Origin: an uncultured bacterium
GTDB lineage: Bacteria > Patescibacteriota > Minisyncoccia > UBA6257 > 2-01-FULL-56-20
Assembly: GCA_963718515.1 (NCBI GenBank)
Contig: OY970354.1
Location: forward strand, 302,363-366,362
Length of the DNA: 64,000 nucleotides
Direction of reading: 5' to 3'
Shown here: positions 1 to 64,000 of the stretch, piece by piece
Position numbering within the stretch: position 1 is the stretch's first letter
How the letters are laid out: every line of letters starts with the position of its first letter
The notes under the pieces: model-generated
What the model saw: the letters and a program-made list of their open reading frames with translations, nothing else
What the model was told of the DNA's origin: nothing
The model's database searches: none
Translations under genes and position numbers: made by a program

Positions 1-125
1 ATGGGAATATCAAAGTACTTGTCTCGCTCCTCGAGCCGTTCATGCTTCTTATGATGGGTGTCATGGTGGGCGTCATCGCGCTTTCCATCATCGTTCCGAT
101 CTATCAATTGACCACGTCGTTTTAA
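1..125 (+). CDS. pilC: type IV pilus / T2SS platform protein PilC/GspF, C-terminal fragment (5' end outside window)
   Basis: Reading from nt 3 gives ...LLEPFMLLMMGVMVGVIALSIIVPIYQLTTSF*, the conserved last TM helix and tail of GspF-family proteins. The TAA stop overlaps the next ATG (TAATG). Confidence 0.7.
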   Translation, partial: GNIKVLVSLLEPFMLLMMGVMVGVIALSIIVPIYQLTTSF

Positions 126-586
126 TGAAAAGGGGATTCACGCTGATCGAGCTTGTGGTGACCATAGGCATTCTCGTTACGATCGCTGTCGTGACGATCG
201 TCAATATTTCGGGAAAGCGGTCAAATAGTAATCTTACGACGACCACTCAGCAGGTCGCGACACTTCTGCGGGAGGCGCAAAGTGATTCTCTGGCTCAGGA
301 AGGGGATGCAGTGTGGGGTGTCCATTTTTCGAACGCTACTGCGACCGCTCCCTTTTATGCGCTCTTCAGCGGGAGCTATGGTGCCGGCGCGGCGGGAGGG
401 TATTATCGTTTGCCCGCGACCGTGGCGTACAAGACGTCGACGCTTGCCTCCGGGGCAACGCTCGATATCACGTTCTCGGCGATCACGGGCGCGGCATCGG
501 CGTCGACGAGCATCGGACTATACCTTATCAATGGAAGTGGTTCGTCCACGATCTCCGTCGCATCAACAGGAGCGGTGAGCTACTGA
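125..586 (+). CDS. type IV pilin-like protein (prepilin N-terminal cleavage/methylation signal)
   Basis: N-terminus is MKRG|FTLIELVVTIGILV: the G-F-T-L-I-E class III signal followed by a hydrophobic helix. It is translationally coupled to pilC. Confidence 0.8.
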   Translation: MKRGFTLIELVVTIGILVTIAVVTIVNISGKRSNSNLTTTTQQVATLLREAQSDSLAQEGDAVWGVHFSNATATAPFYALFSGSYGAGAAGGYYRLPATVAYKTSTLASGATLDITFSAITGAASASTSIGLYLINGSGSSTISVASTGAVSY

Positions 587-611
587 TCCTTTTTCTGTTA
601 TAATTCCATTA

Positions 612-1976
612 ATGGATCATTATGGTCGGCGTGTGGGACAATCCCTTATAGAGCTTCTGATCGGCATGGCGATCGGTACTGCTTTTCTTGTCGGCGCGGC
701 CACCGTCATCGCGCCCGCGCTTCAGGCGAGCAAGCAGACGGCCGTGGTGCAGGCAAAGGCCGAACTTGCGAACCAGCTGATGGATAATGTAAGGGCGTGG
801 GCGGCGGGGAATTGGGACACCGTCCTCGCGCTCGCGACCGGCACCGCAAACACCTATTCGCTCAATACCTCAAGCTCTCCCTTCACCACCGCTTATACGA
901 CGGGCACTTCGACGTATTACTCCCCATCTTTTTTTCAAACGACGAGCACAAATGATTCGAGCGGGGCAACCTCCCACACATTGACCTTCGGCGCAACGAC
1001 GACGCCGGGTGATATACTCGTGGTTACGGATCTCATGGCGCAGGCGCCAAGCTGTGGTACCGCTCCCACCTCTTCGATATCCGATACACAGGGAAATACA
1101 TTCACTCTTGTGGAACGCTATAACTATACGGAGACAGATGGTTTCACTTGCAATCAGAATCTCGAAGCGTGGTGGGCTCCTATCGGAAGCGCTACGAAAG
1201 ACACGGTTACTTTCAATCATCATTCCGTCGACGCCTATTTTATCGGTGGCATCAGCGAATACAGCGGAGTTGCGACATCTAGTCCTGTTGATGGTGCGAT
1301 CGCGACGAGTACGACTTCGGGCAGTACCTCTTTGAATTCAGGCCTTGCGACGACCGCAAACGCGAACGACCTGTTGGTCGCCATGGGGAGCCTCGGCGAG
1401 CTGAACTCCACTTACACGGCGGGATCGGGGTATGGCATTCGTTGGCAACAAAGTGGCGGCGCTCAATCCGCATTCACGGAGGATGAGATCGTTTCAAGCG
1501 CCGGAAATTATTCCGCAACGGCCAGCTCAACTACGAGTGGCCAGTGGGCCGTGCTACTTACGGCATTCAAAGCTGTTCCAATGGTGTCCACTACCACCAG
1601 TTATGGCACGAGCACGGAATCAATTACCCTTCAAGGAATCGCGTATAAGCGTTATTTTTATCTTTCCGATGCCTACCGTACTGCGGGCGGGAGTCTGACC
1701 ACCGCTACCACGAGCAACTATTATGATCCGTCGACAAAGCTTGTTACGGTGGTCATCATTCCGTCCAATACTTCTCAAAACTCTTCAACAACCGTGAGTT
1801 TTTATCTCACGCGCAATCAGAACAATGTCATCGCCCAGACAAGCTGGGCGGGCGGCTCGGGGCAATCCACACCCGTCACCATCATCGGGACGAACTATGC
1901 AGCATCTACCAACATTACGACGAGCGCGACAGGGACGATCCAGCTTTCCACCGGCGCTGGCAGTTGCGTCTATTGA
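612..1976 (+). CDS. pilin-like protein carrying a large C-terminal domain (recurrent ~200-aa module)
   Basis: N-terminus has RRVG|QSLIELLIGMAIG, a prepilin-like signal. The rest is S/T-rich and contains the GDILVV...DTQGNTFTL...WWAP module also seen in four other proteins here. Confidence 0.7.
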   Translation: MDHYGRRVGQSLIELLIGMAIGTAFLVGAATVIAPALQASKQTAVVQAKAELANQLMDNVRAWAAGNWDTVLALATGTANTYSLNTSSSPFTTAYTTGTSTYYSPSFFQTTSTNDSSGATSHTLTFGATTTPGDILVVTDLMAQAPSCGTAPTSSISDTQGNTFTLVERYNYTETDGFTCNQNLEAWWAPIGSATKDTVTFNHHSVDAYFIGGISEYSGVATSSPVDGAIATSTTSGSTSLNSGLATTANANDLLVAMGSLGELNSTYTAGSGYGIRWQQSGGAQSAFTEDEIVSSAGNYSATASSTTSGQWAVLLTAFKAVPMVSTTTSYGTSTESITLQGIAYKRYFYLSDAYRTAGGSLTTATTSNYYDPSTKLVTVVIIPSNTSQNSSTTVSFYLTRNQNNVIAQTSWAGGSGQSTPVTIIGTNYAASTNITTSATGTIQLSTGAGSCVY

Positions 1977-1993
1977 TGAAGTAAAATAAAAAT

Positions 1994-4900
1994 ATGGAAC
2001 AGGATCAAAAAAGAAAGCAACGACAGAAGATCACGGCGATCGTTACGTTACTGATTTTGGGAGCGCTCTTTATAGTAGGCATCTTCCATGGAACATTTTT
2101 CGGCTTTCCGGTGCGCACGGTGCAGGCGGTGACCTCGACCTCGACCTGGACCGACGCCGCAGGTGACGGTACATGGACCAACCCGGGCAACTGGTCGCCC
2201 AGCGGCGAACCCGGATCTAGTACCATCGCCCTTTTCTCTGCCTCAAGTACGGCGAATTGCAGTCTTAATGAGGACGCAAGTGTTGCTGGGATTACTATCA
2301 CGTCAGGGTATACCGGCACGATCACCCAGCCCAACAGCGATTATATTTACATCGGTACATCGGGCTATTCTCAGGCCGGTGGTACCTTTACGGGTGGTTC
2401 CACCACGAATTCCTTTTTCTGGGATAACGGCACTTTTTCTTTCACTGGCGGGACATTCATAATTCCTGTTGGAACCACCTGGGGCACGCCCGGACTGCGC
2501 GTTGATCAAAGCGCCACTATTTCTTCCCTGCTTAACGACGCAAATGATGGCGGAGGGCAGTTCTATGCGACGACCACCATCACCACCTCCACGACATTCT
2601 ATACTCTCACCATCGGCGGGGGCGGCGGAGACCCGAATCCAAGTCCCTACATGACCGTTGCTACCGGTACGGTGATCACCGTGCAATCATCAACGTTTTT
2701 CGATCCCAACCAGGGTTTTGTTTATCTTGAGGGAGGAGGGCAGATCGATGCCCAGGGGAGTGTTGTACTGTTATTCAGCCAGTCGACCGGCTACGGTTCA
2801 ACAATTATTCCCGCTACCAGTACCTTTAATTTTATTCTCGATGGTACCGGCACGCAGACAATCAGTGATGGAGGGCTAGGTGGATTGAATTACGCCGCCC
2901 CTTTCTTCCTTCCGGGCAATTTTGTGATCTCCAAGTCCTCTGGCACGGTAAATTTATCCGGCGATATTGGTATTACCGGCAATTTTATCAACACGAATGG
3001 CACGACTATAAATCCCGGCACATCAACGGTCCTCGATTGGAATAATGTAGCATCAGGTACTATCACCGGCACCTCCACGTTCAATAATCTCCTTTTTAGT
3101 GCTTATAATTCAAGTACGGTGACCATCTCGACCGGCACGACGCTCACCGTGTTGGGGAATTTGGATCTTGCGGTATACAAATTTTCCATCAATAACATAA
3201 ACATTGTGGGCGGAGGAACGATCGATGATCAGGGGAATATCGAAACCGATCCTGTTTCGTATTACCCCACAAACACCCTTTCTCTCATTATGGATGGCAC
3301 AGGCACCCAAACCATAGGGGATGATTTTGATTGCACTACGATTGCTAGTGTGAATTGCTATTGGGGAGTGCCCCTCCCGGATCTTACGATCAACAAAACA
3401 AACGGCTCAGTCGTGCTTGCGAATAATATCATGATTGAGAGCAATTTCATTAACACAAACGGCACAATGATCAATCCCGGCACATCGACGATCATTTTTG
3501 GTCAGGGCGATGCGCAATTTAGTCAAACGGGAGTATATGGTGTTGCATATGACCAATATTTTCCTTCCGGCACAAGCACGTTCACCCTTACCGGATCTTC
3601 CACTTTCTATAACCTGATCATCGGCGATTGGAATTCTGCAGTAGGCAACGTCTTCGCGACCATCGCGACGGGGACCACTATAACTGTGCAGGGAGATTTT
3701 GAATTGTCTAATTGTGACGACTATACCCAAATTAAAGGCGGCGGCGCAATCGATATGCAAGGAAATATTTTATCAGGTGATTGCCCATGGACCGGGCAGG
3801 GGTCGTTCCTTGGCGTAGGAGCCCCATCGATCATTGTGAATGGTACGGGAACTCAGATCATAGGCCTTGGGAGTTTGAATAGTGGCATAGATCTTTATTT
3901 GCCGAACCTTACCGTACAAAAATCGAGCGGGGTTGCGTACGGCGAAAGCGCCGCGACCATTTATAGTTCATCCACGATCGCGCAAGGGGAGTTTCAGCTT
4001 TCGACCGGAACGTCGGCAACGAGTTTTATTCAGCGATACGGAGCATTCACCATAAATTCCGGCGCGCGACTATCCGATTATCCCGTTGCGACTTCCACGT
4101 TTGAGCCCGGAGCAGGGGTGGTAAATAACGGCACGGTATTTTTCTCGGGGGATGGAGAGGGGTGCGCTCTGCCATTGCCGAATTATATCGTCATAAACAC
4201 CGCGAGCGGCACGACATCGCAGGCGTGGTCGGGGACGGGGAATTTTATCATGCGATACGCGAGCGTAAAGCGCCAGACCACTTCCGGCCCGGCGGCGATC
4301 AACGACGTGAACGGCACGAATGCGGGGAATAATAGCGGCTCGTGGACCTTCACGACTGCCGGGCGTCCCGCCCTTGTGCAAAGTGTCTCCGCATCATCGA
4401 CATCCGCCTCTTCGCTCACGCTTCCCTTTACCTTTTATCCCCGCGCGGGAGATCTCATCCTCGTTGCGGTATCGGCGAACGGCCAATCCATCACTGCTCC
4501 CACGGATAATGCGAGTAACACGTATACTTTGATCACTTCTAACACCCTAAGCGCTTCCCCGAATGGCACGTTAAGTCTTTATTACGCGAAAAGCATCAAT
4601 ACCACATCTTCTTTCATGGTCACCGCGAACGGGACCGGCGGCGGTCCGCTTTCTGCGGCGGCATTCGAGTATACGAGCATCAATCCCTCTTCAACGTTCC
4701 AAACCTATATTGCGAATTCAGACAATAGCGGCACGGCGACGAATCTCACCTCCCTGTCCGCGACAGGGAATTCGAGCAATGAACTTTATTTTGGAGCCAT
4801 GACCCTGGCGACTTCAACAATAGCAAGCGCCGGTTCTACCTGGACATCGGCCCTTGCTATGACGAATAACACGGGCTACCAAGATCTCTATGCGGAATAT

Positions 4901-5365
4901 ATCGCAACGACCACCGAACTCACGACCGCCGCAACGTGGACGAGTGTCGCTTCCACGAGCTACGGTGCCATCATGGGTATATTTACTTCTCCCTACACGA
5001 ATGGATACTCCGCATCAGGGACCCTCGACTCGGCAACGTTCGATACCGGTATTGCGAGCGGAACGCAGTTGAACTCTTTTACATGGCAAGGATCGACGCC
5101 CTCGAACAGCGCGGTCGATTTCCAGTTTGCGGTGAGCAATTCATCGAACGGCCCGTGGAACTTTGAAGGGTACGACGGAACGGCCAACACCTATTTCTCC
5201 GGTGCCGCCGGTTTTCCCATCAGCCTTGTTTCAAATACTACTGCTCAAGGGTATGAACTCTTCAGCGGTTATCGTTATTTCCGCTATCGGGTATTTCTCT
5301 TTAGCGATTCTACGTATTCCTATACACCGACCGTGTCAGGGGTGACGGTGAACTGGAGTCCGTAA
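1994..5365 (+). CDS. large secreted/anchored repeat protein (1123 aa), beta-helix-like internal repeats plus recurrent module
   Basis: Uninterrupted 3.4-kb ORF with an N-terminal TM/signal (ITAIVTLLILGALFIVGIF). It has three or more internal repeat units (DGTGTQTI ... LP.L.I.K..G.V ... FINTNGT.INPGTST ... F.NL.I ... TGTT.TV.G). The C-terminal part carries the AGDLILVAVS...NASNTYTL module. Confidence 0.75.
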   Translation: MEQDQKRKQRQKITAIVTLLILGALFIVGIFHGTFFGFPVRTVQAVTSTSTWTDAAGDGTWTNPGNWSPSGEPGSSTIALFSASSTANCSLNEDASVAGITITSGYTGTITQPNSDYIYIGTSGYSQAGGTFTGGSTTNSFFWDNGTFSFTGGTFIIPVGTTWGTPGLRVDQSATISSLLNDANDGGGQFYATTTITTSTTFYTLTIGGGGGDPNPSPYMTVATGTVITVQSSTFFDPNQGFVYLEGGGQIDAQGSVVLLFSQSTGYGSTIIPATSTFNFILDGTGTQTISDGGLGGLNYAAPFFLPGNFVISKSSGTVNLSGDIGITGNFINTNGTTINPGTSTVLDWNNVASGTITGTSTFNNLLFSAYNSSTVTISTGTTLTVLGNLDLAVYKFSINNINIVGGGTIDDQGNIETDPVSYYPTNTLSLIMDGTGTQTIGDDFDCTTIASVNCYWGVPLPDLTINKTNGSVVLANNIMIESNFINTNGTMINPGTSTIIFGQGDAQFSQTGVYGVAYDQYFPSGTSTFTLTGSSTFYNLIIGDWNSAVGNVFATIATGTTITVQGDFELSNCDDYTQIKGGGAIDMQGNILSGDCPWTGQGSFLGVGAPSIIVNGTGTQIIGLGSLNSGIDLYLPNLTVQKSSGVAYGESAATIYSSSTIAQGEFQLSTGTSATSFIQRYGAFTINSGARLSDYPVATSTFEPGAGVVNNGTVFFSGDGEGCALPLPNYIVINTASGTTSQAWSGTGNFIMRYASVKRQTTSGPAAINDVNGTNAGNNSGSWTFTTAGRPALVQSVSASSTSASSLTLPFTFYPRAGDLILVAVSANGQSITAPTDNASNTYTLITSNTLSASPNGTLSLYYAKSINTTSSFMVTANGTGGGPLSAAAFEYTSINPSSTFQTYIANSDNSGTATNLTSLSATGNSSNELYFGAMTLATSTIASAGSTWTSALAMTNNTGYQDLYAEYIATTTELTTAATWTSVASTSYGAIMGIFTSPYTNGYSASGTLDSATFDTGIASGTQLNSFTWQGSTPSNSAVDFQFAVSNSSNGPWNFEGYDGTANTYFSGAAGFPISLVSNTTAQGYELFSGYRYFRYRVFLFSDSTYSYTPTVSGVTVNWSP

Positions 5366-5481
5366 ATTGCCGCCGCCATTTTCAGTTTGTGTTGCCCAAA
5401 CGGTAATGAGGCGCCCAATGGGAGTGAGGGGATGTTCACAGGCTCTCAGGATCCGAATTCCTGTATAATGAAATTAATCGG

Positions 5482-5766
5482 ATGAAACAACCAAAGCGCC
5501 TGTCGATTTTCGTTTACCTCGGACATGTCTTCTTTTTGGCGTTTTTGGTGATAATGCCATTTCGAACGGGCAAAGTCCTTGCGGCAAGCGTCCCCGCGTT
5601 CGTGCGGTCGTCCACTGGCGTCAGTTACTCGGGAACGACACTCAATTTCTCGATGCCGAATAATGTGACGAATGGCGATATTCTTGCGGCAGGGTTCCAG
5701 ATGGCGGCGCAGGGCTCTGTGTCCTACGCGACTGTGAACCAAGTCGTCGTGAATTGGAGCCCGTAA
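5482..5766 (+). CDS. small secreted protein (94 aa), looks like a module fragment fused to the NWSP tail of the upstream gene
   Basis: Signal peptide ...VIMPFRTGKVLA|AS. The segment NFSMPNNVTNGDILAAGF resembles the start of the recurrent module. It ends ...VVVNWSP*, like the 1123-aa protein (...VTVNWSP*). A TATAAT lies at 5464-5469. Confidence 0.45.
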   Translation: MKQPKRLSIFVYLGHVFFLAFLVIMPFRTGKVLAASVPAFVRSSTGVSYSGTTLNFSMPNNVTNGDILAAGFQMAAQGSVSYATVNQVVVNWSP

Positions 5767-5800
5767 GGCAGAGACCCCCGAAACAGATAGGGAGATATAC

Positions 5801-5806
5801 TATACT
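5801..5806 (+). promoter_or_regulatory. -10 box (TATACT) 6 nt upstream of the ATG at 5813; implies a leaderless transcript
   Basis: The sequence is gagatatacTATACTtaaactATG. The same geometry is seen at several other genes in the window. Confidence 0.4.
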
Positions 5807-5812
5807 TAAACT

Positions 5813-7609
5813 ATGTCGCGAACAGGCTTTTTGGGGTTGATGGGGGTAGTGATTTTTACGGTTGTATTTAGTATGCCTCTGTTTGTCCACGCTTCAATTA
5901 CGCTGGTCCAAAATAATATTAATCAATCATGCTCAGGTAGCGTGCTGACATGCAATGTACAGGTTTCTTCGACGGCTGCAGGGGATGCCTTAGTGGTGAT
6001 GACTATATCGGGAGGCGTCGGCAGCGCAACCAACGTAACCTCAACGGCCGACACGGGAAGTTTGGTTAATTGCGCAAGTTGCTATTTTTCCCAACTGGCC
6101 AATAGTTCGGGATATCTGACGTCCGCTGTCTGGTATTCAACAAGCACTCCGGCAGGCATCACAAGCATCACCTCAACGATATCGCAAGTACAAAATTTCG
6201 TGTCGGACTGGTGGATGTCAGTTTGGGTATATTCAACGACCAATGGCGATGGGTTTTTATTGGACAATGCAAGCACCACGGCCAGTTTATCCGGTGCGGA
6301 TAATGCAAGCTATCCAGGTGCGACGACCGTACCGCTTTCCGGATCGAATGATATCATCGACCAAGGTATGTTTATTGCATTCAATGGTGCCCCCACAGCC
6401 ATCAATGATTCCTACACGAATTTCGCAGGCAGCAGTAATTATGGCGTAGCGAATCTCGTCAACACCTCAAATGGCTCTGCTCCGACCTGGACATTGAATC
6501 TTTCCCAGAATAGCGAATTGAGCGTGGGCATTGCACTGAAGGAAAACGACGCCACGCCTCCCTTCGTCACTTGGATATCTCCCTCGGGGAATGCAGTCGT
6601 TTCTTCGACTATAACTCTCACGGCATCATCCACTGATAACGCTGCGGTTTCAAGCACTGCTTTCTATTATGGCGCTTACGGCGCTACGTTCGCCTCAAGT
6701 ACTTTCATCGGGTCAACCTCAACCCCGTCGGGAACTCTGTATTCTTTTCCATGGGATACCAATACCATAGTAGATGGTTCAAGTACTCTCTGGGTGCTCG
6801 CTACTGACATGTCAAACAACACTTCGACGGCATCGATCACGGTGAATGTCGAGAACGCGCCTTCTATCACCTGGATATCACCGGCTCCGAACGCCACGGT
6901 CTCTTCGACTATTACCCTTACGGTCTCTTCGACTGACAGCACCGCGATCCAGGGTGTCCAGTTCCAGATAGATGGGACCAATCTCGGATCTGAAATCACA
7001 GCCACTTCAGGCCCTACCCTTTACAGCACGACTTGGAATACAACTCAATCCTCGAATGGTTCGCACATCATTTCCGCCATCGCTTACGACACTTCAAATA
7101 ATAGTTCAACAGCCACATCCAGTGTCACTGTAGGTAATATATCCCAATCAAATAATACGCCGACACTAATCCACGTCGGGGTTGCTTCTGCCTATGGACT
7201 TCCAAATTATTTGATTGCATCGAACGTATCAAATCCAACTTCGTCGGAGAGCACGACGTCAACGATGGCGAGTACCTCTTCATTATCTTCAATGGCGTCA
7301 GTCATCGCTGGCTTTCGTGCCGAACTCCAATCTCTAATGGCCGAAGCCGAGAGCCAAACAACCCCGTTTTCTTTTATCAGAAACCTCTCCCTCTGGAGCA
7401 GGGGATCTGACGTTCAAGCTCTCCAACAATTTTTCATCGAACAAGACAAGGGTCCATCAGCAGAGAAACTTAAAGCTCATGGCACGACGCAAGTCTTTGG
7501 CTATCTTACATTCAATGCCCTCAAAGAATATCAGACATCAGTAGGGCTTCCCGCCACCGGATATTTCGGGATGATGACGAGAAATCAATTGATGAATGCC
7601 GACCCATGA
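5813..7609 (+). CDS. secreted surface protein: recurrent module + Ig-like repeats + C-terminal peptidoglycan-binding domain
   Basis: Signal peptide (VVIFTVVFSMPLFVHA|S). Two clear Ig-like repeats (TWISP..NA.VSSTITLT.SSTD...). The C-terminus SRGSDVQALQQFF...GYLTFNALKEYQTSVGLPATGYFG is PG_binding_1-like. Confidence 0.75.
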   Translation: MSRTGFLGLMGVVIFTVVFSMPLFVHASITLVQNNINQSCSGSVLTCNVQVSSTAAGDALVVMTISGGVGSATNVTSTADTGSLVNCASCYFSQLANSSGYLTSAVWYSTSTPAGITSITSTISQVQNFVSDWWMSVWVYSTTNGDGFLLDNASTTASLSGADNASYPGATTVPLSGSNDIIDQGMFIAFNGAPTAINDSYTNFAGSSNYGVANLVNTSNGSAPTWTLNLSQNSELSVGIALKENDATPPFVTWISPSGNAVVSSTITLTASSTDNAAVSSTAFYYGAYGATFASSTFIGSTSTPSGTLYSFPWDTNTIVDGSSTLWVLATDMSNNTSTASITVNVENAPSITWISPAPNATVSSTITLTVSSTDSTAIQGVQFQIDGTNLGSEITATSGPTLYSTTWNTTQSSNGSHIISAIAYDTSNNSSTATSSVTVGNISQSNNTPTLIHVGVASAYGLPNYLIASNVSNPTSSESTTSTMASTSSLSSMASVIAGFRAELQSLMAEAESQTTPFSFIRNLSLWSRGSDVQALQQFFIEQDKGPSAEKLKAHGTTQVFGYLTFNALKEYQTSVGLPATGYFGMMTRNQLMNADP

Positions 7610-7646
7610 TATAATAATATCAATCTATAACCAAGCTGTATCATCA

Positions 7647-10600
7647 ATGAAACGGACAAAGCAACTTTCCCTTATAGCTCTGTTTCTGGTAGCCCTGTTT
7701 CTGGGATTTTCTTATATTCCAAACATCTTCAGCCAAAAGAAAACATTTGCCGCTGGGACGCCCACCATCGTCCAGACCTGCACCGGCGGGAATTATGGCT
7801 CTACGGCAACCTGCACGCTGCCCAGTACGTTGAGCGCCAATACAACCTTGGTAGCAACAGGATATTCAAGCGGGTCAGGTGAAACACTCAGCATCTCAGG
7901 CTGTGGCCTCACCTGGACCAAAGTATTCAGTGACACGGCATCTGCCGATTTCACCTGGGACGTCTGGACTGCTCCTTCCACAGCTGGAACCTCCTGTACG
8001 GCAAGCCAGACGATCGGTGGGAGCCAGTACAACTTCATAAATATCGCAGAAGTATCAGGGGTCAACGGGCTGGATGCCATTCCTGTCGATGAACATTCGC
8101 CATTCTGCCAGACAGGATGCAGAAGCGGATCGTTGACTACAAATACGAATGGCGACTTGGTCCTATTCGTAGGATTCTTGCCGAGTTATTCATTAACCTA
8201 CAGCACCTTCAGTAACAGTTATAGCATTTATCAACAAAACTTTTTTAACAGTGGCGGTGGGAGCACCTCCACAAATGCTACTGCCTATATATTGCAGGGC
8301 ACTGCAGGCAACACTTCAACGACCTATAACCTGAGCGGTGCAACGAGCTACGCAGACAGCATCTTGATTCCGTTCAAATCCTCTGGGTCCGGTACCCCCG
8401 CCATCCCTCCCTCCGCTCCCACAAACCTCGCAGTCACCACTTCAACTCCCACCACCGTTTCCCTCTCCTGGACAGCTTCATCCGCAGGCACCTACTCCGT
8501 CGCGGGCTATGACATCTATCAGGGAAGCAACCAGGTAGGCATCACGTCAAGCACAACCTACACCGTAACAGGTCTCTCTCCTAGTACCGGATACACCTTC
8601 AGCGTCTATGCCTATGATTCCCAGAGCAATAGTTCCCCTCAATCAAATAGCGTCAATGCAACAACGCAGGCGCCTATCGTAGATACTACGCCTCCTTCTG
8701 TCCCCACAAACCTTTCTGCAAATGCAATCTCCTCAAGTCAGATCAACCTCTCCTGGACGGCATCAACAGATAATGTCGGCGTCACCGGCTACGATATATA
8801 TAGAGGAGGAGTCCAGATAGGCACCTCAGCAACCAACGGCTATTCAGATAGCGGTCTTGCTGCATCAACCCAATACACCTACACCGTCTCTGCCTATGAT
8901 GCTTCGGGGAATAACTCTGCGCAAAGCACCTCAGCTTCAGCCACGACCCAGGCGAAAAGCAGCGGGGGAGGCACTGGTCCCTGGTCTGGTGTCCTCACTC
9001 CGAGTCGTGCCATCAATTGGGGAAACGCCGGACTGCCAAGTACGCTTATTTACGGAACCGGAGGTAGTGCTTGCAACGGCTCAAGTGCGAATTGCACAGA
9101 AACAGTAGCGAATCCTTGGACTCCCCCCACGCGAACGCAGTGTGGCTCTACGATCAGTCCTTCAGGAAGCGCGGCTACCAATACATCCAATATTAATAAT
9201 GCCCTTGCCGCCTGTAATCCGGGCACATACGTCTTGCTTGGCCCTGGAACATTTACAGTCAACAGCAGTATTAACTTCTACACACAGAACGGCGTTACGC
9301 TACGAGGAAGTGGGCCGCAGTCAACTTCCATTACGCTTACGAATGCTGCAGACGTGCAGATGGGCGCCGGATATAGTTACGGACTTTGTGGATGGACTGG
9401 TGGTTACGCAGCTGGAGCAACCTCCATTACCTTGTCAAATTGCAGTAGCGCCCCTCATGTCGGCGTACTCACGACGCTCGCGCAATGCAATACCGGTTTT
9501 ACGGGGTGTGGCTACGCAAACATATCCGGCTCAAACGTCAGCCTCTATACTGCGGCGCCTGGATCGCTATTCTTGAATTCATGGGCAGGTACGCAAACCA
9601 TGTACTTTGGCTCTGGGACGACATGGCCGGGTTATCCGATTACTGCTGTTCAAAATGGGACCAGTCTTACGGTGAGCGGTGGAACCCCTCCCAGTACGTT
9701 TTTCTATATAGGAACTCCTGCAGATAATAATGGTATTTTCATTTGCGGAGGTGTCGATGGCACCTGCCAGCGTACCGACGAGGGCTCCGAGCCTACAGAT
9801 TTACAACAGCAGATTGTGATGATTACATCGGTCAGCGGAAGTGGGCCCTCCTATACGGCAACCATCAGTCCTGGTCTTTATATGCCGAATTGGAATACTT
9901 CTAATAATCCTAGCGCTAATTGGTCTACAGGAGCCCATACAGTGACAGCTCTTGGGAACGGTATCGAAGATATGACGATTTATAACGCCTATGACGGTGC
10001 GAATGAGAGTGTACAATTCAACAATTCTTATGGTTCTTGGGTGAAGGGTGTGCGTTTACTCGGCTCCGGAACTTACTATCCTCTCGTAATATCGGGCAGC
10101 AAGAATTCTTTGGTATCTAATAATTATATTTTCTCTGATCCGTTCGGCGATGGCCAATATCCTGGAGCCATGCAGGAGCAGCAGGATTCGGACGACCTCG
10201 TTCTCAATAACATTATGGTTTCGGGAACGTCCTGGGTGGGATTCGGGCTGATGTCGGGGGATGTAGCTGCTTATAATTACGGCCGAGATACTTTCACATC
10301 CTATCCGCTCGATATGTTTGAGCACGTCCCCGGCGACGTCTATCAACTCTATGAAGGAAATGAGGTCGGCACGCTTCAGGAAGACGCTACACATGGTACG
10401 CACGATTTGAATACCGCATTTCGTAACTATGTGCCGGGATATGATGTTCCTTATGTTGCGCAGGGGAATCCCGCAGGTATTACTTGGAATCCGTGGGACA
10501 GGTTCACCAACACGGTTGGTAATGTTATCGGCAATAGTGCAGGACTTTTGAATACGTACCAGAGTGAGACCCAGGCAGCTGGCGGTTACATTTTTTCCAT

Positions 10601-13430
10601 CGGTTACGGCGGTGGTGATTCAGATCCTCTTGCCTTAACCACTTCGATGCGCTGGGGCAATTGGGACAGTGTGACGAATGCAGTTCGCTGGTGCGGCAAC
10701 TCAAGCGATCCTGGTTGGTCTACCATTTGCGGTAGCAAATCGGAAGTGCCTTCAAATTTGGCAAGCCCCAATGCCGCGCTTTCCAATCCAGTGCCCAGTA
10801 CGACCTCTCTTCCACCCTCATTTTTCTTGCCCACGATAGCAACACCTGACGGCGGCACCGGATTGAATTGGTGGAAAGTCTGCACGGGCTGGACGAGCTT
10901 CCCGACTAATTGCGCAACGACCCAAACACAGCCGTTTCCAGCTATAGGTCCCGATGTCACGGGTGGTCCTTATAGCGGCGGCCATGCCTACGATATTCCT
11001 GCAGCACTCGCATGGGAAAATCTCCCTGTCGACCCCACATATCAGAGTTCCTACAGCATCACGGGATCTAGCTGGTCTGGAGGAACCGAAACGCTCACTA
11101 TCTCCAATCCTCCCAACCTTGAGCATCTCATGGGAGCATTTCAGTTGAGCGGGGTTAGTTCGGCCTGCACGGCAGGGGCAACGTTCAATGCAAATAACGA
11201 ACTCCTCATGACGGGCTCTTCCGCAACAAGTATCTCCTATGCCCTCGTCTCAAACCCCGGTTCCTGCAGCAGCGGCACCTTCAAGTTCCCTGATGTCAGG
11301 GAGTTCAATGAGGCAGTATATGAGAATGATCCGGCATCGGGAGGAGGTGATACCACCCCTCCCACCATCTCGGTTTCATCTCCGGCAAACAACGCCACCG
11401 TATCCTCGACCATCACCCTCTCCGGAACTGCTGCCGATAATGTGGCTGTAGCTTCGGTTGCCGTCTCAGTCGACGGGGGAGCATACCAATCTGCTGTAGG
11501 GACAACATCGTGGACATACTCTTTGAATACCACTTCGCTTTCAAACGGTACCCATACAATCATCGCAAGAGCCACCGACACCTCGGGGAATACCGGAATA
11601 TCATCAACCGTTACCATCACCGTAAACAATGCGTCAGGTCCCTCTGCTCCATCCATCACCTCCTCCCTCACGGCCAATGCCACAACGACCACAAGTTTCT
11701 CATATCAGATCACAGGATCCAACAGTCCCACCTCATACAATGCAACCGGCCTCCCCTCAGGCCTTTCCGTGAGTACCTCATCAGGTCTCATCTCGGGAAC
11801 TCCCACAGTAGCAGGGACATCGAACATCACAATCTCTGCCACAAATGCCGGAGGAACAGGAACCGCAACGCTTGTCCTCACGGTGCGTACCATCCCTGAT
11901 ACGACACCTCCCACCACAAGCATCACAAGCCCCGTGAACAATGCCACGGTCTCAAGCACAATCTCTGTCTTTGCCACAGCTTCCGACAATGTAGGCGTCT
12001 CTTACGTCGACCTCCTGGTCGACAACACGGTCGTCGCAACCGACACCACGAGTCCCTATACCTTCTCGCTCAACACCACAAGCTTCGCGAACGGCAGTCA
12101 TGTCATGTTTACCAAAGCTTACGATGCCGCAGGCAATGTCGGTTCTTCTGCCACCATATCGGTCACCGTATCCAACCCCGCAGAGACCCTGACCACGTCC
12201 CTCACGGCATCAAATGCATCAAGCGTCGCCCCGCTCACGACCTCCCTCACGGCATCCGCAGCAGGCACGGCCCAAGGCACGGTGAATTACATCTTCTATT
12301 GCAACAGGACTGATACGGGAACCAATATCACCTCTCCTGCAGACCTCACGGTGAATGCCGTGACAAGTACCTCCTACCTCGCCACAAATCTCTGCACCTA
12401 TGAGACCGCAGGATCATATACCGCAAAGGTCATCGTGGAGCGGGGAAGCGCTCCTCCTGCCCAAGCGCAAGAGGCGATCACGGTGTCTGCTGCACCGAGC
12501 TCAGGTGGTGGTGGAGGAGGCTCATCCGGTGGTGGTGGCGGAGGTGGCGGTTCTTCCGGCGGTGGTGGTGGAGGTTCCTCCTCGCCCCTCTTCACCGTCC
12601 ATACCATGGTCACGACCTCTACCCCGACATCGGCCAAGATCACGGTCATGACCTCCCTCCCCGCCCTCACCCAGCTCTTCTATGGCACCTCTCCCTCCTA
12701 TGGATCGACCACCCTCACCTCTCCTCTCCTTACGACCTCATACTTCAACCTGGAGAATCTCATCCCCGGCAAGACCTATTACGTAAAAGCCGTATCCCTT
12801 GCAGAGGGAGAGACGGAGTCAGCGAACATCACCTTCACCCCGGGGACCATGGCACCGATCGTCACGACCCCTCCTCCCTCCGCATCTTCTGCATCCCTCC
12901 CTCCCTTCATACGAAATCTCACGATCGGTTCCACGGGGTCAGATGTCTTAGAGCTTCAGCAGCTCCTGAACCAGTGGGGATACACGATCTCCCCCTCAGG
13001 ACCTGGTTCCCCCGGGCATGAGTCCTCCTATTTCGGTTCCCTTACCACGAAGGCAGTGCAGAAGTTCCAAGCGGCAGAAGGCATCTCCCCCGTATCAGGC
13101 TTCGTAGGGCCGCTCACGAGGGCAAAGCTGAACAGCCTCATCAACGCGGGAGGAACACAGACGACGACACCACCATCTCCTTCATCAGGCTCCCTCACAG
13201 AAAACCTTGCCCCTGGGAGTTCAGGACCACAGGTAGACACCCTCCAAAGCATCCTTGTCACGGACGGTTACCTTGCTCCCCAGTATGTCACCGGATACTA
13301 TGGATCCCTTACCGAGCAAGCAGTCGAAGCATTCCAGACTAAAGAAGGCATTGTCTCCTATGGGACGCCAAGCACGACTGGCTATGGTGCGGTGGGACCG
13401 AAGACAAGAGGGGAGCTGGATGGGATGTAG
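7647..13430 (+). CDS. giant surface protein (about 1928 aa): N-terminal module, FN3 x2, beta-helix-like core, Ig-like, He_PIG-like and PKD-like domains, poly-Gly linker, two PG-binding domains
   Basis: Continuous 5.8-kb ORF. The ORF track starts at 7596, but M18 (7647, MKRTKQLSLIALFLVALFLGF signal) avoids overlap with the upstream gene.
FN3-like repeats: PSVPTNLSANAISSSQINLSWTASTDNVGVTGYDIYRGG.
Ig-like repeats: DTTPPTISVSSPANNATVSSTITLSG.
He_PIG-like segment: GLPSGLSVSTSSGLISGTP.
Two C-terminal PG_binding_1-like repeats. Confidence 0.85.
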   Translation: MKRTKQLSLIALFLVALFLGFSYIPNIFSQKKTFAAGTPTIVQTCTGGNYGSTATCTLPSTLSANTTLVATGYSSGSGETLSISGCGLTWTKVFSDTASADFTWDVWTAPSTAGTSCTASQTIGGSQYNFINIAEVSGVNGLDAIPVDEHSPFCQTGCRSGSLTTNTNGDLVLFVGFLPSYSLTYSTFSNSYSIYQQNFFNSGGGSTSTNATAYILQGTAGNTSTTYNLSGATSYADSILIPFKSSGSGTPAIPPSAPTNLAVTTSTPTTVSLSWTASSAGTYSVAGYDIYQGSNQVGITSSTTYTVTGLSPSTGYTFSVYAYDSQSNSSPQSNSVNATTQAPIVDTTPPSVPTNLSANAISSSQINLSWTASTDNVGVTGYDIYRGGVQIGTSATNGYSDSGLAASTQYTYTVSAYDASGNNSAQSTSASATTQAKSSGGGTGPWSGVLTPSRAINWGNAGLPSTLIYGTGGSACNGSSANCTETVANPWTPPTRTQCGSTISPSGSAATNTSNINNALAACNPGTYVLLGPGTFTVNSSINFYTQNGVTLRGSGPQSTSITLTNAADVQMGAGYSYGLCGWTGGYAAGATSITLSNCSSAPHVGVLTTLAQCNTGFTGCGYANISGSNVSLYTAAPGSLFLNSWAGTQTMYFGSGTTWPGYPITAVQNGTSLTVSGGTPPSTFFYIGTPADNNGIFICGGVDGTCQRTDEGSEPTDLQQQIVMITSVSGSGPSYTATISPGLYMPNWNTSNNPSANWSTGAHTVTALGNGIEDMTIYNAYDGANESVQFNNSYGSWVKGVRLLGSGTYYPLVISGSKNSLVSNNYIFSDPFGDGQYPGAMQEQQDSDDLVLNNIMVSGTSWVGFGLMSGDVAAYNYGRDTFTSYPLDMFEHVPGDVYQLYEGNEVGTLQEDATHGTHDLNTAFRNYVPGYDVPYVAQGNPAGITWNPWDRFTNTVGNVIGNSAGLLNTYQSETQAAGGYIFSIGYGGGDSDPLALTTSMRWGNWDSVTNAVRWCGNSSDPGWSTICGSKSEVPSNLASPNAALSNPVPSTTSLPPSFFLPTIATPDGGTGLNWWKVCTGWTSFPTNCATTQTQPFPAIGPDVTGGPYSGGHAYDIPAALAWENLPVDPTYQSSYSITGSSWSGGTETLTISNPPNLEHLMGAFQLSGVSSACTAGATFNANNELLMTGSSATSISYALVSNPGSCSSGTFKFPDVREFNEAVYENDPASGGGDTTPPTISVSSPANNATVSSTITLSGTAADNVAVASVAVSVDGGAYQSAVGTTSWTYSLNTTSLSNGTHTIIARATDTSGNTGISSTVTITVNNASGPSAPSITSSLTANATTTTSFSYQITGSNSPTSYNATGLPSGLSVSTSSGLISGTPTVAGTSNITISATNAGGTGTATLVLTVRTIPDTTPPTTSITSPVNNATVSSTISVFATASDNVGVSYVDLLVDNTVVATDTTSPYTFSLNTTSFANGSHVMFTKAYDAAGNVGSSATISVTVSNPAETLTTSLTASNASSVAPLTTSLTASAAGTAQGTVNYIFYCNRTDTGTNITSPADLTVNAVTSTSYLATNLCTYETAGSYTAKVIVERGSAPPAQAQEAITVSAAPSSGGGGGGSSGGGGGGGGSSGGGGGGSSSPLFTVHTMVTTSTPTSAKITVMTSLPALTQLFYGTSPSYGSTTLTSPLLTTSYFNLENLIPGKTYYVKAVSLAEGETESANITFTPGTMAPIVTTPPPSASSASLPPFIRNLTIGSTGSDVLELQQLLNQWGYTISPSGPGSPGHESSYFGSLTTKAVQKFQAAEGISPVSGFVGPLTRAKLNSLINAGGTQTTTPPSPSSGSLTENLAPGSSGPQVDTLQSILVTDGYLAPQYVTGYYGSLTEQAVEAFQTKEGIVSYGTPSTTGYGAVGPKTRGELDGM
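12501..12585 (+). repeat. GGT/GGC-rich low-complexity tract encoding SGGGGGGSSGGGGGGGGSSGGGGGGSSS
   Basis: Seen directly in the sequence. An equivalent tract lies at the same relative position in the paralog (47059-47143). Confidence 0.9.
13222..13417 (+). repeat. 196-nt tract with 1 mismatch to 47801-47996 (3' ends of the two giant paralogs)
   Basis: Base-by-base comparison finds only 13406 A vs 47986 G differing. By eye the surrounding paralogous DNA is only about 75-80 percent identical. Confidence 0.9.
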
Positions 13431-13459
13431 AGAGGAGGGAAATTATTTCTCAAAAAGAA

Positions 13460-13465
13460 TATAAT
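13460..13465 (+). promoter_or_regulatory. -10 box (TATAAT) 6 nt upstream of the GTG start at 13472
   Basis: The sequence is gaaTATAATaatcgtGTG. Confidence 0.35.
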
Positions 13466-13471
13466 AATCGT

Positions 13472-13882
13472 GTGGAGAATAGATTCTTTTACAAAGGCCA
13501 ATCATTCCTGGGACTCGTCTTACTTATCGGAGGCATCATAGCGGTGGTCGGTTTTTTTATCGCGTTCCTGGCCACTTCTTTTATAGATAGCGGATATGGC
13601 TATGCCGCATCATTAAATGCCGAGGCGGCGGCGATATCGGGGGCCCAGGATGGTATTCTTCAATTGGATAGAAATGCGAGTTTTAGTAGCACGGGATATG
13701 CGATATCGGTTGGCAGTTCCACCGCCGGAGTGAGTGTCACCCAAAATACTCCCTCAGTGGGATTTATTACCGTTATTTCTTCGTCAACCGCATCCTCTCG
13801 GACAAAAAAAATAACCGTCGTCCTTTCCAACAATGCTTCCACCAGTCAAGTGAGCGTCGTATCGTGGACAGAAACGCAATAG
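13472..13882 (+). CDS. membrane-anchored protein of the pilus locus (possible minor pilin / assembly component)
   Basis: GTG start with N-terminal KGQSFLGLVLLIGGIIAVVGFFIAFL hydrophobic anchor, then a small S/T-rich domain. It sits between the giant protein gene and the PilM-like gene. Confidence 0.45.
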   Translation: MENRFFYKGQSFLGLVLLIGGIIAVVGFFIAFLATSFIDSGYGYAASLNAEAAAISGAQDGILQLDRNASFSSTGYAISVGSSTAGVSVTQNTPSVGFITVISSSTASSRTKKITVVLSNNASTSQVSVVSWTETQ

Positions 13883-13888
13883 TAGACC

Positions 13889-15403
13889 ATGCAAACGATA
13901 AAAAGTTATTTTCATAAACTGCTTTCATTCTTGCGAGTGCGCTCCGTTGCGGGCGGCCTTGAGATAAGCGATCAAGTGTTGCGCCTTGTCTATTACAACG
14001 GAAGGGTATGGCAAATGGCGGCAGTCCGTCTTGCCGTGGGAGTTATGGATAAAGGCAATATCAGAGACGAGCCGGCGCTCATCGCCGCCTTGCGGGAATT
14101 AAAAATGAAGGTGCCGGTCGCAAGAGATAAGAAGAAGATGATGAATGTGATCGTCTCGCTCAGTTCCGTTCAGATATACAATCAGGTTTTTGCAGTGCCT
14201 GCGATCGAAGGTCCCGATCTCGATAAAGCGGTCGAGCTCAATGCCCAGATGCTTTCTCCCATTGATATCAACCAGGCGTATATCGGGTGGGAATTTTTAG
14301 GAAAAGACGAGACTGGCCTTAAATCGGAAGTAGCCGCAGCTTTTGCCAATAAAGCCGTCGTAGATGCAATCACGCAGGCATTGTTCGCGGCAGGATTCAT
14401 CACGGTCGGCGTGGAATCGCGCGCGCTCGCGTTCGTGCGGATACTTCGCGAAAAGGGCGCAGGCGTCGATATTGATAAAGCGTATCTCGTTTTGAACATC
14501 GATAATTCCGGCATCGATTTTTTGGTTGTCCGCAAGGGAAGGTTGTATTTTGAATACGCGACCCAATGGTCCGATATCGCCGACGAGAAGGGCCAGGTCT
14601 CGGTGGAAAAATTCAGCGAGACGCTCGAGTCGAGCCTCCGGCAGGTGATGAATTTTTATACCCAGCGTTGGCCGGAGCCTTTGGCTGCAGTCATCCTTTC
14701 GGCGGTGGCATTTGAAAAAGAGGCAGAAGCGGCGGTCGTAAAATCGGCATCATTGCCGGTCATCCGCCTCAGCTTATTTATGGGCCAGTCGATATCTTCC
14801 GAATGGCTCGTGGCGCTCGGATGCAGTTTGCGGACCATAAACCCTACCATAAAGGATAAAGAGATAAACCTTTTGGGAGAGGAGGCCATGGACACATTCC
14901 GCAAGGAACAATTGGTTTATTTTATGAGCCTGTGGCGCGTCCTCATTCCGACGGTGCTCGCGTTTTTGATAGTCATATTCGCCCTGGCGGATAATTTTTT
15001 GAGCGTTACGAAAGCGAGCATTGAATCCCAACCGGCATTTAGTCAGCGAGAAAACAACGCCCTTGATGCGTTCGAAGCCTCCTCAACGTCGTTCAATGAT
15101 TTGGTCGCGCTGGTTGCGGATGCCGAGGGACAGATCAATGATAATTATCGTATGATCGCGGACATCAGTAATAGTGCGGCGGCCAATGGTGTTACGATCA
15201 CCCAACTCTCATTCCAGGGTTCGGGCACGGCTATCCTTGTTGTCGGCGCGTCCCCGGCGGAGTCGCAGATCATCGCCTTTAAAAATGCGGTACAGAATGA
15301 TCCGCATTTTAGCACCTTCACTCTCCCGCTCTCGAACATTCAACAGAACAACCAGGGGTATACGTTCTCCATGCAATTTCCGTTGGGAGCTACGCCGTTC
15401 TAA
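13889..15403 (+). CDS. pilM: PilM-like pilus assembly protein with C-terminal PilN-like TM/periplasmic extension
   Basis: 504 aa. The N-terminal ~330 aa has an actin-like-ATPase-sized domain (GGLEISDQVLRLVYY...LNIDNSGIDFLVV). This is followed by a TM helix (VLIPTVLAFLIVIFALA) and a tail. Context is a pilus locus. The assignment is tentative. Confidence 0.5.
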   Translation: MQTIKSYFHKLLSFLRVRSVAGGLEISDQVLRLVYYNGRVWQMAAVRLAVGVMDKGNIRDEPALIAALRELKMKVPVARDKKKMMNVIVSLSSVQIYNQVFAVPAIEGPDLDKAVELNAQMLSPIDINQAYIGWEFLGKDETGLKSEVAAAFANKAVVDAITQALFAAGFITVGVESRALAFVRILREKGAGVDIDKAYLVLNIDNSGIDFLVVRKGRLYFEYATQWSDIADEKGQVSVEKFSETLESSLRQVMNFYTQRWPEPLAAVILSAVAFEKEAEAAVVKSASLPVIRLSLFMGQSISSEWLVALGCSLRTINPTIKDKEINLLGEEAMDTFRKEQLVYFMSLWRVLIPTVLAFLIVIFALADNFLSVTKASIESQPAFSQRENNALDAFEASSTSFNDLVALVADAEGQINDNYRMIADISNSAAANGVTITQLSFQGSGTAILVVGASPAESQIIAFKNAVQNDPHFSTFTLPLSNIQQNNQGYTFSMQFPLGATPF

Positions 15404-15939
15404 ATAAGCGAAGAAAGAACAGAGGAAGAGATCTTTTCAAATACTTCCCGGAAAAGTGCATGGTCTTTTTTGGTGATGGGGGAGAGCACAAAATCGCCGG
15501 CTTTTTTTCTGTGCGCCTCGTCCGCTTCCCGGATGCCGATGCGGATGCGTTTGAATTCCTGGGTTTTCAGATGGTCGATGATGGATTGTATTCCTTTATG
15601 CCCGGCCGAGCGCCCGCCGTTCGATAGTTTGAAGGTGCCGACGGTGAGATCGCTGTCATCGTGGATGACGACGATATCTTTCGGCGTGGCGCCAAAGACG
15701 TGCAATGCCTCTTTGACCGCGAGGCCGGATTCGTTCATATACACGAGCGGCCGGATGAAGATCGTTTTTTTTGCCTTGGTGTATGCAAAGAGATCTTTAT
15801 GCGTGCGGAACGGCCGCGCGGCCTCGTCGTCCGGAAGATGTTCGGCGAGCCACTGCACCGCAAGTAGGCCTATATTGTGGTAGGTCTCTTCCAGCGCCGG
15901 ATCGGGATTGCCGAGTCCTATAATGAGTGTTTGATCCAT
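15400..15939 (-). CDS. pth: peptidyl-tRNA hydrolase
   Basis: Motifs LIIGLGNPDP..YHNIG, ...VIHDDSDL..G..K...GG..GHKG..S are classic Pth motifs. Confidence 0.9.
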   Translation of the reverse strand: MDQTLIIGLGNPDPALEETYHNIGLLAVQWLAEHLPDDEAARPFRTHKDLFAYTKAKKTIFIRPLVYMNESGLAVKEALHVFGATPKDIVVIHDDSDLTVGTFKLSNGGRSAGHKGIQSIIDHLKTQEFKRIRIGIREADEAHRKKAGDFVLSPITKKDHALFREVFEKISSSVLSSLI

Positions 15940-15982
15940 GCTTGATTATTATATTGCATCTTCTATATAATGAGTACACATT

Positions 15983-16549
15983 ATGAGAAAGTTTCTCGCC
16001 TCGCTTCTTGAAGTCCTTGAGATCGCTGTCATCGCCATAGCGGCGGTGTTCATCGTGCGGACGTTCCTCGTCCAGCCGTTTCTCGTGAGCGGTACCAGCA
16101 TGTCCCCCACGTTCTCGAACGGGGATTATGTGCTGACCGACGAGCTGACCTACCGCATCCGTCCTCCCGAGCGCGGGGAGGTGATCGTCTTCCATGATGT
16201 GACCGACCCGTCGACGTACCTTATCAAGCGGGTCATCGGGCTTCCCGGAGAGCGCGTGGTCATCAATAATAATACGGTGACGATCTATAATCAGCAGAAC
16301 CCCCAGGGCTTTGTGCTGAACGAATCCTATCTGCCGGCAGGGACGGTCACAGCGGGGGATCAGGATATCACGCTTTCCTCGAGCTCGTACTTTATGATGG
16401 GCGATAACCGCGCTGTCAGCTACGATTCCCGGAGCTGGGGGCCACTTCCTGCGAAGAATATCGTAGGCCTCGTGCGGTTCCGGCTGTGGCCGCTTAATGC
16501 CATAGATATTTTTAGCGCTCCGCAGTATATTAACGCGTCATCGTCATAA
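15983..16549 (+). CDS. lepB: signal peptidase I
   Basis: Contains SGTSMSPTF (catalytic Ser box), IKRVIGLPGERV (Lys box) and GDNRAVSYDSRSWG. Confidence 0.9.
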   Translation: MRKFLASLLEVLEIAVIAIAAVFIVRTFLVQPFLVSGTSMSPTFSNGDYVLTDELTYRIRPPERGEVIVFHDVTDPSTYLIKRVIGLPGERVVINNNTVTIYNQQNPQGFVLNESYLPAGTVTAGDQDITLSSSSYFMMGDNRAVSYDSRSWGPLPAKNIVGLVRFRLWPLNAIDIFSAPQYINASSS

Positions 16550-16554
16550 CGGCC

Positions 16555-17871
16555 ATGCCTATACCTAAACAAGAAAAAGAGAAGCCAAAGGAAGTTGTGC
16601 GTACCTTCCAGTCCGCGAAGGGCATGCACGACGTGCTCCCGTCCGACGAGCCGTATTGGGAAAAGATCGAGGGCGTCGTGCGGTCGCTCGCTTCGGCATA
16701 CGGATTCTCGCGGATCGAGCCGCCCGTTTTGGAATTTGCCGAGCTCTATAATAAGACATCCGGGGAGGAGAGCGATGTGGTGCAGAAGGAAATGTATACG
16801 CTAAAGACCAAAGGCGGCGATATTTTAGCGCTTCGTCCGGAATATACGCCGGGCATCGCGCGCGCGTATATGCAGAACGGGCTTGAGCCGTCTCGGCCAG
16901 CCACAGAAGCTCTTTGCGATGGGGCCGATCTTCCGCCACGAGCGTCCGCAACTGGGCCGTGCGCGGCAGTTCACGCAGATCGACTTTGAAACGCTCGGGG
17001 GCGTGAACGATCCTATTTATGACGCCGAGATCATCGCGCTTTTTTCGGATCTTCTTGATTGAACTCAAAATAAAAAATTCCGCGCTACAGACTGAACTCG
17101 ATCGGATGCCGCATCTGCCGTCCGATCTATAAAAAACAGCTTGCTACGTACTACAAGAATCATGAGAAGGAATTGTGTGAGGATTGCGTGCGGCGATTGA
17201 AGACCAATCCACTCAAATTGCTTGATTGCAAAGAACCAGAGTGCGTTGCGCTCAAAGCAAAAGCGCCGAACTTTTTGGACAAGCTGTGCGTCATGTGCAG
17301 TGCGCACTTTAAATCCGTCCTTGAATATCTCGACGAAGTGAAGATCCCATACGAGCTTGACCACCACCTGGTGCGCGGGTTGGATTACTACAGCCGCACC
17401 GTGTTCGAGATGTATGCAGAGGGGAACGAGGCACAGATCGGTGCCTTGCCCGCCGGCGGCCGTTACGACTATCTGATGGAAACGATCGGCGGACACTTGA
17501 CGCCCGCCGTCGGTGGCGCGTGCGGCGTGGAACGGCTGATCGCCGTGATGCGCGCAAAGGAGATCGCGGTCAACGGAAAATCCGGCAAGCGGGTTTTCCT
17601 TGCGCACGCCGGTGACCTTGCCAAGAAGAAGGCATTCGCCATATTAAAGGATCTTCGCAGCCGCGGATTTTTAGTGACCGAAGCGCTTTCGAAGCCATCT
17701 CTTGCCGCCCAGCTCAAGACCGCGGATAAAGAGGGTATCGCACTTGCGCTCATCCTTGGACAAAAGGAGATATATGAGAATAGCATCATCGTCCGCGATC
17801 TTACAAATGGATTACAGGAGGCGGTGCCTTTGGAGAAGCTGGCAGAGGAGATAAAGAAGCGACAAAAATAA
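16555..17871 (+). pseudogene. hisS: histidine--tRNA ligase interrupted by three +1-type frameshifts (real pseudogene, recoding or assembly error unresolved)
   Basis: Conserved HisRS sequence runs through four frame segments:
- frame 1 to about 16885 (...[18 protein letters not shown])
- frame 2 ([38 protein letters not shown]...FSDLL)
- frame 0 ([11 protein letters not shown])
- frame 1 again from about 17092 (LNSIGCRICRPIYKKQLATYYKNHEKELCEDC...) to the stop at 17871. Confidence 0.85.
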
Positions 17872-17927
17872 AACGCCTTACGCCTCCTGGCCGATGATAG
17901 TTCGGCGTAAGGCGTTTTATTTTTGCC
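17869..17927 (+). terminator. rho-independent terminator after hisS
   Basis: Perfect 15-bp stem aaaacgccttacgcc / ggcgtaaggcgtttt followed by ttttatttttg. Confidence 0.8.
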
Positions 17928-17941
17928 TAGAGTCTGCTTAC

Positions 17942-17970
17942 TTGCAAAACACTCATTGCTCTTATATACT
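17942..17970 (+). promoter_or_regulatory. sigma70-type promoter (TTGCAA - 17 nt - TATACT) ending 7 nt before the rpsU ATG
   Basis: The sequence is cTTGCAAaacactcattgctcttaTATACTgtctctcATG. Confidence 0.5.
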
Positions 17971-17977
17971 GTCTCTC

Positions 17978-18193
17978 ATGGCAATAGAAGCACGAAAAAA
18001 AGAAGGTGAATCGGGGCAGTCACTTTTGTATACCTTTACGCGCAAAGTGAAGCGGAGCGGTATATTAAAAGAGGTACGCCACCGCAAGTTCCATACCCGC
18101 GTGACGAGCCGCATCAAGCGCCGCGCGTCGGCGATCCACCGCGAGGAAAAGAAGGCTGATGTTGAGCGACAGAAGAAGCTTGGCCTTATTTAA
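17978..18193 (+). CDS. rpsU: 30S ribosomal protein S21
   Basis: 71-aa basic protein. ...LLYTFTRKVKRSGILKEVRHRKFHTRVTSRIKRRASAI... matches the S21 pattern (F.R.v.rsG...e.r.r.f..p...rkr). The internal ATG at 17978 is preferred over the ORF-track start at 17894. Confidence 0.7.
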   Translation: MAIEARKKEGESGQSLLYTFTRKVKRSGILKEVRHRKFHTRVTSRIKRRASAIHREEKKADVERQKKLGLI

Positions 18194-18202
18194 TAGCCCT
18201 CG

Positions 18203-18652
18203 ATGGCATTGCTCCAAAAAATAACCGACGATATGAAGACCGCTATGAAGAGCGGTGATAAGGCGCGCCTTGAAGTTTTGCGCTTCACGCTGGCTGGCCT
18301 GAATGCCTCGCAAAAGGAAAAGGCGTTGAAGGATCCGCAAGCGTCGTTGAGTGATGAGGAAGTGACCACCATCCTCCAGAAGGAAGCCAAGAAGCGCAAG
18401 GATGCGATCGAGCTTTTTAAGCAGGGCAAACGGGACGATCTTGTGGCGAAAGAAGAAGGGGATCTGAAAGTTATATATGAATATTTGCCGCAGGAACTTT
18501 CCCGCGACGAAGTGGCGGCTATCGTAAAGGATCTCAGGCAGAAAGGATTCAATGATTTTAGTTCGTTGATGCGCGAAGCGATGAAGGTCGCTAAAGGACG
18601 TGCCGACGGAAAGATGGTGGGGGACGTGATCAAAGATGTGGAACGAGCCTAG
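18203..18652 (+). CDS. yqeY: GatB/YqeY domain protein
   Basis: Sequence MALLQKITDDMKTAMKSGDK.RLEVLR...LSDEEV..ILQKEAKKRKDAIE.F...R.DL..KE..DL.VI..YLP is typical of the YqeY family. Confidence 0.8.
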   Translation: MALLQKITDDMKTAMKSGDKARLEVLRFTLAGLNASQKEKALKDPQASLSDEEVTTILQKEAKKRKDAIELFKQGKRDDLVAKEEGDLKVIYEYLPQELSRDEVAAIVKDLRQKGFNDFSSLMREAMKVAKGRADGKMVGDVIKDVERA

Positions 18653-19010
18653 GCTTTTGCGGTTGGCGGATACCCTATTGAGGATGCTCAAGCTCCGCGG
18701 CGCAACGCTGGATATTTTTTTATTGGACGATAAGAGCATTGCCCGTCTTAAGGCCCGCTTCATAAAAAAGAAGACCGAGCCGAACGTGCTCGCATTCCCC
18801 GAACCCGCGCATTTCCCCCACCCCGAGACCAGGAAAAGATACCTGGGCGAGATTTATCTCAATCGTGATATTCTGGAGCGTTCGCCCGGGCGCGCAAAAG
18901 TATTGCTCTTGCATGGCATTTTACACTTGCTTGGCTATGATCATAAAAAGAAAGCGGATATCGTTCGGATGGAGCAGCTGGAGGCTAGGATATTAAAGAA
19001 GCTAAAGTAA
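18636..19010 (+). CDS. ybeY: rRNA maturation endoribonuclease YbeY
   Basis: Contains the HGILHLLGYDH zinc-binding motif. Small size (124 aa) fits. Confidence 0.85.
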   Translation: MWNEPRLLRLADTLLRMLKLRGATLDIFLLDDKSIARLKARFIKKKTEPNVLAFPEPAHFPHPETRKRYLGEIYLNRDILERSPGRAKVLLLHGILHLLGYDHKKKADIVRMEQLEARILKKLK

Positions 19011-19019
19011 ATATCAGGC

Positions 19020-19048
19020 TTGACAGACAGACCGTATACTGCTATAAT
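19020..19048 (+). promoter_or_regulatory. consensus sigma70 promoter TTGACA - 17 nt - TATAAT
   Basis: The sequence is cTTGACAgacagaccgtatactgcTATAATc. It is followed by a ~50-nt leader with a GGAAGG Shine-Dalgarno before the ATG at 19107. Confidence 0.65.
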
Positions 19049-19106
19049 CTAACCAGAACCTAAAGGTAGGAATAACTGACAAACCTCACGAAAGGAAGGT
19101 AGTGGA

Positions 19107-19499
19107 ATGAACATCTATGGGTTCCTCGCCAATGCAGTGGATGTTTTCCACTTGGCGTCGGTCGTGTTCGTTGTTGCCGGATTCTTCTTTTCAAAAAAAC
19201 GTTACCCTCGTCTGAGATACGTTCATAGCTTGTGGGGAATTGCTCTAGTTCCCACGCAAGCCGTGTTCGGCATGAGGTGTCCACTGTTATTACTGAGTGG
19301 GTACCTCCGAGAGCTGGCACACCCGGGTATTCCAACCTCTTCCTACTATCAGCCGTTCGTGGCCACTCTCCTCAAGAAAGAGTTTGGGTTCAATACCCCA
19401 GACTTAGTTATCACCGTAATCACTGTCATTGTTGGATGGATGGCGGTGATAACCCTGCTTAGCTTAAAGAGAAACGGTCGGTCGGACTGGACAGAGTAG
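19107..19499 (+). CDS. small integral membrane protein (DUF2784-like, tentative)
   Basis: 130 aa with three or four hydrophobic segments. The CPLLLLSGYLRE motif resembles the CPLT..E motif of DUF2784, recalled from memory. Confidence 0.45.
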   Translation: MNIYGFLANAVDVFHLASVVFVVAGFFFSKKRYPRLRYVHSLWGIALVPTQAVFGMRCPLLLLSGYLRELAHPGIPTSSYYQPFVATLLKKEFGFNTPDLVITVITVIVGWMAVITLLSLKRNGRSDWTE

Positions 19500-19520
19500 A
19501 TTCGGTTCTTCGCTCGCACA

Positions 19521-19561
19521 ACGGCGACTTGCTCAAAAAGCAGTCGCCGTTTCTATTTTTT
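19521..19561 (+). terminator. rho-independent terminator
   Basis: Stem acggcgact / agtcgccgt followed by ttctatttttt. Confidence 0.7.
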
Positions 19562-19616
19562 AAAAAAATCCATATGAGCCGGCTCTTTTGCACAGTTCCT
19601 TTTGGCGCGCTTTTCA

Positions 19617-19625
19617 TGATAAAAT
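19617..19625 (+). promoter_or_regulatory. extended -10 (TGaTAAAAT) 6 nt upstream of the ftsA ATG
   Basis: The sequence is ttcaTGATAAAATgagcatATG. Confidence 0.45.
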
Positions 19626-19631
19626 GAGCAT

Positions 19632-20880
19632 ATGAAGCTGAAAGGGATTGGCGGTGGCGGGGATTTTATCACGGGATTGGACGTGGGAACCTCGTCGCTT
19701 AAAATTGTGGTGGCGGAATGCCGCGGAGCACGGCCCGTCATTTTGTACGCGCATGAGGAACCGTCGTTCGGCATCCGCAAGGGTGCCGTGATCGATCTTG
19801 GCGAGGCATCGCAAGCGATCAACCGCGCTCTCTCGGAGGTCAAAAAGATTTCCAAGTCCGCGCTCAAAAATATTTACGTAAGCATCGGTACGCCGCAGGC
19901 GAAGATGCAGGCCTCGCGCGGCATCGTCGCCGTTTCACGCGCGGACGCGGAGATCCAACAGGACGACGTGGATCGCGCGGTGCGTGCGAGCCAGGCAGTG
20001 AACCTTCCGCAGAACCGCACGATCGTGCACACGATCACAAAAGAGTTCATGGTGGACGGCGTGGGCGACATCCTCGACCCGCTGGGACTTTCCGGAAGTC
20101 GGCTTGAAGTGCAAAGCCTCATCATCGATGCATTCTCTCCGCACATCAAGACGCTCATCCGCGCCGTGGAACTTTCCGGTGGTGATATCAGCGGACTTGG
20201 CTATGGTCCGCTCATCGCCGCGCGTGCCGCGCTTTCGAAACGTCAGAAAGATCTCGGCACCGCGCTCGTCGATCTCGGCTTTGGCACCACCGGGCTCGCC
20301 GTCTACGAAGAGAATCGTCTGGGGGGCGTCGCAAAATTCCCCGTCGGCGCGAGCAATATTTCGAACGATCTTGCCGTGGGTTTGAAAATCCCCGTTGATG
20401 CTGCGGAAGAGGTGAAGGTGCACTATGGATACGCGTATTCAAAAGAAGTGGCGCAGAAAGAATCCGTCGATCTCAAAAAATTTGCGGAGGATGCGAGAGG
20501 TTCCGTTCCGCGCCGGTTCATCGCCGAGATCGTCGAGTCGCGCCTGGAAGAAATCTTCGACCTTATCAATAATGAGCTCAAGCTTATGGAAAAATTCGGC
20601 CAGCTTCCCGGCGGCGTCGTGCTCGTGGGCGGCGGCGCGAAACTGCCCGGGTCTCACGGATCTTGTGAAGCAGGAGATGAAGCTCGCCGCGCAGATCGGG
20701 TTTACCCTCGCCGACGAATGGGAGGGCCGCGGCGGCGGATTCAAGGAATATCTGGAAGACCCCGAGTTTGTGGGCGCGTTTGGCCTTGTTTTATGGGGGA
20801 TGGATTCGGAGGGTAAGGGTGGGGATAAGGCGCCGTCAGGCGCTAGCCTCAAGAAATTTTTTGGCTATTTTACCCCTTAA
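19632..20880 (+). CDS. ftsA: cell division protein FtsA, interrupted by one +1-type frameshift near 20652
   Basis: Actin-like ATPase motifs (GLDVGTSSLKIVV, ...LVDLGFGTTGLAVY, VLVGGGAKLPG). After ...KLPG the conserved continuation LTDLVKQEMKLAAQIGF...LKKFFGYFTP* (amphipathic membrane-targeting tail) is in the +1 frame. Confidence 0.85.
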
Positions 20881-20925
20881 GTATTGTTTGGATTTCTGCT
20901 ACTATAGTAGAAACATTAAAACTCC

Positions 20926-22266
20926 ATGAAAAAGAAACACCGTCCGGCGCATAAGGCAAAGAAGCAATCAAGAAAAAACGAAGGGAAATTTCAGCCCCTG
21001 TCTGCAAACGTTAAAGTGATCGGCATCGGCGGTGGTGGCGGAAACGCGGTCGCGCGGATGGCAAAAGACTTTACGCGCGGCGTGGACTTCATCGCCATCA
21101 ACACCGACCATCAGGATCTTGATGAGTGCGAGGTCAAGACAAAATTATATATCGGGAAAAGTTTGACGCGCGGTCTCGGCACCGGCATGAATCCGGATCT
21201 TGGACGCCAGGCGGCGGAAGAAAATCGTTCGGAGATCACGGAAGCGGTGAAGGGCGCGGATCTGGTATTCCTTGCCGCAGGATTAGGCGGCGGCACGGGT
21301 ACGGGTGCGACGCCGATCGTCGCCGAAGCGGCCAAGCAGTCGGGCGCGCTCACGATCGCCGTCGTCACGAAGCCGTTCACCTTTGAGGGAAGCCAGCGCG
21401 AGCGCCTCGCCGCCGAAGGCCTTATGAAGTTGAAAGATAAAGTCGACGCGATCATCGTCGTGCCGAACGACAGGATCTTCACGGTGATCAGCAAGGACAC
21501 GCCGATCGTGAAGGCGTTCGAAGCGATCGATGAGATCCTGCGCAACGCATTGCGTGGCCTCGTGGAGATCATTGCGATGCCGGGGATCATCAACGTGGAT
21601 TTTGCGGATGTAAAGAATATCATGCAGGACGCGGGCATTGCGATCGTGGGCGTCGGGCGTGCAAGCGGTCCCGACCGTGCGGTCAAGGCGGTCAACGCTG
21701 CGCTCCATTCGCCGCTTCTCGAGACGAGCCCCGAAGGCGCGAAGGCGGTATTGCTCGGCATCACGGGTAGCCGCGATCTCAAGATGACGGAAGTGAACGA
21801 TGCGGCCAAGATCGTTGCGCAGACGGCCGACCCGGGCGCGCGCATCATCTTTGGCGCCTATTACGATAGAACCATGAAGCCGGGAGAGCTGAAGGTCACG
21901 GTAGTTGCCACGGGCTTCAATGGCAGCCAGCCGGGGGTCCTATTTGGGTCTACCAGCGGCCACTTTGAAGGCCGCCAGGGGATGTTCGGCCGCGCTGGCA
22001 CGGATGGAGCCGCAAATGCGGGCGGCGCGGCGATGCTCACGAGCAAGCAATCGAGCGGCGCGATGCGCAACGAGCCCGGCGCGAGCGTCAAAAACCCGGT
22101 TATCCATGCCCGCGGCGAGGAGTCAGCCGACGAGGTGATGGCTCAGAAATCGCTCTCACCAAATGCTTTTGAGAAGAAAGGGGAGTCGAGCGCTAAGCCG
22201 GCGGGTAAAGAGAAAGAGAGCGATGCGTGGGATATTCCCGCGTTCTTGAGGAGAAGGAAGAGATAG
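20926..22266 (+). CDS. ftsZ: cell division protein FtsZ
   Basis: Contains the GIGGGGGNAV tubulin signature, GLGGGTGTGATP, and the C-terminal DIPAFLRRRK peptide. Confidence 0.95.
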   Translation: MKKKHRPAHKAKKQSRKNEGKFQPLSANVKVIGIGGGGGNAVARMAKDFTRGVDFIAINTDHQDLDECEVKTKLYIGKSLTRGLGTGMNPDLGRQAAEENRSEITEAVKGADLVFLAAGLGGGTGTGATPIVAEAAKQSGALTIAVVTKPFTFEGSQRERLAAEGLMKLKDKVDAIIVVPNDRIFTVISKDTPIVKAFEAIDEILRNALRGLVEIIAMPGIINVDFADVKNIMQDAGIAIVGVGRASGPDRAVKAVNAALHSPLLETSPEGAKAVLLGITGSRDLKMTEVNDAAKIVAQTADPGARIIFGAYYDRTMKPGELKVTVVATGFNGSQPGVLFGSTSGHFEGRQGMFGRAGTDGAANAGGAAMLTSKQSSGAMRNEPGASVKNPVIHARGEESADEVMAQKSLSPNAFEKKGESSAKPAGKEKESDAWDIPAFLRRRKR

Positions 22267-22296
22267 AATAAAGGCCCCCGATGGTCGGGACCCTTA

Positions 22297-23352
22297 TTAT
22301 TCGATCGCTTCTTCTTCCGGTTTTTCTACTATCGGTAATTCGAGCTTGGCTTCCTCTGTGGTTATGCGATAGATATCTTTATTGATCTTTCCAAATTCTT
22401 TTCCGGCGGCTGTATAGGCAGAGACGGTGAGGCCAAGATTCTTTCCCACTTTTTGTATATATTCCTCATAGCTAATGAGATGTTTATGCAATGCACTCAC
22501 TTGTTCGCCGATCTTCTTTGCAGATTCTTCTATGTGCAGAGTTTTTAGTCCGTAAACGACGGTTTGAAGATAGGCGAGGAGAGTTGTGGGCGACACGATA
22601 ATGACCTTCTTTTTTGTAAATGCATACTCGAGGAGGTTGACGTCGCCGCGCACACCGACCGCGCGGTTTAAGAGGTCGTAATAAATTACTTCCGAAGGGA
22701 TGAACATGAAGGCAAAATCCAGGGTTCCCTCTTCTGGCTTTACGTATTTACTTGTTTCATCAATACGCTTTTTAAGGTCCTCAAAGAAAGCGCTTTCATG
22801 GCGGTTCCGTTCCGCTTCATCATTACTGTTGTTAATACGGTCATAATTTTCCAGGCTGAATTTTGAATCTACGGGAATCAGGCCTGTGGGAGTCATGATG
22901 ACCGCGTCAACGGCAGTGCCGTCTTTAAAATAGTGTTGAGTTTTGAACAATCCCGGGGGCAAAATATTCTGCAATTCCATTTCGAGGAATATTTCCCCCC
23001 GTGCACCGCGTTGTTTGGGATTTTTGAGGATGTCTTGGAGATTTTTAAGATTATCGCCCATGGTTATCACCTGGCGTTGTCCTTCGCGAAGTTTGCCGAG
23101 CTCTTCGGTTATCTCTTTTATAAGTCTCGTGCTGTCGGCTCCTTGCCGGATGGCCGTGTCTTTCGAATCGCTAATGGCCTTTACGGACTCGCCAAGTTTT
23201 GAGTCCAATATCCGCCTGAGTTCGATCATCTCGGTTTGCAAAAAATGTAACGATTGCGGATCCTCTTTTTTCTCCGCCACTGGCGGTTTCCAAAGCCGCC
23301 ATGCGATCGCGGCGAATAATATGATGATGACGGTAAAAAAGGCGATTTCCAT
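22297..23352 (-). CDS. rmuC: DNA recombination protein RmuC
   Basis: N-terminal TM, a long coiled coil, then the RmuC core (DAVIMTP.GLIPVDSKF...FAFMFIPSEVIYY...IIVSPTTLLAYLQTV). Confidence 0.8.
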   Translation of the reverse strand: MEIAFFTVIIILFAAIAWRLWKPPVAEKKEDPQSLHFLQTEMIELRRILDSKLGESVKAISDSKDTAIRQGADSTRLIKEITEELGKLREGQRQVITMGDNLKNLQDILKNPKQRGARGEIFLEMELQNILPPGLFKTQHYFKDGTAVDAVIMTPTGLIPVDSKFSLENYDRINNSNDEAERNRHESAFFEDLKKRIDETSKYVKPEEGTLDFAFMFIPSEVIYYDLLNRAVGVRGDVNLLEYAFTKKKVIIVSPTTLLAYLQTVVYGLKTLHIEESAKKIGEQVSALHKHLISYEEYIQKVGKNLGLTVSAYTAAGKEFGKINKDIYRITTEEAKLELPIVEKPEEEAIE

Positions 23353-23359
23353 TAGCTCT

Positions 23360-23368
23360 ATTTTATCA
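23360..23368 (-). promoter_or_regulatory. extended -10 (TGaTAAAAT on the minus strand) 7 nt upstream of the rmuC ATG
   Basis: The minus strand reads tgTGATAAAATagagctaATG. Confidence 0.4.
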
Positions 23369-23377
23369 CAAAAACAA

Positions 23378-23404
23378 AAACACCCCTTGCGGGATGTTTT
23401 TGAG
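23378..23404 (-). terminator. hairpin terminator downstream of the RRM-protein gene
   Basis: caccccTTGCgggatg hairpin flanked by an A-run (plus strand), which is a T-run on the minus strand. Confidence 0.5.
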
Positions 23405-23424
23405 TCGGAACTGCGAGCGGCGTT

Positions 23425-23748
23425 CTACTGCCAGTCGCGGCCTCCGCCGTTTCCACCGCCGAAGCGGCTTCCGCCACCTTCACGGCGCGGAGGGCGAGCT
23501 TCGAGAGGTTTGGCTTCGTTGACGGTGAGCTTGCGCCCATCGAAATCTTTGCCGTTCCACATTTCGATCGCGGCTTGCGCCTCGCTGTCGGAACCCATTT
23601 CGACGAAACCGAAGCCACGCGAGCGGCCGGTCATCTTGTCCATAATAATGCTCGTGGACACGACGGAACCTGCCTTCGAGAATGCTTCCTGGAGCTGATC
23701 CTGTGTCGTCGAATACGGCAAACCTCCAATGTATAATTTTGTAGCCAT
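23425..23748 (-). CDS. RRM-type RNA-binding protein with RGG-rich tail
   Basis: Contains KLYIGGLPYSTT (RNP2) and RGFGFVEM (RNP1), with a C-terminal RREGGGSRFGGGNGGGR tail. Confidence 0.85.
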   Translation of the reverse strand: MATKLYIGGLPYSTTQDQLQEAFSKAGSVVSTSIIMDKMTGRSRGFGFVEMGSDSEAQAAIEMWNGKDFDGRKLTVNEAKPLEARPPRREGGGSRFGGGNGGGRDWQ

Positions 23749-23901
23749 TCAATTGCTAGTGATGTGTAAGGCGACCTCCTTCTCCTCTGCTTCTGCGACG
23801 CCCGGAAAAATAGTAGGGCGGCCAGTGGAAACTTACTAAGAACACTTACATCGCAATCATTATACCATAACCTTTGGAGAAACTGCAAATGCCGGTTAAT
23901 A

Positions 23902-23907
23902 TATATT
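23902..23907 (+). promoter_or_regulatory. -10 box (TATATT) 6 nt upstream of the ATG at 23914
   Basis: The sequence is taaTATATTtaacctATG. Confidence 0.35.
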
Positions 23908-23913
23908 TAACCT

Positions 23914-24750
23914 ATGACAATCGCCGCTTTTAGGAAAGAAATTTGGGCACATTATCACCGCGCAGGGCGCACTGACCTGCCGTGGCGCCAAACGCGCGAT
24001 CCGTATGCGATCTTGGTTTCGGAGATCATGCTTCAGCAGACGCAGGTGGCGCGCGTTGAGAGATATTATAAAAGATTCATCAAACAATTTCCGAGCTTTC
24101 GCGCGCTCGCGCAGGCGAAGACGAGCGATGTGTTGAGTGCATGGCAGGGTCTTGGCTACAATCGCCGCGCGATATTTCTCAAGCGCACCGCAGAGATCGT
24201 CATCCGCGATTTTGGTGGCAAGCTTCCTAATAATAGAGAGGCACTCGAATCACTGCCAGGCATCGGGAAGGGGACGTCTGGATCGCTCATGGCGTTCGCA
24301 TTCAATACGCCGGAAGTGTTCATCGAGACGAACATCCGCCGCGTTTTCATCCATTTTTTCTTTCCGCGCAGACAAAAAGTAACCGATGAGGCGTTGGAAC
24401 GTTATATCGAAAGGAGCCTTGATAGGGAGCGTGCGCGGGAATGGTATTGGGCGTTGATGGATTACGGCGCGGCGATGAAGACCCGTGGGCGTGGCTCGCG
24501 GAAAAAGTTGTTTTCAAATCCAAACCGCCGCAGTGCGCACTATAAAAAACAGTCGGCGTTCGCGGGCTCCGACCGGCAATTACGCGGGAGGATATTGCGT
24601 TCGGCGCTCTCTGTCCCAAAAAGAAAGATCGACGCACAAACGCTGGAAAAAATATTGGCAGTTCCCCAAAAGAGGTTTAAAACGGTGCTCGACGGTCTCC
24701 AAAAAGAAGGATTTATCGTTAGGAAAGGAAATTATATTTGTATTAAATGA
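23914..24750 (+). CDS. HhH-GPD DNA glycosylase, MutY-like, without the usual 4-Cys Fe-S motif
   Basis: Contains LPWRQTRDPYAILVSEIMLQQTQV.RV..YY..F, WQGLGYNRRA and LPGIGKGTSGSLMAFAFN (HhH-GPD). There are no cysteines after WALMDYGA, where MutY/Nth carry C-x6-C-x2-C-x5-C. Confidence 0.7.
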   Translation: MTIAAFRKEIWAHYHRAGRTDLPWRQTRDPYAILVSEIMLQQTQVARVERYYKRFIKQFPSFRALAQAKTSDVLSAWQGLGYNRRAIFLKRTAEIVIRDFGGKLPNNREALESLPGIGKGTSGSLMAFAFNTPEVFIETNIRRVFIHFFFPRRQKVTDEALERYIERSLDRERAREWYWALMDYGAAMKTRGRGSRKKLFSNPNRRSAHYKKQSAFAGSDRQLRGRILRSALSVPKRKIDAQTLEKILAVPQKRFKTVLDGLQKEGFIVRKGNYICIK

Positions 24751-25931
24751 TACCTATGCCGGATAAGATCATGAAAGCAGGACTTCTGGCGCTCGTACTG
24801 GGCGCGGTGCCGTTTTTCGCGCTCGCGGCTACCGCAAAATTGCCGTTCTATTATGGCGCATGGGTGCCGTACTGGACGGGCCAGGCGGGGGAACAGCAGA
24901 TCGCGGTCAATCTCGATTCTCTGAATGAGGTCAGCCCGTTCTCCTACGAGATCGTTGACGGCGGTACTATACAGGATGATCTTGGGATAGATAAAGGCCT
25001 TTGGACCGCATGGATCTCCGCCGTCCAGTCGGGGGGTGTCAAGGTCATTCCGACCATCGCGTGGTTCGACACGAACGGCATTTACAATTTGCTCTCAGTC
25101 GCAAGTACACGACGGGCCGAAGAGACGAGCATCGCCCAGCTCGCACAGGCGAATGGTTTCGACGGCATCGATATCGATTTCGAATCAATGTCTCCGGCTA
25201 CTCGGCCGTATTACTCGTTATTTATAGAGGGACTCTCGGATCGTCTTCACGCCGAGAATAAAGTGCTCACGTGTTCGGTCGTCCCTCGCGACGAGCCGAG
25301 TTCGGTGTATACCGTCGTGCCGCCCAATCTTAGCTACGCGGAAAACTATCCCTTGCTCAATCAATACTGTGACGAAGTACGCCTCGAGGCATACGACCAG
25401 GGAACGACCGATCTCAAACTCGACGCGAGCAAGGGCGGAAATGGACAGCTCTACGCACCGGTCGCGGATCCGGATTGGGTGACGAAGATCATCCAATATG
25501 CCATCCAGTACATCAATCCGAGAAAGATCATGTTGGGAATACCGACATATGGATATGAATATGAGGTCTCGTGGTCGAATGACGTTACCACGTATCAGGA
25601 GGTGCGTGCCTGGGATTATTTCGGGGCGATGGATCGCGCGGATTCGCTGGGAATCGCCCCGGTGCGTGACAACGCGGGGGAGTTGAGCTTTACCTTTACC
25701 TCAAGCACGTATATTCAGGAACCGCTCGATCTTACCTCATTCGTTTCATCCCCGGAGCCGGCGGCGCTCACAACTTCCAATCAGAATGCATCCACCACGT
25801 TCTTCGTTTCATTCCCCGATGCCACGTCCGAATTGCAAAAAGTCGCGCTCGCGAAGCAATACGGCCTGCGCGGCGTGATGTTCTTTAAAGCCGACGGAGA
25901 TATAGACCCGGCCATCTGGAATTCGTTGTAG
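24747..25931 (+). CDS. secreted glycoside hydrolase family 18-like protein
   Basis: Signal peptide (LLALVLGAVPFFALA|A). GFDGIDIDFES matches the GH18 DxxDxDxE catalytic motif. Confidence 0.75.
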   Translation: MIPMPDKIMKAGLLALVLGAVPFFALAATAKLPFYYGAWVPYWTGQAGEQQIAVNLDSLNEVSPFSYEIVDGGTIQDDLGIDKGLWTAWISAVQSGGVKVIPTIAWFDTNGIYNLLSVASTRRAEETSIAQLAQANGFDGIDIDFESMSPATRPYYSLFIEGLSDRLHAENKVLTCSVVPRDEPSSVYTVVPPNLSYAENYPLLNQYCDEVRLEAYDQGTTDLKLDASKGGNGQLYAPVADPDWVTKIIQYAIQYINPRKIMLGIPTYGYEYEVSWSNDVTTYQEVRAWDYFGAMDRADSLGIAPVRDNAGELSFTFTSSTYIQEPLDLTSFVSSPEPAALTTSNQNASTTFFVSFPDATSELQKVALAKQYGLRGVMFFKADGDIDPAIWNSL

Positions 25932-26707
25932 TGTGGCATAATGTTCATATGCCAACACAAAAAGACACTTCATGGGAAGCCGTTGCGGGATGGTATGACA
26001 AGTTACTTGAAGGAGAGGGGACGTATCAAAAAGAGCTGATCCTGCCGAACCTTTTGCGGTTGATGGAGATCAAGCGTGGCGACGCGGTGCTTGACCTTGC
26101 CTGCGGGCAGGGATTTTTTGCTCGTGAATTCGCTAAGAAGAACGGGAATGTCGTCGGTGTGGATGCCTCGCCATCGCTCATCGCGCTCGCTCGGCGCGAT
26201 GCGGGCACTGCCGTGGAATTCCACGTTGCCCGCGCCGATGCTCTGCCGTTCTTAAAAAATGGGAGCGTTGATAAAACCGCAATTGTGCTCGCATTACAAA
26301 ATATAGAAAACGTGGCCAGTGTGCTCCGCGAATGCGCGCGCGTCGCAAAAAAAGGTGGCATGGTGTATATCGTACTCAACCACCCTGCATTCCGTGTGCC
26401 AAAAGAGAGCGGCTGGGGTTGGGATGAAAAGCAAAAAGTGCAGTATCGGCGCATTGACCGCTATCTTTCGGAAATGAAAGTTGCGATACAGATGCATCCG
26501 GGCGATAAGCCCAGACAGCACACCACTTCATTCCATCGCCCCTTGCAGTATTATTTTAAAGCTTTGAATAAAGCCGGATTCGCCGCTTCGTTTATGGAGG
26601 AATGGAACTCGCATAAAAAAAGCCAGGCGGGCCCGCGCGCGGCGGCGGAAGATATGGCGCGAAAGGAAATTCCGCTCTTCTTGTGTCTCGTCGCGGTTAA
26701 ATTATAA
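25931..26707 (+). CDS. class I SAM-dependent methyltransferase
   Basis: VLDLACGQGFFAREF (motif I), VVGVDAS (motif II), ...GGMVYIVLNHP. Confidence 0.8.
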   Translation: MWHNVHMPTQKDTSWEAVAGWYDKLLEGEGTYQKELILPNLLRLMEIKRGDAVLDLACGQGFFAREFAKKNGNVVGVDASPSLIALARRDAGTAVEFHVARADALPFLKNGSVDKTAIVLALQNIENVASVLRECARVAKKGGMVYIVLNHPAFRVPKESGWGWDEKQKVQYRRIDRYLSEMKVAIQMHPGDKPRQHTTSFHRPLQYYFKALNKAGFAASFMEEWNSHKKSQAGPRAAAEDMARKEIPLFLCLVAVKL

Positions 26708-26732
26708 AAAAGTTTTTAATTTTCAAAAATAA

Positions 26733-26762
26733 AAGCGCCCGGCCTATGAGGCTCGGGCGCTT
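26733..26762. terminator. bidirectional hairpin terminator between convergent genes
   Basis: Stem gcgcccg / cgggcgc with an A-run upstream and TT downstream. Confidence 0.6.
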
Positions 26763-26774
26763 GGTCAAAATGTA

Positions 26775-27140
26775 TCAATCAAAGTGAGAATGGCTTATTC
26801 TGCGGAGATAGACGCTTTCGAAGCGCTTCATGCTTATTTCTGCGTTTTCGCATGATGCCTCCAGCTCAACAAAGAGCTCCTCTAATGCTTGGATACTCGC
26901 CTTTTGTTCGGGGGTTGCGTTCGGGCATTCCTCCGGCTGATAGCGCTTTCTTAATTCGGAAAGATAATTCTGCGCTTCAGCAATTTTTTCTTGGGCGTTC
27001 TCGACTCGGGCCGCCGGATCGGCAGCGGTGTTTATTGAGCTCATGAATAACCCCCTGAGCTCTCGTTTCATTCTTTGGATGGCCTCTACTTCGAGTGCAA
27101 TCGCTTCTTTGGTGCAGCTTTCAGCTACCATGTTTCCCAC
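26775..27140 (-). CDS. hypothetical helical protein (121 aa)
   Basis: ORF preceded by a strong Shine-Dalgarno (GGGAGGGAGGTG 6 nt upstream of the ATG). No motif recognised. Confidence 0.55.
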   Translation of the reverse strand: MGNMVAESCTKEAIALEVEAIQRMKRELRGLFMSSINTAADPAARVENAQEKIAEAQNYLSELRKRYQPEECPNATPEQKASIQALEELFVELEASCENAEISMKRFESVYLRRISHSHFD

Positions 27141-27190
27141 CTCCCTCCCAGCTGATTTTTCAAATCAAACTACCTGTAGCTTAACGAATT

Positions 27191-29218
27191 TTATGGACGT
27201 ACGCCAGGCGACCTATTATGCCGGTAATACTTGAGAAAAATGAGGGTATCGTCGCGTTCTCTAATGGCTCGCCGTGCGCTTATTTCGAGTCCGGATAAGG
27301 CATTTTCCAGGAAGCCACTTCTGGCGATGAGATGCGATTTTCCCCGTGCCGCCCTCGCTACGGCGATGTGGGAATGTATGGTGGAAGCCACTGTGTCAAT
27401 CGTTTCCTCCCAAAATATTTTTTGTAGTTCGGGGATCGATTCTTTGATGGTCTTGCGAACTTCGTTTCGAAGGTGTTTCTTTTGAAACTGTTTTATGACC
27501 ATCGCGCCGACGCTATTCACGCGTCCGCAGAGAAGGTCTTCGACCCAGTCGTGAGCATCATCATGGAGCTGGCGTGCGATAAGGTAGTGACGGAAGGATT
27601 TTAGGACGATGTGATATTCTTCCGACGATAGGCCGTATCCGATCGCCGTCAACATGACCAGCGGGCCCATGCCGTGGCCAATGCTCCGGTCGGCAAGGTT
27701 GTTATGGTCGCCGAACGGCGGTACCACCAAAGAAATTATTTTTTGTGACGCGGTATCCACCCGGCAGTTTTTTTGTTCCCACGTATTTGCGTTGTCGATC
27801 GTATTCATAGTGGAGATAAAAATAGCTTCGGCTCCCGGGATATTCTTATCAATCGCCTCATAGATCCGGGCGAGGGAACGTAGGAAAAAATTGGCGGATG
27901 GGAGAAGGAACGCGTCGCCTTCGCCGTCGAGCATATCGTCGTAGATGTCATATGCCATCCAGCCGTAAAGATTTGCAAGTGCAAGGGATTTGACGATGTC
28001 CATAGGAATAAGCAATCCTTTCGCCCGGAGGATAGTTTGGAAATCATATGCAAGACAGGTTATTTTTTCATCCGACATCTTTTTTATTTGTGAGAGTGCA
28101 CTCGCTTGAAGATCTGAACCGAGATGTGCGCAGGCCTCCTGTGCCAGGGATATGACGTGGCTATGCAGGAATGGCGGGATTGTTGTTGCGGGGCGCGTGT
28201 GAGGGGGCTCTGCGTGATAGAGGATCAGCGCTTCGGTGCACAACGCGGCGGTCAGCGCCGAGGCTCCGGCATACGTCCGCGCGTCATCGCGCATGGGATC
28301 GATACAGAACGCATGAGGTTGAAATCCTCCGGCCTCTAAGTCCGTCAGCAGCCGGGCGATATCCGGGGTGAGATCGATCTTTTCTCTGAGGCCTAGATAT
28401 ATTAGTGAGGAGATTGCCATCGCGCGTTCCAGCGTCGTTATCTTTTGATCATCTTTAAGGCGCTTAGAAATAAATGTTGCGAGTTTTTCTTGCGACATAC
28501 CTACTTCCATGCCGGCGCGTTTTTTATAATATCGTGCTATGAAATAGCTGACATGCAATGGCCCCGGATAATAAGGCGACACCAGAGTCTCTTTTTGTAT
28601 CGCTCTCACAATGAGGCTTTCGATATGGGGGAGTTGGATATTTACGAGCGATAGGAAATATCCGATAGCGCTGTTTGCAACGATATCCACATCGCGCCAT
28701 GCCGGCGGTGCATTCTCGGGGACGAGCCACGTTCTGTAAGGGCCGCCTTCCTGCGTTTCGAGTCGTACAAGGATGGTGGCTATTTCGGCAAGCGCCTGCG
28801 GGCTCAGTATGGTGCGATCGTGGCATGCCAGCGCCGAAAGTGCGGTGAATGTGTCGTCGAGATCGTCCGGGTAGGGATTTGTTGTTCTTACTTTTTCATT
28901 TTGCGCCCAATAATTGAATGACCATCCAGTGCCTTTTTGGTCAAGAAGAAAAGCCGCTGCGCTATCTTTTATCCCATCCGCACATCCCTCCATTGTATGA
29001 AGGCATAATAATATAGTGGAAGTGAAGAATGTTGTGGAACGGGGTATTGCGTGAGAGAAATCATTTTTGTCGGTGCTGGATAAGTGTCTAAAGCCCCCGT
29101 CCGGCTGTTGGGCGTTTTTAATATGCTCAAGTGCGAGGGCGATCATTTTTTGGCTCGGATCCATGGTTAAATGGGAATTCAATAGTGAAGCATGATCCGT
29201 CGTGAAGTGTGCTTTCAA
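27191..29218 (-). CDS. fusion protein: N-terminal prenyltransferase/terpene-cyclase alpha-alpha toroid (DxDDT motif) + C-terminal class I isoprenoid-synthase-like domain (two DDxxD-like motifs)
   Basis: N-terminal half has QQPDGGF, GWSFNYW and YPDDLDDTFTALSAL, the last resembling the class II cyclase DxDDTA motif. C-terminal half has YDIYDDMLDGEGD and LHDDAHDWVEDL. The start may be an internal Met (29164 or 29146), because the 5' end overlaps the kinase gene. Confidence 0.6.
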   Translation of the reverse strand: MKAHFTTDHASLLNSHLTMDPSQKMIALALEHIKNAQQPDGGFRHLSSTDKNDFSHAIPRSTTFFTSTILLCLHTMEGCADGIKDSAAAFLLDQKGTGWSFNYWAQNEKVRTTNPYPDDLDDTFTALSALACHDRTILSPQALAEIATILVRLETQEGGPYRTWLVPENAPPAWRDVDIVANSAIGYFLSLVNIQLPHIESLIVRAIQKETLVSPYYPGPLHVSYFIARYYKKRAGMEVGMSQEKLATFISKRLKDDQKITTLERAMAISSLIYLGLREKIDLTPDIARLLTDLEAGGFQPHAFCIDPMRDDARTYAGASALTAALCTEALILYHAEPPHTRPATTIPPFLHSHVISLAQEACAHLGSDLQASALSQIKKMSDEKITCLAYDFQTILRAKGLLIPMDIVKSLALANLYGWMAYDIYDDMLDGEGDAFLLPSANFFLRSLARIYEAIDKNIPGAEAIFISTMNTIDNANTWEQKNCRVDTASQKIISLVVPPFGDHNNLADRSIGHGMGPLVMLTAIGYGLSSEEYHIVLKSFRHYLIARQLHDDAHDWVEDLLCGRVNSVGAMVIKQFQKKHLRNEVRKTIKESIPELQKIFWEETIDTVASTIHSHIAVARAARGKSHLIARSGFLENALSGLEISARRAIRERDDTLIFLKYYRHNRSPGVRP

Positions 29219-30476
29219 CAGCGATCGTCCCGCGAAGGTCTTTTTCGATGATTTCCTTGACCATCGCGAGTCCTATACCGATGCCCCTCCCGCTTTGTTT
29301 TGTGGTAAAGAATGGCTCAAAAATGCGTGCCCGCACTTCTTCCGTCATGCCGGAACCATTGTCTTCTATCCTCACGGCAACACGGCCGTCTCCCGTGCGG
29401 ACCTCGAGCGTTACTCTGACTAGCCGTTTTCGCCGGTCGTCCGGAGGGATCTCATCGTACGATTCGATCGCGTTCAGAAGCAGATTGAGCATCACCTGAT
29501 GAAACTTGAAAGGGACGCCGAGATAGAAAACGTCGCCATGGGTATTATCGAACACGATCCGGACGTTATCTTTCTTCGCTTTATAAGCAACGAGTTGAAT
29601 AACGTGATTGACACTCTTGTTCAAGGAAAAATTTTCCTGCATGTCGTTGCGATGGTCGATCTGCTTGCGCACCGCTTGCATGAAGTTTTCTATCTGCTTT
29701 GTGGTATTGAATGCGTTCGCGAGCGTGGGATCGAGCTCGTTCTCCTCGCGGAGCGAAATGGCGTTCAGAAGATTGAAGATATCGTGGAATAATCCCGACG
29801 ACAACTGTCCCAGCTCCGCGAAGCGCTTGAGCTGTTCCACTTTTTCGAGCTGGGCAACACTCAGTTCATCGGTGCGCTTCTTGATGTTCACTTCGAGAAG
29901 ATCCCGTTCTTCCTTGAGCGCGCGCTCGGATTCCCGCGCCCGGCGCAATGACCTTTCGATCTCACGGTTATACAGCCACGCGACGATCATGATCAAGAAA
30001 TAAAATATCGAGAAGATGAGGGCGTCGGCGTCGCGGAGATATTGCTTATCCATCGGTAGGATTCCATGGAACTGCAGATACCAGAGGGGAATGATGAACA
30101 ATGTGATGGCGCTCGTCACGAAGAATCCAAGGCGTGTGCCGCGCAGGATGGTGGCGACAATAATGATAAGCGCGTAGGTGAGTATGACGACTTGAATGAT
30201 CACGCCCCAGCGGTATGCGGCGTAGCTGTTGCTCACGAGGTAGGTTGCAATGAGAAGATACGAGGCGAGGCCAATGTATCCCTTCCGTGAAAGTATATAA
30301 AGGAACACAAAGAATGCGGGGAGGATGGAAAAAAGCAGGAAGGGCACCCCGGTGTAGCGAGCGCCCTCCTTTATAGAATAGAACAAGACGATGCCATCCA
30401 GGATCGCAAGCATGGCGATGGATCCGATAAGGATGACGTTCAGGATGTTCTTTCTTTGCAGGTGATCCTCATCCAT
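29127..30476 (-). CDS. sensor histidine kinase (multi-TM N-terminus)
   Basis: About five or six TM helices. H-box SSGLFHDIFNLLNAI, N-box LLNLLLNAIES, DNGSGM, GRGIGIGLAMV. Confidence 0.85.
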   Translation of the reverse strand: MDEDHLQRKNILNVILIGSIAMLAILDGIVLFYSIKEGARYTGVPFLLFSILPAFFVFLYILSRKGYIGLASYLLIATYLVSNSYAAYRWGVIIQVVILTYALIIIVATILRGTRLGFFVTSAITLFIIPLWYLQFHGILPMDKQYLRDADALIFSIFYFLIMIVAWLYNREIERSLRRARESERALKEERDLLEVNIKKRTDELSVAQLEKVEQLKRFAELGQLSSGLFHDIFNLLNAISLREENELDPTLANAFNTTKQIENFMQAVRKQIDHRNDMQENFSLNKSVNHVIQLVAYKAKKDNVRIVFDNTHGDVFYLGVPFKFHQVMLNLLLNAIESYDEIPPDDRRKRLVRVTLEVRTGDGRVAVRIEDNGSGMTEEVRARIFEPFFTTKQSGRGIGIGLAMVKEIIEKDLRGTIAVESTLHDGSCFTIEFPFNHGSEPKNDRPRT

Positions 30477-30656
30477 GGCCGCTATTCCCAGGTCTCAAAG
30501 GCGTCTTCTACGACAACAAGCGTCTGGGTTTTTTCGTCGCTCCGGGCGCTTTTGTCGGTCAGGATCTTTTCCAATACTTCGTTCATGATGGTGATATGTT
30601 ATATTCTCGACCTTTCTGCCTATTATACTCGGCCGAGATTAAATATATCTTAACGA

Positions 30657-31331
30657 TCAGCGGTCCCCGCCGACGATGTATCCGCGACCCGGAACGGTCC
30701 GGATAAACGCATCTTTATCGCGCGGATCGATCTTTTTGCGGAGGTTCATGATATGCGTCTCAATGCTTTTTGAGAACTGGTCGGCGCTTTCGTCCCAGAC
30801 GTGCTCAACTATATCGCTTCGCGAGACGACCTTGCCGGGATGTTTCATGAGATATTCGAGGAGCATGAATTCTTTCGGTGTCAGATAAACAACTTTTTTA
30901 TTAAAAGTGAACGAATATGTTTCCCGATCGAGCGACAGGCTCCTCACCACTAGCGTTTTTTCTTCCAATGTTTTGGGCCGCCGCAGGAGCGCTTTGACGC
31001 GCGCTGACAGTTCGCTGAACGCGTACGGTTTTGCAAGATAGTCATCCGCCCCGCAGTTGAGCAGTGAAACCTTATTGTCGATCTCCGATTTCACGCTCAA
31101 AATCAGGATAGGCGTCGTCATCTTATACTCCCGCAGTCCAGCGCAGATCTCGTAACCGCCCTTCCCCGGCAGGACATTGTCGAGCAGGATAAGATCGTAG
31201 TCATTGGTCCGCGCTTTGTAGAATCCGCGTTCGCCGTCATGCTCAACGTCCACCGCATAACATTCATCTTCAAGCTTGCGCTTTAAGAGAGCCGCCGTTT
31301 CTTCCTGGTCTTCGACCACGAGGATTCTCAT
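30657..31331 (-). CDS. OmpR-family response regulator
   Basis: MRILVVEDQEE..., DLILLDNVLPG, PILILSVKS, and a winged-helix C-terminus (LTPKEFMLLEYLM...IRTVPGRGY). The ORF-track start at 31535 is rejected because it runs through the tRNA-like gene. Confidence 0.85.
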   Translation of the reverse strand: MRILVVEDQEETAALLKRKLEDECYAVDVEHDGERGFYKARTNDYDLILLDNVLPGKGGYEICAGLREYKMTTPILILSVKSEIDNKVSLLNCGADDYLAKPYAFSELSARVKALLRRPKTLEEKTLVVRSLSLDRETYSFTFNKKVVYLTPKEFMLLEYLMKHPGKVVSRSDIVEHVWDESADQFSKSIETHIMNLRKKIDPRDKDAFIRTVPGRGYIVGGDR

Positions 31332-31396
31332 GTTAGTGAGATTTTTCTTAGTATACACTAAAAATGGAAAGATAGCGCTCCGCCGGCCGTGTGCCG

Positions 31397-31468
31397 CGGA
31401 TCCGCCAGGAGTCGAACCCGGTTCGCCACGTGTTAAAGGTAGCATTTTAACCCCATAACTACGGGCCC
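31397..31468 (-). tRNA. atypical tRNA-like gene (anticodon loop ambiguous: UAA in a 7-nt loop with a C31-C39 mismatch, or a 9-nt loop CUUUAACAC); possibly a pseudo-tRNA
   Basis: The minus strand reads GGGCCCGTAGTTATGGGGTTAAAATGCTACCTTTAACACGTGGCGAACCGGGTTCGACTCCTGGCGGATCCG. The T arm is canonical (CCGGG-TTCGACT-CCTGG). The acceptor stem has a C4-A69 mismatch and a G3-U70 pair. Position 14 is T and position 37 is C. The variable loop is short, and CCA is not encoded. Confidence 0.5.
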
Positions 31469-31522
31469 AAGTCTCGCGGCACTTGGTAAAGATAAAACAT
31501 CGCCCATTAAATATATCTAAAA

Positions 31523-31550
31523 TAAAAACAGCCACTTTTTGGCTGTTTTT
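31523..31550. terminator. bidirectional hairpin terminator
   Basis: The sequence is aaaaACAGCCactttttGGCTGTtttt. Confidence 0.6.
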
Positions 31551-31678
31551 ATGACACGTAGAGACTCCAGCCCCTAGCTTTATGGGACTGCTACCTTCTC
31601 GCTAATAGTAGTCTTTGCAAGACTAATGTCAAAACTCTTTTAATCATTTTTTAATGTTTTAAGAGGCCTAGCGCCCCG

Positions 31679-31687
31679 TGGTACAAT
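31679..31687 (+). promoter_or_regulatory. extended -10 (TGgTACAAT) 6 nt upstream of the cyoA ATG
   Basis: The sequence is ccgTGGTACAATgaagaaATG. Confidence 0.45.
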
Positions 31688-31693
31688 GAAGAA

Positions 31694-32560
31694 ATGTCAG
31701 GCGGCGTATTCGACCCCCAGGGGCCCATTGCATTGCAGGAACGTAATTTGATCGTTCTCGTCGTGCTTATTATGCTTGTGGTCGCGATCCCGATGCTGAT
31801 TACCCTCTTTACGTTTGCCTGGAAGTACCGTGCCGGAAACAAAAAAGCCAAATACGAGCCGGAGCATGTGGGGAATTTTTTTAGGCAGGCCATCTGGTGG
31901 ACCATCCCCGCGGTCGTGATCGTGGTGATCGCCGTCATAAACTGGAAGAGCACGCACGCGCTTGATCCCACGAACGCCATCGCATCCGACGTGCCGCCGC
32001 TTACCATCCAAGTTGTGGCGCTTCAGTGGAAGTGGCTTTTTATCTATCCGGCACAGGGGATCGCGACGGTCAACTTTATAGAATTCCCGGTGGATACACC
32101 GGTCCATTTTGAGCTGACCGCCGACGCGCCAATGAGCTCGTTCTGGATCCCGGAGCTCGGCAGTCAGATCTACGCGATGGCGGCGATGCAGACCCAGCTG
32201 AACCTTGAGGCGGACACGATCGGGGAATACACCGGCAAGGATACCGAGATCAATGGCGCAGGATATGCGGGCATGACCTTCGAGGCAAACTCGGTTTCGC
32301 AGGTAGACTTTAATTCGTGGGTTGCGTCAATCCAGCAATCATCGAGCACGCTTACGATGGACGCATATAACACGCTCGCGGCGCCAAGCCAGAATAATGC
32401 GGCGGCATATTACTCGTCTTACGGTAATGGTTTGTATGATACAATCTTGATGAAATATATGGTTCCGCCAACGAGCACACCGGAAGCGGGCGATGCCCAA
32501 ACGAGCTCAATGTCCGCAATGCCCAATATGCCCGCCACTATGCCGGGCATGCAAATGTAA
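31694..32560 (+). CDS. cyoA: cytochrome bo3-type quinol oxidase subunit II
   Basis: FDPQGPIALQERNLIV..., AWKYRAGNKKAKYEPE, and FELTADAPMSSFWIPELGSQIYAMAAMQTQLNL closely parallel E. coli CyoA. There are no CuA Cys/His ligands, so this is the quinol-oxidase type. Confidence 0.85.
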   Translation: MSGGVFDPQGPIALQERNLIVLVVLIMLVVAIPMLITLFTFAWKYRAGNKKAKYEPEHVGNFFRQAIWWTIPAVVIVVIAVINWKSTHALDPTNAIASDVPPLTIQVVALQWKWLFIYPAQGIATVNFIEFPVDTPVHFELTADAPMSSFWIPELGSQIYAMAAMQTQLNLEADTIGEYTGKDTEINGAGYAGMTFEANSVSQVDFNSWVASIQQSSSTLTMDAYNTLAAPSQNNAAAYYSSYGNGLYDTILMKYMVPPTSTPEAGDAQTSSMSAMPNMPATMPGMQM

Positions 32561-32575
32561 TAAGAAGACCAACCC

Positions 32576-34567
32576 ATGAAACACTTTTTTTTAGGAAATC
32601 TTACGTGGTCTGCGCTCCCGCATGAGTGGTTCACAATAGGCGGCACAGCCACTATTATTATCGGCGGCATCGTCCTCGCCGCGATCATCACGTACTACAA
32701 GCGCTGGACATGGCTTTGGAGGGATTGGCTCACTTCCACCGATCCCAAAAAGATCGGCATCATGTACATTGTTATGGCATCGGTCATGCTGTTCCGCGGG
32801 GGATTGGATGCTGTCATGATCTGGCTCCAGCAATCGATTTCGGTGGGGAATTCGCAAGGCTATCTCGACCCCGGGCATTTCCAGCAGATATTCACGGCGC
32901 ACGGCGACATTATGGTCTTCTTTGTGACGATGGGATTTTTGTTTGGTCTCATGAACCTGATCGTGCCGCTCCAGATCGGCGCCCGCGACCTGGCATTCCC
33001 GTTCCTCAACTCTCTTGGCTTTTGGCTCTACGTCGCTGGCGCAGTGTTCATCAATATGTTTTTTGTGATCGGCGGGGAATTCGCGTCGGCGGGCTGGCTC
33101 TCGCTCCCGCCGCTTTCGGAGATCGCGTATAGCCCGGGCACCGGCGTCGATTACTGGATATGGAGCCTGCAGATCTCGGGACTCGGCAGTCTGCTCGGCG
33201 GCATCAACTTTGTGGTGACAATACTCAAGATGCGGGTAAAAGGCATGACGTTGATGAAGATGCCGCTCTTCACGTGGACCTCGCTCTGCAGTATGGCCTC
33301 GTCATCGCCGCCTTCCCGGTGCTCACCGCGACGATCGCGCTCCTCTGGCTCGACCGCTTCTTCGGCATGCATTTCTTTAGCTCGGGTTTCGGGGGAAATC
33401 CGATGATGTATGTGAACCTCATCTGGATGTGGGGCCATCCGGAGGTGTACATTCTCGTCATCCCGTCGTTTGGCATATTTTCGGAGGTCGTCGCCACGTT
33501 TTCCGGCAAGCGCATTTTTGGATATGTCTCGATGGTGTGCGCCGCCATCTGCATCACCCTGCTGTCATTCATGGTGTGGTTGCACCACTTTTTTACGATG
33601 GGCGCGGGCGCCGATGTCGACGCATTCTTCGGCATCATGACGGGCATCATTGCCATTCCGACCGCCGTGCAGATCTTCAACTGGATCGCCACGATGTTCC
33701 GCGGTCGCATCCGCTTTACGACGCCAATGTATTACTTCATGGGCTTCGTGAGCTTCTTCACCTTTGGCGGCATGGCGGGCGTTTTGCTTTCGATCCCGGG
33801 CGCGGACTTTGAACTGCACAATAGTCTTTTCCTTGTGGCGCATTTTCACACGATGATCGTGAGCGCCGCACTCTTTGGTATCTTCGCGGGCATCACCTAC
33901 TGGTTCCCGAAAGTTATGGGATTCAAGCTGAACGAAAAGATCGGCTTGCGCGCGTTTTGGCTTTGGGTCGTGGGATTCTTCGTCTCGTTCGTGCCCCTCT
34001 ATATATTGGGGTTCATGGGTGCCACGCGGCGCCTCGACCACTACGCCGCATCGACCGGCTATCAGACCATATTTCATTATTGCGGCCGTTGGGGTTTGCA
34101 TCATTGCCGCCGGCGCGCTCATACAGGTGTGGCAGGTGATTGTGAGCATAAAAGAGCGCAAGCAAAATATGGATACGACGGGCGATCCGTGGGATGGGCG
34201 CACGCTCGAGTGGGCCACGTCGTCGCCGGTGCCGTTCTATAACTTTGCAAAGACACCGGTGGTTGATGGCCGCGATGCGTTTTGGGAGATGAAGAAGTCC
34301 GGTGGTGCAACGGCCACGGGGAAAATATTGCTCTCCAACGAATACGAAGACATCGAACTCTCCAGAAACACCGGCATGGCCATCTATCTTTCCGGATTTG
34401 TTTTCTTGCTTGGATTTGCGCTCGTGTGGCATATCGGCTGGCTTGGTGCTATCGGTCTTATTGGCGCGATCGCATGCGTCATTATCCGGTCTTTTGATGA
34501 AGATACCGAATATATATTGCCTGCGGCCGAGGTCGAACGATTGGAAAAACTGGCATGGAAAAAATAA
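32576..34567 (+). pseudogene. cyoB: cytochrome bo3-type quinol oxidase subunit I, interrupted by a 1-nt-deletion-type shift (about 33291) and a +1-type shift (about 34066)
   Basis: Colinear with E. coli CyoB across three frames:
- ...[10 protein letters not shown] (frame 2)
- [29 protein letters not shown]...[15 protein letters not shown]...[10 protein letters not shown]...[16 protein letters not shown] (frame 1)
- [10 protein letters not shown]...[22 protein letters not shown]... (frame 2). Confidence 0.85.
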
Positions 34568-35157
34568 TGGACCATCACGCGACAGCGAATGAAGCTGCAA
34601 CGATCGATCGCCACATCTTCGGCTTCTGGGTCTATTTGATGACGGACCTCGTCATCTTCGGCGTGCTGTTTGCCGCATACGCAGTCTTGCAAGGAAATAC
34701 GTTTGGCGGGCCGTCGGGGCACGATCTTTTTAGCCTGCCCACGGCGCTTGCGAACACACTCGTGCTCCTTACCTCAAGCTTCACCTGCGGATTGGCCACG
34801 CTCGCGGCACAGCGTGGAAAAGTGAATCAGACGATCGCGTGGCTCGCGACCACATTCGTACTCGGCGCGACGTTCCTTACGCTTGAGCTCAGCGAGTTCT
34901 CGCGGTTCGTCGCGATGGGGGATAGCTGGCAGCGGAGTGCATTCCTTTCATCATTCTTTACGCTCGTCGGCACGCACGGCCTCCACATCACCGTCGGTCT
35001 CCTCTGGATCGTCATTGCCGTCATTCAGATCAAAGTTCGCGGTCTCACGCCGAGCGTCACCTCAAAACTCACGCGCTTTACCCTCTTCTGGCACTTTTTG
35101 GATATCGTCTGGATATTTATTTTTACGATGGTCTATCTGATGGGGCACACAATATGA
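34567..35157 (+). CDS. cyoC: cytochrome bo3-type quinol oxidase subunit III
   Basis: FGFWVYLMTDLVIFGVLFAAYAVL...GTHGLHITVGLLW...FWHFLDIVWIFIFT. Its ATG overlaps the cyoB stop (TAATG). The ORF track offers 34555 as an alternative start. Confidence 0.85.
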   Translation: MDHHATANEAATIDRHIFGFWVYLMTDLVIFGVLFAAYAVLQGNTFGGPSGHDLFSLPTALANTLVLLTSSFTCGLATLAAQRGKVNQTIAWLATTFVLGATFLTLELSEFSRFVAMGDSWQRSAFLSSFFTLVGTHGLHITVGLLWIVIAVIQIKVRGLTPSVTSKLTRFTLFWHFLDIVWIFIFTMVYLMGHTI

Positions 35158-35505
35158 AGGCAACACTAAAGTCATACGTCATCGGGTTCGTACTTTCCGT
35201 CGTGCTTACGCTCGCCGCTTTCTCTCTCGTGATGTATCCAGGTTTCTTTCATATGGGATATAGTGCAATTGTTCCCGGCATCATCATTCTCGCCATCCTC
35301 CAGCTTTTGGTGCAATTGATATTTTTCATGCATCTTGCGAGCGAGAACGGCCCGCGCTGGAAGCTCGCGGTGCTTCATTTCCACCGTCGGCATTATTCTC
35401 ATCGTGGTCGTCGGTTCCATCTGGATCATGAACCATCTGAACTATAATATGATGGCATCGCCCACCGAAATGAACACATATATACAAAGCCAGGACGGGT
35501 TTTAG
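35154..35505 (+). CDS. cyoD: cytochrome bo3-type quinol oxidase subunit IV, with one +1-type frameshift near 35373
   Basis: ...HLASENGPRWKLAV is in frame 0. The continuation [27 protein letters not shown]...* is in frame +1 and aligns with E. coli CyoD ([32 protein letters not shown]). Confidence 0.75.
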
Positions 35506-35517
35506 GGCGTGCCTGAA

Positions 35518-36408
35518 ATGAAATACTATTACGAACTCACAAAGTCGGGATTGGTCTTTGGTAATGTTATCACGGTGATCGCGGGATTTCTGCTTGGCGC
35601 GCGGGATGTACAGGCCGCGGGCGGCGCGTTATCCATCAATTTCTGGTTGCTCTTCGCCACGCTCGTCGGTATCTCGCTCGTCATGGCATCCGGGTGTGTT
35701 TTCAATAATTATATCGACCGTGATATCGATGTGCGGATGGAGCGCACAAAGCATCGCGCGCTCGTCACAAAGAAGATCTCCGGCCGTTCCGCGCTCATGT
35801 TTACCACCATCCTCGGCATTATGGGCTTCGCGGTACTCGCGCTTCACACTAATTTTTTGGCGGCACTCGCCGCTCTCGCCGGATTCATTTTTTACGTATT
35901 TATTTACAGCATGGGCCCGTTGGGAAAGCGTCGCACGGTCTATGGCACATTCATGGGCGCGGTTGCCGGTGCCACGCCGCCGGTCATGGGCTACGCCGCG
36001 GCGAGCGGGCGCATTGACATGGCCGCGTTCATTTTATTCTTGATCATGCTCGTCTGGCAGATGCCGCATTTTTTTGCGATCGCCATCCGGCGCGAGGATG
36101 ATTACGCCGCCGCGCACATCCCGGTTCTGCCGGTAAAACAGGGCATCAACCGGACCAAATCCAGCATGCTTATTTATATCGTCGAGTTTATTCTCGCGGC
36201 ATCGCTCCTCACCATTTTTGGCTACGCCGGGTACGCGTATCTTGCGATCGCACTCATGCTCGGTATTGCATGGCTCGCATTATGTATAAAAGGATTTTGG
36301 ATCTCGGGTGCCGTGCACAACAAGGCGTGGGCGCGCCAGATGTTCTTCTTATCACTCATCGTTATGGTGGTGCTCTTCATTACGATTGCTATCGGGGCAA
36401 TCGTGTGA
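35518..36408 (+). CDS. cyoE: protoheme IX farnesyltransferase (heme O synthase)
   Basis: MKYYYELTKSGLVFGNVITVIAGF resembles E. coli CyoE (YLQVTKPGIIFGNLISV). UbiA-family NYIDRDID motif. The ORF track allows a GTG start at 35509. Confidence 0.85.
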   Translation: MKYYYELTKSGLVFGNVITVIAGFLLGARDVQAAGGALSINFWLLFATLVGISLVMASGCVFNNYIDRDIDVRMERTKHRALVTKKISGRSALMFTTILGIMGFAVLALHTNFLAALAALAGFIFYVFIYSMGPLGKRRTVYGTFMGAVAGATPPVMGYAAASGRIDMAAFILFLIMLVWQMPHFFAIAIRREDDYAAAHIPVLPVKQGINRTKSSMLIYIVEFILAASLLTIFGYAGYAYLAIALMLGIAWLALCIKGFWISGAVHNKAWARQMFFLSLIVMVVLFITIAIGAIV

Positions 36409-36432
36409 TATATAAAGAGGAGAAAAGGAGGT

Positions 36433-36762
36433 TTGTGGCATATGGCGGAACAATCTAAGAATGATTTTCCAAATTACGCACCGATCCGCTTTGAATATGT
36501 CAGAGAAAAATCCGAGGGTCGGGAGCGTTGGCGTCTGGTCAACCGGATAGCCGATCCTGCCCTCATGGAGCGCATTGGCTTGCGTGCTTTTCGGACGCCA
36601 GCCATCGTGAGACATCCTCCTCAGCTCCTTTTGAAACGCTTATATCGGGCTCTTACCAAAAACGAACTCGATCGTGGCCCCGTGAGCGAGTTGCCCACAG
36701 AAGAGGGGAGATATAGCGTCGTGGTAATTATCAATCCCCGAGCCATAGCGCCCAATCAATAA
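36433..36762 (+). CDS. hypothetical protein (109 aa)
   Basis: ORF only; no motif recognised. Confidence 0.35.
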   Translation: MWHMAEQSKNDFPNYAPIRFEYVREKSEGRERWRLVNRIADPALMERIGLRAFRTPAIVRHPPQLLLKRLYRALTKNELDRGPVSELPTEEGRYSVVVIINPRAIAPNQ

Positions 36763-36824
36763 AGGAGAATGGATCCAATCCGTTCTCCTTATTTTTATAT
36801 ATTTTAGGGGATAAAATAGGACTA

Positions 36825-36852
36825 TTGACAATTTATTTATATATGCTATTAT
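36825..36852 (+). promoter_or_regulatory. sigma70-type promoter TTGACA - 16 nt - TATTAT
   Basis: The sequence is aTTGACAatttatttatatatgcTATTATg. The downstream leader carries an AGGAG Shine-Dalgarno before the ATG at 36898. Confidence 0.5.
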
Positions 36853-36897
36853 GTTATTCGGATTGGGGGCAAAAAGTCCCTGATAAAGGAGAAAAAA

Positions 36898-37170
36898 ATG
36901 AAGCTCTTTGTTTGTGCTTTTATGGCTTTGACCATCGTCTCAAGCGCACCAAGGTTCGCGCATGCGGCTTCGAACAATCAGCAACCCACCGTCCATGCGG
37001 CCCTCCCGACCGTGGCTGTCGCAACGGCTCGTACCTTCGGCAAGCCTGCCAAAGTCCGTGCGGCCCTTCTGCCGAGCACAACGCTCGTGGCGCCGCTCGC
37101 GCAGAACCTCGGGCGAGTTGCCTCGGTGAACCTGCCGGCCGCCGTTCCCACGCCGACCCGGAAGTACTAG
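36898..37170 (+). CDS. small secreted protein (90 aa)
   Basis: Shine-Dalgarno plus signal peptide MKLFVCAFMALTIVSSAPRFAHA|A. The mature part is A/P/T-rich. Confidence 0.55.
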   Translation: MKLFVCAFMALTIVSSAPRFAHAASNNQQPTVHAALPTVAVATARTFGKPAKVRAALLPSTTLVAPLAQNLGRVASVNLPAAVPTPTRKY

Positions 37171-37235
37171 GCCGCGAGCGCGGCCCACAACCCCACCCCT
37201 CAGAAATTGACGGGTGGGTTTTTCTTTATCTATTT

Positions 37236-38600
37236 TTAATTCGTGATCGTTGCAATATCTTGCTGGAATGTCTGCGCTTGTTCAACGATCGCTTCGCCAT
37301 ACGTCCAGAGATAATTTCTCCATCCGCTTCCGGCATAATATTTTGCAGCAGTGCATCGCTCTATATCCGGCATCGCGGTATAGTCCGCCTCACAACCCTG
37401 CATCGCGCCCTTTAGATAGAGCGCGGTGGCGACGAACGCGTCCGCGTTGCTCCATGGTGACGGGGGATTGTCGCCGGTGATCGATGCAATGCTCGATACG
37501 TACAGTTCCCACGTTGACGGCTCGAATTGCGCCGGACCCATCGCGCCGCCATACACGCCGTCTGCGTTGGGGCATGATACAAGCATGTCCGCGGGATTCA
37601 ATCCAAGCTGTTGGACGATCTGGAGGAACACGGGAATATTCGCCGGGCTCATCGCCGTCTTATAACTGCACTGCCCCACGTTCTGGCCCAGCGCCGATTC
37701 GCGGTCGAGCACCGCGAGTATGAGCGGGGTTGGCACGCCGGTCGCTTGCGAAGCGACCTGCCCGTATTGGTATGCCTGTTCAAAGGTAAGCGATCCGCCA
37801 CCAAGCAGTTGGAAAATCTGGTTGCGGATCTGCGCCGCCGTTTGCTTGGTCTGCGTGACGAGCGTCTGATACGCCGACTCGTTGCTCTTTGTCTGGGCAA
37901 GCAGTTGGTTCTCCTGGGTCTTGGTTGAGGCAACCTGCTGGGCCTGTGCGGATGCGTACGCAATCGCGGTGGCCGCCGCGCTTTGGGAGGTGGCGAGCTG
38001 TTGGTCTTGCGTTTGAAGCTGTCCCGACAAGGTATTCAATTGCGTAACGTCGGCACTTAAATTTCCCTCGAACAGAGAGATGTTTTCCGTTTCATCCCAT
38101 AGGTCCGACAATTGGGGATGCTGGAGAAACGATTCGATCAGGCTTGTCTGGTCGCTCTCATAGAGCGATTGCAGAAGGCCGCCGATGGTCGTCTTTTTAT
38201 CCGCAACCTGCCCGGCGGTGACGGATATTTGCGATTGCGTATCGGTGATCTGGCTGTTGATCTCGTCGAGCGTCAGGTTGGTCGCCTGGATCTGCAGATT
38301 GAGCTTTGCGATCTGGGTATTCAATTCGGCGATCGCACCACTTAAACTGGAACCTTTTTGTTGGTCCGCGGTGATCTGGGTCTGGTATTGGTCGATCTGC
38401 CCTTCAAGTGTGGCGAGCTGGGATTCAAGCGCCGCCTGTTTTTGTGCGGTTGTTTCTGTGCTCGTCGCGGTCGTTGTGTTCTCGTCCGTTGCCGTTTGGG
38501 CGAGCGCTTTCATCACAAAAAAAGAAAAAAAAGACATGGCGATGATTGATGCCGCTCCGCCCGCAATGACAAAAAGATAAGGATGTTTGAAGGGCTTCAT
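37236..38600 (-). CDS. secreted coiled-coil protein with C-terminal lytic-transglycosylase-like (SLT) domain
   Basis: N-terminal TM/signal, about 270 aa of Q/T-rich coiled coil, then LILAVLDRESALGQNVG...GPAQFEPSTWELY (SLT catalytic Glu-Ser context). Confidence 0.65.
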   Translation of the reverse strand: MKPFKHPYLFVIAGGAASIIAMSFFSFFVMKALAQTATDENTTTATSTETTAQKQAALESQLATLEGQIDQYQTQITADQQKGSSLSGAIAELNTQIAKLNLQIQATNLTLDEINSQITDTQSQISVTAGQVADKKTTIGGLLQSLYESDQTSLIESFLQHPQLSDLWDETENISLFEGNLSADVTQLNTLSGQLQTQDQQLATSQSAAATAIAYASAQAQQVASTKTQENQLLAQTKSNESAYQTLVTQTKQTAAQIRNQIFQLLGGGSLTFEQAYQYGQVASQATGVPTPLILAVLDRESALGQNVGQCSYKTAMSPANIPVFLQIVQQLGLNPADMLVSCPNADGVYGGAMGPAQFEPSTWELYVSSIASITGDNPPSPWSNADAFVATALYLKGAMQGCEADYTAMPDIERCTAAKYYAGSGWRNYLWTYGEAIVEQAQTFQQDIATITN

Positions 38601-38614
38601 TGTCTCGCTAAATA

Positions 38615-39877
38615 TCAGGTCGAGATCACTACTTTCGATACCGCAAAGATACTTCTCAGCGTATAGTGGGCGGAGAAGCTGATGTCATCGCCGTCCGTGA
38701 TATACGGATCGCGCATGATATAGTTGCCTCTGCTCCCGCTCACCAAAACGACGAAGTGTGTGCCGCCGTAAGCGTTCAAACCCACGATCACCGGGTTGCC
38801 GGTTGCGAGTGTCGCGTCGATCGTCGTCGTTTTGCGCGTCGCGGTCACGCCGGCGACGTTGATGGTGGTCAGGAGATCCGCCGGATAGTACGCCGCAAAG
38901 TTCGCGGGATTCTCATTGATCGTCACGGGTGTCACGCTTGGATAGCCATAGTGCGTCATCACCATCGCCATCGCCGTCACAAGGCATCCGTCGGCCGCGA
39001 GCTTATAGCTCGTGCCGTCGAGTGGATCGTTGCCCCACGCGGAATCGCGCTGGTTATAATAACAGCCCCATGCGTCGCAGATGGTCTGGTTGCCGTTCAG
39101 TGCGGAGCCTCCGGCATTCGCGGCGAATGTGGAGAAGCTTGCGAGTTGCGCCTGGGCTGCCGCGAGCAACTTTTCATACGTCGCCTCCTGGGAGTTCGTT
39201 TCGGTGAGGAGCTGGCTTTTTGATTGCTCCGTCTGGGTGAGCGATTGCTGTTGTGATGCGAGCGATTGCTGTTGTGACGTGAGAGTGCTCTGCTCCTGTT
39301 GTGATGCGGTTTCTGAGCTCGAGAGATTATTTTCTTGAGACTTCAGCGTTTGCATCTCATTTTCGACGCCTTCCTGCATCTGCAGGGTCGCATTCACGTC
39401 GCTCCACGCTTCCACGAGGCTACCCGACGAAAGCATTTGCTCTATCAATGATTTTCCGTCCGCCTTTTGGAGGAGCCGGAGATAATCGCCGAGCGTGGTT
39501 TGATCCGACGCGATCGATTGCTGGGCATTCGTGATCTCACCCCCTAGTTCTTGGATCTGCAATTGCGTGACGTTTATCTCCGTCTGGGTTGCGGCCACTT
39601 GTGCTTCTACTTTGCTCCGCTGGAGATCGAGTCCATTGATCGCTTGCTGGAGGGTCTTCTTATTGGCGCCAACTTGCTGGATCTCTGCTTCGTAGGTGGC
39701 GATCTGCTGATTAAGTGTGCTGATCTGTTGGTTGTTGACGTTGATCTCCGCCTGCAGGGAGCTTGTGGATTGGCCTGTGCTTGTGGCGGTCGGCGTTGCG
39801 GCCACCTGCGCTTCGGCCACCGTGCCTACCGTAACCGCAATAAACGCCATAAATACGCCAATAAAGAGTTTTTTCAT
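38615..39877 (-). CDS. secreted coiled-coil protein with C-terminal papain-like (C39-like/CHAP-like) peptidase domain; PcsB-like architecture
   Basis: Signal peptide, about 230 aa of coiled coil, then ...YKLAADGCLVTAMAMVMTHYGY...GGTHFVVLVSG...RDPY (Cys...His arrangement). Confidence 0.6.
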   Translation of the reverse strand: MKKLFIGVFMAFIAVTVGTVAEAQVAATPTATSTGQSTSSLQAEINVNNQQISTLNQQIATYEAEIQQVGANKKTLQQAINGLDLQRSKVEAQVAATQTEINVTQLQIQELGGEITNAQQSIASDQTTLGDYLRLLQKADGKSLIEQMLSSGSLVEAWSDVNATLQMQEGVENEMQTLKSQENNLSSSETASQQEQSTLTSQQQSLASQQQSLTQTEQSKSQLLTETNSQEATYEKLLAAAQAQLASFSTFAANAGGSALNGNQTICDAWGCYYNQRDSAWGNDPLDGTSYKLAADGCLVTAMAMVMTHYGYPSVTPVTINENPANFAAYYPADLLTTINVAGVTATRKTTTIDATLATGNPVIVGLNAYGGTHFVVLVSGSRGNYIMRDPYITDGDDISFSAHYTLRSIFAVSKVVIST

Positions 39878-39998
39878 GATATCTGGTCTACTATTTATAC
39901 AATTTCCTCTATAGAAATATTATACTCCGAAATTATCCTTTCCGTCTTTGCTATACTTATAACAAGTAGTTTCAAGGTCGAAAGCGTTCATTATAACA

Positions 39999-40391
39999 AT
40001 GGATCAAACAAATAATGGCATCGTTCCCAAGCAGGGATGGTCATGGGGTGCTTTTGCGCTGAATGCGTATTTCCTTATCGCAGTAAAGCGGTATAAATTC
40101 CTTTGGTGGTTTCTTCTTGCAGTCATCCCATTCGTGAATATCGTTTTCTGGATAGTGTTTTTGATCTACCTCGGGATAAAAGGTCACGAGATCGGTGCAG
40201 GCGGAACCCAATTCGCAAATCAAAGCGAATATGATGGATATATGAAGGGCACCGACCATGCGGGTAAAGTAGCCTTCTTTATAGGACTCGCCGCCGCTGT
40301 TCTTGCGATAATCTTTGTCATCGTAGGAATTTCCCTCGGAGGTTTCCATGGGATGAATTCGACAACGCCGACAGGGCCCGGTGGATATTAG
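39999..40391 (+). CDS. small membrane protein (130 aa)
   Basis: Two or three hydrophobic helices. No motif recognised. Confidence 0.45.
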   Translation: MDQTNNGIVPKQGWSWGAFALNAYFLIAVKRYKFLWWFLLAVIPFVNIVFWIVFLIYLGIKGHEIGAGGTQFANQSEYDGYMKGTDHAGKVAFFIGLAAAVLAIIFVIVGISLGGFHGMNSTTPTGPGGY

Positions 40392-40475
40392 GGCGGGTAA
40401 GTAAGGCGGGTCGCATCGAAAGAGAAAATAAAAAACCGCGCGCTTGGCATTCCAGGTCCGCGGTTTTTTATTACT

Positions 40476-40604
40476 TTACTTCTTCCGTCCACGTCTCTTC
40501 TTTGCCTTTGCTTCAAGCATGACCCGCTTTGCCTCCAAACGCTTCTTGGTCTTTTTGGAGCTCGTCGTTTGCCCCGTTATCCAGCCTCCCTTTCTTTTTG
40601 CCAT
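40476..40604 (-). CDS. possible 42-aa highly basic micro-protein (not in ORF track)
   Basis: The minus strand encodes MAKRKGGWITGQTTSSKKTKKRLEAKRVMLEAKAKKRRGRKK*. A hairpin (aaccgcg...cgcggtt) lies just downstream at 40434-40470. Confidence 0.3.
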   Translation of the reverse strand: MAKRKGGWITGQTTSSKKTKKRLEAKRVMLEAKAKKRRGRKK

Positions 40605-40650
40605 GATAATTATTGTTAATAGTTATTTGATTCAATTATAGCAGATTTTT

Positions 40651-42045
40651 TCAATTTGGCACGCAGGCCACTGTGCCTCCAGGAGTTTGATTGCAGGAAC
40701 CGGAAACGGTGCCATTGGGGGTGGTGAACGAGCATAAGGCACCGGAAGATTTTCCACTGCACGCGTCTATCGCTGGTTGCGGTGGTGTTTGGCCAGCGCC
40801 GGCTCCTGCGCTCGAACCAGCGGCGCTACCTCCGCCGGAAGCGCTGACGTTCGCGCTACCCATCTGCATTCCGCCCATCGAACTCTGCCCGTTTGCGCCC
40901 GGCTTCGGTTCGTACGAGGTGCCCCGGAAGCAGCTCACCGAGTAAGGGAAGTCCTGCGTCATTACGTAGTGATACGTGTCGACCATCGTGCCGTTCATAT
41001 CCACGTCGCTCGTGATGCCGTGGCATTCGTCGAGGTCCGCGGTCGTCAAATATTTTCCCGGCGCAACCTCGGGCCCCGTGATCGGGAATCCGTCGAATGC
41101 CCATCCAATCACGTTCGTCTCGGTGGCATCAGGGATGCACGAGCTCAAGTCGTGATAGTGGTACATGCCTCCTTCGTGCGGATGCCCGTCGCACGAATCC
41201 AATATTTCATGCGCGGCGGCGTCGCGATATTCCGCGTCGAACGCATCGAGCAGCAGCACGCCGTTCGTCATGATGCCCACCTCGCCGTAAATACAGCTTG
41301 GCGCGGGCGCGATGCTCGGATTGGCCGGCAGTGACACGGAAATAGTTTGCGCCTCAATGGAGTTGGGATTGCTGTCGTACTGGTACGCGGGATCGCTCGA
41401 TTGTATGGGGAAGATGCCGGTTGTGCCCGTTGTCGGCAGGTCATTGCTCGCGATCGTGCGTGTGGAACCATCCACGGTGATGTGTACATATGCTTGTGGC
41501 CATGAGACGGAGCCTTCGACGGATATTTTTTCGCTACTGTTCCACGTGCTTGTGCCGACCCACGGTCCATTATTCTGGGCTCCGCCGCCACCTTGCGCGA
41601 CGTTGCATAAATAGACATAGCCCTTTTTTGGAGCGGCCGTGGTGTACTTGTAATCGCCGAGCGGCAAGACGCCATCGGCGTAGGGATTGCTCGCCATCGC
41701 AAGCAGGTCGGCCTGGCTCAATCCGGTGGTGCCGGAGCTGGTACCGGTGGTTGTGCTGGCAATCGTGGAGATCGTCTGACTTACCGCCTTTTGATTTGTG
41801 GAGGAAGTCGTTACCATAACGACGGGTGTGGTGCTCGCTATCTGATCAAGATCATTTTGTTCTTGCGATGTTTGAGTATTCACTTCTTGCTGGACCCGCT
41901 CTGCCTGTTGTATGGCGCCTGTGCCCGTCTGTGTCGCATGCTCCGATTGCTGGAAATATTTTAAGTAAACACTGCCTCCGGCAAGGAGCGCGACGACAGC
42001 CACCACGATAAGGAGCTCAAGCAGGGCAAACCCTTTTCGATGCAT
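40651..42045 (-). CDS. pilin-like protein fused to a YHYH-motif domain
   Basis: The internal start MHRKG|FALLELLIVVAVVALLAGG is a prepilin signal; the ORF-track start at 42165 is rejected. The C-terminal region has DGHPHEGGMYHYHD (YHYH-domain-like) and a G/S-rich tail with four Cys. Confidence 0.7.
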   Translation of the reverse strand: MHRKGFALLELLIVVAVVALLAGGSVYLKYFQQSEHATQTGTGAIQQAERVQQEVNTQTSQEQNDLDQIASTTPVVMVTTSSTNQKAVSQTISTIASTTTGTSSGTTGLSQADLLAMASNPYADGVLPLGDYKYTTAAPKKGYVYLCNVAQGGGGAQNNGPWVGTSTWNSSEKISVEGSVSWPQAYVHITVDGSTRTIASNDLPTTGTTGIFPIQSSDPAYQYDSNPNSIEAQTISVSLPANPSIAPAPSCIYGEVGIMTNGVLLLDAFDAEYRDAAAHEILDSCDGHPHEGGMYHYHDLSSCIPDATETNVIGWAFDGFPITGPEVAPGKYLTTADLDECHGITSDVDMNGTMVDTYHYVMTQDFPYSVSCFRGTSYEPKPGANGQSSMGGMQMGSANVSASGGGSAAGSSAGAGAGQTPPQPAIDACSGKSSGALCSFTTPNGTVSGSCNQTPGGTVACVPN

Positions 42046-42153
42046 CGTCTTTATTATAGCAATTTTGTGGTCGTTCAAGCCCCGTTTTTGTCCCAAACCC
42101 CCCGCATAAAGGTATTTCTGATATACTAGAGGATGTAGATACAGGACAATGAA

Positions 42154-45100
42154 ATGAAAAAACATCTCACCATTTTAGTTTTCGTTCTCGCTCTTGGGAT
42201 TTTCTCTCTCTCGCTCCCCAAAGCCTACGCCGCCATCACGCTTGTGGCCACGACCAGTGTCCAAAGCGGTACCACCCCCGCGATAAACACTAATGGCTCC
42301 TCGCTTATTGTCGTCGTCACCGCTTCTTATAGTGCGGCGGCGACCGTGACCGACAATATGGGCAATACCTGGTATGGATTGAACACGTATTATGCCTCTG
42401 ACAACAGCAGGTTTATAAAGATCTATTACGCTTACACTCCTCTTACCAGTCCGACCCAAACCTTCACCTGCGGGAGCAGTAATGGATTTGATTATCCGGC
42501 CTGTGTCGTGTCGGCATGGTCGGGAACAGCTACTACCTCCGCTGTCTTTGATACCCAGAACGGCTCTAGCAGTGCTAGCAATATAACTTCTTTGGGGATC
42601 GGATCCATTACCCCCGCTTCCACGAACGAACTGCTCATCGCAGGGTTCAGCGGTTCGACCTGTTTTACCGGAACCAATATGTCCATCAATTCCGGTTTTT
42701 CTATCTTTGGCACCGCAGGAGGCGCGTGTGGTAGTGGAGAGCTTGCGTACGGTGCCGACCTCTTGGATGCTAATACATCTGCGATTTCCCCAACATGGTC
42801 ATGGATGACTGCCAATGCCGGCAACGCAGCAACCATTGCCGCCTTCGCTCCCGCCTCAGGCGGCGGCTCCTCCACCTCGACCCCTGCCACCTCCACCCTC
42901 ACGCTCTCGAACGGGGGCAATGGCTCTGTCGTAAGTTCTCCCTCAGGCATCAATTGCGGAAGCACCTGCTCCATTGTTGTTAACAACGGCACCCAGGTGA
43001 CGCTGACTGCAACTCCTACCTCCGGCTACACCACAAGCTGGAGCAACTGCGGATCAACCACCAGTGGCAACACCTGTACCCTCACGATCAATGCGAATAG
43101 CACCGTAAGCGTCTCTTTTACTCCCCCTGACACCACTCCACCCTCCGTCCCTCCCAATCTTTCCGCAAATGCCATCTCTTCAAATCAAATCAACCTCTCT
43201 TGGACCGCCTCAACAGACAACGTAGGCGTCACCGGATACAAGATATATAGAGGAGGCACACAAATCGGCACCTCAGCCACTAATAGTTATACGGACTCAG
43301 GTCTCTCTGCATCCACCCTCTATACCTACACCGTATCCGCCTATGACGCCGCAGGCAACAACAGTGCCCAATCAACCTCTGCAAGTGCGACGACGGAGGC
43401 AAACAGTGGAAGCACCCCCACCGGTTCCTGGTCCAATATCCTCTCTCCCAATCGTGCCATCAACTGGTCAAGCGCGGGACTTCCCGCAACCTTCCCTGAC
43501 GGGGAGACCACGCCCAATCCCTGGACACCGCCTGCGAGGACGCAGTGTACTACGATCGCCCCGCTTGGTGGCGGCCAAGATGACGCTCCGCAAATTAAAA
43601 ACGCCGTCGCGGGATGTGCCGCGGGCACGTACGTCCTGCTCGACCCAGGAACGTTCACGATAGGATCCAGTTTATATCTTTCCCCGGGTTATACGTCCGG
43701 TCACAACAATGTCACAGTGCGCGGGAGTGGAGCGCAAGGCACTAAGTTACAGGTGGGTAGTGCAGGATCCATTAATATAGGCGCCGCGAGCGGCGGGGGA
43801 ACGGATACGCTTACATCAGGTTCCAACTATGCGCAGGGGAGCACTTCAGTGATTGTCACGGGCTCCCAACCGCCAGTAAACCAACCTGCCTGGTTCAGCC
43901 AGTGCGATACGGGTTACTCCGGATCGGGTTGCGCAACCGGATCAGCCGCAGATAATGGCGGCTTGTGGATCTGCGGTACGCAAACCATTTGCAGTAATCA
44001 AAGCGCGAATGGCAGCAACCATAACCATCAGCAACAAATTGTTCTTATAAAATCGGTCGTCAACAATGGCAATGGTACCTACGCCGTAACTTTCACCCCC
44101 GGCCTCTATATGCCGAACTGGTCGTATGCGCAAAGTCCCACCATGAGTTGGAACGATCCCACATATACCGCCATAGGTATGGGAATCGAGGACCTCACGG
44201 TTGATTTTACTTCCGGCAGTAACAACTACGGCTCTTTCGGATTTAACGAGGCGTACGCCTCGTGGGTCAAGGGGGTGCGATTCATCGGTCCGAGCGCCGG
44301 GAGTTGCTGCCAAATCACATTGGCCAATCTCAGCAAGTCTCTCTTCGCGAATAATTATACTTTTGATAATAATCCAGCAAATCTTTCCGGTGGAGGATTG
44401 ACGATCGCGTGGGGGAGCGACTCCGATGTGTTGATGATCAATAATCTCATGCAGGGCGGTGGCATCAACAGTATTGAGGGCACTGGCGACGATTCGGGAA
44501 ACGTTCTGGCCTACAATTATTCTCTCGACAATGTTACGAGCCAAGTGTATAACGGGGACGCCGAGCATTCGGCATCGCCGAACTTCATCCTGCGGGAAGG
44601 CAATGAGTTCGGAATGTCGGAGGACGATGCCACGTGGGGAACGCATGATTTCGATACTTGGTTTCGCAACTACTATTCCTGTGATGATCCGCCCTACTTG
44701 GGAGAGGCCGCCCCGCGCGGGATAGTTATCGATAACTACGCCCGGTTTGAAAACGCGATCGGTAACGCTCTTGGTGGTTCGAACGGATGCACGAGTTATC
44801 AAGGTTACGGCTCTTCGCCTTTTATTTTTGGATTTGGTGCCAGCGACCCGCTTGCACAAAGTACGGCCATGCGCTGGGGCAACTGCGATACAGTGACGGG
44901 AAGCTGCCGTTTCCAAAGTTCCGAAGTACCGGCATCGCTCAGCGGTAATGCGGCTCCCTTCGAAAACTCCGTTCCTTCCGTCGATACTTTACCCTGTTCG
45001 TTCTTTTTGCCCGGATATTCTTCACCGAATTGTACTCCTCATCCGGATGGCGGTACCGGCCTCAGCTGGTGGAAGATCTGCACCAATTGGACGACATTCC

Positions 45101-48009
45101 CCACCAATTGTGCCTCAAGCGAAACACAACCGTTTCCCGCGGTCGGTCCCGACGTATCGGGAGGGGCGCATGTGAATGGCCATGCGTATGATATTCCCGC
45201 GGCGATCGCATTCGGGAATCTTCCCATCGATCCCACGTATCAGAATTCATACAACATCACTGGCTCGAGTTGGTCGGGTGGGACGGAGACGCTGACCGTG
45301 AGCGGATTGCCCAGCGGCAGCGTTCACATCATGGGCGGTTTCCAACTCGCCGGAGTGTCCGCATCTTGTCTGCCAGCGAACGGCCTCTCATATACGGGAC
45401 GTCCCGATAATGAAGTATTGATGACGGGCTCTAATGTTGGGGTCGGGACCGTGAGCTACTCCCTTGCCTCGAACCCTGGCTCCTGCAGTGGAGGAACCTT
45501 CAAGTTTCCTGACATCCGCGAGTTCAACGAGGCGGTCTATGAGAATGATCCATCAAGCGGCGGAGGAGGCGACACCACCCCACCCACGATCTCGATATCT
45601 TCTCCTTCTAATGGTGCCACCGTCTCTTCGACCATCACCGTCTCTGGTATTGCGTCAGACAATGTTGCCGTCTCATCCGTATCCCTCTCAATTGACGGAG
45701 GGTCATATCAATCGGTATCCGGCACCACAAACTGGAATTACTCTCTGAATACCGCATCTCTCTCCAATGGCTCCCATACCCTGGTTGCAAAAGCCACCGA
45801 TTCATCAGGCAACACGGGTATCTCAGGAACCGTCACGATCACCGTGAACAACGCCTCCCCCGACGTGACCCCTCCCTCTGTCCCCACCGGCCTTGCCGCA
45901 TCAAACATCACGACCTCCACGATCTCTCTTGCATGGACCCAAAGCACCGATCCCACCGTGAATGGCCAGACGACCTCAGGCCTCGCAGGATACAGGATAT
46001 ATAGAGGGGGCGTGCAGGTGGGGACAAGCACCACAAATTCCTTCACGAACACTGGCCTTACCGCATCTACCACGTATTCCTACACCGTCTCCGCATATGA
46101 CAATGCAGGCAATGTCTCAAGCCAATCATCCGCCCTCCCAGTAAAGACGGGTTCTCCTTCGGATATGACGCCTCCCACGACCTCGATTACCTCTCCTCTC
46201 AACAACGCCACGGTATCAAGCACCATCACCGTTACTGCCTCTGCCTCAGACAACGTAGGCGTGGTCAAAGTTGAGTTCTACGTGGACAATGTTCTTCAAT
46301 CAAACGATACCGTATCTCCCTACACTTTCTCCCTCAATACGAACTCCCTTACGAATGGCACCCATTCCCTCATGACGAAAGCATATGATGCCGCAGGGAA
46401 TATCGGCAGCTCGGGCAATGTATCCGTTACGGTAGCCAACGTTCCCCAGACCCTGACCGCGTCTCTCCTTGCAACGCCTCTTACCGGCACTGCCCCCGTA
46501 ACTGTTTCGCTTACGGCATCAGCACTCGGCACCGCACAAGGTACCATCAATTACATCTTCTATTGCAACCGATCTGACACTGGCACCAATGTCACTTCTC
46601 CCGCAGACCTCACCGTGAATGCCACCAATCAGAATCCGTATGTCGCCACAAACCTGTGCAGTTACCAAACTGCAGGCACTTACACGACCAAGGTGATCGT
46701 CGAGCGGGGGAGTGCCCCGCCTGCAGAGGCGCAACAGGTCATCGTCGTCTCCGCGCCGATCACCTCGACATCGACCCCTCCGCTCATCTCGAGCGTCACC
46801 GTGAGCCAGATCACCGACACATCCGCACAGGTCGTCATTGTAACGACCGGGACATCTTCGCTTCAGCTCAACTACGGAACGAATACGAGTTATGGCATGA
46901 CCACGTCTGCCTCTCCCGAACTCACGACCACCTTCGTGAACCTCACGGGACTTACCCAAAGCACGATATACCACTTTGATGTCGCGGCAACCGTGCTTGG
47001 ATCAAGCACCCCCATCACGTCAGGAGACTTTTCCTTCACGACCCAGGCAACCCAGACGTCGGGCGGGGGAGGGGGTGGCACTTCTGGTGGCGGCGGTTCC
47101 GGCGGAGGTGGATCATCAGGTGGTGGTGGCGGTGGCGGTGGATACACCGCTCCCTTCACGGTCGGCATGGTCATCGTGACTTCCACTCCCACAACGGCAA
47201 AGATCATGGTCACGAACTCTCTCCCTGCCCTCACTCAGGTCTTCTATGGAACCTCTCTCTTCTATGGGTCTTCCACCCAGCAGTCTCCCATCCTTGCAAC
47301 TTCCTACTTCAATCTTGCTGGCCTCACTCCTGGCAAGACCTATGATGTAAAAGCCGTTTCTCTTGGTGCCGGTACCACGATCTCTTCCCCGAACCTCACC
47401 TTCATCCCTGGGGGAACGGTGAGCACCCCTCCCATCACAACGCCTCCTCCATCATCTGGCTCTTCTCTCCCCCTCTTCACAAGAAATCTCACGATCGGCT
47501 CCGTCGGCTCAGATGTAAAAGAATTGCAGATCCTTCTCAATCAGTGGGGATTCACAATCGCAAAGACAGGATCCGGTTCTCCCGGCAATGAATCCACCTA
47601 CTTTGGATCGCTTACCGCAAAAGCAGTCGCAGAGTATCAGGCGGCGAATGGCATCTCTCCCACCTCTGGATTCGTAGGATCCCTTACAAGGGCATCGCTC
47701 AACCAAAAGATCGGAGGGGGGACGACGACCCCTGTCGTGACGACACCATCTCCCACGACCACCAGTGGATCCATCACGACGAACCTCGCTCCCGGTGATG
47801 CAGGACCACAGGTAGACACCCTCCAAAGCATCCTTGTCACGGACGGTTACCTTGCTCCCCAGTATGTCACCGGATACTATGGATCCCTTACCGAGCAAGC
47901 AGTCGAAGCATTCCAGACTAAAGAAGGCATTGTCTCCTATGGGACGCCAAGCACGACTGGCTATGGTGCGGTGGGACCGAAGACGAGAGGGGAGCTCACC
48001 AGTTTATAG
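42154..48009 (+). CDS. giant surface protein (1951 aa), paralog of 7647-13430
   Basis: Continuous 5.9-kb ORF with a signal peptide (LTILVFVLALGIFSLSLPKAYA|A). It has the same domain order as the first giant protein: module, FN3, beta-helix-like core, Ig-like, an extra FN3, PKD-like, poly-Gly, and two PG-binding repeats. It lacks the He_PIG-like segment. Confidence 0.85.
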   Translation: MKKHLTILVFVLALGIFSLSLPKAYAAITLVATTSVQSGTTPAINTNGSSLIVVVTASYSAAATVTDNMGNTWYGLNTYYASDNSRFIKIYYAYTPLTSPTQTFTCGSSNGFDYPACVVSAWSGTATTSAVFDTQNGSSSASNITSLGIGSITPASTNELLIAGFSGSTCFTGTNMSINSGFSIFGTAGGACGSGELAYGADLLDANTSAISPTWSWMTANAGNAATIAAFAPASGGGSSTSTPATSTLTLSNGGNGSVVSSPSGINCGSTCSIVVNNGTQVTLTATPTSGYTTSWSNCGSTTSGNTCTLTINANSTVSVSFTPPDTTPPSVPPNLSANAISSNQINLSWTASTDNVGVTGYKIYRGGTQIGTSATNSYTDSGLSASTLYTYTVSAYDAAGNNSAQSTSASATTEANSGSTPTGSWSNILSPNRAINWSSAGLPATFPDGETTPNPWTPPARTQCTTIAPLGGGQDDAPQIKNAVAGCAAGTYVLLDPGTFTIGSSLYLSPGYTSGHNNVTVRGSGAQGTKLQVGSAGSINIGAASGGGTDTLTSGSNYAQGSTSVIVTGSQPPVNQPAWFSQCDTGYSGSGCATGSAADNGGLWICGTQTICSNQSANGSNHNHQQQIVLIKSVVNNGNGTYAVTFTPGLYMPNWSYAQSPTMSWNDPTYTAIGMGIEDLTVDFTSGSNNYGSFGFNEAYASWVKGVRFIGPSAGSCCQITLANLSKSLFANNYTFDNNPANLSGGGLTIAWGSDSDVLMINNLMQGGGINSIEGTGDDSGNVLAYNYSLDNVTSQVYNGDAEHSASPNFILREGNEFGMSEDDATWGTHDFDTWFRNYYSCDDPPYLGEAAPRGIVIDNYARFENAIGNALGGSNGCTSYQGYGSSPFIFGFGASDPLAQSTAMRWGNCDTVTGSCRFQSSEVPASLSGNAAPFENSVPSVDTLPCSFFLPGYSSPNCTPHPDGGTGLSWWKICTNWTTFPTNCASSETQPFPAVGPDVSGGAHVNGHAYDIPAAIAFGNLPIDPTYQNSYNITGSSWSGGTETLTVSGLPSGSVHIMGGFQLAGVSASCLPANGLSYTGRPDNEVLMTGSNVGVGTVSYSLASNPGSCSGGTFKFPDIREFNEAVYENDPSSGGGGDTTPPTISISSPSNGATVSSTITVSGIASDNVAVSSVSLSIDGGSYQSVSGTTNWNYSLNTASLSNGSHTLVAKATDSSGNTGISGTVTITVNNASPDVTPPSVPTGLAASNITTSTISLAWTQSTDPTVNGQTTSGLAGYRIYRGGVQVGTSTTNSFTNTGLTASTTYSYTVSAYDNAGNVSSQSSALPVKTGSPSDMTPPTTSITSPLNNATVSSTITVTASASDNVGVVKVEFYVDNVLQSNDTVSPYTFSLNTNSLTNGTHSLMTKAYDAAGNIGSSGNVSVTVANVPQTLTASLLATPLTGTAPVTVSLTASALGTAQGTINYIFYCNRSDTGTNVTSPADLTVNATNQNPYVATNLCSYQTAGTYTTKVIVERGSAPPAEAQQVIVVSAPITSTSTPPLISSVTVSQITDTSAQVVIVTTGTSSLQLNYGTNTSYGMTTSASPELTTTFVNLTGLTQSTIYHFDVAATVLGSSTPITSGDFSFTTQATQTSGGGGGGTSGGGGSGGGGSSGGGGGGGGYTAPFTVGMVIVTSTPTTAKIMVTNSLPALTQVFYGTSLFYGSSTQQSPILATSYFNLAGLTPGKTYDVKAVSLGAGTTISSPNLTFIPGGTVSTPPITTPPPSSGSSLPLFTRNLTIGSVGSDVKELQILLNQWGFTIAKTGSGSPGNESTYFGSLTAKAVAEYQAANGISPTSGFVGSLTRASLNQKIGGGTTTPVVTTPSPTTTSGSITTNLAPGDAGPQVDTLQSILVTDGYLAPQYVTGYYGSLTEQAVEAFQTKEGIVSYGTPSTTGYGAVGPKTRGELTSL
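47059..47143 (+). repeat. GGN-rich low-complexity tract encoding SGGGGGTSGGGGSGGGGSSGGGGGGGG
   Basis: Seen directly in the sequence. It is the counterpart of 12501-12585. Confidence 0.9.
47801..47996 (+). repeat. 196-nt tract with 1 mismatch to 13222-13417
   Basis: See 13222-13417. Confidence 0.9.
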
Positions 48010-48250
48010 AGGAAGAGAAAGGGCCGCTATAATAGCGACCCTCCGAATTTCTTAGTTCGTTATATTTCTCGCGAAGTTCCAGATATCGCTTTCGTTCCAA
48101 GAAGAATTGTTTTCCGAGCTCACAGCCGGAATGTTCATCGCGGGCATCATCCTTCATCTTGGTGCTGATGAATCTGATGAGCACCGAATCCTGCCTGCCC
48201 GTCGCCCTCACTTCAATGGTATCTCCGAGGAGCAGGGAACAATTGGCCAA
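47996..48250 (-). CDS. hypothetical small protein (84 aa from a TTG start)
   Basis: ORF with no ATG start. The weak ...LLLGDTIEVRATG...VLIRFI pattern is reminiscent of swapped-hairpin/AbrB- or CsrA-like beta strands. It abuts the left end of the island. Confidence 0.25.
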   Translation of the reverse strand: MANCSLLLGDTIEVRATGRQDSVLIRFISTKMKDDARDEHSGCELGKQFFLERKRYLELREKYNELRNSEGRYYSGPFSSSINW

Positions 48251-48344
48251 TTCAGGATTTTTCAGGCTGGCCGGGCTGACTTCAATCGATTGCTCGGGGA
48301 TCTCCGCTTGATTTAGTACTTGAATTAGCTAGCTTGTCCTCTTT

Positions 48345-48610
48345 TGCTCATCTGGCGGACGTAGCACGAACGTATTTTATGGCAAATTCCTGATCATTTT
48401 ACCCCTTCAAATACCCCTTCAATTGCCCTGAGTCAATTTGAAGGGGTAGCAAGTCCAGATCGGCCTGAAAACACTGGCCTTTCTGACCCTCACCTCCCAA
48501 AATTCAAAGTCCTACTTCACTCCGCTAGACCCCTTCCGAAATGGTGTGCTCAGCCCCTCGGTCTGCTGACCTCGGGGCTTCGCGTATGGCGCGCCCAAAT
48601 TCCTCCCCCA
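48345..48610 (+). repeat. IR1-L: 266-bp inverted repeat, apparently identical to the reverse complement of 51776-52041
   Basis: Compared block by block and no mismatch was seen. The outer end is tgctcatctggcgg and the inner end is ...aattcctccccca. Confidence 0.9.
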
Positions 48611-48824
48611 ACCCCTCCTTTGGGGCGCGCAGAGGTGGTAGTTCCACGTTTCGCGACCCTATTCCTGTCTGGTGGGAAAATCCTACGTCTTGTGTGTCTG
48701 ACCCTCCAGAAAGCGGTTTCTTGCCCTTGCCCCAGCCCTCCCATTGCGCGGGCAAGAGGCGATCTAGCTCCCTCAAAATTCGGTTTACCAAAAGGGTCTT
48801 TTTCTGATAACATAAAAGGTAATC

Positions 48825-50576
48825 ATGGCCATAACTCCATCACGGCAAACCGTCGAACAACTTCTAAATATTGGCAACGCCCGCTTTTTGGTTCCATCCT
48901 ACCAGCGCGGTTTTGATTGGGGTAAAGACGAAGCAGATGACTTATGGAATGACGTTATCTCATCCGATCAGGGAATATACTTAGGCAATATTGTCCTCGA
49001 TGTCGAAAATATGAATCGCGGCGAGATATCTATCGTCGATGGCCAACAGAGGATAACAACTATTTGTTTATTACTTATTGCGTGTCGTGCGAGGGCAATC
49101 GCCATAAAAGAAAACAAGCTCGCTAGTAAGATTACGGAAAAGTTAACTTTTAGCGATTCTACTACTGGTGAAATGACGGGAGCAAGGTTGGGCGCATCAA
49201 TGGCAGTGCGTGATATTTTTGAGTACATCATCAGGGACGATTGGAAAGGAGACTTTCCTACGAAGTTGGGAAAGAAATTCGTTAAGCGGCAGATTAATAA
49301 GATCAAACCCGTATATGAATTATTCCGTGAGCGGGTATCGTCGCTTAAGAAGCTTGAAGATATATCAACTTTGTTGAAAAAGCTTTACGGATCGTTTGTT
49401 ATTAAGATAGATGTCGATGGCGATCTTGATGTATTCGATCTTTTTGAAAGAGCGAATGCGCGTGGCCTGGAACTTAATGCAGCCGATCTTTTAAAGGCAG
49501 ATCTCTTCTCCGCCGAAATTGAGGGTATCGAGGAAACGTGGGATGAAATAGTGGAAAACGCAGATACCACAATGATGAGAATGTTGAAATATTACCTGGT
49601 CGCCAGGAAGGGAGCCGTCCAAAAGAAAGATATTTTCAAAAATCTCCAAAGGCAATCTTCGGAACTCAAGCCAGATGTTTTTGTAAAAGACCTCAGTGAT
49701 TTTTCTGCCTTTTATGCCATCTTGCGGGAGGGACGAGAAGAAGATCTAAGAAGTTATTTCGAAGCGAATGGGTGTTTGGGAATCTCTAGAAATCAACATT
49801 ATTGCCACGATATTTATTCAAGTATCGAAGCCTTAAGGCTTTTCCGTGTTACGCAACCTTACCCGATTATTTATTCGGCCGTAAAAGCATATCAGGAAAA
49901 ATATGGGGATAACGCTGAAATGGCGAAGTTGCTTAGGTCTCTTATAGAAACCTTCGAGAAATACCATTTCGTTAACAATGTCATTTGTGAGCGTGTGGGT
50001 AACGAAATCGAGAAAACATATATGGACTTCGCTCCGAAATTTAACAATGCAAAGGATTTTAAAAAGAATTGCAGCGAACTTATTAAGATCCTTCAAGACA
50101 AGAAGGCTAGTTATGAAGAGTTTGAGCCTAATTTCAAAGAACTTTCATATAGCACCTCTGCCGACCTACCACTTATCAGTTACGTTATTGACCGCATAAA
50201 TAACTTTGATAGAGTAGGTGGACAAAAAACACAGCTATTTTTCTTGGACAGAAAAGGATTTAGGCGAAGTTTTAATGTTGAGCATTTTTATCCAGACTCT
50301 AAACGGGGAGAATTGCCTGATCCTGATATAGCTGATAATATCGGAAACTTGCTAATTATTAGCTTACATACAAACTCGAAGCTGCAAGCTAAAATGCCGC
50401 TTGAAAAAATAGAGATACTAAAGAATAAAGAAAGTTTTGCTAACTTACCGCATGTTAAAACTTTTATCGAGGAATTTGAGAATCACATTAAGACTAAGGG
50501 TTGGGGATCGGACGAGATAGCCATGAGAGCTGTCAAATTAGCTCACGGCGCTTACTACAAAGTTTGGCATTTTTAG
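48825..50576 (+). CDS. DUF262 + DUF1524 (GmrSD-like) nuclease-family protein
   Basis: N-terminus has FLVPSYQRGFDWGKDEADDLWNDV and IVDGQQRITT (DUF262/ParB-like DGQQR motif). C-terminus has FNVEHFYP...IGNLLIISLHTNSKL (His-Me/DUF1524-like). Confidence 0.75.
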   Translation: MAITPSRQTVEQLLNIGNARFLVPSYQRGFDWGKDEADDLWNDVISSDQGIYLGNIVLDVENMNRGEISIVDGQQRITTICLLLIACRARAIAIKENKLASKITEKLTFSDSTTGEMTGARLGASMAVRDIFEYIIRDDWKGDFPTKLGKKFVKRQINKIKPVYELFRERVSSLKKLEDISTLLKKLYGSFVIKIDVDGDLDVFDLFERANARGLELNAADLLKADLFSAEIEGIEETWDEIVENADTTMMRMLKYYLVARKGAVQKKDIFKNLQRQSSELKPDVFVKDLSDFSAFYAILREGREEDLRSYFEANGCLGISRNQHYCHDIYSSIEALRLFRVTQPYPIIYSAVKAYQEKYGDNAEMAKLLRSLIETFEKYHFVNNVICERVGNEIEKTYMDFAPKFNNAKDFKKNCSELIKILQDKKASYEEFEPNFKELSYSTSADLPLISYVIDRINNFDRVGGQKTQLFFLDRKGFRRSFNVEHFYPDSKRGELPDPDIADNIGNLLIISLHTNSKLQAKMPLEKIEILKNKESFANLPHVKTFIEEFENHIKTKGWGSDEIAMRAVKLAHGAYYKVWHF

Positions 50577-50650
50577 ATAATATCCGCAGATGAAGTATTC
50601 CGCTTATGTTAGGAAAGGTCGGAGAATAAAAAATAGTAGCAAATTATATT

Positions 50651-50875
50651 ATGAGTATTGACCCAAGAGAACGCGAACGCTTAATGCGCGATCTCAAAAA
50701 TTTACAAGCAACACGAGACCAATTTGTTCGCTCAAGGGATAGGGAAAGAGACCTAGCAAAACATTATGGTAGCGATCACCCTACGGCAAAGATTGCCGAG
50801 AGGCAGGTGAAGGATTATGAGGAAAAAATCTCAAGGTTGGACAGAGAAATTTCTGCCATCACATCCCGTCTATAA
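50651..50875 (+). CDS. hypothetical 74-aa charged coiled-coil protein
   Basis: R/E/D-rich heptad-like sequence. No known motif. Confidence 0.5.
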   Translation: MSIDPRERERLMRDLKNLQATRDQFVRSRDRERDLAKHYGSDHPTAKIAERQVKDYEEKISRLDREISAITSRL

Positions 50876-50883
50876 TTCTTTTT

Positions 50884-51732
50884 ATGGCCGGATCAAATGA
50901 CAAAAAGAGCAACCTCGGACTATTCGCCGCCGTCTTTGCGGCGATTTTCGGCACAAGTTATGGGATTTTTTCGATTGGTAAGAACTTGAAAAATCGTGGC
51001 GCGGCGATGGAACAAGCCATCGGCGAGGCAGAGAAACTCTTTCAAAAGGGAATGACCGAAGATGAGATATTTAATGCCTTCTGCGCCGATGCCGCGCGGC
51101 AGACTAAGAGAAGCGTGAATGATGGCGAGATAAGAGACAAGGTGAGAAGTGTAGTGTCGGAAGCGAAGAAGCGATTTGAAGCGGGTGGCGCGGTAGTTTC
51201 TATAAGCGGCTCATTATCCTCGCCGAGCGACCTTGACGGCTCTATCAAAACTATAATGCTTGCCCTTCAGAACGCCCTTCAAAAATCGCAACCGACTTTG
51301 AAATTTGATGATCTTTATGCGAAGGCAAAAGAAGCCGAAGCGAAGAACGACATGAGTGATTTTCAGGTATTCATTCAGAATCAGGAATATGATACGACGG
51401 CCGTTTGGAAGATATGGATGGACGTTGAGCAGAAGCTCAATCAGACGACGTATTTTTTCGATAGTTCAGAGCCAGAGAACGTGCGAAGCAAGCGAGAGGA
51501 GATGGCGAAGCTCAACAGCTTGCCGAATACCTTTAAGAATCTCCTTGTAACGCGCGGCCACGTCCTGCGCCATGTACGAACGATGTATAACGGGAAGAAC
51601 AAGCGCGAGGAAACAAAGAAACATGAGGCCGATGAACTCAAGGTGCTTATGAAGCTGTTTCAGAACGACATTGACCGCGTAACGGCGGAGATGGATGTCT
51701 TTAACAAGACGATGGAGAAGCTTCAAACTTAA
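50884..51732 (+). CDS. hypothetical 282-aa protein with an N-terminal TM helix and helical/coiled-coil body
   Basis: LGLFAAVFAAIFGTSYGIFSIG is a TM segment. The remainder is charged and helical. No known motif. Confidence 0.55.
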   Translation: MAGSNDKKSNLGLFAAVFAAIFGTSYGIFSIGKNLKNRGAAMEQAIGEAEKLFQKGMTEDEIFNAFCADAARQTKRSVNDGEIRDKVRSVVSEAKKRFEAGGAVVSISGSLSSPSDLDGSIKTIMLALQNALQKSQPTLKFDDLYAKAKEAEAKNDMSDFQVFIQNQEYDTTAVWKIWMDVEQKLNQTTYFFDSSEPENVRSKREEMAKLNSLPNTFKNLLVTRGHVLRHVRTMYNGKNKREETKKHEADELKVLMKLFQNDIDRVTAEMDVFNKTMEKLQT

Positions 51733-51775
51733 TCAGAGAAAAAATTTCACGGCCATGCGGCCATGAGCTATTTTG

Positions 51776-52041
51776 TGGGGGAGGAATTTGGGCGCGCCAT
51801 ACGCGAAGCCCCGAGGTCAGCAGACCGAGGGGCTGAGCACACCATTTCGGAAGGGGTCTAGCGGAGTGAAGTAGGACTTTGAATTTTGGGAGGTGAGGGT
51901 CAGAAAGGCCAGTGTTTTCAGGCCGATCTGGACTTGCTACCCCTTCAAATTGACTCAGGGCAATTGAAGGGGTATTTGAAGGGGTAAAATGATCAGGAAT
52001 TTGCCATAAAATACGTTCGTGCTACGTCCGCCAGATGAGCA
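51776..52041 (-). repeat. IR1-R: inverted copy of 48345-48610
   Basis: See IR1-L. Confidence 0.9.
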
Positions 52042-52139
52042 GCTATAAAACTTAGGTTGGTTTCAGAAAAATTCACGCGCGCTTCGCGGAGCGAAGCGTA
52101 AGGTGGGGTGGGGGTAAATTCGATACGACGGTTGTTAAG
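52037..52139 (+). repeat. IR2-L: 103-bp inverted copy of the tRNA-Asn 3' end plus downstream flank (54841-54943), 4 mismatches
   Basis: The reverse complement aligns with 54841-54943. Mismatches are at 54846, 54858, 54879 and 54882. It overlaps IR1-R by the 5 nt GAGCA. Confidence 0.85.
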
Positions 52140-52175
52140 AAAGAGATTCGAGCCGAAGATTTTTTGGAGGGAGGT

Positions 52176-52760
52176 CTAACCAACTTGCCTAATCCAATCC
52201 CGAATGTACATGCCGACTCTCTCGATATCCGTTGGAGCAAGTTCGCCGCCGTGCATGATGATGTTGCGCGACTTCTCAAGCGTTGTGATAATTTGTTTAG
52301 CCCACTCAATATTGTCGATGTGTATCTGAAAGAATTTCCAATTTTGCTCACTGCCCATAATTGAGATGAGATCACCAAAATCAGTGTAGTAGATTGGAGA
52401 TGCGCCACGTGGGGTAAGCCATCTGACTCCACTTTCTTCCTTTTTTCTATTTTCTGCCTTTTGTCGGATCTTAGAATTTACAGATTTTGTCCACCAGTCC
52501 GCTTTCTTTTCCTCTAGAAGTTTTTTCTCAATAAATTCCCGCACGGTATTTTCAAACGCACAAATTGCGGTATAGACAACCGCCATTCTGCGTGATTTCG
52601 CTACTAAATCTTCATCTAGCAAAGGGATACCAAGTCGTTTTGCCGCCTCTGCTTCCCACTTTTCGGTAAAGTTTCTCTTGCCGAGATGCCCTGCTTTTTC
52701 TAGGGCAATTTCGGTCAATAAACCACGGAGACCGAACGAATAGAGTAGGTCATCTTTCAT
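52176..52760 (-). CDS. HEPN-domain protein (Swt1-like HEPN, tentative)
   Basis: The C-terminal RNIIMHGG fits the HEPN R-x4-6-H motif. An upstream FENTVREF segment is also present. 194 aa. Confidence 0.6.
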   Translation of the reverse strand: MKDDLLYSFGLRGLLTEIALEKAGHLGKRNFTEKWEAEAAKRLGIPLLDEDLVAKSRRMAVVYTAICAFENTVREFIEKKLLEEKKADWWTKSVNSKIRQKAENRKKEESGVRWLTPRGASPIYYTDFGDLISIMGSEQNWKFFQIHIDNIEWAKQIITTLEKSRNIIMHGGELAPTDIERVGMYIRDWIRQVG

Positions 52761-52763
52761 TGT

Positions 52764-53405
52764 TTACAATAAATGTCGGCGCAAGCTCTTGAAAATAGCG
52801 TCATAAACCGACTCGTCGCGCGACTCAGGAAGGTGGATTTGAATATTGTAATGGAACTGGGCACTCGATGGTTTTTTGGATTCTAATTCCGCCTCTTCCT
52901 CTTTTTCTTTCAATGACTGAGGTGGTTCTGGCTCATTCTTTTTTTGCTCAACTTTTGGTTTCGTTATTGGTGTTTTCTTTGCAGTCCAATCGGCATATTC
53001 AACAAGTGCTTTGAAAGTGCTTGCCATCTTTGTAAGTACTGACTCTGAATACTTACCCTGCGTTAGGACGCGCAATTTATTTTTGACCTCTGTTGCGGAG
53101 AGTTCGTTTGCCTTTGTGTTTACGGAAAATAAATCGCCGTATGCTTCTTCTACTGCTTCGGCAAGGACTTTCTTCGATTCTGACTGATCGAGGAAACGAA
53201 AATACCTCTCTGTGGGAACTGCGTTAGCGTCCAAGAAACCGAGCCCCTTGAGCACTGGAATATACAAACGATCATTTGTACTCTTAAATCCGAGTCCTTC
53301 TATAAACCTTTGAGTAAAGGCGTTGGGGGCTTTTGCGGTAATAAGGCTGTCGAAGAATGATTTTACATTCTTGACGCTCACGAGATATGAAGGGATTAGA
53401 GCCAT
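52764..53405 (-). CDS. partner protein of the HEPN gene (DUF5343-like, tentative)
   Basis: 213 aa, with its stop 3 nt before the HEPN start. N-terminal ...FTQRFIEGLGFKSTNDRLYIPVLKGLGFLD..AVPTERY and C-terminal ...IQIHLPESRDESVYDAIFKSLRRHL resemble DUF5343, recalled from memory. Confidence 0.45.
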   Translation of the reverse strand: MALIPSYLVSVKNVKSFFDSLITAKAPNAFTQRFIEGLGFKSTNDRLYIPVLKGLGFLDANAVPTERYFRFLDQSESKKVLAEAVEEAYGDLFSVNTKANELSATEVKNKLRVLTQGKYSESVLTKMASTFKALVEYADWTAKKTPITKPKVEQKKNEPEPPQSLKEKEEEAELESKKPSSAQFHYNIQIHLPESRDESVYDAIFKSLRRHLL

Positions 53406-53472
53406 GTTAGGTAAAAGCTATCTTTAGTTCCATTATACCCCTAAGGATGCGGCAAAACAAGTCAAACTGCGG

Positions 53473-53478
53473 TAAAAT
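53473..53478 (+). promoter_or_regulatory. -10 box (TAAAAT) 6 nt upstream of the recombinase ATG
   Basis: The sequence is gcggTAAAATacaactATG. Confidence 0.35.
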
Positions 53479-53484
53479 ACAACT

Positions 53485-55065
53485 ATGCGCTACTTCCTCT
53501 ATGCCCGCAAAAGCACCGACGTTGAAGACAAGCAAGTTTTGAGCATCGAAGCCCAACTTGTAGAACTCCGCGAACTCGCCAGAGACGAGCATATTGAGAT
53601 AGCCGAAGAACTCGTCGAGAAAAAATCCGCCAAGATGCCTGGCCGCCCCGTCTTCAACGAAATGCTACGTCGAATAGCTAAAGGCGAGGCTAAAGGCATC
53701 ATCTGTTGGAAACTAGATCGTCTAGCCCGCAATCCCGTGGACGGCGGCCAGGTCAGCTGGATGCTCCAGCAGGGAATGATTGAGCATATCCTCATGCCAG
53801 ATAAGAGCTACCGCCCGACCGATAACGTTCTTATGATGTCCGTCGAATTCGGCATGGCCAACCAGTTTATTCGCGATCTCAGTTCTAATACGAGTAGAGG
53901 ACTGCGACAAAAAGCGCGACACGGGGATTTTCCTGGCACTGCTCCCGTCGGGTATCTGAATGATGTCCGAGCTAAAACGATTGTCGTTGATCGCCGCAAG
54001 TCTAAAGCTATTAAAGCCGCCTTTGAATTGTATGCGCTAGGCAAATCCCGTCTTGAAGACATATCAAAATTTCTTTTCGAGCAGGGCGTCAAAAGCACGA
54101 ACGGCAACCCGCTCCATAAGGACAGGGTTCGCTTCATTCTAGCCAATCCGTTTTATTACGGCGTATTCATGTATAAGGGCGAAACCTACAAAGGCCGCCA
54201 TACTCCGCTTATCGAGAAGCGTCTTTGGGACAAGGTTCAGCAGGTGCTCGTTGATCGCGGCCATCCGCAGAAAACGACGAGTGATCCGAAACCGTTTTGC
54301 GGTTTGCTTCATTGCGGCGAGTGCGGCCGCATGATCACCGCCGAGGTTCAGAAAGGACACACCTATTATCGTTGTACCAAGAAAGGAACGGCTTGTTCCC
54401 AGCCATACGTCCGCGAGGAGGTTTTGACTGCCGATCTATCCAATATACTTTCAGAGTTCGCCATGCCCGAAGCTATCGCATCAGAGCTTACGAAAAAGAA
54501 CGAAGAAGACGAGGCTGTATCCACTCAAAAAGCGTCGGCGTTCGCTCAAGAGTTGCGTACAAAGGTTCAGGACTTTTCCCGCAACCTCGACCGACTTACC
54601 GATCTCTATGTAGCTCAGGATATTGACCGAGAGGACTACCTTTCCCGCCGTCGCAAGCTCCTTTCGGAAAAGCGGTCAGTCGAGGAGCAGATAGCCCGTC
54701 TTGAGCGAAACGCCTCCGTATGGCTCGAACCAATGCGAGAATGGATAAAAGACGCGTCATTGCTTACCTTAGTGGCAACCAATGACGACTTAAATGCCAA
54801 AAAGGCCTCCCTACAAAAAATCTTCGGCTCGAACATACTTCTTAAAAACCGTCGTATTGAATTTACCCCCACCCCACCATATGCTTCGCTCCGCGAAGCG
54901 CGCGTGAATTTTTCTGAAACCAACCTAAGTTTTATAGCTGCTCCGCGACCAGGACTCGAACCTGGAACCATCGCCTTAACAGGGCGCCGCTCTACCATTG
55001 AGCTATCGCGGAATACGAATAGTATTCTAACAGACGGGGAAATATTTTCAATAGCCGCTTTTTAA
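53485..55065 (+). CDS. large serine recombinase (resolvase/invertase N-domain + recombinase domain + zinc ribbon + coiled coil); the ORF runs through IR2-R and antisense across tRNA-Asn
   Basis: YARKSTDVEDKQVLSIEAQ (catalytic Ser context), ICWKLDRLARN, CGLLHCGECGRMITAEVQKGHTYYRCTKK (zinc ribbon). The last ~70 codons are encoded by IR2-R and the antisense tRNA, so the true C-terminus is uncertain. Confidence 0.8.
   Translation: MRYFLYARKSTDVEDKQVLSIEAQLVELRELARDEHIEIAEELVEKKSAKMPGRPVFNEMLRRIAKGEAKGIICWKLDRLARNPVDGGQVSWMLQQGMIEHILMPDKSYRPTDNVLMMSVEFGMANQFIRDLSSNTSRGLRQKARHGDFPGTAPVGYLNDVRAKTIVVDRRKSKAIKAAFELYALGKSRLEDISKFLFEQGVKSTNGNPLHKDRVRFILANPFYYGVFMYKGETYKGRHTPLIEKRLWDKVQQVLVDRGHPQKTTSDPKPFCGLLHCGECGRMITAEVQKGHTYYRCTKKGTACSQPYVREEVLTADLSNILSEFAMPEAIASELTKKNEEDEAVSTQKASAFAQELRTKVQDFSRNLDRLTDLYVAQDIDREDYLSRRRKLLSEKRSVEEQIARLERNASVWLEPMREWIKDASLLTLVATNDDLNAKKASLQKIFGSNILLKNRRIEFTPTPPYASLREARVNFSETNLSFIAAPRPGLEPGTIALTGRRSTIELSRNTNSILTDGEIFSIAAF
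54841..54943 (-). repeat. IR2-R: tRNA-Asn 3' end (3 nt) plus 100-bp downstream flank, repeated in inverted orientation at 52037-52139
   Basis: See IR2-L. It contains the hairpin gcttcgc-tcc-gcgaagc. Confidence 0.85.
54941..55012 (-). tRNA. tRNA-Asn (GUU)
   Basis: The minus strand reads TCCGCGATAGCTCAATGGTAGAGCGGCGCCCTGTTAAGGCGATGGTTCCAGGTTCGAGTCCTGGTCGCGGAG. The acceptor stem is perfect, the anticodon loop is CTGTTAA, the discriminator is G73, and CCA is not encoded. Confidence 0.9.
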
Positions 55066-55697
55066 TCCGAGCGCGGAGGGAGTTCCACCATAAGATTTCC
55101 CGACGACGGGTCGGTCTGCACTTCAAAGATGACGTTCGAAGTACCGCCGGTCGTGAGGACGAACGGGAACGCGGTGGGATCTGCGATCGTGAACACCACC
55201 TGCTGGGCGGCGTAGGTCTGGCCCGGTGTCCCATAGCACGTGCCAGTGTCGGGGAAGGTGAATTGCGAGGTGATGGGTGCGGCCAGGTCGCCCTCTTCGT
55301 CCGTCACGAGGCGCATGTTCATGGGCACACACTCGGAGGCGGATCCCATCACCACTTGGACATCAAGCGTGAGCTGGGTCCCCATGAGCGAAGCGCCGGT
55401 GACCGACATCATCTCGTTGCCTTCCTGCCAACTGATCGGCGCCTCGCCGGCATCGGAGATAATGGACGACGTGGCAGTTGTGGATGCGAGGGATAGCGTG
55501 GACGATACCGTTGAACTTGCGAACGCGGTTGAGCTTGCCATATCTATCGTGCTTGTGGAAAAGACCTCGGCATCCGATCCGAGCGGGGAGTTCACTACAT
55601 ACGTTCCGCCACCGCCGTAGAACACCACAAAAAATGTGATGCCGCCCAGTACGACGGCGACACACACGAGTGTAATGAGAACATTCTTTAGATTCAT
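55062..55697 (-). CDS. membrane-anchored S/T-rich hypothetical protein (211 aa)
   Basis: N-terminal TM (VLITLVCVAVVLGGITFFVVF). No motif recognised. Confidence 0.55.
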   Translation of the reverse strand: MNLKNVLITLVCVAVVLGGITFFVVFYGGGGTYVVNSPLGSDAEVFSTSTIDMASSTAFASSTVSSTLSLASTTATSSIISDAGEAPISWQEGNEMMSVTGASLMGTQLTLDVQVVMGSASECVPMNMRLVTDEEGDLAAPITSQFTFPDTGTCYGTPGQTYAAQQVVFTIADPTAFPFVLTTGGTSNVIFEVQTDPSSGNLMVELPPRSD

Positions 55698-55757
55698 GAT
55701 GTCCTCTTATTATATCAAATACCGAACTATCATCTGCCAGGAGGCAGGGGAGTGTTT

Positions 55758-56751
55758 TTATTCCTTCTTCTTGGTGGTGGCGTGCCCGTCCACTTCGTAG
55801 CTCGTGTTCTGCGCTTCGAAGAAATTTACGAGTTCGAGCACATCCGTCGCGCCGCTCATCCACTTGGCCGGATTCTTTGCACCGTAGTGCGCGCCGATGC
55901 CGAGTTCTTCCAGGCGCCGGTCGGCGACATACTGCACATACTGGTTGACGTAGTCCGCGTTCAATCCGAGGATGCCGCGCGGGAAGAGATCTTTGTTATA
56001 GGCGGTTTCAAGATCAACGCCCTCTATAATGATGCTCTTGATCTCGTCGGCGAATTCTTTCGTGAGCAACTCTGCATTTTCCTCCAAAATATTCTGAATG
56101 AGGTTCATGCCGAACTTGAGGTGGAGCGATTCGTCGCGGATAACCCAGTTGATCATCGAGCCGAAGTTGCGGAGCTGGTTGCGCTGGCGGAACGAGAGCA
56201 CCACCATGAAGCCGCTGTAGAACCAGATGCCTTCCATCACGATGTTCGTGGCGACGAGGTTGCGGATAAAATCTTTTTTGCCGTCGGGCGTTTCGACGTC
56301 GAGCGTATCCTCCGTCATGCGGCGCATGTAGCTGGTTGATGTAGTCTTCCTTGGCCTTCATTGAGGGCGTGTCGAGGTGGAGATTGAACACGTTCGTGCG
56401 ATCGAGCGGGAATGTTTCCAAAACATATTCAAACGCGACGCAATGGTTGGCTTCCTCCCACATCTGTTTTGCCAGATAGAGATGGCACTCCGGGGATTTC
56501 AAATACGGATAGATGCCGAGCGCGATCGAGCGGTTAACGATCAGCTCGCCGGGATTGAAGAACGCCATCAAAAATTTTACCGCGTGGCGCTCGTCGTCCG
56601 TCATCTTTTCCCAATCGTACAGATCTTCCTTGAGCGCGATCTCGTGCGGGAACCATGTGTTGCGCACCGCCTGCTGGTAGAGGTCGTATGCCCACTGATA
56701 TTGAATTGGGTGGAGGTTCATATCCTCCGGGGATGCTTTGCCGATCAACAT
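55758..56751 (-). CDS. nrdB: ribonucleotide reductase small subunit (R2), with a class Ic-like Glu/Phe signature; one +1-type frameshift near 56333
   Basis: The ferritin-like ligands align with E. coli R2:
- FFNPGELIV, where Glu replaces D84
- WEEANHCVAF, an ExxH motif with Phe where Y122 sits
- MEGIWFYSGF, and RDESLH
...SMKAKEDYINQ is in one frame and YMRRMTEDTL... is in the +1 frame. Confidence 0.8.
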
Positions 56752-56834
56752 GGTTTTGTTGGTTTGTTAATTAAAGCTCTTTTACTCTTTCTTTTCAATA
56801 CTTGGGCGATTGGGGCTACGTAGCCCCAGAGTCC

Positions 56835-59586
56835 CTACTGACAACTATCGCAGATGAACTGCTCCGAAGGATCGCTTGGCGGCATGATGTGCGGAGTGGC
56901 GTTCGTGGGGGATGTGGTATGGACGTGGGATACATCCGCCTTGGCGGCCGCTGATTGCGCAGGTTTCGTAGCGGCCATCTCTTCTTTTAGGGCTGCAAAC
57001 GGACCGGCGCTCGCTTTTGCCGTTACTATCTCGATGGGTGTTTCGGCGATGGGAGCCTCTGCCGTCGTAGGTTGGAATCCGAATGATGCGACTGCGGGAG
57101 TGGCCATTACGGTTTCTGCGACGGGCTCGTTCACTGCTATGGCCTGCGCAACCGTTACTTGCGGTGCTTCTATTGCCGACTCTGTCACCGGCGTTTCCGC
57201 CGCGGCATCCATCACCGCCGCGAATCCGCGCTTGCCCATCTGCTCGGCTTTATTGACACGCACCGTCGATTGCTCTGCGGTGTGGCGCGGCTTCATATGG
57301 AGGTAGTATGTGGACTTCAATCCTTTTTTCCACGCCGTCGCGTAGATATCCATCATTTCGTTGATGTCGCGCGTGTCGAGATACATATTGCGCGAGAGCG
57401 ATTGGTCCATCCATTTTTGCGCACGCGCAGCAACTTCGATGAACGCGTACGGCGATGTGCTGAACGACGTCTTATAGATATCGCGCACGTGCTGGGGGAT
57501 CTCATCGATCGCGGAGATGTCGCCCTGGTCGGCCACAATTCGATCCTTCACCTTTTCCCAGATGCCCATGTTCTTGAGATCGTTCACCAAGTTGTGATTG
57601 AGGTCGAGATATTTTCCGGAGATCTTGTTGCGCGAGAATACTTGCGCGAAGCGGGGATCGATGCCGGGCGTCGTGCCGGCGACGAGGCCGATGTTCGCGT
57701 TCGGCGCGGTGGCCATCAAAGTGGCGTTGCGCATTCCTTTTTTAACTTTCTCGCGGAGCGCATCCCAGTTCAATCCGCGATAGCGGCTGTCTTTTGAAAC
57801 GGTGAGTTCTATGCCGCGGCTTGTCTCGAGCGTTTTGACCGTGTCGATCGGCACCATCCCTTTTGACCATCCCGAACCTTTGAAGTTATTGTAGCTTCCT
57901 CGCGCGGCGGCGAGGTTCGCGCTCTCGTCGATCGCGACGTAGCTCACGAACTCGAACACTTTATCCGCAAAGTTATGCGCGTGCTCGCTCTCGTAGGAAA
58001 GCCCGATCTGCTCGAGCATGTCCGAGAATCCCATCACGCCGAGTCCGATCGCGCGGTTCTCCTGATCCGAGTGCGTTGCCTCTGCGATCGGCAAAACGTT
58101 GATGTCGATCAGGTTATCGAGTTGGTGGATGGCGTAGCGGATGCTTTCTTCCAGGTTTTCCCAGTCGATCTGTTTGTTGTGCACGTGCGTCGCCAGGTTC
58201 AAAGATGCGAGGTTGCAGACGGCGATGTTCTCGCGGTCCTGCGGAAGACAGATCTCCGTGCACAGGTTGGACATATGGATCGTGCCGGTATTGTTGTTGA
58301 GCGCCCGGAGGTTCATCGGGTCTTTCCAGGTGAGCCACGGATGGCCGGTGGCCTGCAATGCGGTGAGCATTTGCCGGTATAATTCCTCGGCCGGCACCTT
58401 TTTAAACACCCGCAATTGGCCTTGTTCCGCCATTCTCTATATATTCTGCATAGCGGGCGCTGAACTCCTTGCCGTACAGCTCGATGAGTTCCGGGGTTTC
58501 CTTCGGGTCGAACATATACCACAAGTCGTGGTTCTCCACGCGGTTCATGAACTCGTCGGAGATGAATGCCGCGGTGTCGGCGGTGCGCATGCGCATATAG
58601 TCATCGCCCGCGTTATGCTTCCAGTCCAAAAATTCCGGGAAGTCGATGTGCCAGTTCTCCATGTAGAAACACAGCGCGCCTTTTTTCTTTCCGCCGCGCT
58701 GTACGGCGCGGATCGCGGTGTCGATGATTTTTGCGAACGGCGTGGGGCCCGATGACGGCGTGTTGTTGGATTTGAGGGGAGATCCCGTCGCGCGCAACTT
58801 TGTGACGTTCGCGCCGATGCCGCCCGATGCTTTCGAAAGCATCATCACGTCGCCGACGGACTTTGCGATGTGCTCCATGTCATCTTCGATCTGGAGCAAG
58901 AAACAATTCGAGAGTGAAGGGCGCGTCGTGCCCGCGCCGAGATTGGTGGAACCACCGGCGACGTACTTCATCTGCGACATCTTCTGATAGAAGCGCTTTG
59001 CCCAGAGTGTGGGATCCGTCTCATTGTACGCGAGTCCCATCGCGATGCGCATAAAAGAATATTGCGGCGTCTCCGCGGGATCGTTATTTTTATCTTTGAT
59101 CGCGTAGCGGTGGAGAAGCGTCGAAAGTCCGCTGTAGACGAAGAGTTCATCGCGGCGCATGTCGAGCGTGGCCGCGAGTTCCTTCAGATCGAACTTTTCC
59201 ATCATGCGCGGATCGAGGATTCCGTTCGCGATGCCCTTCTTTATCCATTCGGAAAATCCATCGCGGTGTTTTTTGCGTAAAATTTCCGCGTTGTCCTCGT
59301 AATCGCCGACCACTTTGCGGTAAATGGTTTTCAAAAGCAATCGCACGGCGACTTTATCGTACTCAATATCCTCTTTTATGTTCTGTACGGCGGCGTTGAT
59401 GGTCGCCTGGTCCATTTCTTCGGTTGTGATGCCATCATAGAGCGTTAAACGCGTCTCGGTTGCGATCTGCGTGACCATGCTGATGGGATCTTGCAGTCCC
59501 GCACACGCGCGTTCGATGGAACGGTTGATCTTATCCGCGTTAAACGGCTCTCGGGTACCGTCTCTTTTTGTAATTGTTAGCTCCAT
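56835..59586 (-). CDS. nrdA: ribonucleotide reductase large subunit (class I alpha, ATP-cone N-terminus); one +1-type frameshift near 58434
   Basis: The N-terminus has an ATP cone (ITKRDGTREPFNADKINRSIERA). The active-site region has NLCTEICLP...AVCNLASLNL. A ~130-aa A/T/P-rich tail ends ...EQFICDSCQ*. ...ARYAEYIE is in one frame and MAEQGQLRVFKKV... is in the +1 frame. Confidence 0.85.
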
Positions 59587-60257
59587 GATGGGTTAGTGAT
59601 TATTTTTTTCTCTTCAACACTGCGCTATGATGACATATAGGAATACGTTTTTCTAAATATTTCTTTTTTATTAAATGGTGGTCGATGAATGGCATGGTGG
59701 GGAGGTGGTTGAATGTTCGTTCCTGTAATGTAGAACCATTTTAGCACCAGGGTTCCCGCGCTCTCGGATTTCTGGGGATAACATCCGCCCGCGGCGTAGA
59801 CAGATTTTTTTAAAAGTGTCGCCATAGACCGCCCTCCGCCGCGGTCAATTTTTAAAGGCCGCCCGCCGAACGCGCGCGCCGCCGAAACCGATCTTTTTTT
59901 GGCCCGGTTTTTAAAAATCCCTTTAAAATCGAAAAAATTTTGGCGGGAATTTTTGGGGAACCCCGTGACCCGAGGTAAGGCGGACAAAAAGTTTACCATT
60001 TTTTTGGCACAAACATAATTTTTTAACAAAACGCCGCTACGGGCAGAATCTTGTTAAAAAACGGCAGTATTTAGAGGTCGGGCCATGATTGCTTCGATAC
60101 GCCGTCCGACCCCTCTATAATATAGATACCTTCCACCGGGTCGGGTTCTTTCACCTGCCGACTTTGGGGACTTGACGGATTTTTGGAGGGGACCCATAAC
60201 GGCTCTTCGACATCCTTTTAAGATATTCTTAATGCCCCGTGTGATACGGTTCTTTGC

Positions 60258-61983
60258 ATGAAGAATAAAAAATACATGGGCATGGGCGGCGCTATTGGTA
60301 TATTTATCATCATTGCCGGCGTGGCGTACTATTTTTATCCCGATGCGATAAAAAATATCTTCGGGATCGGTATTGCGGCGGATAATGTGGCGGAGATCGA
60401 TCCGGGAGGGCTTGCTCTGTCATCGGATACCGATGAAATGCCTTCGAATAACGACGTGGAGATGCAAAGCGCCGCTTCAAATAGAGATAATGGTTCGTCG
60501 AACGTGAGTGGCGTGGCAACAATTGAAGTGCAGGCTCCGTCATCGGATGTCGCAAGTGATGATGGGGATATTATTTCCGATGAAGCTCCAACGCCGATTG
60601 CAGAAAATAATCCCGCTTCGGCGACGGCTTCATTGCCATCGCTACCATCACCATCACCCTGCTCATTTCCCGGTGATGCGCCCTCGACCACGCGAGAAAT
60701 CATTTTCAATGAGATTGCGTGGATGGGATCGGCGTCGTCATCGAATGCAGAATGGATGGAAATAAAAAATATCACGACTGCTCCGATCGATCTCTCTGGA
60801 TGGGAATTATTCAACACATCGGAAAAGATAAAAATAATGTTTTCAAGCGACGATGCGATCCCGGCGGGAGGATTATTATTGCTCATGCGTGCGAGTGCGA
60901 GTAGCGCGAGCGGAACCGCACCGGCAGCGAATGAAAAAATATATTCCGGCGACCTTGTGAATGGCGGTGACATTCTTGCGCTCATGGATCCGCAATGCAA
61001 CGCATCGGATTATCTCGACGCGTTCAATGGATGGCCCGGCGGGAATAATACGACGAAGCAAACACTCGAGCGCGACGCCGATGGCGTCGGATGGCACACG
61101 AGCACATTGCCAGGCGGAACTCCTGGCGCGGAAAATTCTGCAGGCCCGCCACCCGCAGAGTACACGCTCACGATCGCATTCGAAGGCGATGCACCCGGTT
61201 TGATCACGAGCGATCCCGCCACGCTTGCATGCGCCGTGAGCTGTAAAGGAAGTTATGCGTCAGGAACGCAGATCATGCTCACGCCCATTCCCGGAAATAA
61301 TTCCGTGTTCGATGGGTGGTCGGGCTTGTGCTACGGAGAGATGACGTGCTCGTTTGCAATTGGGGAAAATATATCCATTATGGCGGATTTTCAGTCGGCA
61401 TTTCCGCCCCCTGCGGCCACTACTCCCACCGTCACAAGCACGGCGACCACCACGGATCTCAGTGCAGAGGATCCGCCGCGCTCGACCCTGGAAACCAGTT
61501 CCACACCGCCATCGGCGCCGGATCACGTCCTTATTTCCGCCGTGCAGATCGCGGGTGCGTCGTCTTCTAACGATTTTGCAAAGCTTTATAACCCAACCGG
61601 GGTGGCAGTCGACATGAGCGGGTGGAAACTGCACAAAAAGTCCGCGACAGGTACCGATTATTCGCTTAAGGAATTCCCGACGGGAAGCGTGATCAGCCGC
61701 TGGCCAGTCCTTCGTCTGGGCTAACTCCGCGGGCGGGTTTTCTGATGCGGTCGGCGCCACCGTGTCGAGCACTGAAACGCTTTCCGCCGATAATAGTGTC
61801 GCGTTGATGGATGGGAGCGGGAATATCATTGATGCGGTCGCGTGGGGATCGGGTATGGGACAATACGGCGAAGGTCCGCCGGAGCCGACCGATCCGGCCG
61901 CGGGCCAGATCCTCGTGCGAATTTCTTCGAACGGTGTGATGGTCGACACCGACAATAATGCCAACGATTTCATCGTGCAATGA
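60258..61983 (+). CDS. membrane-anchored protein with two lamin-tail-domain (LTD)-like regions; one +1-type frameshift near 61698
   Basis: LTD-like regions are EIIFNEIAWMGSASSSNAEWMEIKNIT...DLSGWEL and VLISAVQIAGASSSNDFAKLYNPT...DMSGWKL. After ...PTGSVIS the continuation AGQSFVWANSAGGF...NNANDFIVQ* is in the +1 frame. Confidence 0.7.
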
Positions 61984-62012
61984 TGGATACAAAAATAAGC
62001 AAATAATCATCC

Positions 62013-62633
62013 ATGGACAATCAAGAAATAAAAAGACGTTCGCGAGGGATATTTTTTCTCTGGCTCGTGATCGCGGCGGTATGTGCGGGAGGAGCATTTT
62101 TAGCCTCATCACACTTCGAAAAGCGCGCCGGTATCCCATCCGATTTCGCGGCGGATAGTGCTTCATCCACCGCGATTGCTTCACAAACATTTTCCGGCGA
62201 CGGATATGTATTTATCGTTCCTGCGACTTGGTACGTTGAGCAAACCGGAAAAAATTCCGTTGCGGTATATCCGGATTATTCGCCCACGGCATCTTCTTCC
62301 GACGCCGTGCCCGCCGCGATGTGCAAACTAGAGATGTCCGTCTTTCCCTACGCGTCAGACACGGACATGGCCGATTGGATATCGGCTCGGCTTGGGGCCG
62401 ATCCGAGCGTCGCAGTCGCAGAACGATCGGGCGAGAATATTTCCGTGACGGGTGGCGCTGGCGTGCGGTGGAACGGAACGATCGACGATGTTCCGACGAC
62501 GCTCGTTTATTTATTCAGCGCCGACCATGCGTTTGAGATCGCACCGTCGGTCGTAAATCAGACGACGGGCGATGGGAATTCCCAGTGCGAGAACGCACTT
62601 GAGACCTTCTTATCACAATTAACTCTCAATTGA
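62013..62633 (+). CDS. membrane-anchored hypothetical protein (206 aa)
   Basis: N-terminal TM (IFFLWLVIAAVCAGGAFLA). No motif recognised. Confidence 0.5.
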   Translation: MDNQEIKRRSRGIFFLWLVIAAVCAGGAFLASSHFEKRAGIPSDFAADSASSTAIASQTFSGDGYVFIVPATWYVEQTGKNSVAVYPDYSPTASSSDAVPAAMCKLEMSVFPYASDTDMADWISARLGADPSVAVAERSGENISVTGGAGVRWNGTIDDVPTTLVYLFSADHAFEIAPSVVNQTTGDGNSQCENALETFLSQLTLN

Positions 62634-62634
62634 C

Positions 62635-64000
62635 ATGAAAAGGTCGATCACCATATTCATCGTCCTCACGGGCGTCGCGATGGCGTCGTTATTCGCAGCG
62701 CCCGGAGACGCCCGCGCGACATCATTCTCCGTCAAGCTACCATATGCAAAAGGGGAGAGCTTTGTTTTGGTCCAAGGCTATAACACTCTGCCCACGCATA
62801 TAAAAAAAGATAGTTACGCTTTGGATCTCAGCCAGGACGGGTGCGCGGCGTATGGAAAGTCTGCGGTTGCTGTGGTGGCGGGGAAGGTGATGCTTGTGAG
62901 CCAGGAAGGATATAACGGGGGATATGGCACGGAACTTATCATTGATCACGGCGGGAATATCGTGAGTCGGTATGCGCATATGATACCCGGGAGCATTACC
63001 GTGGCTTCGAATGACTCCATCAGACAAGGCGAGATCATTGGCCGCATCGGTGATACGGGTCTTGTTGCCGGCGCGGCGTGTGAAACCCATCCGGGAACTC
63101 ATCTCCATTTTGCGATGGACACGGTGAATGGCGATGGGACTTTCGCTGCATATGACCCCGAACCGATTTCCGGATATACCAACATGACAGTGGGGAGGTG
63201 GTATCTCTCTGACAACGCCGAGGATGATGCGGGTGGAACGGCAATGATTGGCGCGGTGCTCGGGGCGTACGATGCAGTGACGACGAGTGCGGTAGGTGCT
63301 GCTGTCGCCACCACGACGCCAGTGTTCTCGCCCGCGCCTGGCGTTGCGACTACCACGACCCTCAGCACCACCACCACAAAGAACATAATTCCTTTAGGCG
63401 GAGTTTCCGTGACGCTTCCGTCCCCAACTCCGGCGCCAGCGCCAGATAGTTCTGTTGCCTCCGATAGCGTATTAGCCGCGCCATCGTCAACGATGGTCAT
63501 TGGTACAACGACCATGACTACTACTCCATCCGCCGTTCCCAGCGATGTTCTTTTCGAACAGCTCGATCAAAGTATCAGTTCCCAGCCGAGTTGGTATGGC
63601 GACAATTGGTTCGATCTGGGCAACGGTTGGAGCGGCACGCTGAATGCACTGACCCTCGTTGGCAGGGTGAACGGTCCGAGATATGTTCCGTCACATATTG
63701 CACTGCAGGAGTTCAAGGATCCCAATTATACGGCGATGATACAGCAGTTTGCTATTGATGATAGCGCGCTGCTCACGTCGCTCATGGCTACCACCACGTT
63801 CAATGGATTTTCGATCCTTCTCAAGCCATATTTTTATTATCGTTTGACGACGCTTCAGGATCTTCAGAATGTGAGCGTCATTCTTGCGGGGACGGCGAGT
63901 ACGACCGCGGGTGTCGCCATGTGGGATAACTTCATTTACGGCGAGGGCGGCGTGCAATCCACGAGCACATTCTTTCCGTTTATGGTGATGGAGGGCGTTG
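62635..64000 (+). CDS. secreted M23 (LytM-type) peptidase-domain protein, 3' end outside window (not in ORF track)
   Basis: The ATG at 62635 opens a frame that stays open to the window end. Signal peptide (IFIVLTGVAMASLFAAPGDARA). IIDHGGNIVSRYAHM and GDTG...THPGTHLHFAM are the M23 HxxxD / HxH motifs. Confidence 0.75.
   Translation, partial: MKRSITIFIVLTGVAMASLFAAPGDARATSFSVKLPYAKGESFVLVQGYNTLPTHIKKDSYALDLSQDGCAAYGKSAVAVVAGKVMLVSQEGYNGGYGTELIIDHGGNIVSRYAHMIPGSITVASNDSIRQGEIIGRIGDTGLVAGAACETHPGTHLHFAMDTVNGDGTFAAYDPEPISGYTNMTVGRWYLSDNAEDDAGGTAMIGAVLGAYDAVTTSAVGAAVATTTPVFSPAPGVATTTTLSTTTTKNIIPLGGVSVTLPSPTPAPAPDSSVASDSVLAAPSSTMVIGTTTMTTTPSAVPSDVLFEQLDQSISSQPSWYGDNWFDLGNGWSGTLNALTLVGRVNGPRYVPSHIALQEFKDPNYTAMIQQFAIDDSALLTSLMATTTFNGFSILLKPYFYYRLTTLQDLQNVSVILAGTASTTAGVAMWDNFIYGEGGVQSTSTFFPFMVMEGV

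Follow-up and report, generated by a model that had tools for sequence, protein, structure and literature searches.

The window analysed here, a stretch of 64,000 nucleotides from an uncultured member of the Patescibacteriota, carries at a tRNA-Asn gene an island with cargo genes, long inverted repeats and one recombinase gene. Its features, by window position, are as follows.

48345..48349, plus strand: core TGCTC at junction J1 (chromosome/left end of the element), read from the sequence
48345..48610, plus strand: left arm of repeat I1 ('Pr' arm), recombinase tail codons and the gene's downstream region
48346..48393, plus strand: detached C-terminal mini-exon of the recombinase, A HLADVARTYFMANS stop
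48611..51775, plus strand: cassette A, a GmrSD-type gene and two ORFs
48720..48772, minus strand: conserved structured element 'U', GGGAG ... stem - GCGCAnnGGGnGGGnGGGGCAA - stem, lying just past the inner end of the left arm
48825-50576, in cassette A: GmrSD-type gene, PADLOC HEC-06
50651-50875 and 50884-51732, in cassette A: ORFs without assigned function
51776..52041, minus strand: right arm of I1, in which recombinase tail and downstream region are repeated in inverted orientation
52037..52177, minus strand: left arm of repeat I2 ('Pl' copy), where recombinase codons ~441-486 are present as an inverted spare
52176..53405, minus strand: cargo of cassette B, HEPN_Swt1 and DUF5343, divergent from the recombinase
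52176-52760, minus strand: HEPN_Swt1, PADLOC candidate PDC-M34B
52764-53405, minus strand: DUF5343, PADLOC candidate PDC-M34A
53485..55065, plus strand: recombinase ORF as it stands, 526 aa, of which 1-486 are native and 487-526 come from antisense tRNA-Asn and its flank
54803..54943, plus strand: right arm of I2, recombinase codons 440-486, ending at the core
54940..55012, minus strand: tRNA-Asn(GTT), the integration target, whose 3' end overlaps the core

The gene content is as an earlier, sequence-only reading had described it: the GmrSD-type gene and two ORFs in cassette A, which encodes no recombinase, and HEPN_Swt1, DUF5343 and a large serine recombinase (LSR) beyond it. HEPN_Swt1 and DUF5343 match a PADLOC candidate defence pair (PDC-M34B/A). 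The G+C content is 0.39-0.50 across 48-55 kb, compared with 0.55-0.57 in the flanks. A domain search placed the PF00239 resolvase catalytic domain at residues 4-147 of the LSR (E = 2e-19), with the YARKST motif of Ser-nucleophile resolvases at residues 6-11. PF07508 Recombinase (E = 2e-14) and PF13408 Zn_ribbon_recom (E = 1e-9) lie C-terminal to it, and the protein thus has both the catalytic part and the Recombinase and zinc-ribbon domains of an LSR. It is homologous to SprA/YokA of SPbeta (structure 9dxh, E = 1.5e-9). The ORF traverses tRNA-Asn in antisense; the native, un-split length is 500 aa, against the 526 aa of the present fusion to tRNA-antisense sequence.

Given their length and identity, the two inverted repeats cannot have arisen by chance. 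I1 is the perfect 266-bp repeat reported before (48345-48610/51776-52041, 266 nt at 100 % complementarity, the arms being separated by 3165 nt). The second repeat is also real, but its extent of 103 bp at 96 % identity had to be revised to 141 nt at 93 % complementarity (52037-52177/54803-54943). I1 and I2 are adjacent instead of nested and overlap by 5 nt (GAGCA), and the right arm of I2, taken earlier for the natural 3' flank of tRNA-Asn, consists of codons 440-486 of the recombinase ORF. Nor are the repeats generic cassette boundaries: they are halves of one duplicated LSR 3' end of ~400 nt, cut at the crossover, with the part upstream of the core in I2 and the part downstream of it in I1. 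Each exists as a pair of copies, and together they cover the last ~60 codons of the LSR and its downstream region; by their positions the island is partitioned into two cassettes, each with a defence system. The arms of I2 differ by 10 substitutions (6 synonymous, 4 non-synonymous, no stop), and in tblastn the left arm matches LSR residues 442-486 at 93 % identity. The right arm holds the invariant TTCGGCTCGAAC (FGSN, 54823-54834) and a conserved hairpin (54883-54899); a hairpin is also found at 48412-48448, within the left arm of I1.

The core TGCTC is common to three junctions. It is direct at J1 and J3 (54939-54943, plus strand) and inverted at J2 (52037-52041). The core lies inside the LSR frame, about 15 codons upstream of the native stop; in the un-split configuration the frame runs 14 codons past it, as HLADVARTYFMANS and a stop. 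At J3 the gene body (residues 1-486) adjoins the tRNA and reads on into tRNA-antisense sequence, while J1, at the far left end of the island, carries the last 14 codons, the stop and ~220 nt of downstream region. J1 and J3 have the form of hybrid attL and attR sites with a short direct core, J1 holding what un-split relatives have after the core, and un-split genes of the attP type are present in the related loci L166 and L080. Since attP and its core lie inside the LSR's own ORF, the gene is split upon integration at tRNA-Asn, a feature that the first description of the locus had missed. Quasi-palindromic half-sites were not seen, which is unusual for serine integrases: the dyad match of 60 J2 and 60 J3 sites was about 0.25, the random level, at every centre tested. 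No recombination directionality factor was recognised at the island, and none of the loci retrieved showed an unoccupied tRNA-Asn site. Positions 48345-54943 are the integrated form of an LSR defence island. Its family inserts at tRNA 3' ends and is widespread among the ultra-small Patescibacteria, in which the layout surrounds anti-phage defence genes; homologues adjoin the 3' ends of many different tRNAs and of one tmRNA.

Mid-island, J2 holds a complete spare LSR 3' end in inverted orientation (codons ~441-500, stop and downstream region). The left arm of I2 reads in frame into the right arm of I1, where the tail codons (52040-51993, minus strand) again give HLADVARTYFMANS and a stop. J2 also looks like an attP. 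That the layout is odd for a serine-integrase island had been remarked before, and no description of it, with recombinase-derived inverted repeats and a split LSR, was found in the literature searched. Within that literature, we rate the island at tRNA-Asn as an undescribed variant of the serine-integrase island.

The LSR has more than 6,000 database homologues at E <= 1e-30, and 145 distinct homologous loci were compared. An inverted repeat of the LSR 3' end is present in 93 of these (median 158 nt, 74-100 % identity), including the long-read complete chromosomes L014 and L032. The second repeat adjoins the first in 14 of the 53 loci with enough sequence, and arms homologous to I1 occur in L014, L132, L017, L084 and L164. 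The ends of 46 contigs, about one k-mer length (50, 100, 118 or 138 nt) past the first repeat, suggest that the tail region is repeated there too. The combination of tail-type flank and tRNA was typed in 59 loci, and in another ~8 with an intron-bearing or truncated tRNA. Tail-type sequence flanks the inverted LSR arm in 72 of the 93 repeat-bearing loci, arbitrary chromosome essentially never, and the gene is split in at least 90 % of loci. An assembly chimera at the repeats, which had been named as one case that would overturn the layout, is effectively refuted. In its favour, short-read contigs of ERR11630394 end exactly at both repeats, so that short reads alone cannot order the pieces; however, the 10 differences between the I2 arms show that they are not a collapsed duplicate, and 93 distinct loci, which stem from many studies and include long-read complete chromosomes, share the layout.

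The detached tail is coding in character. Its consensus across the family is LYDxARTYFxxN followed by a stop, in frame with the LSR, with the stop at a median of 45 nt past the core. In 83 of 86 loci no stop interrupts the LSR frame within the arm, and the frame passes through the core. When connected with the sequence that flanks the inverted copy, it runs for 14-17 codons to a stop at a median of 45 nt (IQR 44-49) in 55 of 58 loci, whereas stop positions in the other two frames are scattered. The tail Leu is conserved in 46 of 48 loci despite the use of six different codons, Thr with four codons, and Tyr and Phe with two codons each. Among the best 120 homologues, at least 5 of 112 proteins with the FGSN motif end in the native tail. 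Judged by these codon comparisons, the LSR tail is under protein-level selection.

This bears on the idea that the repeats are a functionless relic, in which an ancestral inverted duplication (e.g., a head-to-head dimer) left a decaying copy of the LSR 3' end, gene conversion keeps the arms alike and inversions are incidental. In several loci, the protein-level similarity of the inverted copy does reach residue ~412, past the nucleotide repeat, and arm variants have been swapped between paralogous copies within one genome. Many spare copies also carry frame-breaking insertions: a conserved insertion of 7-11 nt at a TCGAAC motif breaks the frame in 61 of 96, and the spare arm is therefore unable to supply a whole C-terminus in such loci, where a productive crossover would have to lie at the core or clear of the insertion. 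Decay fits poorly with a pN/pS of 0.24 between arms (51 synonymous and 39 non-synonymous differences), with a stop codon in only 1 of 35 ungapped spare copies, and with a detached tail that retains its amino-acid sequence and stop position amid synonymous turnover. The architecture is kept among LSRs only 45-77 % identical, and recurrent duplication would lead one to expect full second, divergent LSR copies, of which none occurs at any locus. We regard a relic as unlikely.

The closest relative, L164 (93 % LSR identity), shares the tRNA-Asn, a syntenic right flank, J1 with the same core, and J3; its tail peptide is identical, with 2 synonymous changes. Between its partial tail-region arms lies a different cargo, a type III restriction-modification system. 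The spare end has been lost from L164, a point for the relic view, and is thus dispensable for maintenance. L033 is a canonical split element without a spare end.

Relatives also differ in orientation, although all such differences come from metagenome assemblies, in which assemblers can mis-orient segments bounded by inverted repeats: cassette A is reversed in L157 relative to L016 and L109, and the recombinase cassette has another configuration in L042, L166 and L080. L042, where the tRNA adjoins the LSR-distal arm, represents the flipped state; in L166/P0002 an inverted arm accompanies an un-split gene with the native tail ARLYDETRTYFTKNS and a stop, and in L080 the LSR is un-split as well. 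Of the double invertible switch proposed earlier, the recombinase-linked, inversion-type architecture and the differing cassette orientations have stood; a role as a phase switch for the cargo finds no backing in the promoter search. Such a switch, in which the cassettes flip and an outside promoter turns defence genes on or off, would suit the defence-related cargo, which varies across the family, the mostly uniform direction of cassette B cargo ORFs (174 minus, 49 plus) and the inversion of cassette A between relatives. It is nevertheless very improbable. Promoter-like sites are not enriched and none outside the arms faces inwards, a promoter inside the symmetrical arms would act in both orientations, and the fact that the arms are recombinase coding sequence is left unexplained.

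The occurrence of homologous cassettes A in either orientation can also be read as serial insertion, the cassettes being separate mobile units with long terminal inverted repeats that were added one by one at the tRNA, cassette A as a non-autonomous unit mobilised in trans by the cassette B recombinase. A homologous cassette A (83 % identity, inner arm included) accompanies LSRs of just ~72 % identity, seven direct junction repeats occur in L053 at spacings of 0.9-1.7 kb, and in L069, L006 and L150 a second, distant LSR lies beside the tRNA and the older LSR has been displaced. Yet cassette A itself has no recombinase, and the arms differ from generic transposon ends: that of I1 starts with the conserved LSR tail codons and a stop, and I2 and I1 together make one continuous ORF end. 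The tail-type flank in 72 of the 93 repeat-bearing loci is unexpected under independent insertions. Serial insertion appears rather unlikely.

The reading that we favour, and consider reasonably probable, is that the LSR gene is split by integration, that an inverted spare 3' end is kept within the island, and that inversion of the recombinase cassette would re-attach the tail. In the common split state the enzyme is tail-swapped and probably impaired, and for this reason the island may be locked in place. Two routes of inversion are conceivable, homologous recombination between the 141-bp arms and recombinase action at J2 and J3. In both cases gene body and native tail would be reunited, giving the 500-aa enzyme while the island stays integrated. 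The gene would likewise be restored by excision through J1 x J3. Because cassette inversion would rejoin body and tail, it could act as a mobility switch. We put forward more tentatively, as a possibility with somewhat less than an even chance, a self-splitting integrase in which tail loss at integration would lock the island and cassette inversion re-arm its mobility, making an autonomous recombinational on/off switch of defence-island mobility.

Several known systems share parts of this arrangement. Serine-integrase elements (SPbeta SprA, A118, phiC31 and SCCmec-type tandem arrays) have the same recombinase domain architecture, with homology to SprA, and are alike in site-specific integration, a short shared core, hybrid junctions, tandem accretion at one site and defence-related cargo. 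The present family differs in having its crossover within the recombinase ORF and att sites devoid of dyad symmetry, in the inverted spare gene 3' end that creates two long inverted repeats, and in targeting many different tRNAs.

Serine DNA-invertase switches include Hin, Gin with the G segment, Cin and Pin, and also intragenic invertons; inversion swaps alternative 3' gene ends, as in the S gene of Mu. A segment bounded by inverted repeats that holds or adjoins a serine recombinase gene, with inversion exchanging 3' ends, is common to them and the island. Hin, Gin and Pin are small invertases (~190 aa) with a C-terminal helix-turn-helix and sites of ~26 bp, whereas the protein described here has 486-526 aa and LSR domains, the arms consist of coding and downstream sequence and measure 141-266 nt, and the exchanged end is that of the recombinase gene itself, with switching being putative. 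In the integration-dependent immunity of cluster G mycobacteriophages, which use a tyrosine integrase and have no inverted duplicate, attP lies in the repressor gene. There too integration alters the C-terminus of an element-encoded regulator with attP in its ORF, but the affected gene is the repressor.

SSV-type integrases are tyrosine recombinases of archaeal viruses and plasmids, split into large N and C parts, whereas only serine recombinase domains and no tyrosine fold were found here; we know of no inverted spare end among them. Their attP lies inside the int gene, which is partitioned by integration (review PMC8371274). The attachment site in the integrase ORF, the split gene and the tRNA target are common to both. 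Defence and cargo islands linked to tRNAs, such as tycheposons (bioRxiv 10.1101/2020.12.28.424599), are likewise small, lie at tRNA 3' ends of streamlined genomes and can form arrays, but they have direct tRNA-end repeats, mostly tyrosine recombinases and no recombinase-derived inverted repeats. An integron was rejected, as there is no tyrosine integrase and the boundaries are inverted recombinase-gene fragments instead of IntI, attI and direct attC cassettes.

If the proposed mechanism is true, it would be a new form of directionality control, in which a serine integrase edits its own gene by integration and inversion and does not rely on a separate directionality factor, and this mobility switch would be in use across thousands of elements of Patescibacteria. 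The comparison defines a very large tRNA-targeting recombinase family in bacteria in which mobile elements are almost unknown, and explains by what means these bacteria, whose genomes are tiny, bundle and trade defence systems. Recognition of many tRNA 3' ends through apparently one-sided sites is also of interest for integrase engineering.

Two smaller observations concern the surroundings of the arms and of the LSR. The structured element 'U' matched no Rfam family; compensatory changes are found in four of its five closing-stem pairs. A small XRE helix-turn-helix gene, absent from the window, stands divergent from the LSR in 33 loci.

A repeat search recovered both inverted repeats of the island at tRNA-Asn. 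The first, I1, which encloses cassette A (48611-51775), has the extent given to it by the sequence-only reading (48345-48610 and 51776-52041, 266 nt, 100 % complementary). The second, I2, which encloses cassette B, is also present, but its length had to be revised from 103 to 141 nt (52037-52177 and 54803-54943, 93 % complementary); the two overlap by 5 nt. The cargo was assigned by PADLOC to HEC-06 and PDC-M34A/B, candidate anti-phage systems. The G+C content is 0.39-0.50 inside 48-55 kb and 0.55-0.57 outside.

Features of the island in the window
Between the arms of I1: a GmrSD-type gene and two unknown ORFs
Between the arms of I2: genes for HEPN_Swt1, DUF5343 and the large serine recombinase (LSR; Resolvase, Recombinase and Zn ribbon domains)
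53485-55065: LSR ORF of 526 aa, crossing the right arm of I2 and then running antisense over the tRNA gene
54940-55012, minus strand: tRNA-Asn(GTT)
48346-48393, plus strand: start of the left arm of I1, 14 codons and a stop identical to those in the right arm
J1, plus strand, left chromosome/element junction: CTTGTCCTCTTT-TGCTC-ATCTGGCGGACG
J2, minus strand, inverted middle junction: TTTTATAGC-TGCTC-ATCTGGCGGACG
J3, plus strand, junction of LSR body and tRNA: TTTTATAGC-TGCTC-CGCGACCAGG (tRNA)

The right arm of I2 had been taken for the natural flank of the tRNA gene; it represents recombinase codons 440-486, because the LSR ORF traverses it. The left arm carries the same coding sequence on the minus strand, with 10 substitutions (6 synonymous, 4 non-synonymous) and no stop codons; right-arm-specific variants lie at 54835-54882, e.g., CATACTTCTTAAAAAC...CCATATGCT. 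From the left arm of I2, the frame continues into the right arm of I1 as ...SFIAA followed by HLADVARTYFMANS and a stop. The core TGCTC is common to the three junctions. J1 and J3, which are attL/attR-like, are hybrids in direct orientation, and J2 is an un-recombined, inverted junction that looks like an intact attP. I1 and I2 are halves of one duplicated sequence of ~400 nt, the LSR 3' end plus a downstream hairpin region, parted at the crossover: integration split one copy of the gene end into J1 and J3, and the second copy stayed intact and inverted at J2. Cassettes A and B are whatever sat between the gene-end copies in the circular element. This structural reading is considered highly probable.

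A chimera at the repeats, the assembly artefact that the sequence-only reading had envisaged, is ruled out, as the arms differ at those 10 positions and the layout was found again in long-read genomes. LSR scans of genome and metagenome collections gave 160 loci, 161 with the window, of which 145 are distinct; nearly all stem from Patescibacteria MAGs. An inverted copy of the LSR 3' end (the spare end or spare arm) lies upstream of the gene in 93 of the 145 distinct loci (median 158 nt, 74-100 % identity), with a median distance of 2.7 kb between the arms. A second repeat, usually ~100 % identical, directly adjoins the first in 14 of the 53 loci with at least 1.5 kb to the left. Forty-six contigs stop about one k-mer length (50, 100, 118, or 138 nt) past the first repeat, which is de Bruijn assembler behaviour where the next sequence also repeats; contigs from further assemblies of this sample likewise end at the repeats and so give no information on orientation. 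The occurrence of the layout in many loci, including the complete long-read chromosomes of L014 and L032, together with these k-mer-length breaks, therefore makes it a family trait and not an artefact.

In this family, the LSR end adjoins the 3' end of an oppositely oriented tRNA gene. The targets are tRNAs for Gln, Asn, Gly, Thr, Arg, Leu, Glu, Tyr, Trp, Ile, His, Lys, Cys, and Val, and in one locus (L068, 2621-2982) the 3' end of a tmRNA gene. The pattern of a tail-type flank (see below) at one copy and a tRNA at the other was assigned to 59 loci, and about 8 more have a group I intron-bearing or truncated tRNA. Anticodon-loop group I introns (Rfam RF00028, 62-75 bits) interrupt the tRNA-Asn beside the LSR in L022 (11527-11752) and L094 (6128-6338) and likewise in L014, L060, and L118; ARAGORN misses these tRNAs. 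L031 (1674-2560) has, directly beside tRNA-Gln, an LSR fragment that matches residues 3-275 of the window enzyme at 96 % identity, apparently a deletion derivative at another tRNA.

The attP sits within the recombinase ORF. The LSR frame is open through the arm and over the core in 83 of 86 loci. With the flank of the inverted copy attached in silico to the LSR arm, the frame ran for 14-17 further codons to a stop at a median of 45 nt (IQR 44-49) in 55 of 58 loci; the standard deviation of the stop position was 6 nt in the LSR frame versus 36 and 22 nt in the other two, where stops were scattered. The tail thus read, the last codons past the core, has the consensus (H/T)LYDxARTYFxxN plus stop. 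Its Leu is present in 46 of 48 loci via six codons, its Thr is encoded by four codons, and its Tyr and Phe by two each, a usage that shows selection at the protein level. The sequence CTATACGACCAAGCTCGAACCTATTTT, first taken for a DNA half-site, consists of the codons of LYDQARTYF. From the open frame and the conserved tail and stop it follows that the native gene has ~500 codons, of which integration strips the last ~15. In the common state, each tail copy is separate from any recombinase body; since peptide and stop position are kept despite this detachment, the tail must be translated in some state.

Two DNA-level readings of the junctions were discarded. The tail-type arm as a pure mimic of the tRNA T-arm in the attP register failed when the motif proved to be the Arg-Thr codons of the tail; the CGAAC of the tail arm lies 4 nt farther from the core than that of the tRNA T-loop in 59 of 65 loci. 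CGA encodes the tail Arg in 44 of 48 loci, and the T-arm likeness is possibly an extra constraint at the DNA level. A palindromic central dinucleotide (GC) permitting orientation-free recombination fits the window and L014 but is not general, because other subfamilies have cores ending in AG, TG, AC, or other dinucleotides. A search for dyad symmetry in the att sites found none.

Both states of the gene occur among relatives. In L166/P0002 (78 % identity), it is un-split, ending in ...ARLYDETRTYFTKNS and a stop, with the inverted arm retained; L080 also has an un-split gene. About 15 top protein homologues among the matches listed span 99-100 % of the reconstructed 500-aa protein, and the native tail, by a strict pattern, ends 5 of the 112 FGSN-bearing homologues among the best 120 listed. 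L033 has the plain split form, with no spare end. In L042, the tRNA is joined to the LSR-distal arm, and L157 carries cassette A in the opposite orientation to L016 and L109, at 83 % identity (versus 72 % for the LSRs), which indicates both cassette exchange and inversion; the orientations in these four loci were all read from assemblies, which can mis-orient repeat-bounded segments.

The closest relative found, L164, has an LSR of 93 % identity at the same tRNA-Asn, a syntenic right flank, an identical J1 core, and a tail whose peptide is identical despite two synonymous changes. L164 no longer has the spare end, and partial tail-region arms frame a type III restriction-modification system where the window has GmrSD. 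About 65 nt outside its J1 lies a T-loop-like GGTTCGAACC (3768-3777), possibly left over from an older attachment site. The proposed comparison with an empty site foundered on the left flank, which is not syntenic with that of relatives (L023, L164). L084 (92 % identity) retains the spare end and differs in cargo. One Falkowbacteria MAG has three copies that match each other in the LSR and the spare-end module alone; the cargo in between is non-homologous. In L053 (2642-12567), a ~90-nt junction repeat (GGGCGACGTCGTGGAGGACGTTCGAACTGTGTTTGAGGAG...) occurs seven times in direct orientation at a spacing of 0.9-1.7 kb, parting one- or two-gene units; with the LSR cassette inserted at one junction, it forms a tandem cassette array. 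J3-type junctions are evidently targets for incoming elements, because tandem accretion is seen in L069, L006, and L150.

The gene is split, its spare end is inverted, the defence cargo varies, and relatives show both configurations. A switch in which inversion re-attaches the tail is a tentative proposal, somewhat less probable than not. Inversion of the LSR cassette would rejoin the gene body to the native tail. The long arms would serve homologous recombination, which would also homogenise them, or the recombinase itself could invert J2 x J3. In 35 ungapped arm pairs, 51 synonymous and 39 non-synonymous differences were counted (pN/pS 0.24), with a stop codon in only 1 spare copy; the differences are more synonymous than neutral drift of a spare copy would give. 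The split state, found in at least 90 % of loci, fits a model of a locked island whose tail-swapped enzyme has little activity. Several observations count against the proposal or are left unexplained by it: the att sites without dyad symmetry, the missing spare end of L164, the failure to recognise a directionality factor, the non-enriched promoter-like sites, and an insertion in many spare arms. In 61 of 96 spare arms, e.g., L004 1703-1870, a conserved 7-11-nt insertion (GGCTCGAACCTG to GGCTTTGAATTTCTTGAACCTG) disrupts the frame and the TCGAAC motif. These arms usually have the structured U element upstream, which suggests that in this class the spare arm itself has a conserved role.

None of various conservative-recombination routes to the repeats gave the layout unless the gene end had been duplicated beforehand; this duplication may have arisen from an inverted dimer. 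The spare copy of some loci shows similarity at the protein level as far as residue ~412. No relatives were found in a viral collection, and a phage origin was rejected. Terminal overlaps marking circular contigs were not found. No directionality factor was recognised, and promoter-like sites were not enriched. A divergent gene for an XRE-type helix-turn-helix protein of 65-80 aa lies 26-116 nt upstream of the LSR in 33 loci (e.g., L164 9720-9947 and L166 2700-2906) and is a candidate regulator or directionality factor; in the window, DUF5343 takes its place.

By its domains, the enzyme, a homologue of SprA of SPbeta, is a bona fide large serine recombinase, and the island behaves as serine-integrase elements at tRNAs do. 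With SSV-type tyrosine integrases it has the principle of gene splitting in common, and with Mu G-type switches the idea of alternative gene ends swapped by inversion. The literature search turned up no account of a serine integrase whose own ORF contains attP, of an inverted spare end, or of this Patescibacteria LSR family.

Several small sequence elements are conserved. The U element (window 48720-48772, minus strand; L004 1871-1965; L032 9087-9181; many other loci) lies just inside a repeat arm and consists of GGGAG, usually a covarying hairpin, and a stem around GCGCAnnGGGnGGGnGGGGCAA; 4 of 5 closing-stem pairs show compensatory changes. Rfam gave no match to the arms or to this element. 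The FGSN of the LSR (window 54823-54834) is coded TT[CT]GG[CA]TCGAAC in 68 loci. Its Ser codon is TCG and its Asn codon AAC in all 68, at 45-77 % protein identity, which places the T-loop-like TCGAAC(C) under DNA-level constraint. This motif lies 108 nt before the core (133 or 141 nt in some subfamilies), and the repeat arm begins exactly there in ~12 loci. All coding arms have a GC-rich hairpin of 7-8 bp with a 3-nt loop at a fixed position (window 54883-54899 and 52081-52097), followed by AAAATTTTT. Its stem varies among loci via compensatory changes that also alter the encoded amino acids; the hairpin possibly serves as a terminator or a protein-binding structure. Elsewhere in the window, ARAGORN reports no tRNA at 31397-31468 (minus strand), where Rfam gives a weak tRNA match of 32.9 bits (gathering score 29).

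Follow-up and report, generated by a model that had tools for sequence, protein, structure and literature searches.

A recombinase-less defense-type cassette between long inverted repeats in an apparently undescribed kind of CPR genomic island

A tRNA-anchored island of two modules bounded by inverted repeats

The perfect 266-nt inverted repeats analyzed here probably represent the terminal inverted repeats of a cargo cassette that lacks a recombinase and forms one module of a tRNA-anchored island, the module ends of which would be half-sites of a large serine recombinase (LSR); we put the probability of this reading at roughly 60%. Genomic islands of this kind are widespread in ultra-small (CPR) bacteria and apparently undescribed, and literature searches did not find the architecture described. 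In the window, by which we mean the whole 64,000-nt stretch of contig OY970354.1 that was analyzed, the two-module island begins at the 3′ end of a tRNA-Asn (GTT) gene (54940–55012, minus strand) and extends outward through box B, containing the LSR and the PDC-M34 genes, to box A, containing a leader, a GmrSD gene with two further genes, and a terminator.

A repeat search located the arms of inverted repeat A at positions 48345–48610 (left arm, plus strand, distal and leader-side) and 51776–52041 (right arm, minus strand, tRNA-proximal and trailer-side), with 266 nt at 100% complementarity, a spacer of 3,165 nt, and an abrupt end of identity on either side of the repeat. A 50-mer from the arm occurred in exactly two copies in the window, where the chance expectation was 0. 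The repeat described in the original prediction is thus real, and the two hairpins quoted there were located within the arm, TACCCCTTCAATTG-CCCTGAGT-CAATTTGAAGGGGTA at 48412–48448 and AGCCCCTC...GGGGCT at 48552–48579. Its further statements that the arms are noncoding, carry no terminal inverted repeats of their own, and are not two MITE copies also agree with our results, and the repeat does not consist of IS ends either. Its description of the arms as GC-rich applies only in comparison with the cargo (52.6% vs 43%) and not with the genome, as the window mean is 52.1%. The outer ~55 nt of the arm (TGCTCATCT-N-CGAAC-N-TATTTTA) resemble the 3′ end of a tRNA, and are followed by two direct and one inverted ACCCCTTCAA repeats (48400–48448); the innermost part is a near-invariant core with the terminus ...GGCGCGCCCAAATTCCTCCCCCA. 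ORFs of 87–88 aa across the arm and leader (48525–48813) were rejected as protein-coding because homologues differ by indels of 1, 2, and 11 nt. When viral contigs were scanned with two arm k-mers, no match was obtained.

The interior of cassette A is asymmetric. A conserved noncoding leader (48611–48775, plus strand) is present only at the left-arm end, and its first ~20 nt complete a hairpin (48588–48630) that spans the arm boundary. It is followed on the plus strand by three cargo ORFs, with a GC content of 43% as against 52%, none of which encodes a recombinase. The first (48825–50576; 583 aa) has both PF03235 (GmrSD_N, DUF262; 1.6e−32) and PF07510 (GmrSD_C, DUF1524; 1.2e−08) and matches HEC-06/Orf5 in PADLOC (1e−56). 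The two domains in the same protein are those that define a GmrSD type IV restriction enzyme, and the gene is predicted from its sequence to encode one, in agreement with the earlier suggestion that the cargo is of a defense type. The second and third ORFs (50651–50875, 74 aa; and 50884–51732, 282 aa) have no family match, but both recur in a related locus (L036), where the 74-aa ORF follows a GmrSD-sized ORF. The cargo ends at a conserved trailer (51745–51775), a GC-rich hairpin between an A-run and a T-run that resembles a bidirectional terminator and abuts the inner end of the right arm. No sigma-70-like promoter was found in arm A, and only the trailer hairpin scored as a terminator.

The absence of a transposase noted in the original prediction holds for the cassette itself, but not as a picture of the locus, because an LSR gene starts ~1.4 kb to the right. 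This gene lies in a second inverted repeat pair (52037–52177 and 54803–54943; 141 nt, 93% identity), which abuts pair A. Arm B1 (plus strand) overlaps the right arm A by 5 nt (GAGCA) and repeats, in inverted form, the recombinase gene's 3′ end and the hairpin downstream of it; arm B2 (minus strand) is identical to B1 over the outer 61 nt, and finishes with 4 nt that belong to the 3′ end of tRNA-Asn. Between them are PDC-M34B (HEPN; 52176–52760) and PDC-M34A (DUF5343; 52764–53405), a candidate defense pair on the minus strand, and the LSR gene (53485–55065, plus strand), encoding 526 aa with Resolvase, Recombinase, and Zn_ribbon_recom domains. The best NCBIfam matches of the LSR were CcrB/XisF/CcrA, far under the cut-off. 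Arm B2 includes the coding sequence of the conserved motif SLQKIFGSN..LKNRRIEF at the C-terminus of the LSR, and the ORF has no stop codon until it crosses into the tRNA gene, antisense to it. When both B arms were examined for coding constraint, the codon differences between them in the window comprised five synonymous and four nonsynonymous changes, and the arms showed decay in L058.

Related loci in CPR genomes and metagenomes

The comparison covered 51 loci related to this one, taken from CPR genomes and metagenomes, and the layout of a tRNA, an LSR boxed by inverted repeats, and a cargo boxed by inverted repeats was complete or partial in many of them, including the CPR metagenome-assembled genomes (MAGs) L003, L004, L007, L010/L005, L013, L027, and L035. 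Tandem cassettes, one of which has no recombinase, occur in L003, L004, L055, and L058 as well as in the window (box A). An LSR homologue was located next to or inside the arms in at least 13 loci; at E ≤1e−20, the LSR family comprises over 6,000 members. When four loci (L055, L057, L058, and L059) were sampled at random by similarity of the LSR protein only, the layout was complete, with both boxes at the 3′ end of tRNA-Asn, in three and partial in one: all three parts were present in L055 and L058; L057 had both inverted-repeat boxes and, as read by eye, the 3′ half of an intron-split tRNA; and L059 had only an LSR adjoining a cargo cassette bounded by inverted repeats.

The arm recurred in other genomes, almost always as head-to-head pairs 2–3.7 kb apart, with cargo that differed from locus to locus: GmrSD, MvaI R-M with DUF262, MORC-like with an SDH protease, Mrr_cat, Trypsin_2 with DUF5677, Cu-oxidase, and many unknowns. 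This outcome of the arm search proposed with the original prediction is what a mobilizable or exchangeable cassette predicts. The two arms of a pair differed at 0–3 positions in six of seven pairs, whereas identity between loci was 72–89%, a pattern that favors the ongoing homogenization proposed earlier; the arm differences seen include an 11-nt indel in L003 and three differences in L004. From these sequence comparisons, the best explanation is that concerted evolution (gene conversion) keeps the two arms of an element nearly identical, whereas the arms of different genomes diverge.

Module junctions and a proposed mechanism

At every module boundary, a common short core joins a tRNA-like end to the end of a recombinase module. 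The former is the 3′ terminus of the actual tRNA or else the outer end of arm A (TGCTCATCT...CGAAC), and the latter is the outer end of arm B. The junctions in the window are tRNA...GAGCA/B, A_R...GAGCA/B, and A_L...GAGCA/flank; tRNA-Ser loci have CCGCAG in the equivalent position, and L058 has GAGCCC; GC is the one palindromic dinucleotide that the three cores share. The LSR module was seen in one orientation in L039, L028, and L059 and in the other in 12 further loci, as is expected from a palindromic crossover dinucleotide. These features are consistent with a mechanism in which the module ends would be half-sites of a serine recombinase, crossover would occur at the palindromic GC within the core, and the recombinase module would insert, in either orientation, where the tRNA end meets the tRNA-mimicking end of the cassette. 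Orientation-blind insertion of the cassette itself would be expected to produce cassettes in both orientations, whereas their orientation is fixed, so the model must make the cassette the target and not the insert. The cassette may be carried, excised, or exchanged in trans by neighboring recombinases, comparable to ccr-less SCC-like cassettes moved by CcrAB, and the inner core of the arm together with the adjoining leader may have a separate role at the cassette level, as a regulatory RNA or as protein-binding DNA. Excised circles, empty sites, and alternative junctions were sought in all fetched DNA and loci and none was found, so that mobility is only inferred.

Motif spacing speaks for the half-site model, but some details fit it less well. 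Half-sites of LSRs, in attP and in attB, contain the same motif at shifted positions (PMC3783163). In line with this, the spacing from TCGAAC to GCTC was 12 nt in tRNA-Asn and 16 nt in the outer ends of A (three loci). The size of this shift, 4 nt compared with the 5 bp described for A118, counts against the model, as does the fact that the B outer ends are unlike the tRNA-like ends. The outer end of arm A was also considered as a genuine tRNA 3′ half and rejected, as its spacing, judged by eye, is unfit for a T-arm plus acceptor. An LSR requires a site of ~50 bp, and site recognition therefore leaves a perfect repeat of 100–290 bp unexplained. Furthermore, the ACCCC-NNCAN repeats show no covariation with the LSR clade, suggesting that part of the arm, at minimum, has a purpose besides this recombinase. 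The distal flank was rejected as native tRNA-downstream sequence because it has no homology to the post-tRNA region of L014. Separately, the similarity between L055 and L014 corresponds to the 3′ end of a second, divergent recombinase.

A broader proposition, which we put forward only tentatively, is that these loci form a new class of CPR island in which recombinase modules with attP-like ends and cargo cassettes with tRNA-mimicking, attB-like ends are complementary. In such a class, the identical inverted ends of a recombinase module would encode the C-terminus of its own recombinase, docking via the palindromic GC would be possible between any recombinase module and any cassette, in one orientation or the other, and the flanking recombinases could free cassettes as circles, which would make these islands nature's equivalent of recombinase-mediated cassette exchange. 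In that case, all cassettes would have in common a further element, either RNA or protein-binding DNA, in the form of the ultra-conserved arm core.

Alternative explanations

We consider it rather unlikely, although several features speak for it, that the arms serve mainly for expression or regulation, with the core and leader forming a structured RNA or a protein-binding control region, the inverted copy at the far end acting as an insulator or decoy, mobility being incidental, and the cargo being swapped by homologous recombination within the conserved sequences on either side. Near-invariance extends over ~110 nt of inner arm and the ~165-nt leader, even where the LSRs are only 35–42% identical, the repeat boundary falls at the identical base, within a hairpin loop, in all family members, the three ACCCC-NNCAN repeats covary three ways, and one hairpin has compensatory changes. 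The cargoes of the window and L013 differ only downstream of GmrSD, that is, as a mosaic within the cassette. On the other hand, although RNAalifold gave a plausible multi-hairpin fold for the arm and leader, covariation is seen at only 2 of the 58 pairs predicted, the fold of the opposite strand is at least equally good, and the arm has no promoter-like site. In the comparison with Rfam by cmscan that had been suggested earlier, the arm and leader matched no curated RNA family: Rfam 15 at the gathering score returned tRNAs only, and a permissive search of 48250–48900 gave a best E-value of 1.3, to unrelated miRNA models. The tRNA-like outer ends and the exact abutment of the LSR box would also be left unexplained. 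An invertible, phase-variable defense cassette, the possibility raised in the original prediction, is improbable. Recombination between the arms, either homologous or catalyzed by a recombinase, would flip the 3.2-kb segment and alter its expression; perfect 266-bp inverted repeats do adjoin a serine recombinase, the concerted evolution of the arms is the outcome expected from frequent recombination between them, and the neighboring LSR segment does occur both ways round. However, at least 12 related loci, with no exceptions, have the trailer end of the cassette toward the LSR/tRNA side, and because the leader and terminator both lie inside the segment, a flip would cause no obvious change in expression. 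The comparison of loci therefore does not support an inversion switch.

A non-autonomous transposon with terminal inverted repeats, in effect a MITE carrying cargo and dependent for its movement on a transposase, DDE or other, from elsewhere in the genome, would account for the long terminal inverted repeats starting with TG and for a 154-nt cargo-less palindrome of the outer part of the arm beside tRNA-Pro in L002, which is MITE-like. Its probability is nevertheless small, since the flanks (TGTCCTCTTT and GCTATAAAAC) are unrelated and show no target-site duplication, each genome has only one or two loci (one pair in a complete 0.9-Mb chromosome, and one in the window), the identifiable trailer-side flanks are all LSR/tRNA sites, and no examined cargo encodes a transposase. 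Direct repeats, of the att type or as target-site duplications, were absent from the ends of both the island and the cassette. Two related candidates were rejected: a composite transposon, as the arms are 266 nt, noncoding, and differ between homologues by indels that are not multiples of three; and an integron gene cassette, as each cassette here has two inverted arms and the sole recombinase is of the serine type. Integron gene cassettes have one attC each, in direct orientation, and depend on the tyrosine integrase IntI. An assembly artefact, in which a repeat was collapsed or mirrored, has a very low probability indeed. Perfect identity does have the look of a collapsed repeat that was copied twice, and the short-read contigs of relatives break within the arms; but the same architecture is found in independent assemblies, including the complete long-read chromosome OY970175.1, and assemblers resolved the occasional differences between arms (in L003 and L004, above). 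An independent Logan contig (run ERR11630394) corresponds to window positions 48581–51793 and breaks inside both arms, as expected of a true repeat. Together with the same structure in related long-read MAGs, this indicates that the repeat structure is not an artefact of assembly.

Significance and comparison with known systems

CPR bacteria (Patescibacteria) have tiny genomes with few recognized mobile elements, and how they acquire and exchange defense genes is poorly understood. In view of the size of the LSR family, the locus points to a very common route for defense genes in this group. Its unusual features are the perfect inverted repeats of 100–290 bp around every module and the location of the recombinase gene 3′ end within a repeat. 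If the half-site logic is true, these islands would constitute a natural cassette-exchange system, supply serine integrases in large number that target tRNAs and have defined sites, and offer a simple sequence signature by which variable, largely defense-related cargo could be located in bacteria that have not been cultured. The near-invariant core of the arm would, in addition, call for explanation as a new conserved noncoding element.

Serine-invertase switches (Hin, Gin, Cin, and Pin) likewise place a unique segment between two inverted repeats, and their serine recombinase lies within that segment or adjacent to it; the LSR module here occurs in both orientations, as invertible segments do. 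The C segment of phage P1 has inverted repeats of ~0.6 kb. PinQ/PinR are reported from defense islands (PMC12529663). However, these invertases are small and use 26–34-bp sites and an enhancer, whereas the recombinase here is a 526-aa LSR; in Hin-type switches, moreover, inversion alters a coding or promoter junction, whereas cassette A has a single orientation in all relatives. Tn4451 (TnpX) and Tn5397 (TndX) are moved by an LSR, with no target duplication, and their joined ends are the recombination site. They resemble the present modules as LSR-moved elements without target duplication, but their end repeats are short and imperfect, their crossover is at a non-palindromic GA, and they are not known to stack at a tRNA end or to include recombinase-less cassettes with long perfect repeats. 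In engineered cassette exchange with phiC31 or Bxb1 landing pads, identical inverted att sites block deletion and permit exchange. The cargo here similarly lies between two identical inverted recombinase sites, but those landing pads are artificial, and exchange at the present loci is only hypothetical; we know of no established natural counterpart of recombinase-mediated cassette exchange.

Tycheposons are bounded by direct repeats of partial tRNAs. They share with the islands described here a hypervariable, tRNA-adjacent cargo, streamlined genomes and, in some cases, serine recombinases (10.1101/2020.12.28.424599), but long inverted-repeat boxes have not been described for them. The closest parallel is offered by tandem SCC-like defense cassettes, which are mobilized by CcrAB (Hossain et al. 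2024, PMC11470126). As in SCC/SCCmec, an LSR is associated with insertion into a single conserved housekeeping gene at its 3′ end, the modules are in tandem and some lack a recombinase, the cargo is enriched in anti-phage genes, and the best, though sub-threshold, NCBIfam matches of the LSR include CcrB, CcrA, and CcrC. In contrast to SCC, the modules here are bounded by a near-perfect inverted repeat of 100–290 bp, the GAGCA core is inverted at successive junctions and a search for direct repeats gave none, the site targeted is a tRNA gene, and the C-terminus of the recombinase is encoded in the repeat. SCC cassettes have short direct repeats as their limits, with only short inverted repeats beside them. 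The best reading of our analysis is that the cassette would be functionally like the tandem SCC cassettes, but carries long, homogenized inverted repeats at its ends.

A cassette and a recombinase module at a tRNA-Asn gene

The perfect inverted repeat of the original prediction was recovered exactly. The two arms of the cassette (box A; arms A_L and A_R, positions 48345–48610 and 51776–52041) are 266 nt long and 100% complementary, with 3165 nt between them, and their identity breaks off sharply on both sides. A 50-mer from the arm occurred twice in the window, both times in the A arms, against 0 occurrences expected by chance. The hairpins quoted in that prediction were found in the arm, but its description of the arms as GC-rich was not confirmed, since their GC content (52.6%) equals the window mean (52.1%), with 43% in the cargo. 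The lead cargo gene encodes a GmrSD-type protein, which is type IV restriction-like (48825–50576; PF03235 and PF07510; PADLOC HEC-06/Orf5), and is accompanied by genes for two proteins of 74 aa and 282 aa without a family match. The Logan assembly of run ERR11630394 contained a 3213-nt contig identical to positions 48581–51793; it ends within both A arms, as expected of a true repeat.

The second inverted repeat (box B; arms B1 and B2, 52037–52177 and 54803–54943) begins 5 nt before the end of the right A arm. Its arms, each of 141 nt, match without a difference over the outer 61 nt and are 93% identical along their whole length. A second Logan contig corresponds to positions 52078–54912, indicating that this repeat, likewise, is not tied to the assembler used for the window. 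Box B encloses PDC-M34B (HEPN) and PDC-M34A (DUF5343), together with a large serine recombinase (LSR) gene (53485–55065; 526 aa) with Resolvase, Recombinase, and Zn_ribbon_recom domains and a catalytic YARKS motif. The final four bases of a tRNA-Asn gene (54940–55012, minus strand) form the end of the far B arm. The order along the locus is thus tRNA-Asn, box B (LSR and PDC-M34), box A (GmrSD cassette), 335 nt on the distal side of box A, and the end of a gene for a 1951-aa surface protein. No stop codon closes the LSR ORF ahead of the module boundary; the ORF crosses the far B arm and continues antisense through tRNA-Asn. Similar read-through occurred in L003, L004, L035, and L055, whereas the LSR ORF of L039 terminates within the cassette arm instead, so that the extreme C-terminus of the LSR is set by whatever the module abuts. 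The conserved C-terminal LSR motif (SLQKIFGSNLFLKNRRVEF and variants) is encoded by the B arms.

Several other features of the window were recorded. The DUF5343 and Swt1-like HEPN genes at 52176–53405 match the PADLOC candidate defence pair PDC-M34 (E-values of 6e-80 and 8e-74) and ride within the recombinase's own inverted-repeat box; in L014, a HEPN-like gene occupies the equivalent position, directly after tRNA-Asn. Giant ORFs of 1944 and 1951 aa lie at 7596–13430 and 42154–48009, the latter with Big_7, fn3, Big_13, and peptidoglycan-binding domains. A weak resemblance to the C-terminal end of this second ORF was detected approximately 190–270 nt beyond the distal arm in L031, L040, and L044, and also in L019 and L029. 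An Rfam tRNA match at 31397–31468 (minus strand; 32.9 bits, gathering score 29), not reported by ARAGORN, lies within a 292-aa ORF; it may be spurious or mark an unusual tRNA.

A family of paired arms in CPR bacteria

A 23-mer from the arm identified 14 loci in species-representative genomes, all of them CPR MAGs (Minisyncoccia/Paceibacterota), and a 25-mer from the invariant arm core identified 37 metagenome loci; the viral contigs scanned for arm k-mers gave no match. The arms almost always occurred in head-to-head pairs, 2–3.7 kb apart, and the inner junctions of a pair were always of two different types. The leader junction has AACCCCTCCTTTGGGGCGCGC next to the arm, closing a hairpin that spans the boundary; usually, approximately 165 nt of further conserved sequence then follows. 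The trailer junction has an A-run, then a GC hairpin, and then a T-run, which together resemble a bidirectional terminator. All members shared the repeat boundary (...CCTCCCCCA) to within 1–2 nt. Each arm comprises a variable outer part of approximately 55 nt, one or two units, each with three ACCCC-NNCAN repeats (two direct, one inverted) whose variable portion changes jointly in all three copies, and a near-invariant inner part of approximately 110 nt.

The cargo between leader and trailer was diverse. L036 carried the same three genes as the window plus a PD-(D/E)XK protein; other loci carried GmrSD with an AIG2-like protein (L013), an N4/N6 methylase with a MvaI/BcnI endonuclease and DUF262 (L007), a MORC-like ATPase fused to an SDH protease (L003), Mrr_cat (L037), Trypsin_2 with or without DUF5677 (L032 and L034), or a multicopper oxidase set (L058). 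Zinc-ribbon proteins and many proteins without a match were also found. L013, the closest relative of the window, has arms, leader, and GmrSD in common with it (92.6% nucleotide identity), and the two differ downstream of GmrSD, indicating that the cassettes are mosaics.

Some loci had additional features. Arms can consist of two tandem units of approximately 128 nt, as seen among L013 (7200–7594), L014, L015, L022, L028, L038, and L046. In L014, a 300-nt perfect direct duplication (4369–4668 and 6147–6446) spans a HEPN gene end, a B arm, and the outer A arm; evidently, the repeats drive local rearrangements. In L002, CCGCAG precedes a 154-nt palindrome without cargo (587–740) that lies 60 nt downstream of tRNA-Pro and combines the outer part of the arm with four symmetrically arranged ACCCCTTCAA repeats. 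This palindrome may be the element in minimal or decayed form. A leader piece of approximately 70 nt (positions ~100–170) recurs between cargo genes within some cassettes (L030, 1753–1819; L034, 1331–1397; L019, 4235–4285; L044, 2350–2457), in the manner of a regulatory module that can be reused.

Homogeneous arms and a fixed cassette orientation

In six of the seven pairs resolved in long contigs, the two arms differed by 0–3 mismatches, with an additional 11-nt loop indel in L003; the exception was L013, in which the outer part was 89% identical and the right arm had an extra unit. The left arms of different loci were 72–89% identical. This comparison supports concerted evolution of the arms within a pair.

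The 700 nt outside every arm were extracted and clustered. A flank with a B arm, LSR, or tRNA joined the trailer-type arm every time (n = 12 loci: the window, L003, L004, L007, L010, L013, L014, L017, L027, L041, L046, and L050), and none of the clustered flanks of leader-type arms contained these features. The cassette orientation is thus fixed across relatives, and the suggestion that the cassette is invertible is not supported by this comparison. The LSR reads towards the cassette in L039, L028, and L059 and towards the tRNA in 12 other loci; L039 and L003 are 88% identical over the LSR.

LSR homologues at further loci

More than 6,000 LSR homologues were found at E ≤1e-20, nearly all from CPR bacteria where the source was named. 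We sampled four (57–69% identity), the sole criterion being that they lay on long contigs. In L055, tRNA-Asn is followed by a 116-nt repeat (100%) enclosing the LSR, an HTH protein, a methylase, and GmrSD_N-HNH, and a repeat of approximately 290 nt (99–100%) encloses four cargo genes. In L058, tRNA-Asn is followed by a 96–131-nt repeat around the LSR and DUF3800, and a 161-nt repeat (98%) encloses oxidase genes. In L059, the LSR is followed by a pair of repeats that are at least 55 nt long and separated by 6 kb. In L057, a 141-nt repeat (99%) surrounds the LSR, and an arm pair of the window type comes next. No tRNA was called by ARAGORN in the L057 flank; inspection by eye of 9490–9700 showed an apparent 3' half of a tRNA beside the recombinase module and then an apparent intron interrupting the anticodon loop, which fits the group I introns reported recently in Patescibacteria tRNA-Asn genes (PMC13011429). 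A second, divergent LSR (approximately 25–30% identical to the first) lies on the leader side in L055 (1–335) and L015 (4313–6055), reading into the arm with an ORF that also crosses the junction; hence, a cassette can have recombinase genes on both flanks.

Junctions and a proposed mechanism

Each boundary consists of a tRNA-like end and a recombinase-module end. Read from the tRNA-like side, tRNA...GGAGCA is followed by GCTATAAAAC (B2) at junction 1, A_R...ATGAGCA by GCTATAAAAC (B1) at junction 2, and A_L...ATGAGCA by AAAGAGGAC (flank) at junction 3. Elsewhere, the shared core is CCGCAG at tRNA-Ser loci and GAGCCC in L058. Owing to these shared cores, successive repeats overlap by 4–8 nt.

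Box B may be an inserted LSR module bounded by attL and attR sites of the ordinary kind. If so, the crossover dinucleotide must be palindromic, because both box B junctions have the same core when read from their tRNA-like sides; the three cores have only one palindromic dinucleotide in common, GC. In Bxb1 and phiC31, a palindromic central dinucleotide abolishes polarity, which fits the two orientations of the LSR module. The tRNA-like end is either a real tRNA or the outer end of A (TGCTCATCT-N-TCGAAC), and the spacing from TCGAAC to GCTC is 12 nt in the tRNA and 16 nt in the A ends (three loci). This 4-nt displacement recalls the A118 family, in which LSR half-sites are approximately 25 bp and a motif is displaced between attP and attB, but by 5 bp (PMC3783163). 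The outer ends of the cassette would then be attB-like tRNA mimics, with the cassette as the docking partner and the LSR module as the insert, which fits the fixed cassette orientation. Neighbouring recombinases could release the cassette; Ccr recombinases release neighbouring SCC-like defence cassettes (PMC11470126). The predicted junctions are ...CCAGATGAGCTCATCTGG... for the cassette circle, ...TTTTATAGCTGCAGCTATAAAA... for the LSR-module circle, and tRNA-Asn...GGAGCTCATCTGG for the empty site; no circle or empty-site junction was present in the DNA of the loci examined. We infer the mobility of the cassette and the LSR module from sequence.

The main rival, or complement, to this recombination scheme is that the near-invariant core and the leader have a function of their own at the level of the cassette, either as regulatory RNA or as protein-binding DNA. 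The inner arm is near-invariant even across loci whose LSRs share only 35–42% identity, which favors such a function. The ACCCC-NNCAN repeats do not follow the LSR clade. The perfect repeats, at 100–290 nt, exceed the approximately 50 bp that an LSR needs. Rfam gave no match over the arm and leader, and the RNA form is weakened by the predicted fold, in which only 2 of 58 pairs covary and the reverse strand folds better.

Comparison with known systems

When compared with the defining features of a MITE, a composite transposon, an integron cassette, and an inversion switch, the locus fitted none of these classes. Full-text literature searches gave no account of LSR modules or cassettes boxed by inverted repeats in CPR bacteria, which is weak evidence of absence. 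The sequence logic of this widespread island type is clear and testable. Like SCC-type composite islands, the locus has an LSR, is inserted at the 3' end of a single housekeeping gene, is built of tandem modules of which some have no recombinase, and carries defence cargo. SCC boundaries, however, are defined by short direct repeats, which the locus lacks. Functionally, it works most like an SCC-type composite island.

Follow-up and report, generated by a model that had tools for sequence, protein, structure and literature searches.

A likely recombinase-inserted defence island at the 3' end of a patescibacterial tRNA-Asn gene, with a second, inverted attP site

Results

Gene content and inverted repeats of the locus

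The window, that is, the whole 64,000-nucleotide stretch of DNA that was analysed, contains a tRNA-Asn(GTT) gene overlapped by the end of a large serine recombinase (LSR) open reading frame (ORF), together with two gene sets (segments X and Y), two pairs of long inverted repeats (IR1 and IR2) and three junctions (S1 to S3) at which these repeats begin or end. The features of the locus are as follows.

48345-48349, minus strand: S3 core, GAGCA; crossover region of attR at the left end of the element, where the P arm stops
48345-48610, minus strand: P arm, attR copy (left arm of IR1), from repeat comparison
48611-51775: segment X, a GmrSD restriction enzyme and two proteins without family match
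48611-48824, plus strand: conserved non-coding stretch from the P arm to the first cargo gene, 91% identical to L004, the closest relative; possibly the cargo promoter or leader
48825-50576, plus strand: GmrSD-type restriction endonuclease (GmrSD_N, 1.6e-32; GmrSD_C, 1.2e-8)
50651-51732, plus strand: two cargo ORFs of 74 aa and 282 aa
51776-52041, plus strand: P arm, internal copy (right arm of IR1) and part of S2
52037-52041, plus strand: S2 core, GAGCA; centre of the intact, inverted internal attP
52037-52177, plus strand: P' arm, internal non-coding copy (left arm of IR2), with a GC hairpin at 52081-52097
52178-54802: segment Y, a Swt1-like HEPN protein, a DUF5343 protein and the LSR
52176-52760, minus strand: Swt1-like HEPN protein (HEPN_Swt1, 1.3e-12)
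52764-53405, minus strand: DUF5343 protein (1.2e-44)
53485-55065, plus strand: LSR, its functional part probably reaching to about 54939
54803-54943, minus strand: P' arm, attL copy (right arm of IR2), encoding the last ~45 recombinase codons, with a hairpin at 54883-54899
54939-54943, minus strand: S1 core, GAGCA; crossover region of attL at the tRNA 3' end
54940/54941-55012, minus strand: tRNA-Asn(GTT), called by ARAGORN and Rfam; its T-arm and acceptor 3' strand form the B half-site
55024-55051, minus strand: promoter-like site 5' of the tRNA, TTGAAA-16-TAGAAT with TG, by consensus match only

Given this promoter-like site, transcription of the tRNA would converge with the recombinase gene.

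The arms of IR1 (48345-48610 and 51776-52041) are 266 nt long, fully (100%) complementary and separated by a spacer of 3165 nt, and those of IR2 (52037-52177 and 54803-54943) are 141 nt long, 93% complementary and separated by 2625 nt. S3 and S2 flank segment X in inverted orientation, as S2 and S1 flank segment Y. IR1 and IR2 overlap at 52037-52041, which is exactly GAGCA, and this pentamer recurs as TGCTC at the start of IR1 (48345-48349) and at the end of IR2 (54939-54943); the three cores alternate in orientation and are placed at the outer ends of the long inverted repeats. At the tRNA-Asn gene, GAGCA consists of the last three tRNA nucleotides plus CA. An overlap of 5 nt would mean little by itself; repeats as long as 266 and 141 nt far exceed what chance would give. 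The ten mismatches of IR2 are scattered (52098-52175 versus 54805-54882): the first 61 nt from the core are identical, and differences appear at 62, 65, 86 and 98 nt and again further in. The 103-bp repeat reported in the first-pass annotation is thus approximately right, with exact identity confined to the 61 nt next to the core.

Logan unitigs of the short-read run ERR11630394 reproduce segment X (L002) and segment Y (L003), with both ends stopping inside the repeats, as expected of a k=31 graph if the two ends of each segment join the same repeat in opposite orientation. Exact-protein look-ups returned only short Logan unitigs, which confirm the repeats and cannot show alternative junctions. 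The complete identity and sharp ends of IR1, and the breaking of many short-read contigs at these repeats, are what chimeric or fold-back assembly joins could also have produced. We give this explanation almost no weight, since IR2 carries its scattered differences, the same-sample unitigs independently join both ends of X and Y to the repeats, and closed long-read chromosomes (L013, L076) as well as about 100 independent assemblies show the same layout.

Assignment of the three junctions

The first-pass annotation had described three junctions with a common GAGCA and swapped arms, and its strings match the sequence exactly; its idea that they are site-specific recombination junctions, with arms exchanged round a short crossover core, holds as well. 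Its term "hybrid att sites" suits two of them. S1 is attL, reading B (the tRNA half-site), core, P', and S3 is attR, reading P, core, B', where B' was assigned by logic rather than by comparison because no left-flank synteny with L004 was found. S2 is of the parental type: it is a complete second attP (P, core, P') on the opposite strand, inverted inside the element. An element with two inverted attP copies, one used for integration and the other left intact inside, accounts for what the same annotation had remarked on, namely arms that occur twice and in inverted orientation instead of having undergone a single exchange. The locus follows the attP/attB pattern, in that only the short central crossover is common and attL and attR are arm-swapped hybrids.

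The surroundings are those of a genomic island, with insertion at a tRNA 3' end, an adjacent integrase, defence cargo and a deviant composition (GC 0.39-0.49 within the element versus 0.55-0.57 in the flanks). In a domain search, none of the six ORFs of the element matched a replication-related family. We therefore consider it likely that positions 48345-54943 represent a mobile defence island of ~6.6 kb, inserted by its LSR at the very 3' end of the tRNA-Asn gene, with S1 as attL, S3 as attR and S2 as an inverted internal attP.

The recombinase and its leader

The recombinase matched the families Resolvase (PF00239, 2.3e-19), Recombinase (PF07508, 2.2e-14) and Zn_ribbon_recom (PF13408, 1.3e-9), and R8, the catalytic S10 and the zinc-ribbon cysteines C272, C277, C280, C297 and C304 are invariant across 40 homologues. 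Its nearest solved structure is that of the SPbeta integrase (9dxh), matching residues 6-391, and residues ~320-420 contain much charged, heptad-like sequence. In LSRs, directionality is controlled by a coiled-coil insertion of the zinc-ribbon domain. The ORF has no stop before the core and continues through the antisense strand of the tRNA to 55065; its tail varies with the arm context that follows the core, and so differs between the integrated and the excised state. For excision, LSR systems need a recombination directionality factor (RDF). No conserved small gene that might be a candidate RDF was seen in the minimal relatives (recombinase-only Y, variable X), RDFs being a diverse group.

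In relatives, the recombinase has its own extended -10 promoter (TGnTATAAT) between S2 and the start codon, together with a leader of ~95 nt in which three helices are arranged as a pseudoknot. Paired cells make up 90% of the aligned leaders, compared with 32-47% in slid controls; both sides have changed in 16 pairs, and 0 of 500 shuffles reached the observed values; the leader has no Rfam match. In the window, S2 and the recombinase are separated by two genes on the opposite strand. With a promoter and leader of their own in the relatives and these intervening genes in the window, the P arm of S2 is unlikely to act as the recombinase promoter.

The three-site layout is a trait of a recombinase family

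A search with the recombinase gave 6382 homologues at E ≤ 1e-20, and the closest 164 loci were surveyed, with recombinases 47-93% identical and all but a few labelled Patescibacteria/CPR. The recombinase 3' end was intact in 122 of the 164 loci, and among these 91 recombinases abut a called tRNA, spanning 15 isotypes, while 14 more have a T-arm-like end missed by ARAGORN, corresponding to an intron-bearing tRNA-Asn or a tmRNA (for intron-containing tRNA-Asn, compare PMC13011429). The recombinase points towards the tRNA/tmRNA end in all 105 of these 105 integrated loci and away from it in none. Upstream, 68 of the 81 testable integrated loci (84%) carry an inverted P' arm, in which 115-175 nt of the recombinase 3' end are repeated, and an inverted P-arm repeat of 95-290 nt adjoins this P' copy in 16 of the 27 loci with at least 3 kb more sequence (5 of the 16 being unmeasurable, with an arm off the locus edge). 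Among relatives, the P' arm hardly varies in its inner boundary, and cargo is almost never common to two loci.

Eight relatives with unrelated cargo could be measured cleanly by the routine used for the window, and in these the two repeats overlap by 3-6 nt (GAGC, CAC in four cases, TCAC, CGCAC and TCACCA). Outlying values were overlaps of 16 and 28 nt in two relatives and gaps of 45 and 142 nt in two others, and L064 gave an overlap of 8 nt in one measurement and ran off the locus edge in the other. Whether repeat edges move as more copies are compared was a check proposed with the original observation: the edge stays at the tRNA 3' end in every cleanly measurable relative. Because arms and overlap are conserved across the surveyed loci, the three-site layout is a trait of the family and not an artefact.

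The closest relative, L004, has a recombinase 93% identical to that of the window, the same tRNA-Asn and a P arm ending at the same TGCTC, with entirely different cargo (a methyltransferase and a ResIII helicase). Of the spare site, L004 keeps no more than part of the inverted P arm; the internal core and the P' copy are gone, and the recombinase is intact. Altogether 13 of the 81 integrated relatives, L004, L010, L039 and L044 among those without the copy, lack it next to an intact recombinase, so that, over short times at least, an element can do without the spare copy.

In many relatives, Y consists of nothing more than the recombinase between its arms, a composition that would also suit two independent transposon-like units, Y being IS-like with 141-bp terminal inverted repeats and X a non-autonomous cargo unit with 266-bp repeats. 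Each segment is indeed bounded by inverted arms that stop at the core, L114 is a chain of such units, and the contigs L135, L155 and L163 each hold one unit with both arms. We nevertheless regard such a pair of units as very improbable: serine recombinases invert rather than excise the DNA between inverted sites, Y was never found away from a tRNA/tmRNA end or a P arm, the tRNA always forms the outer arm of the tRNA-side junction, as integration by attP x attB predicts, and single-unit contigs are the usual output of assemblers at repeats.

The P arm resembles the tRNA T-arm

Across 82 loci, the motif GTTC[GAT]A has its modal position at -23 in P arms versus -19 in tRNA arms, counted from the first shared base; in the tRNA arm it is the T-loop. 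The predicted P half-site of the integrase in the window has GTTCGT at about -23. The P and B motifs are thus offset by 4 bp, and under the published rule the distance of the DBD2 motifs from the centre is 5 bp shorter in attB than in attP (PMC11722253). Judged from these motif positions, the P arm is a mimic of the tRNA T-arm (GTTCGA) set 4 bp further out, close to the known attP/attB offset. The recombinase would then read the universal tRNA T-arm as its target, and such mimicry would explain how one family comes to use many tRNA targets. The B' arms show no conservation among relatives. No crossover dinucleotide is common to all relatives, GAGC and CAC sharing none; if L017 is comparable, the 2-bp crossover lies within GAGC.

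Conserved features and homogenisation of the arms

The P arm of the window carries three 11-nt boxes (TACCCCTTCAA) at 48400-48410, 48412-48422 and, inverted, 48438-48448, and a conserved 20-nt box (AAGTCCTACTTCACTCCGCT) at 48507-48526. The same set, three co-varying 11-nt boxes (two direct, one inverted) and the conserved 20-nt box, characterises the P arms of the tRNA-Asn subfamily. The boxes look like candidate protein-binding sites, which would be unusual for LSR sites. A 12-bp RNA stem was also considered for this part of the P arm, which is better read as three co-varying DNA boxes, and apart from the tRNA no known RNA family was found in the arms.

The P' arms carry a GC hairpin 45-65 nt from the core, the stem sequence of which varies by locus while its pairing is kept. 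In one clade, the non-coding P' copy has an insertion of ~10 nt that splits GGTTCGAGCC, the antisense of invariant FGSN codons, and in another clade the repeat stops exactly at this motif. A terminated antisense RNA from S2 against the recombinase 3' end found no support, a hairpin plus T-run occurring at the inner arm end in 2 of 121 loci.

Within elements, the two P' arms are ~99% identical over their first 90 nt and IR1 is mostly 97-100% identical, with erosion to 77-81% in L013, L054 and L127, whereas between the window and L004 the identity of the P arms is only 83-89%. As identity within an element exceeds that between the window and L004, the arm copies are homogenised within each element, and we infer that gene conversion keeps them alike.

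The predicted excised form

Excision by S1 x S3 would yield a circle of about 6594 bp with two inverted attP sites, which would form a 402-bp inverted repeat separating X (3165 bp) from Y (2625 bp, with the recombinase). Integration would proceed through the attP copy that overlaps the recombinase 3' end and leave the spare copy intact, and the empty attB junction is predicted to read tRNA, GAGCA, AAAGAGGAC. The attB junction GGTCGCGGAGCAAAAGAGGAC gave 0 exact matches in the JGI metagenomes, a collection without a close relative of this element, and neither an empty attB, searched for in that same collection, nor an excised circle of the element was found.

Among relatives, a P arm instead of a tRNA follows the recombinase in eight contigs (L014, L016, L111, L112, L114, L116, L148 and L163). 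In L112 and L114, the recombinase is flanked on either side by an inverted attP; L148 begins inside the upstream P' arm and ends in register, and a 194-nt repeat core closes it into a circle of 5.5 kb. These attP-type contigs are suggestive of a two-attP circle, which they fit, but a contig of this kind could also result from an integrated copy if its identical arms were collapsed and traversed in assembly.

Possible roles of the second attP

In the window, S2 lies where the gene sets of X and Y converge. With the A118 integrase, neither attL nor attR recombines with attP, and attP x attP recombination is below 5% of normal (PMC3556126); two attP sites synapse unproductively with the SPbeta integrase (PMC11722253). 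On this canonical LSR chemistry, routine crossing-over at S2 is disfavoured, and the invariant orientation of Y speaks against free flipping and against integration by either attP copy. The idea that either copy could serve for integration was rejected because the recombinase always faces the tRNA. A duplex attP folded from single-stranded DNA, in the manner of CTX phage or integron attC, would be a misfit with the double-strand cleavage chemistry of serine recombinases, as far as the mechanism can be reasoned through. Within the model of an LSR-inserted island, we tentatively favour, at somewhat short of even chances, the spare attP as an integrase-binding control module with accessory boxes rather than a routine crossover partner. 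At the X/Y junction upstream of the recombinase, it would regulate the expression of recombinase or cargo, or excision.

The alternating cores at the outer ends of long inverted repeats, with arms held nearly identical, are also the geometry of an inversion switch like a shufflon or the P1 C-segment. Here the recombinase, or RecA acting on the long arms, would flip X (between S3 and S2) and Y (between S2 and S1), and a flipped Y would place the recombinase behind the tRNA promoter with a "circle-type" C-terminus and turn excision on. The tRNA promoter that converges with the recombinase in the observed state and an ORF tail set by the arm context after it would suit such a switch, and a transient flipped state could be invisible in consensus assemblies. 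A flipped Y was found in 0 of the 105 integrated loci (consensus sequences), however, and X lies the same way round in both comparisons with common X sequence, L052/L055 (whole X) and window/L004 (203 nt by the attR-side arm); the studied LSRs, moreover, lack attL/attR x attP recombination and perform attP x attP poorly (PMC3556126, PMC11722253). We consider a switch of this kind unlikely.

A further explanation would see in S2 the functionless remnant of an ancient inverted duplication of the recombinase 3' end and attP, persisting only because deletion does not occur between inverted repeats and gene conversion would keep them similar. Gene conversion homogenises inverted duplicates elsewhere, for example tufA/tufB, and the losses and erosion of the copy described above (lost in L004, L010, L039 and L044, IR1 eroded in L013, L054 and L127), all with an intact recombinase, accord with a remnant and lend it some plausibility. 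What argues against it is that the copy is kept in 84% of loci, across recombinases 47-93% identical, 15 tRNA targets and unrelated cargo, that the P' arm has an almost constant inner boundary, and that the spare P arm contains conserved, co-varying accessory boxes. An inert remnant is accordingly rather doubtful.

We hold it equally doubtful that the spare inverted attP, boxes and hairpins included, is an active cis-element at which bound integrase joins attL and attR in a three-site complex or drives inversion of the recombinase segment, controlling excision and integration without an RDF. If true, this would be a new regulation of LSR directionality, widespread in CPR bacteria, and the conserved second attP, the long arms and the ORF crossing its own core make RDF-free control of directionality a testable idea. 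Collectively, the control module with accessory boxes remains the reading that we tentatively prefer for the second attP.

Discussion

By its domains, crossover anatomy and half-site geometry, the enzyme described here is a large serine recombinase, and by its context the element is a tRNA-associated defence island. Genetic manipulation of CPR/Patescibacteria is very difficult, and little has been described of their mobile elements. Insertion at many tRNAs by reading of the T-arm shows a route by which small genomes may gain and swap defence genes, and the recombinase family offers candidate integration tools for these bacteria. Three features, namely a conserved additional attP, accessory repeats in long arms and an ORF running across its own crossover, depart from the picture of serine integrases as using a "simple 50-bp site". 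No description of the three-site layout was found in the searchable literature.

Like phiC31, Bxb1, A118 and SPbeta SprA, the element combines the same recombinase domain set with an attP next to the integrase gene, and it shares with the large serine integrases of phages and integrative elements a short crossover core with otherwise unrelated arms and a distal motif placed further out in attP than in attB (4 bp here versus 5 bp published). Unlike described LSRs, it targets the 3' ends of many tRNA/tmRNA genes via the T-arm, carries attP inside the 3' end of the integrase ORF, has long arms (140-350 nt) with accessory repeats and hairpins and a conserved second, inverted attP, and comes without a recognised RDF. 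With tRNA islands and P4-like prophages, it has in common integration at a tRNA 3' end, an adjacent integrase and low-GC defence cargo; it differs from them in using a serine rather than a tyrosine recombinase and in sharing 3-6 nt between its ends instead of the 15-50-nt direct repeat that rebuilds the tRNA end, and its internal inverted attP has no counterpart there.

Three further systems resemble the element in part. The yeast 2-micron plasmid has its FLP sites inside 599-bp inverted repeats that split a circle of ~6.3 kb into two unique segments, and the predicted circle of ~6.6 kb with a 402-bp inverted repeat holding the recombinase's own site is alike in geometry; unlike the plasmid, the present element has a serine recombinase, no replication genes and no sign of flipping, and it is chromosomally integrated. 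The P1 C-segment (Cin), the Mu G-segment (Gin) and shufflons rely on small invertases that act with an enhancer, and each orientation is frequent. The likeness lies in crossover sites at the outer ends of long inverted repeats, a segment of a few kb and a serine recombinase alongside, whereas here the enzyme is an LSR, Y is found in a single orientation and the outer sites are also the ends of a mobile element. Phages with integration-dependent immunity, a system associated with Broussard et al. 2013, reportedly carry attP inside a gene, so that integration alters the C-terminus of the protein. The present element is similar in that the crossover falls inside an ORF and the recombinase tail differs between the integrated and the excised form, but the gene affected in those phages is the repressor and their integrase is a tyrosine enzyme, whereas here it is the serine recombinase itself that is altered.

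Integration state and the recombinase C-terminus

The recombinase ORF runs through the GAGCA crossover core without meeting a stop codon, and its end is supplied by whatever DNA lies beyond.
Window 53485-55065: recombinase ORF, no stop codon ahead of the crossover core
As found in the window, ~41 further codons past the core are read from the antisense strand of tRNA-Asn, whereas with the P arm (one half of attP) placed after the core, as in a circle, the ORF would stop after 14 codons with the tail HLADVARTYFMANS. Given these alternative ends, the C-terminal tail of the recombinase is predicted to be set by, and to differ with, integration state, and the spread of homologue lengths (489-694 aa) is consistent with such an integration-dependent tail.

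The final recombinase codons, which lie in the P' arm (the other attP half), also contain a GC-rich hairpin 45-65 nt from the core.
Window 52081-52097 and 54883-54899: GC-rich hairpin within the final recombinase codons
Its stem changes among loci with pairing retained (GCTTCGC/GCGAAGC, GACGC/GCGTC, GGCGC/GCGCC and GATGCGC/GCGCATC). Separately, an insertion of ~10 nt (consensus TTTGAATTTT) was observed in the non-coding, upstream copy of the P' arm in related loci L008, L009, L015, L019, L021, L025, L033, L035, L042, L048, L052, L055, L058 and L061, placed exactly inside GGTTCGAGCC, a sequence that is both antisense to the invariant FGSN codons and itself a T-arm-like motif copy; the P' arm repeat of another clade stops at this same motif.

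In at least 22 relatives (alignment A4), the start codon of the recombinase is preceded by a leader of ~95 nt, with an extended -10 promoter on the leader's upstream side.
L148:186-283, L083:353-450, L082:9879-9976, L014:1586-1683 and 18 more: leader
The alignment supports a pseudoknotted fold of three strongly covarying helices: 90% of alignment cells are paired, versus 32-47% once the alignment was slid, and 0/500 shuffles reached the observed values. The leader had no match in Rfam, and the window's own element is without it. The leader is a candidate new cis-regulatory RNA.

Relatives, targets and flanks

The closest relative shares the tRNA-Asn target and a syntenic right flank with the window, and its recombinase is 93% identical.
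L004 (and L005) 3838-11462: closest relative of the window's element
Its cargo (a methyltransferase, a ResIII helicase, an HTH protein and a 222-aa protein) replaces the GmrSD/HEPN/DUF5343 cargo of the window, the internal core and P' copy have been lost, and no left-flank similarity between the two genomes was found within the 48 kb that the window covers on that side. Next to the attR-side P arm and ahead of the first cargo gene, both elements carry a unique, GC-rich and non-coding stretch of ~200 nt (window 48611-48813 versus L004:4233-4436). It lies on the same side in each, is 91% identical between the two elements, whose cargo is unrelated, and is a possible promoter or leader for the cargo.

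To the left of the element lie the following two reading frames.
Window 42154-48009: 1951-aa secreted repeat protein, ending ~340 nt before the element's left end
Window 47996-48250, minus strand: 84-aa ORF between that gene and the element
The former has Ig/fibronectin-like repeats, a Gly-rich linker and C-terminal peptidoglycan-binding-like repeats; the 84-aa ORF had no family match.

Some relatives (L013, L020, L090, L093, L095, L133; L066, L068, L156, L136) adjoin T-arm/acceptor ends without an ARAGORN tRNA call. One group of these ends matches the 3' half of tRNA-Asn, probably in genes with group I introns, and a second is tmRNA (called in L066).

Possibly rearranged relatives were also seen. 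A recombinase fragment adjoining a tRNA-Gln 3' end (L036:1674-2560; 96% identity to the window recombinase, residues 3-275 only) may have arisen by deletion or by aberrant recombination. In L114:637-11372, adjoining a tRNA-Thr on the other strand, three sites whose arms have diverged are strung together (P-core-P', recombinase, inverted P'-core-P, 7-kb segment, P-core-?), which suggests that arm-bounded modules can become concatenated or rearranged.

A short-read unitig from the same sample (L003) differs from window 53600-54200 at a few recombinase positions (e.g., CCTCGCAGCC versus CCTGGCCGCC, and ACGAAGG versus ACAAAGG), and these mismatches indicate more than one strain of the element in the sample.

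Boxes in the P arms

Each P arm of the window contains three 11-nt boxes TACCCCTTCAA, two direct and one inverted, which co-vary among relatives (CCCCAGCAT, CCCCTACAT, CCCCATCAT).
Window 48400-48448 and 51938-51986: 11-nt box sets
Window 48507-48526: highly conserved box AAGTCCTACTTCACTCCGCT
These boxes look like binding sites for accessory proteins, a feature that simple large serine recombinase att sites lack.
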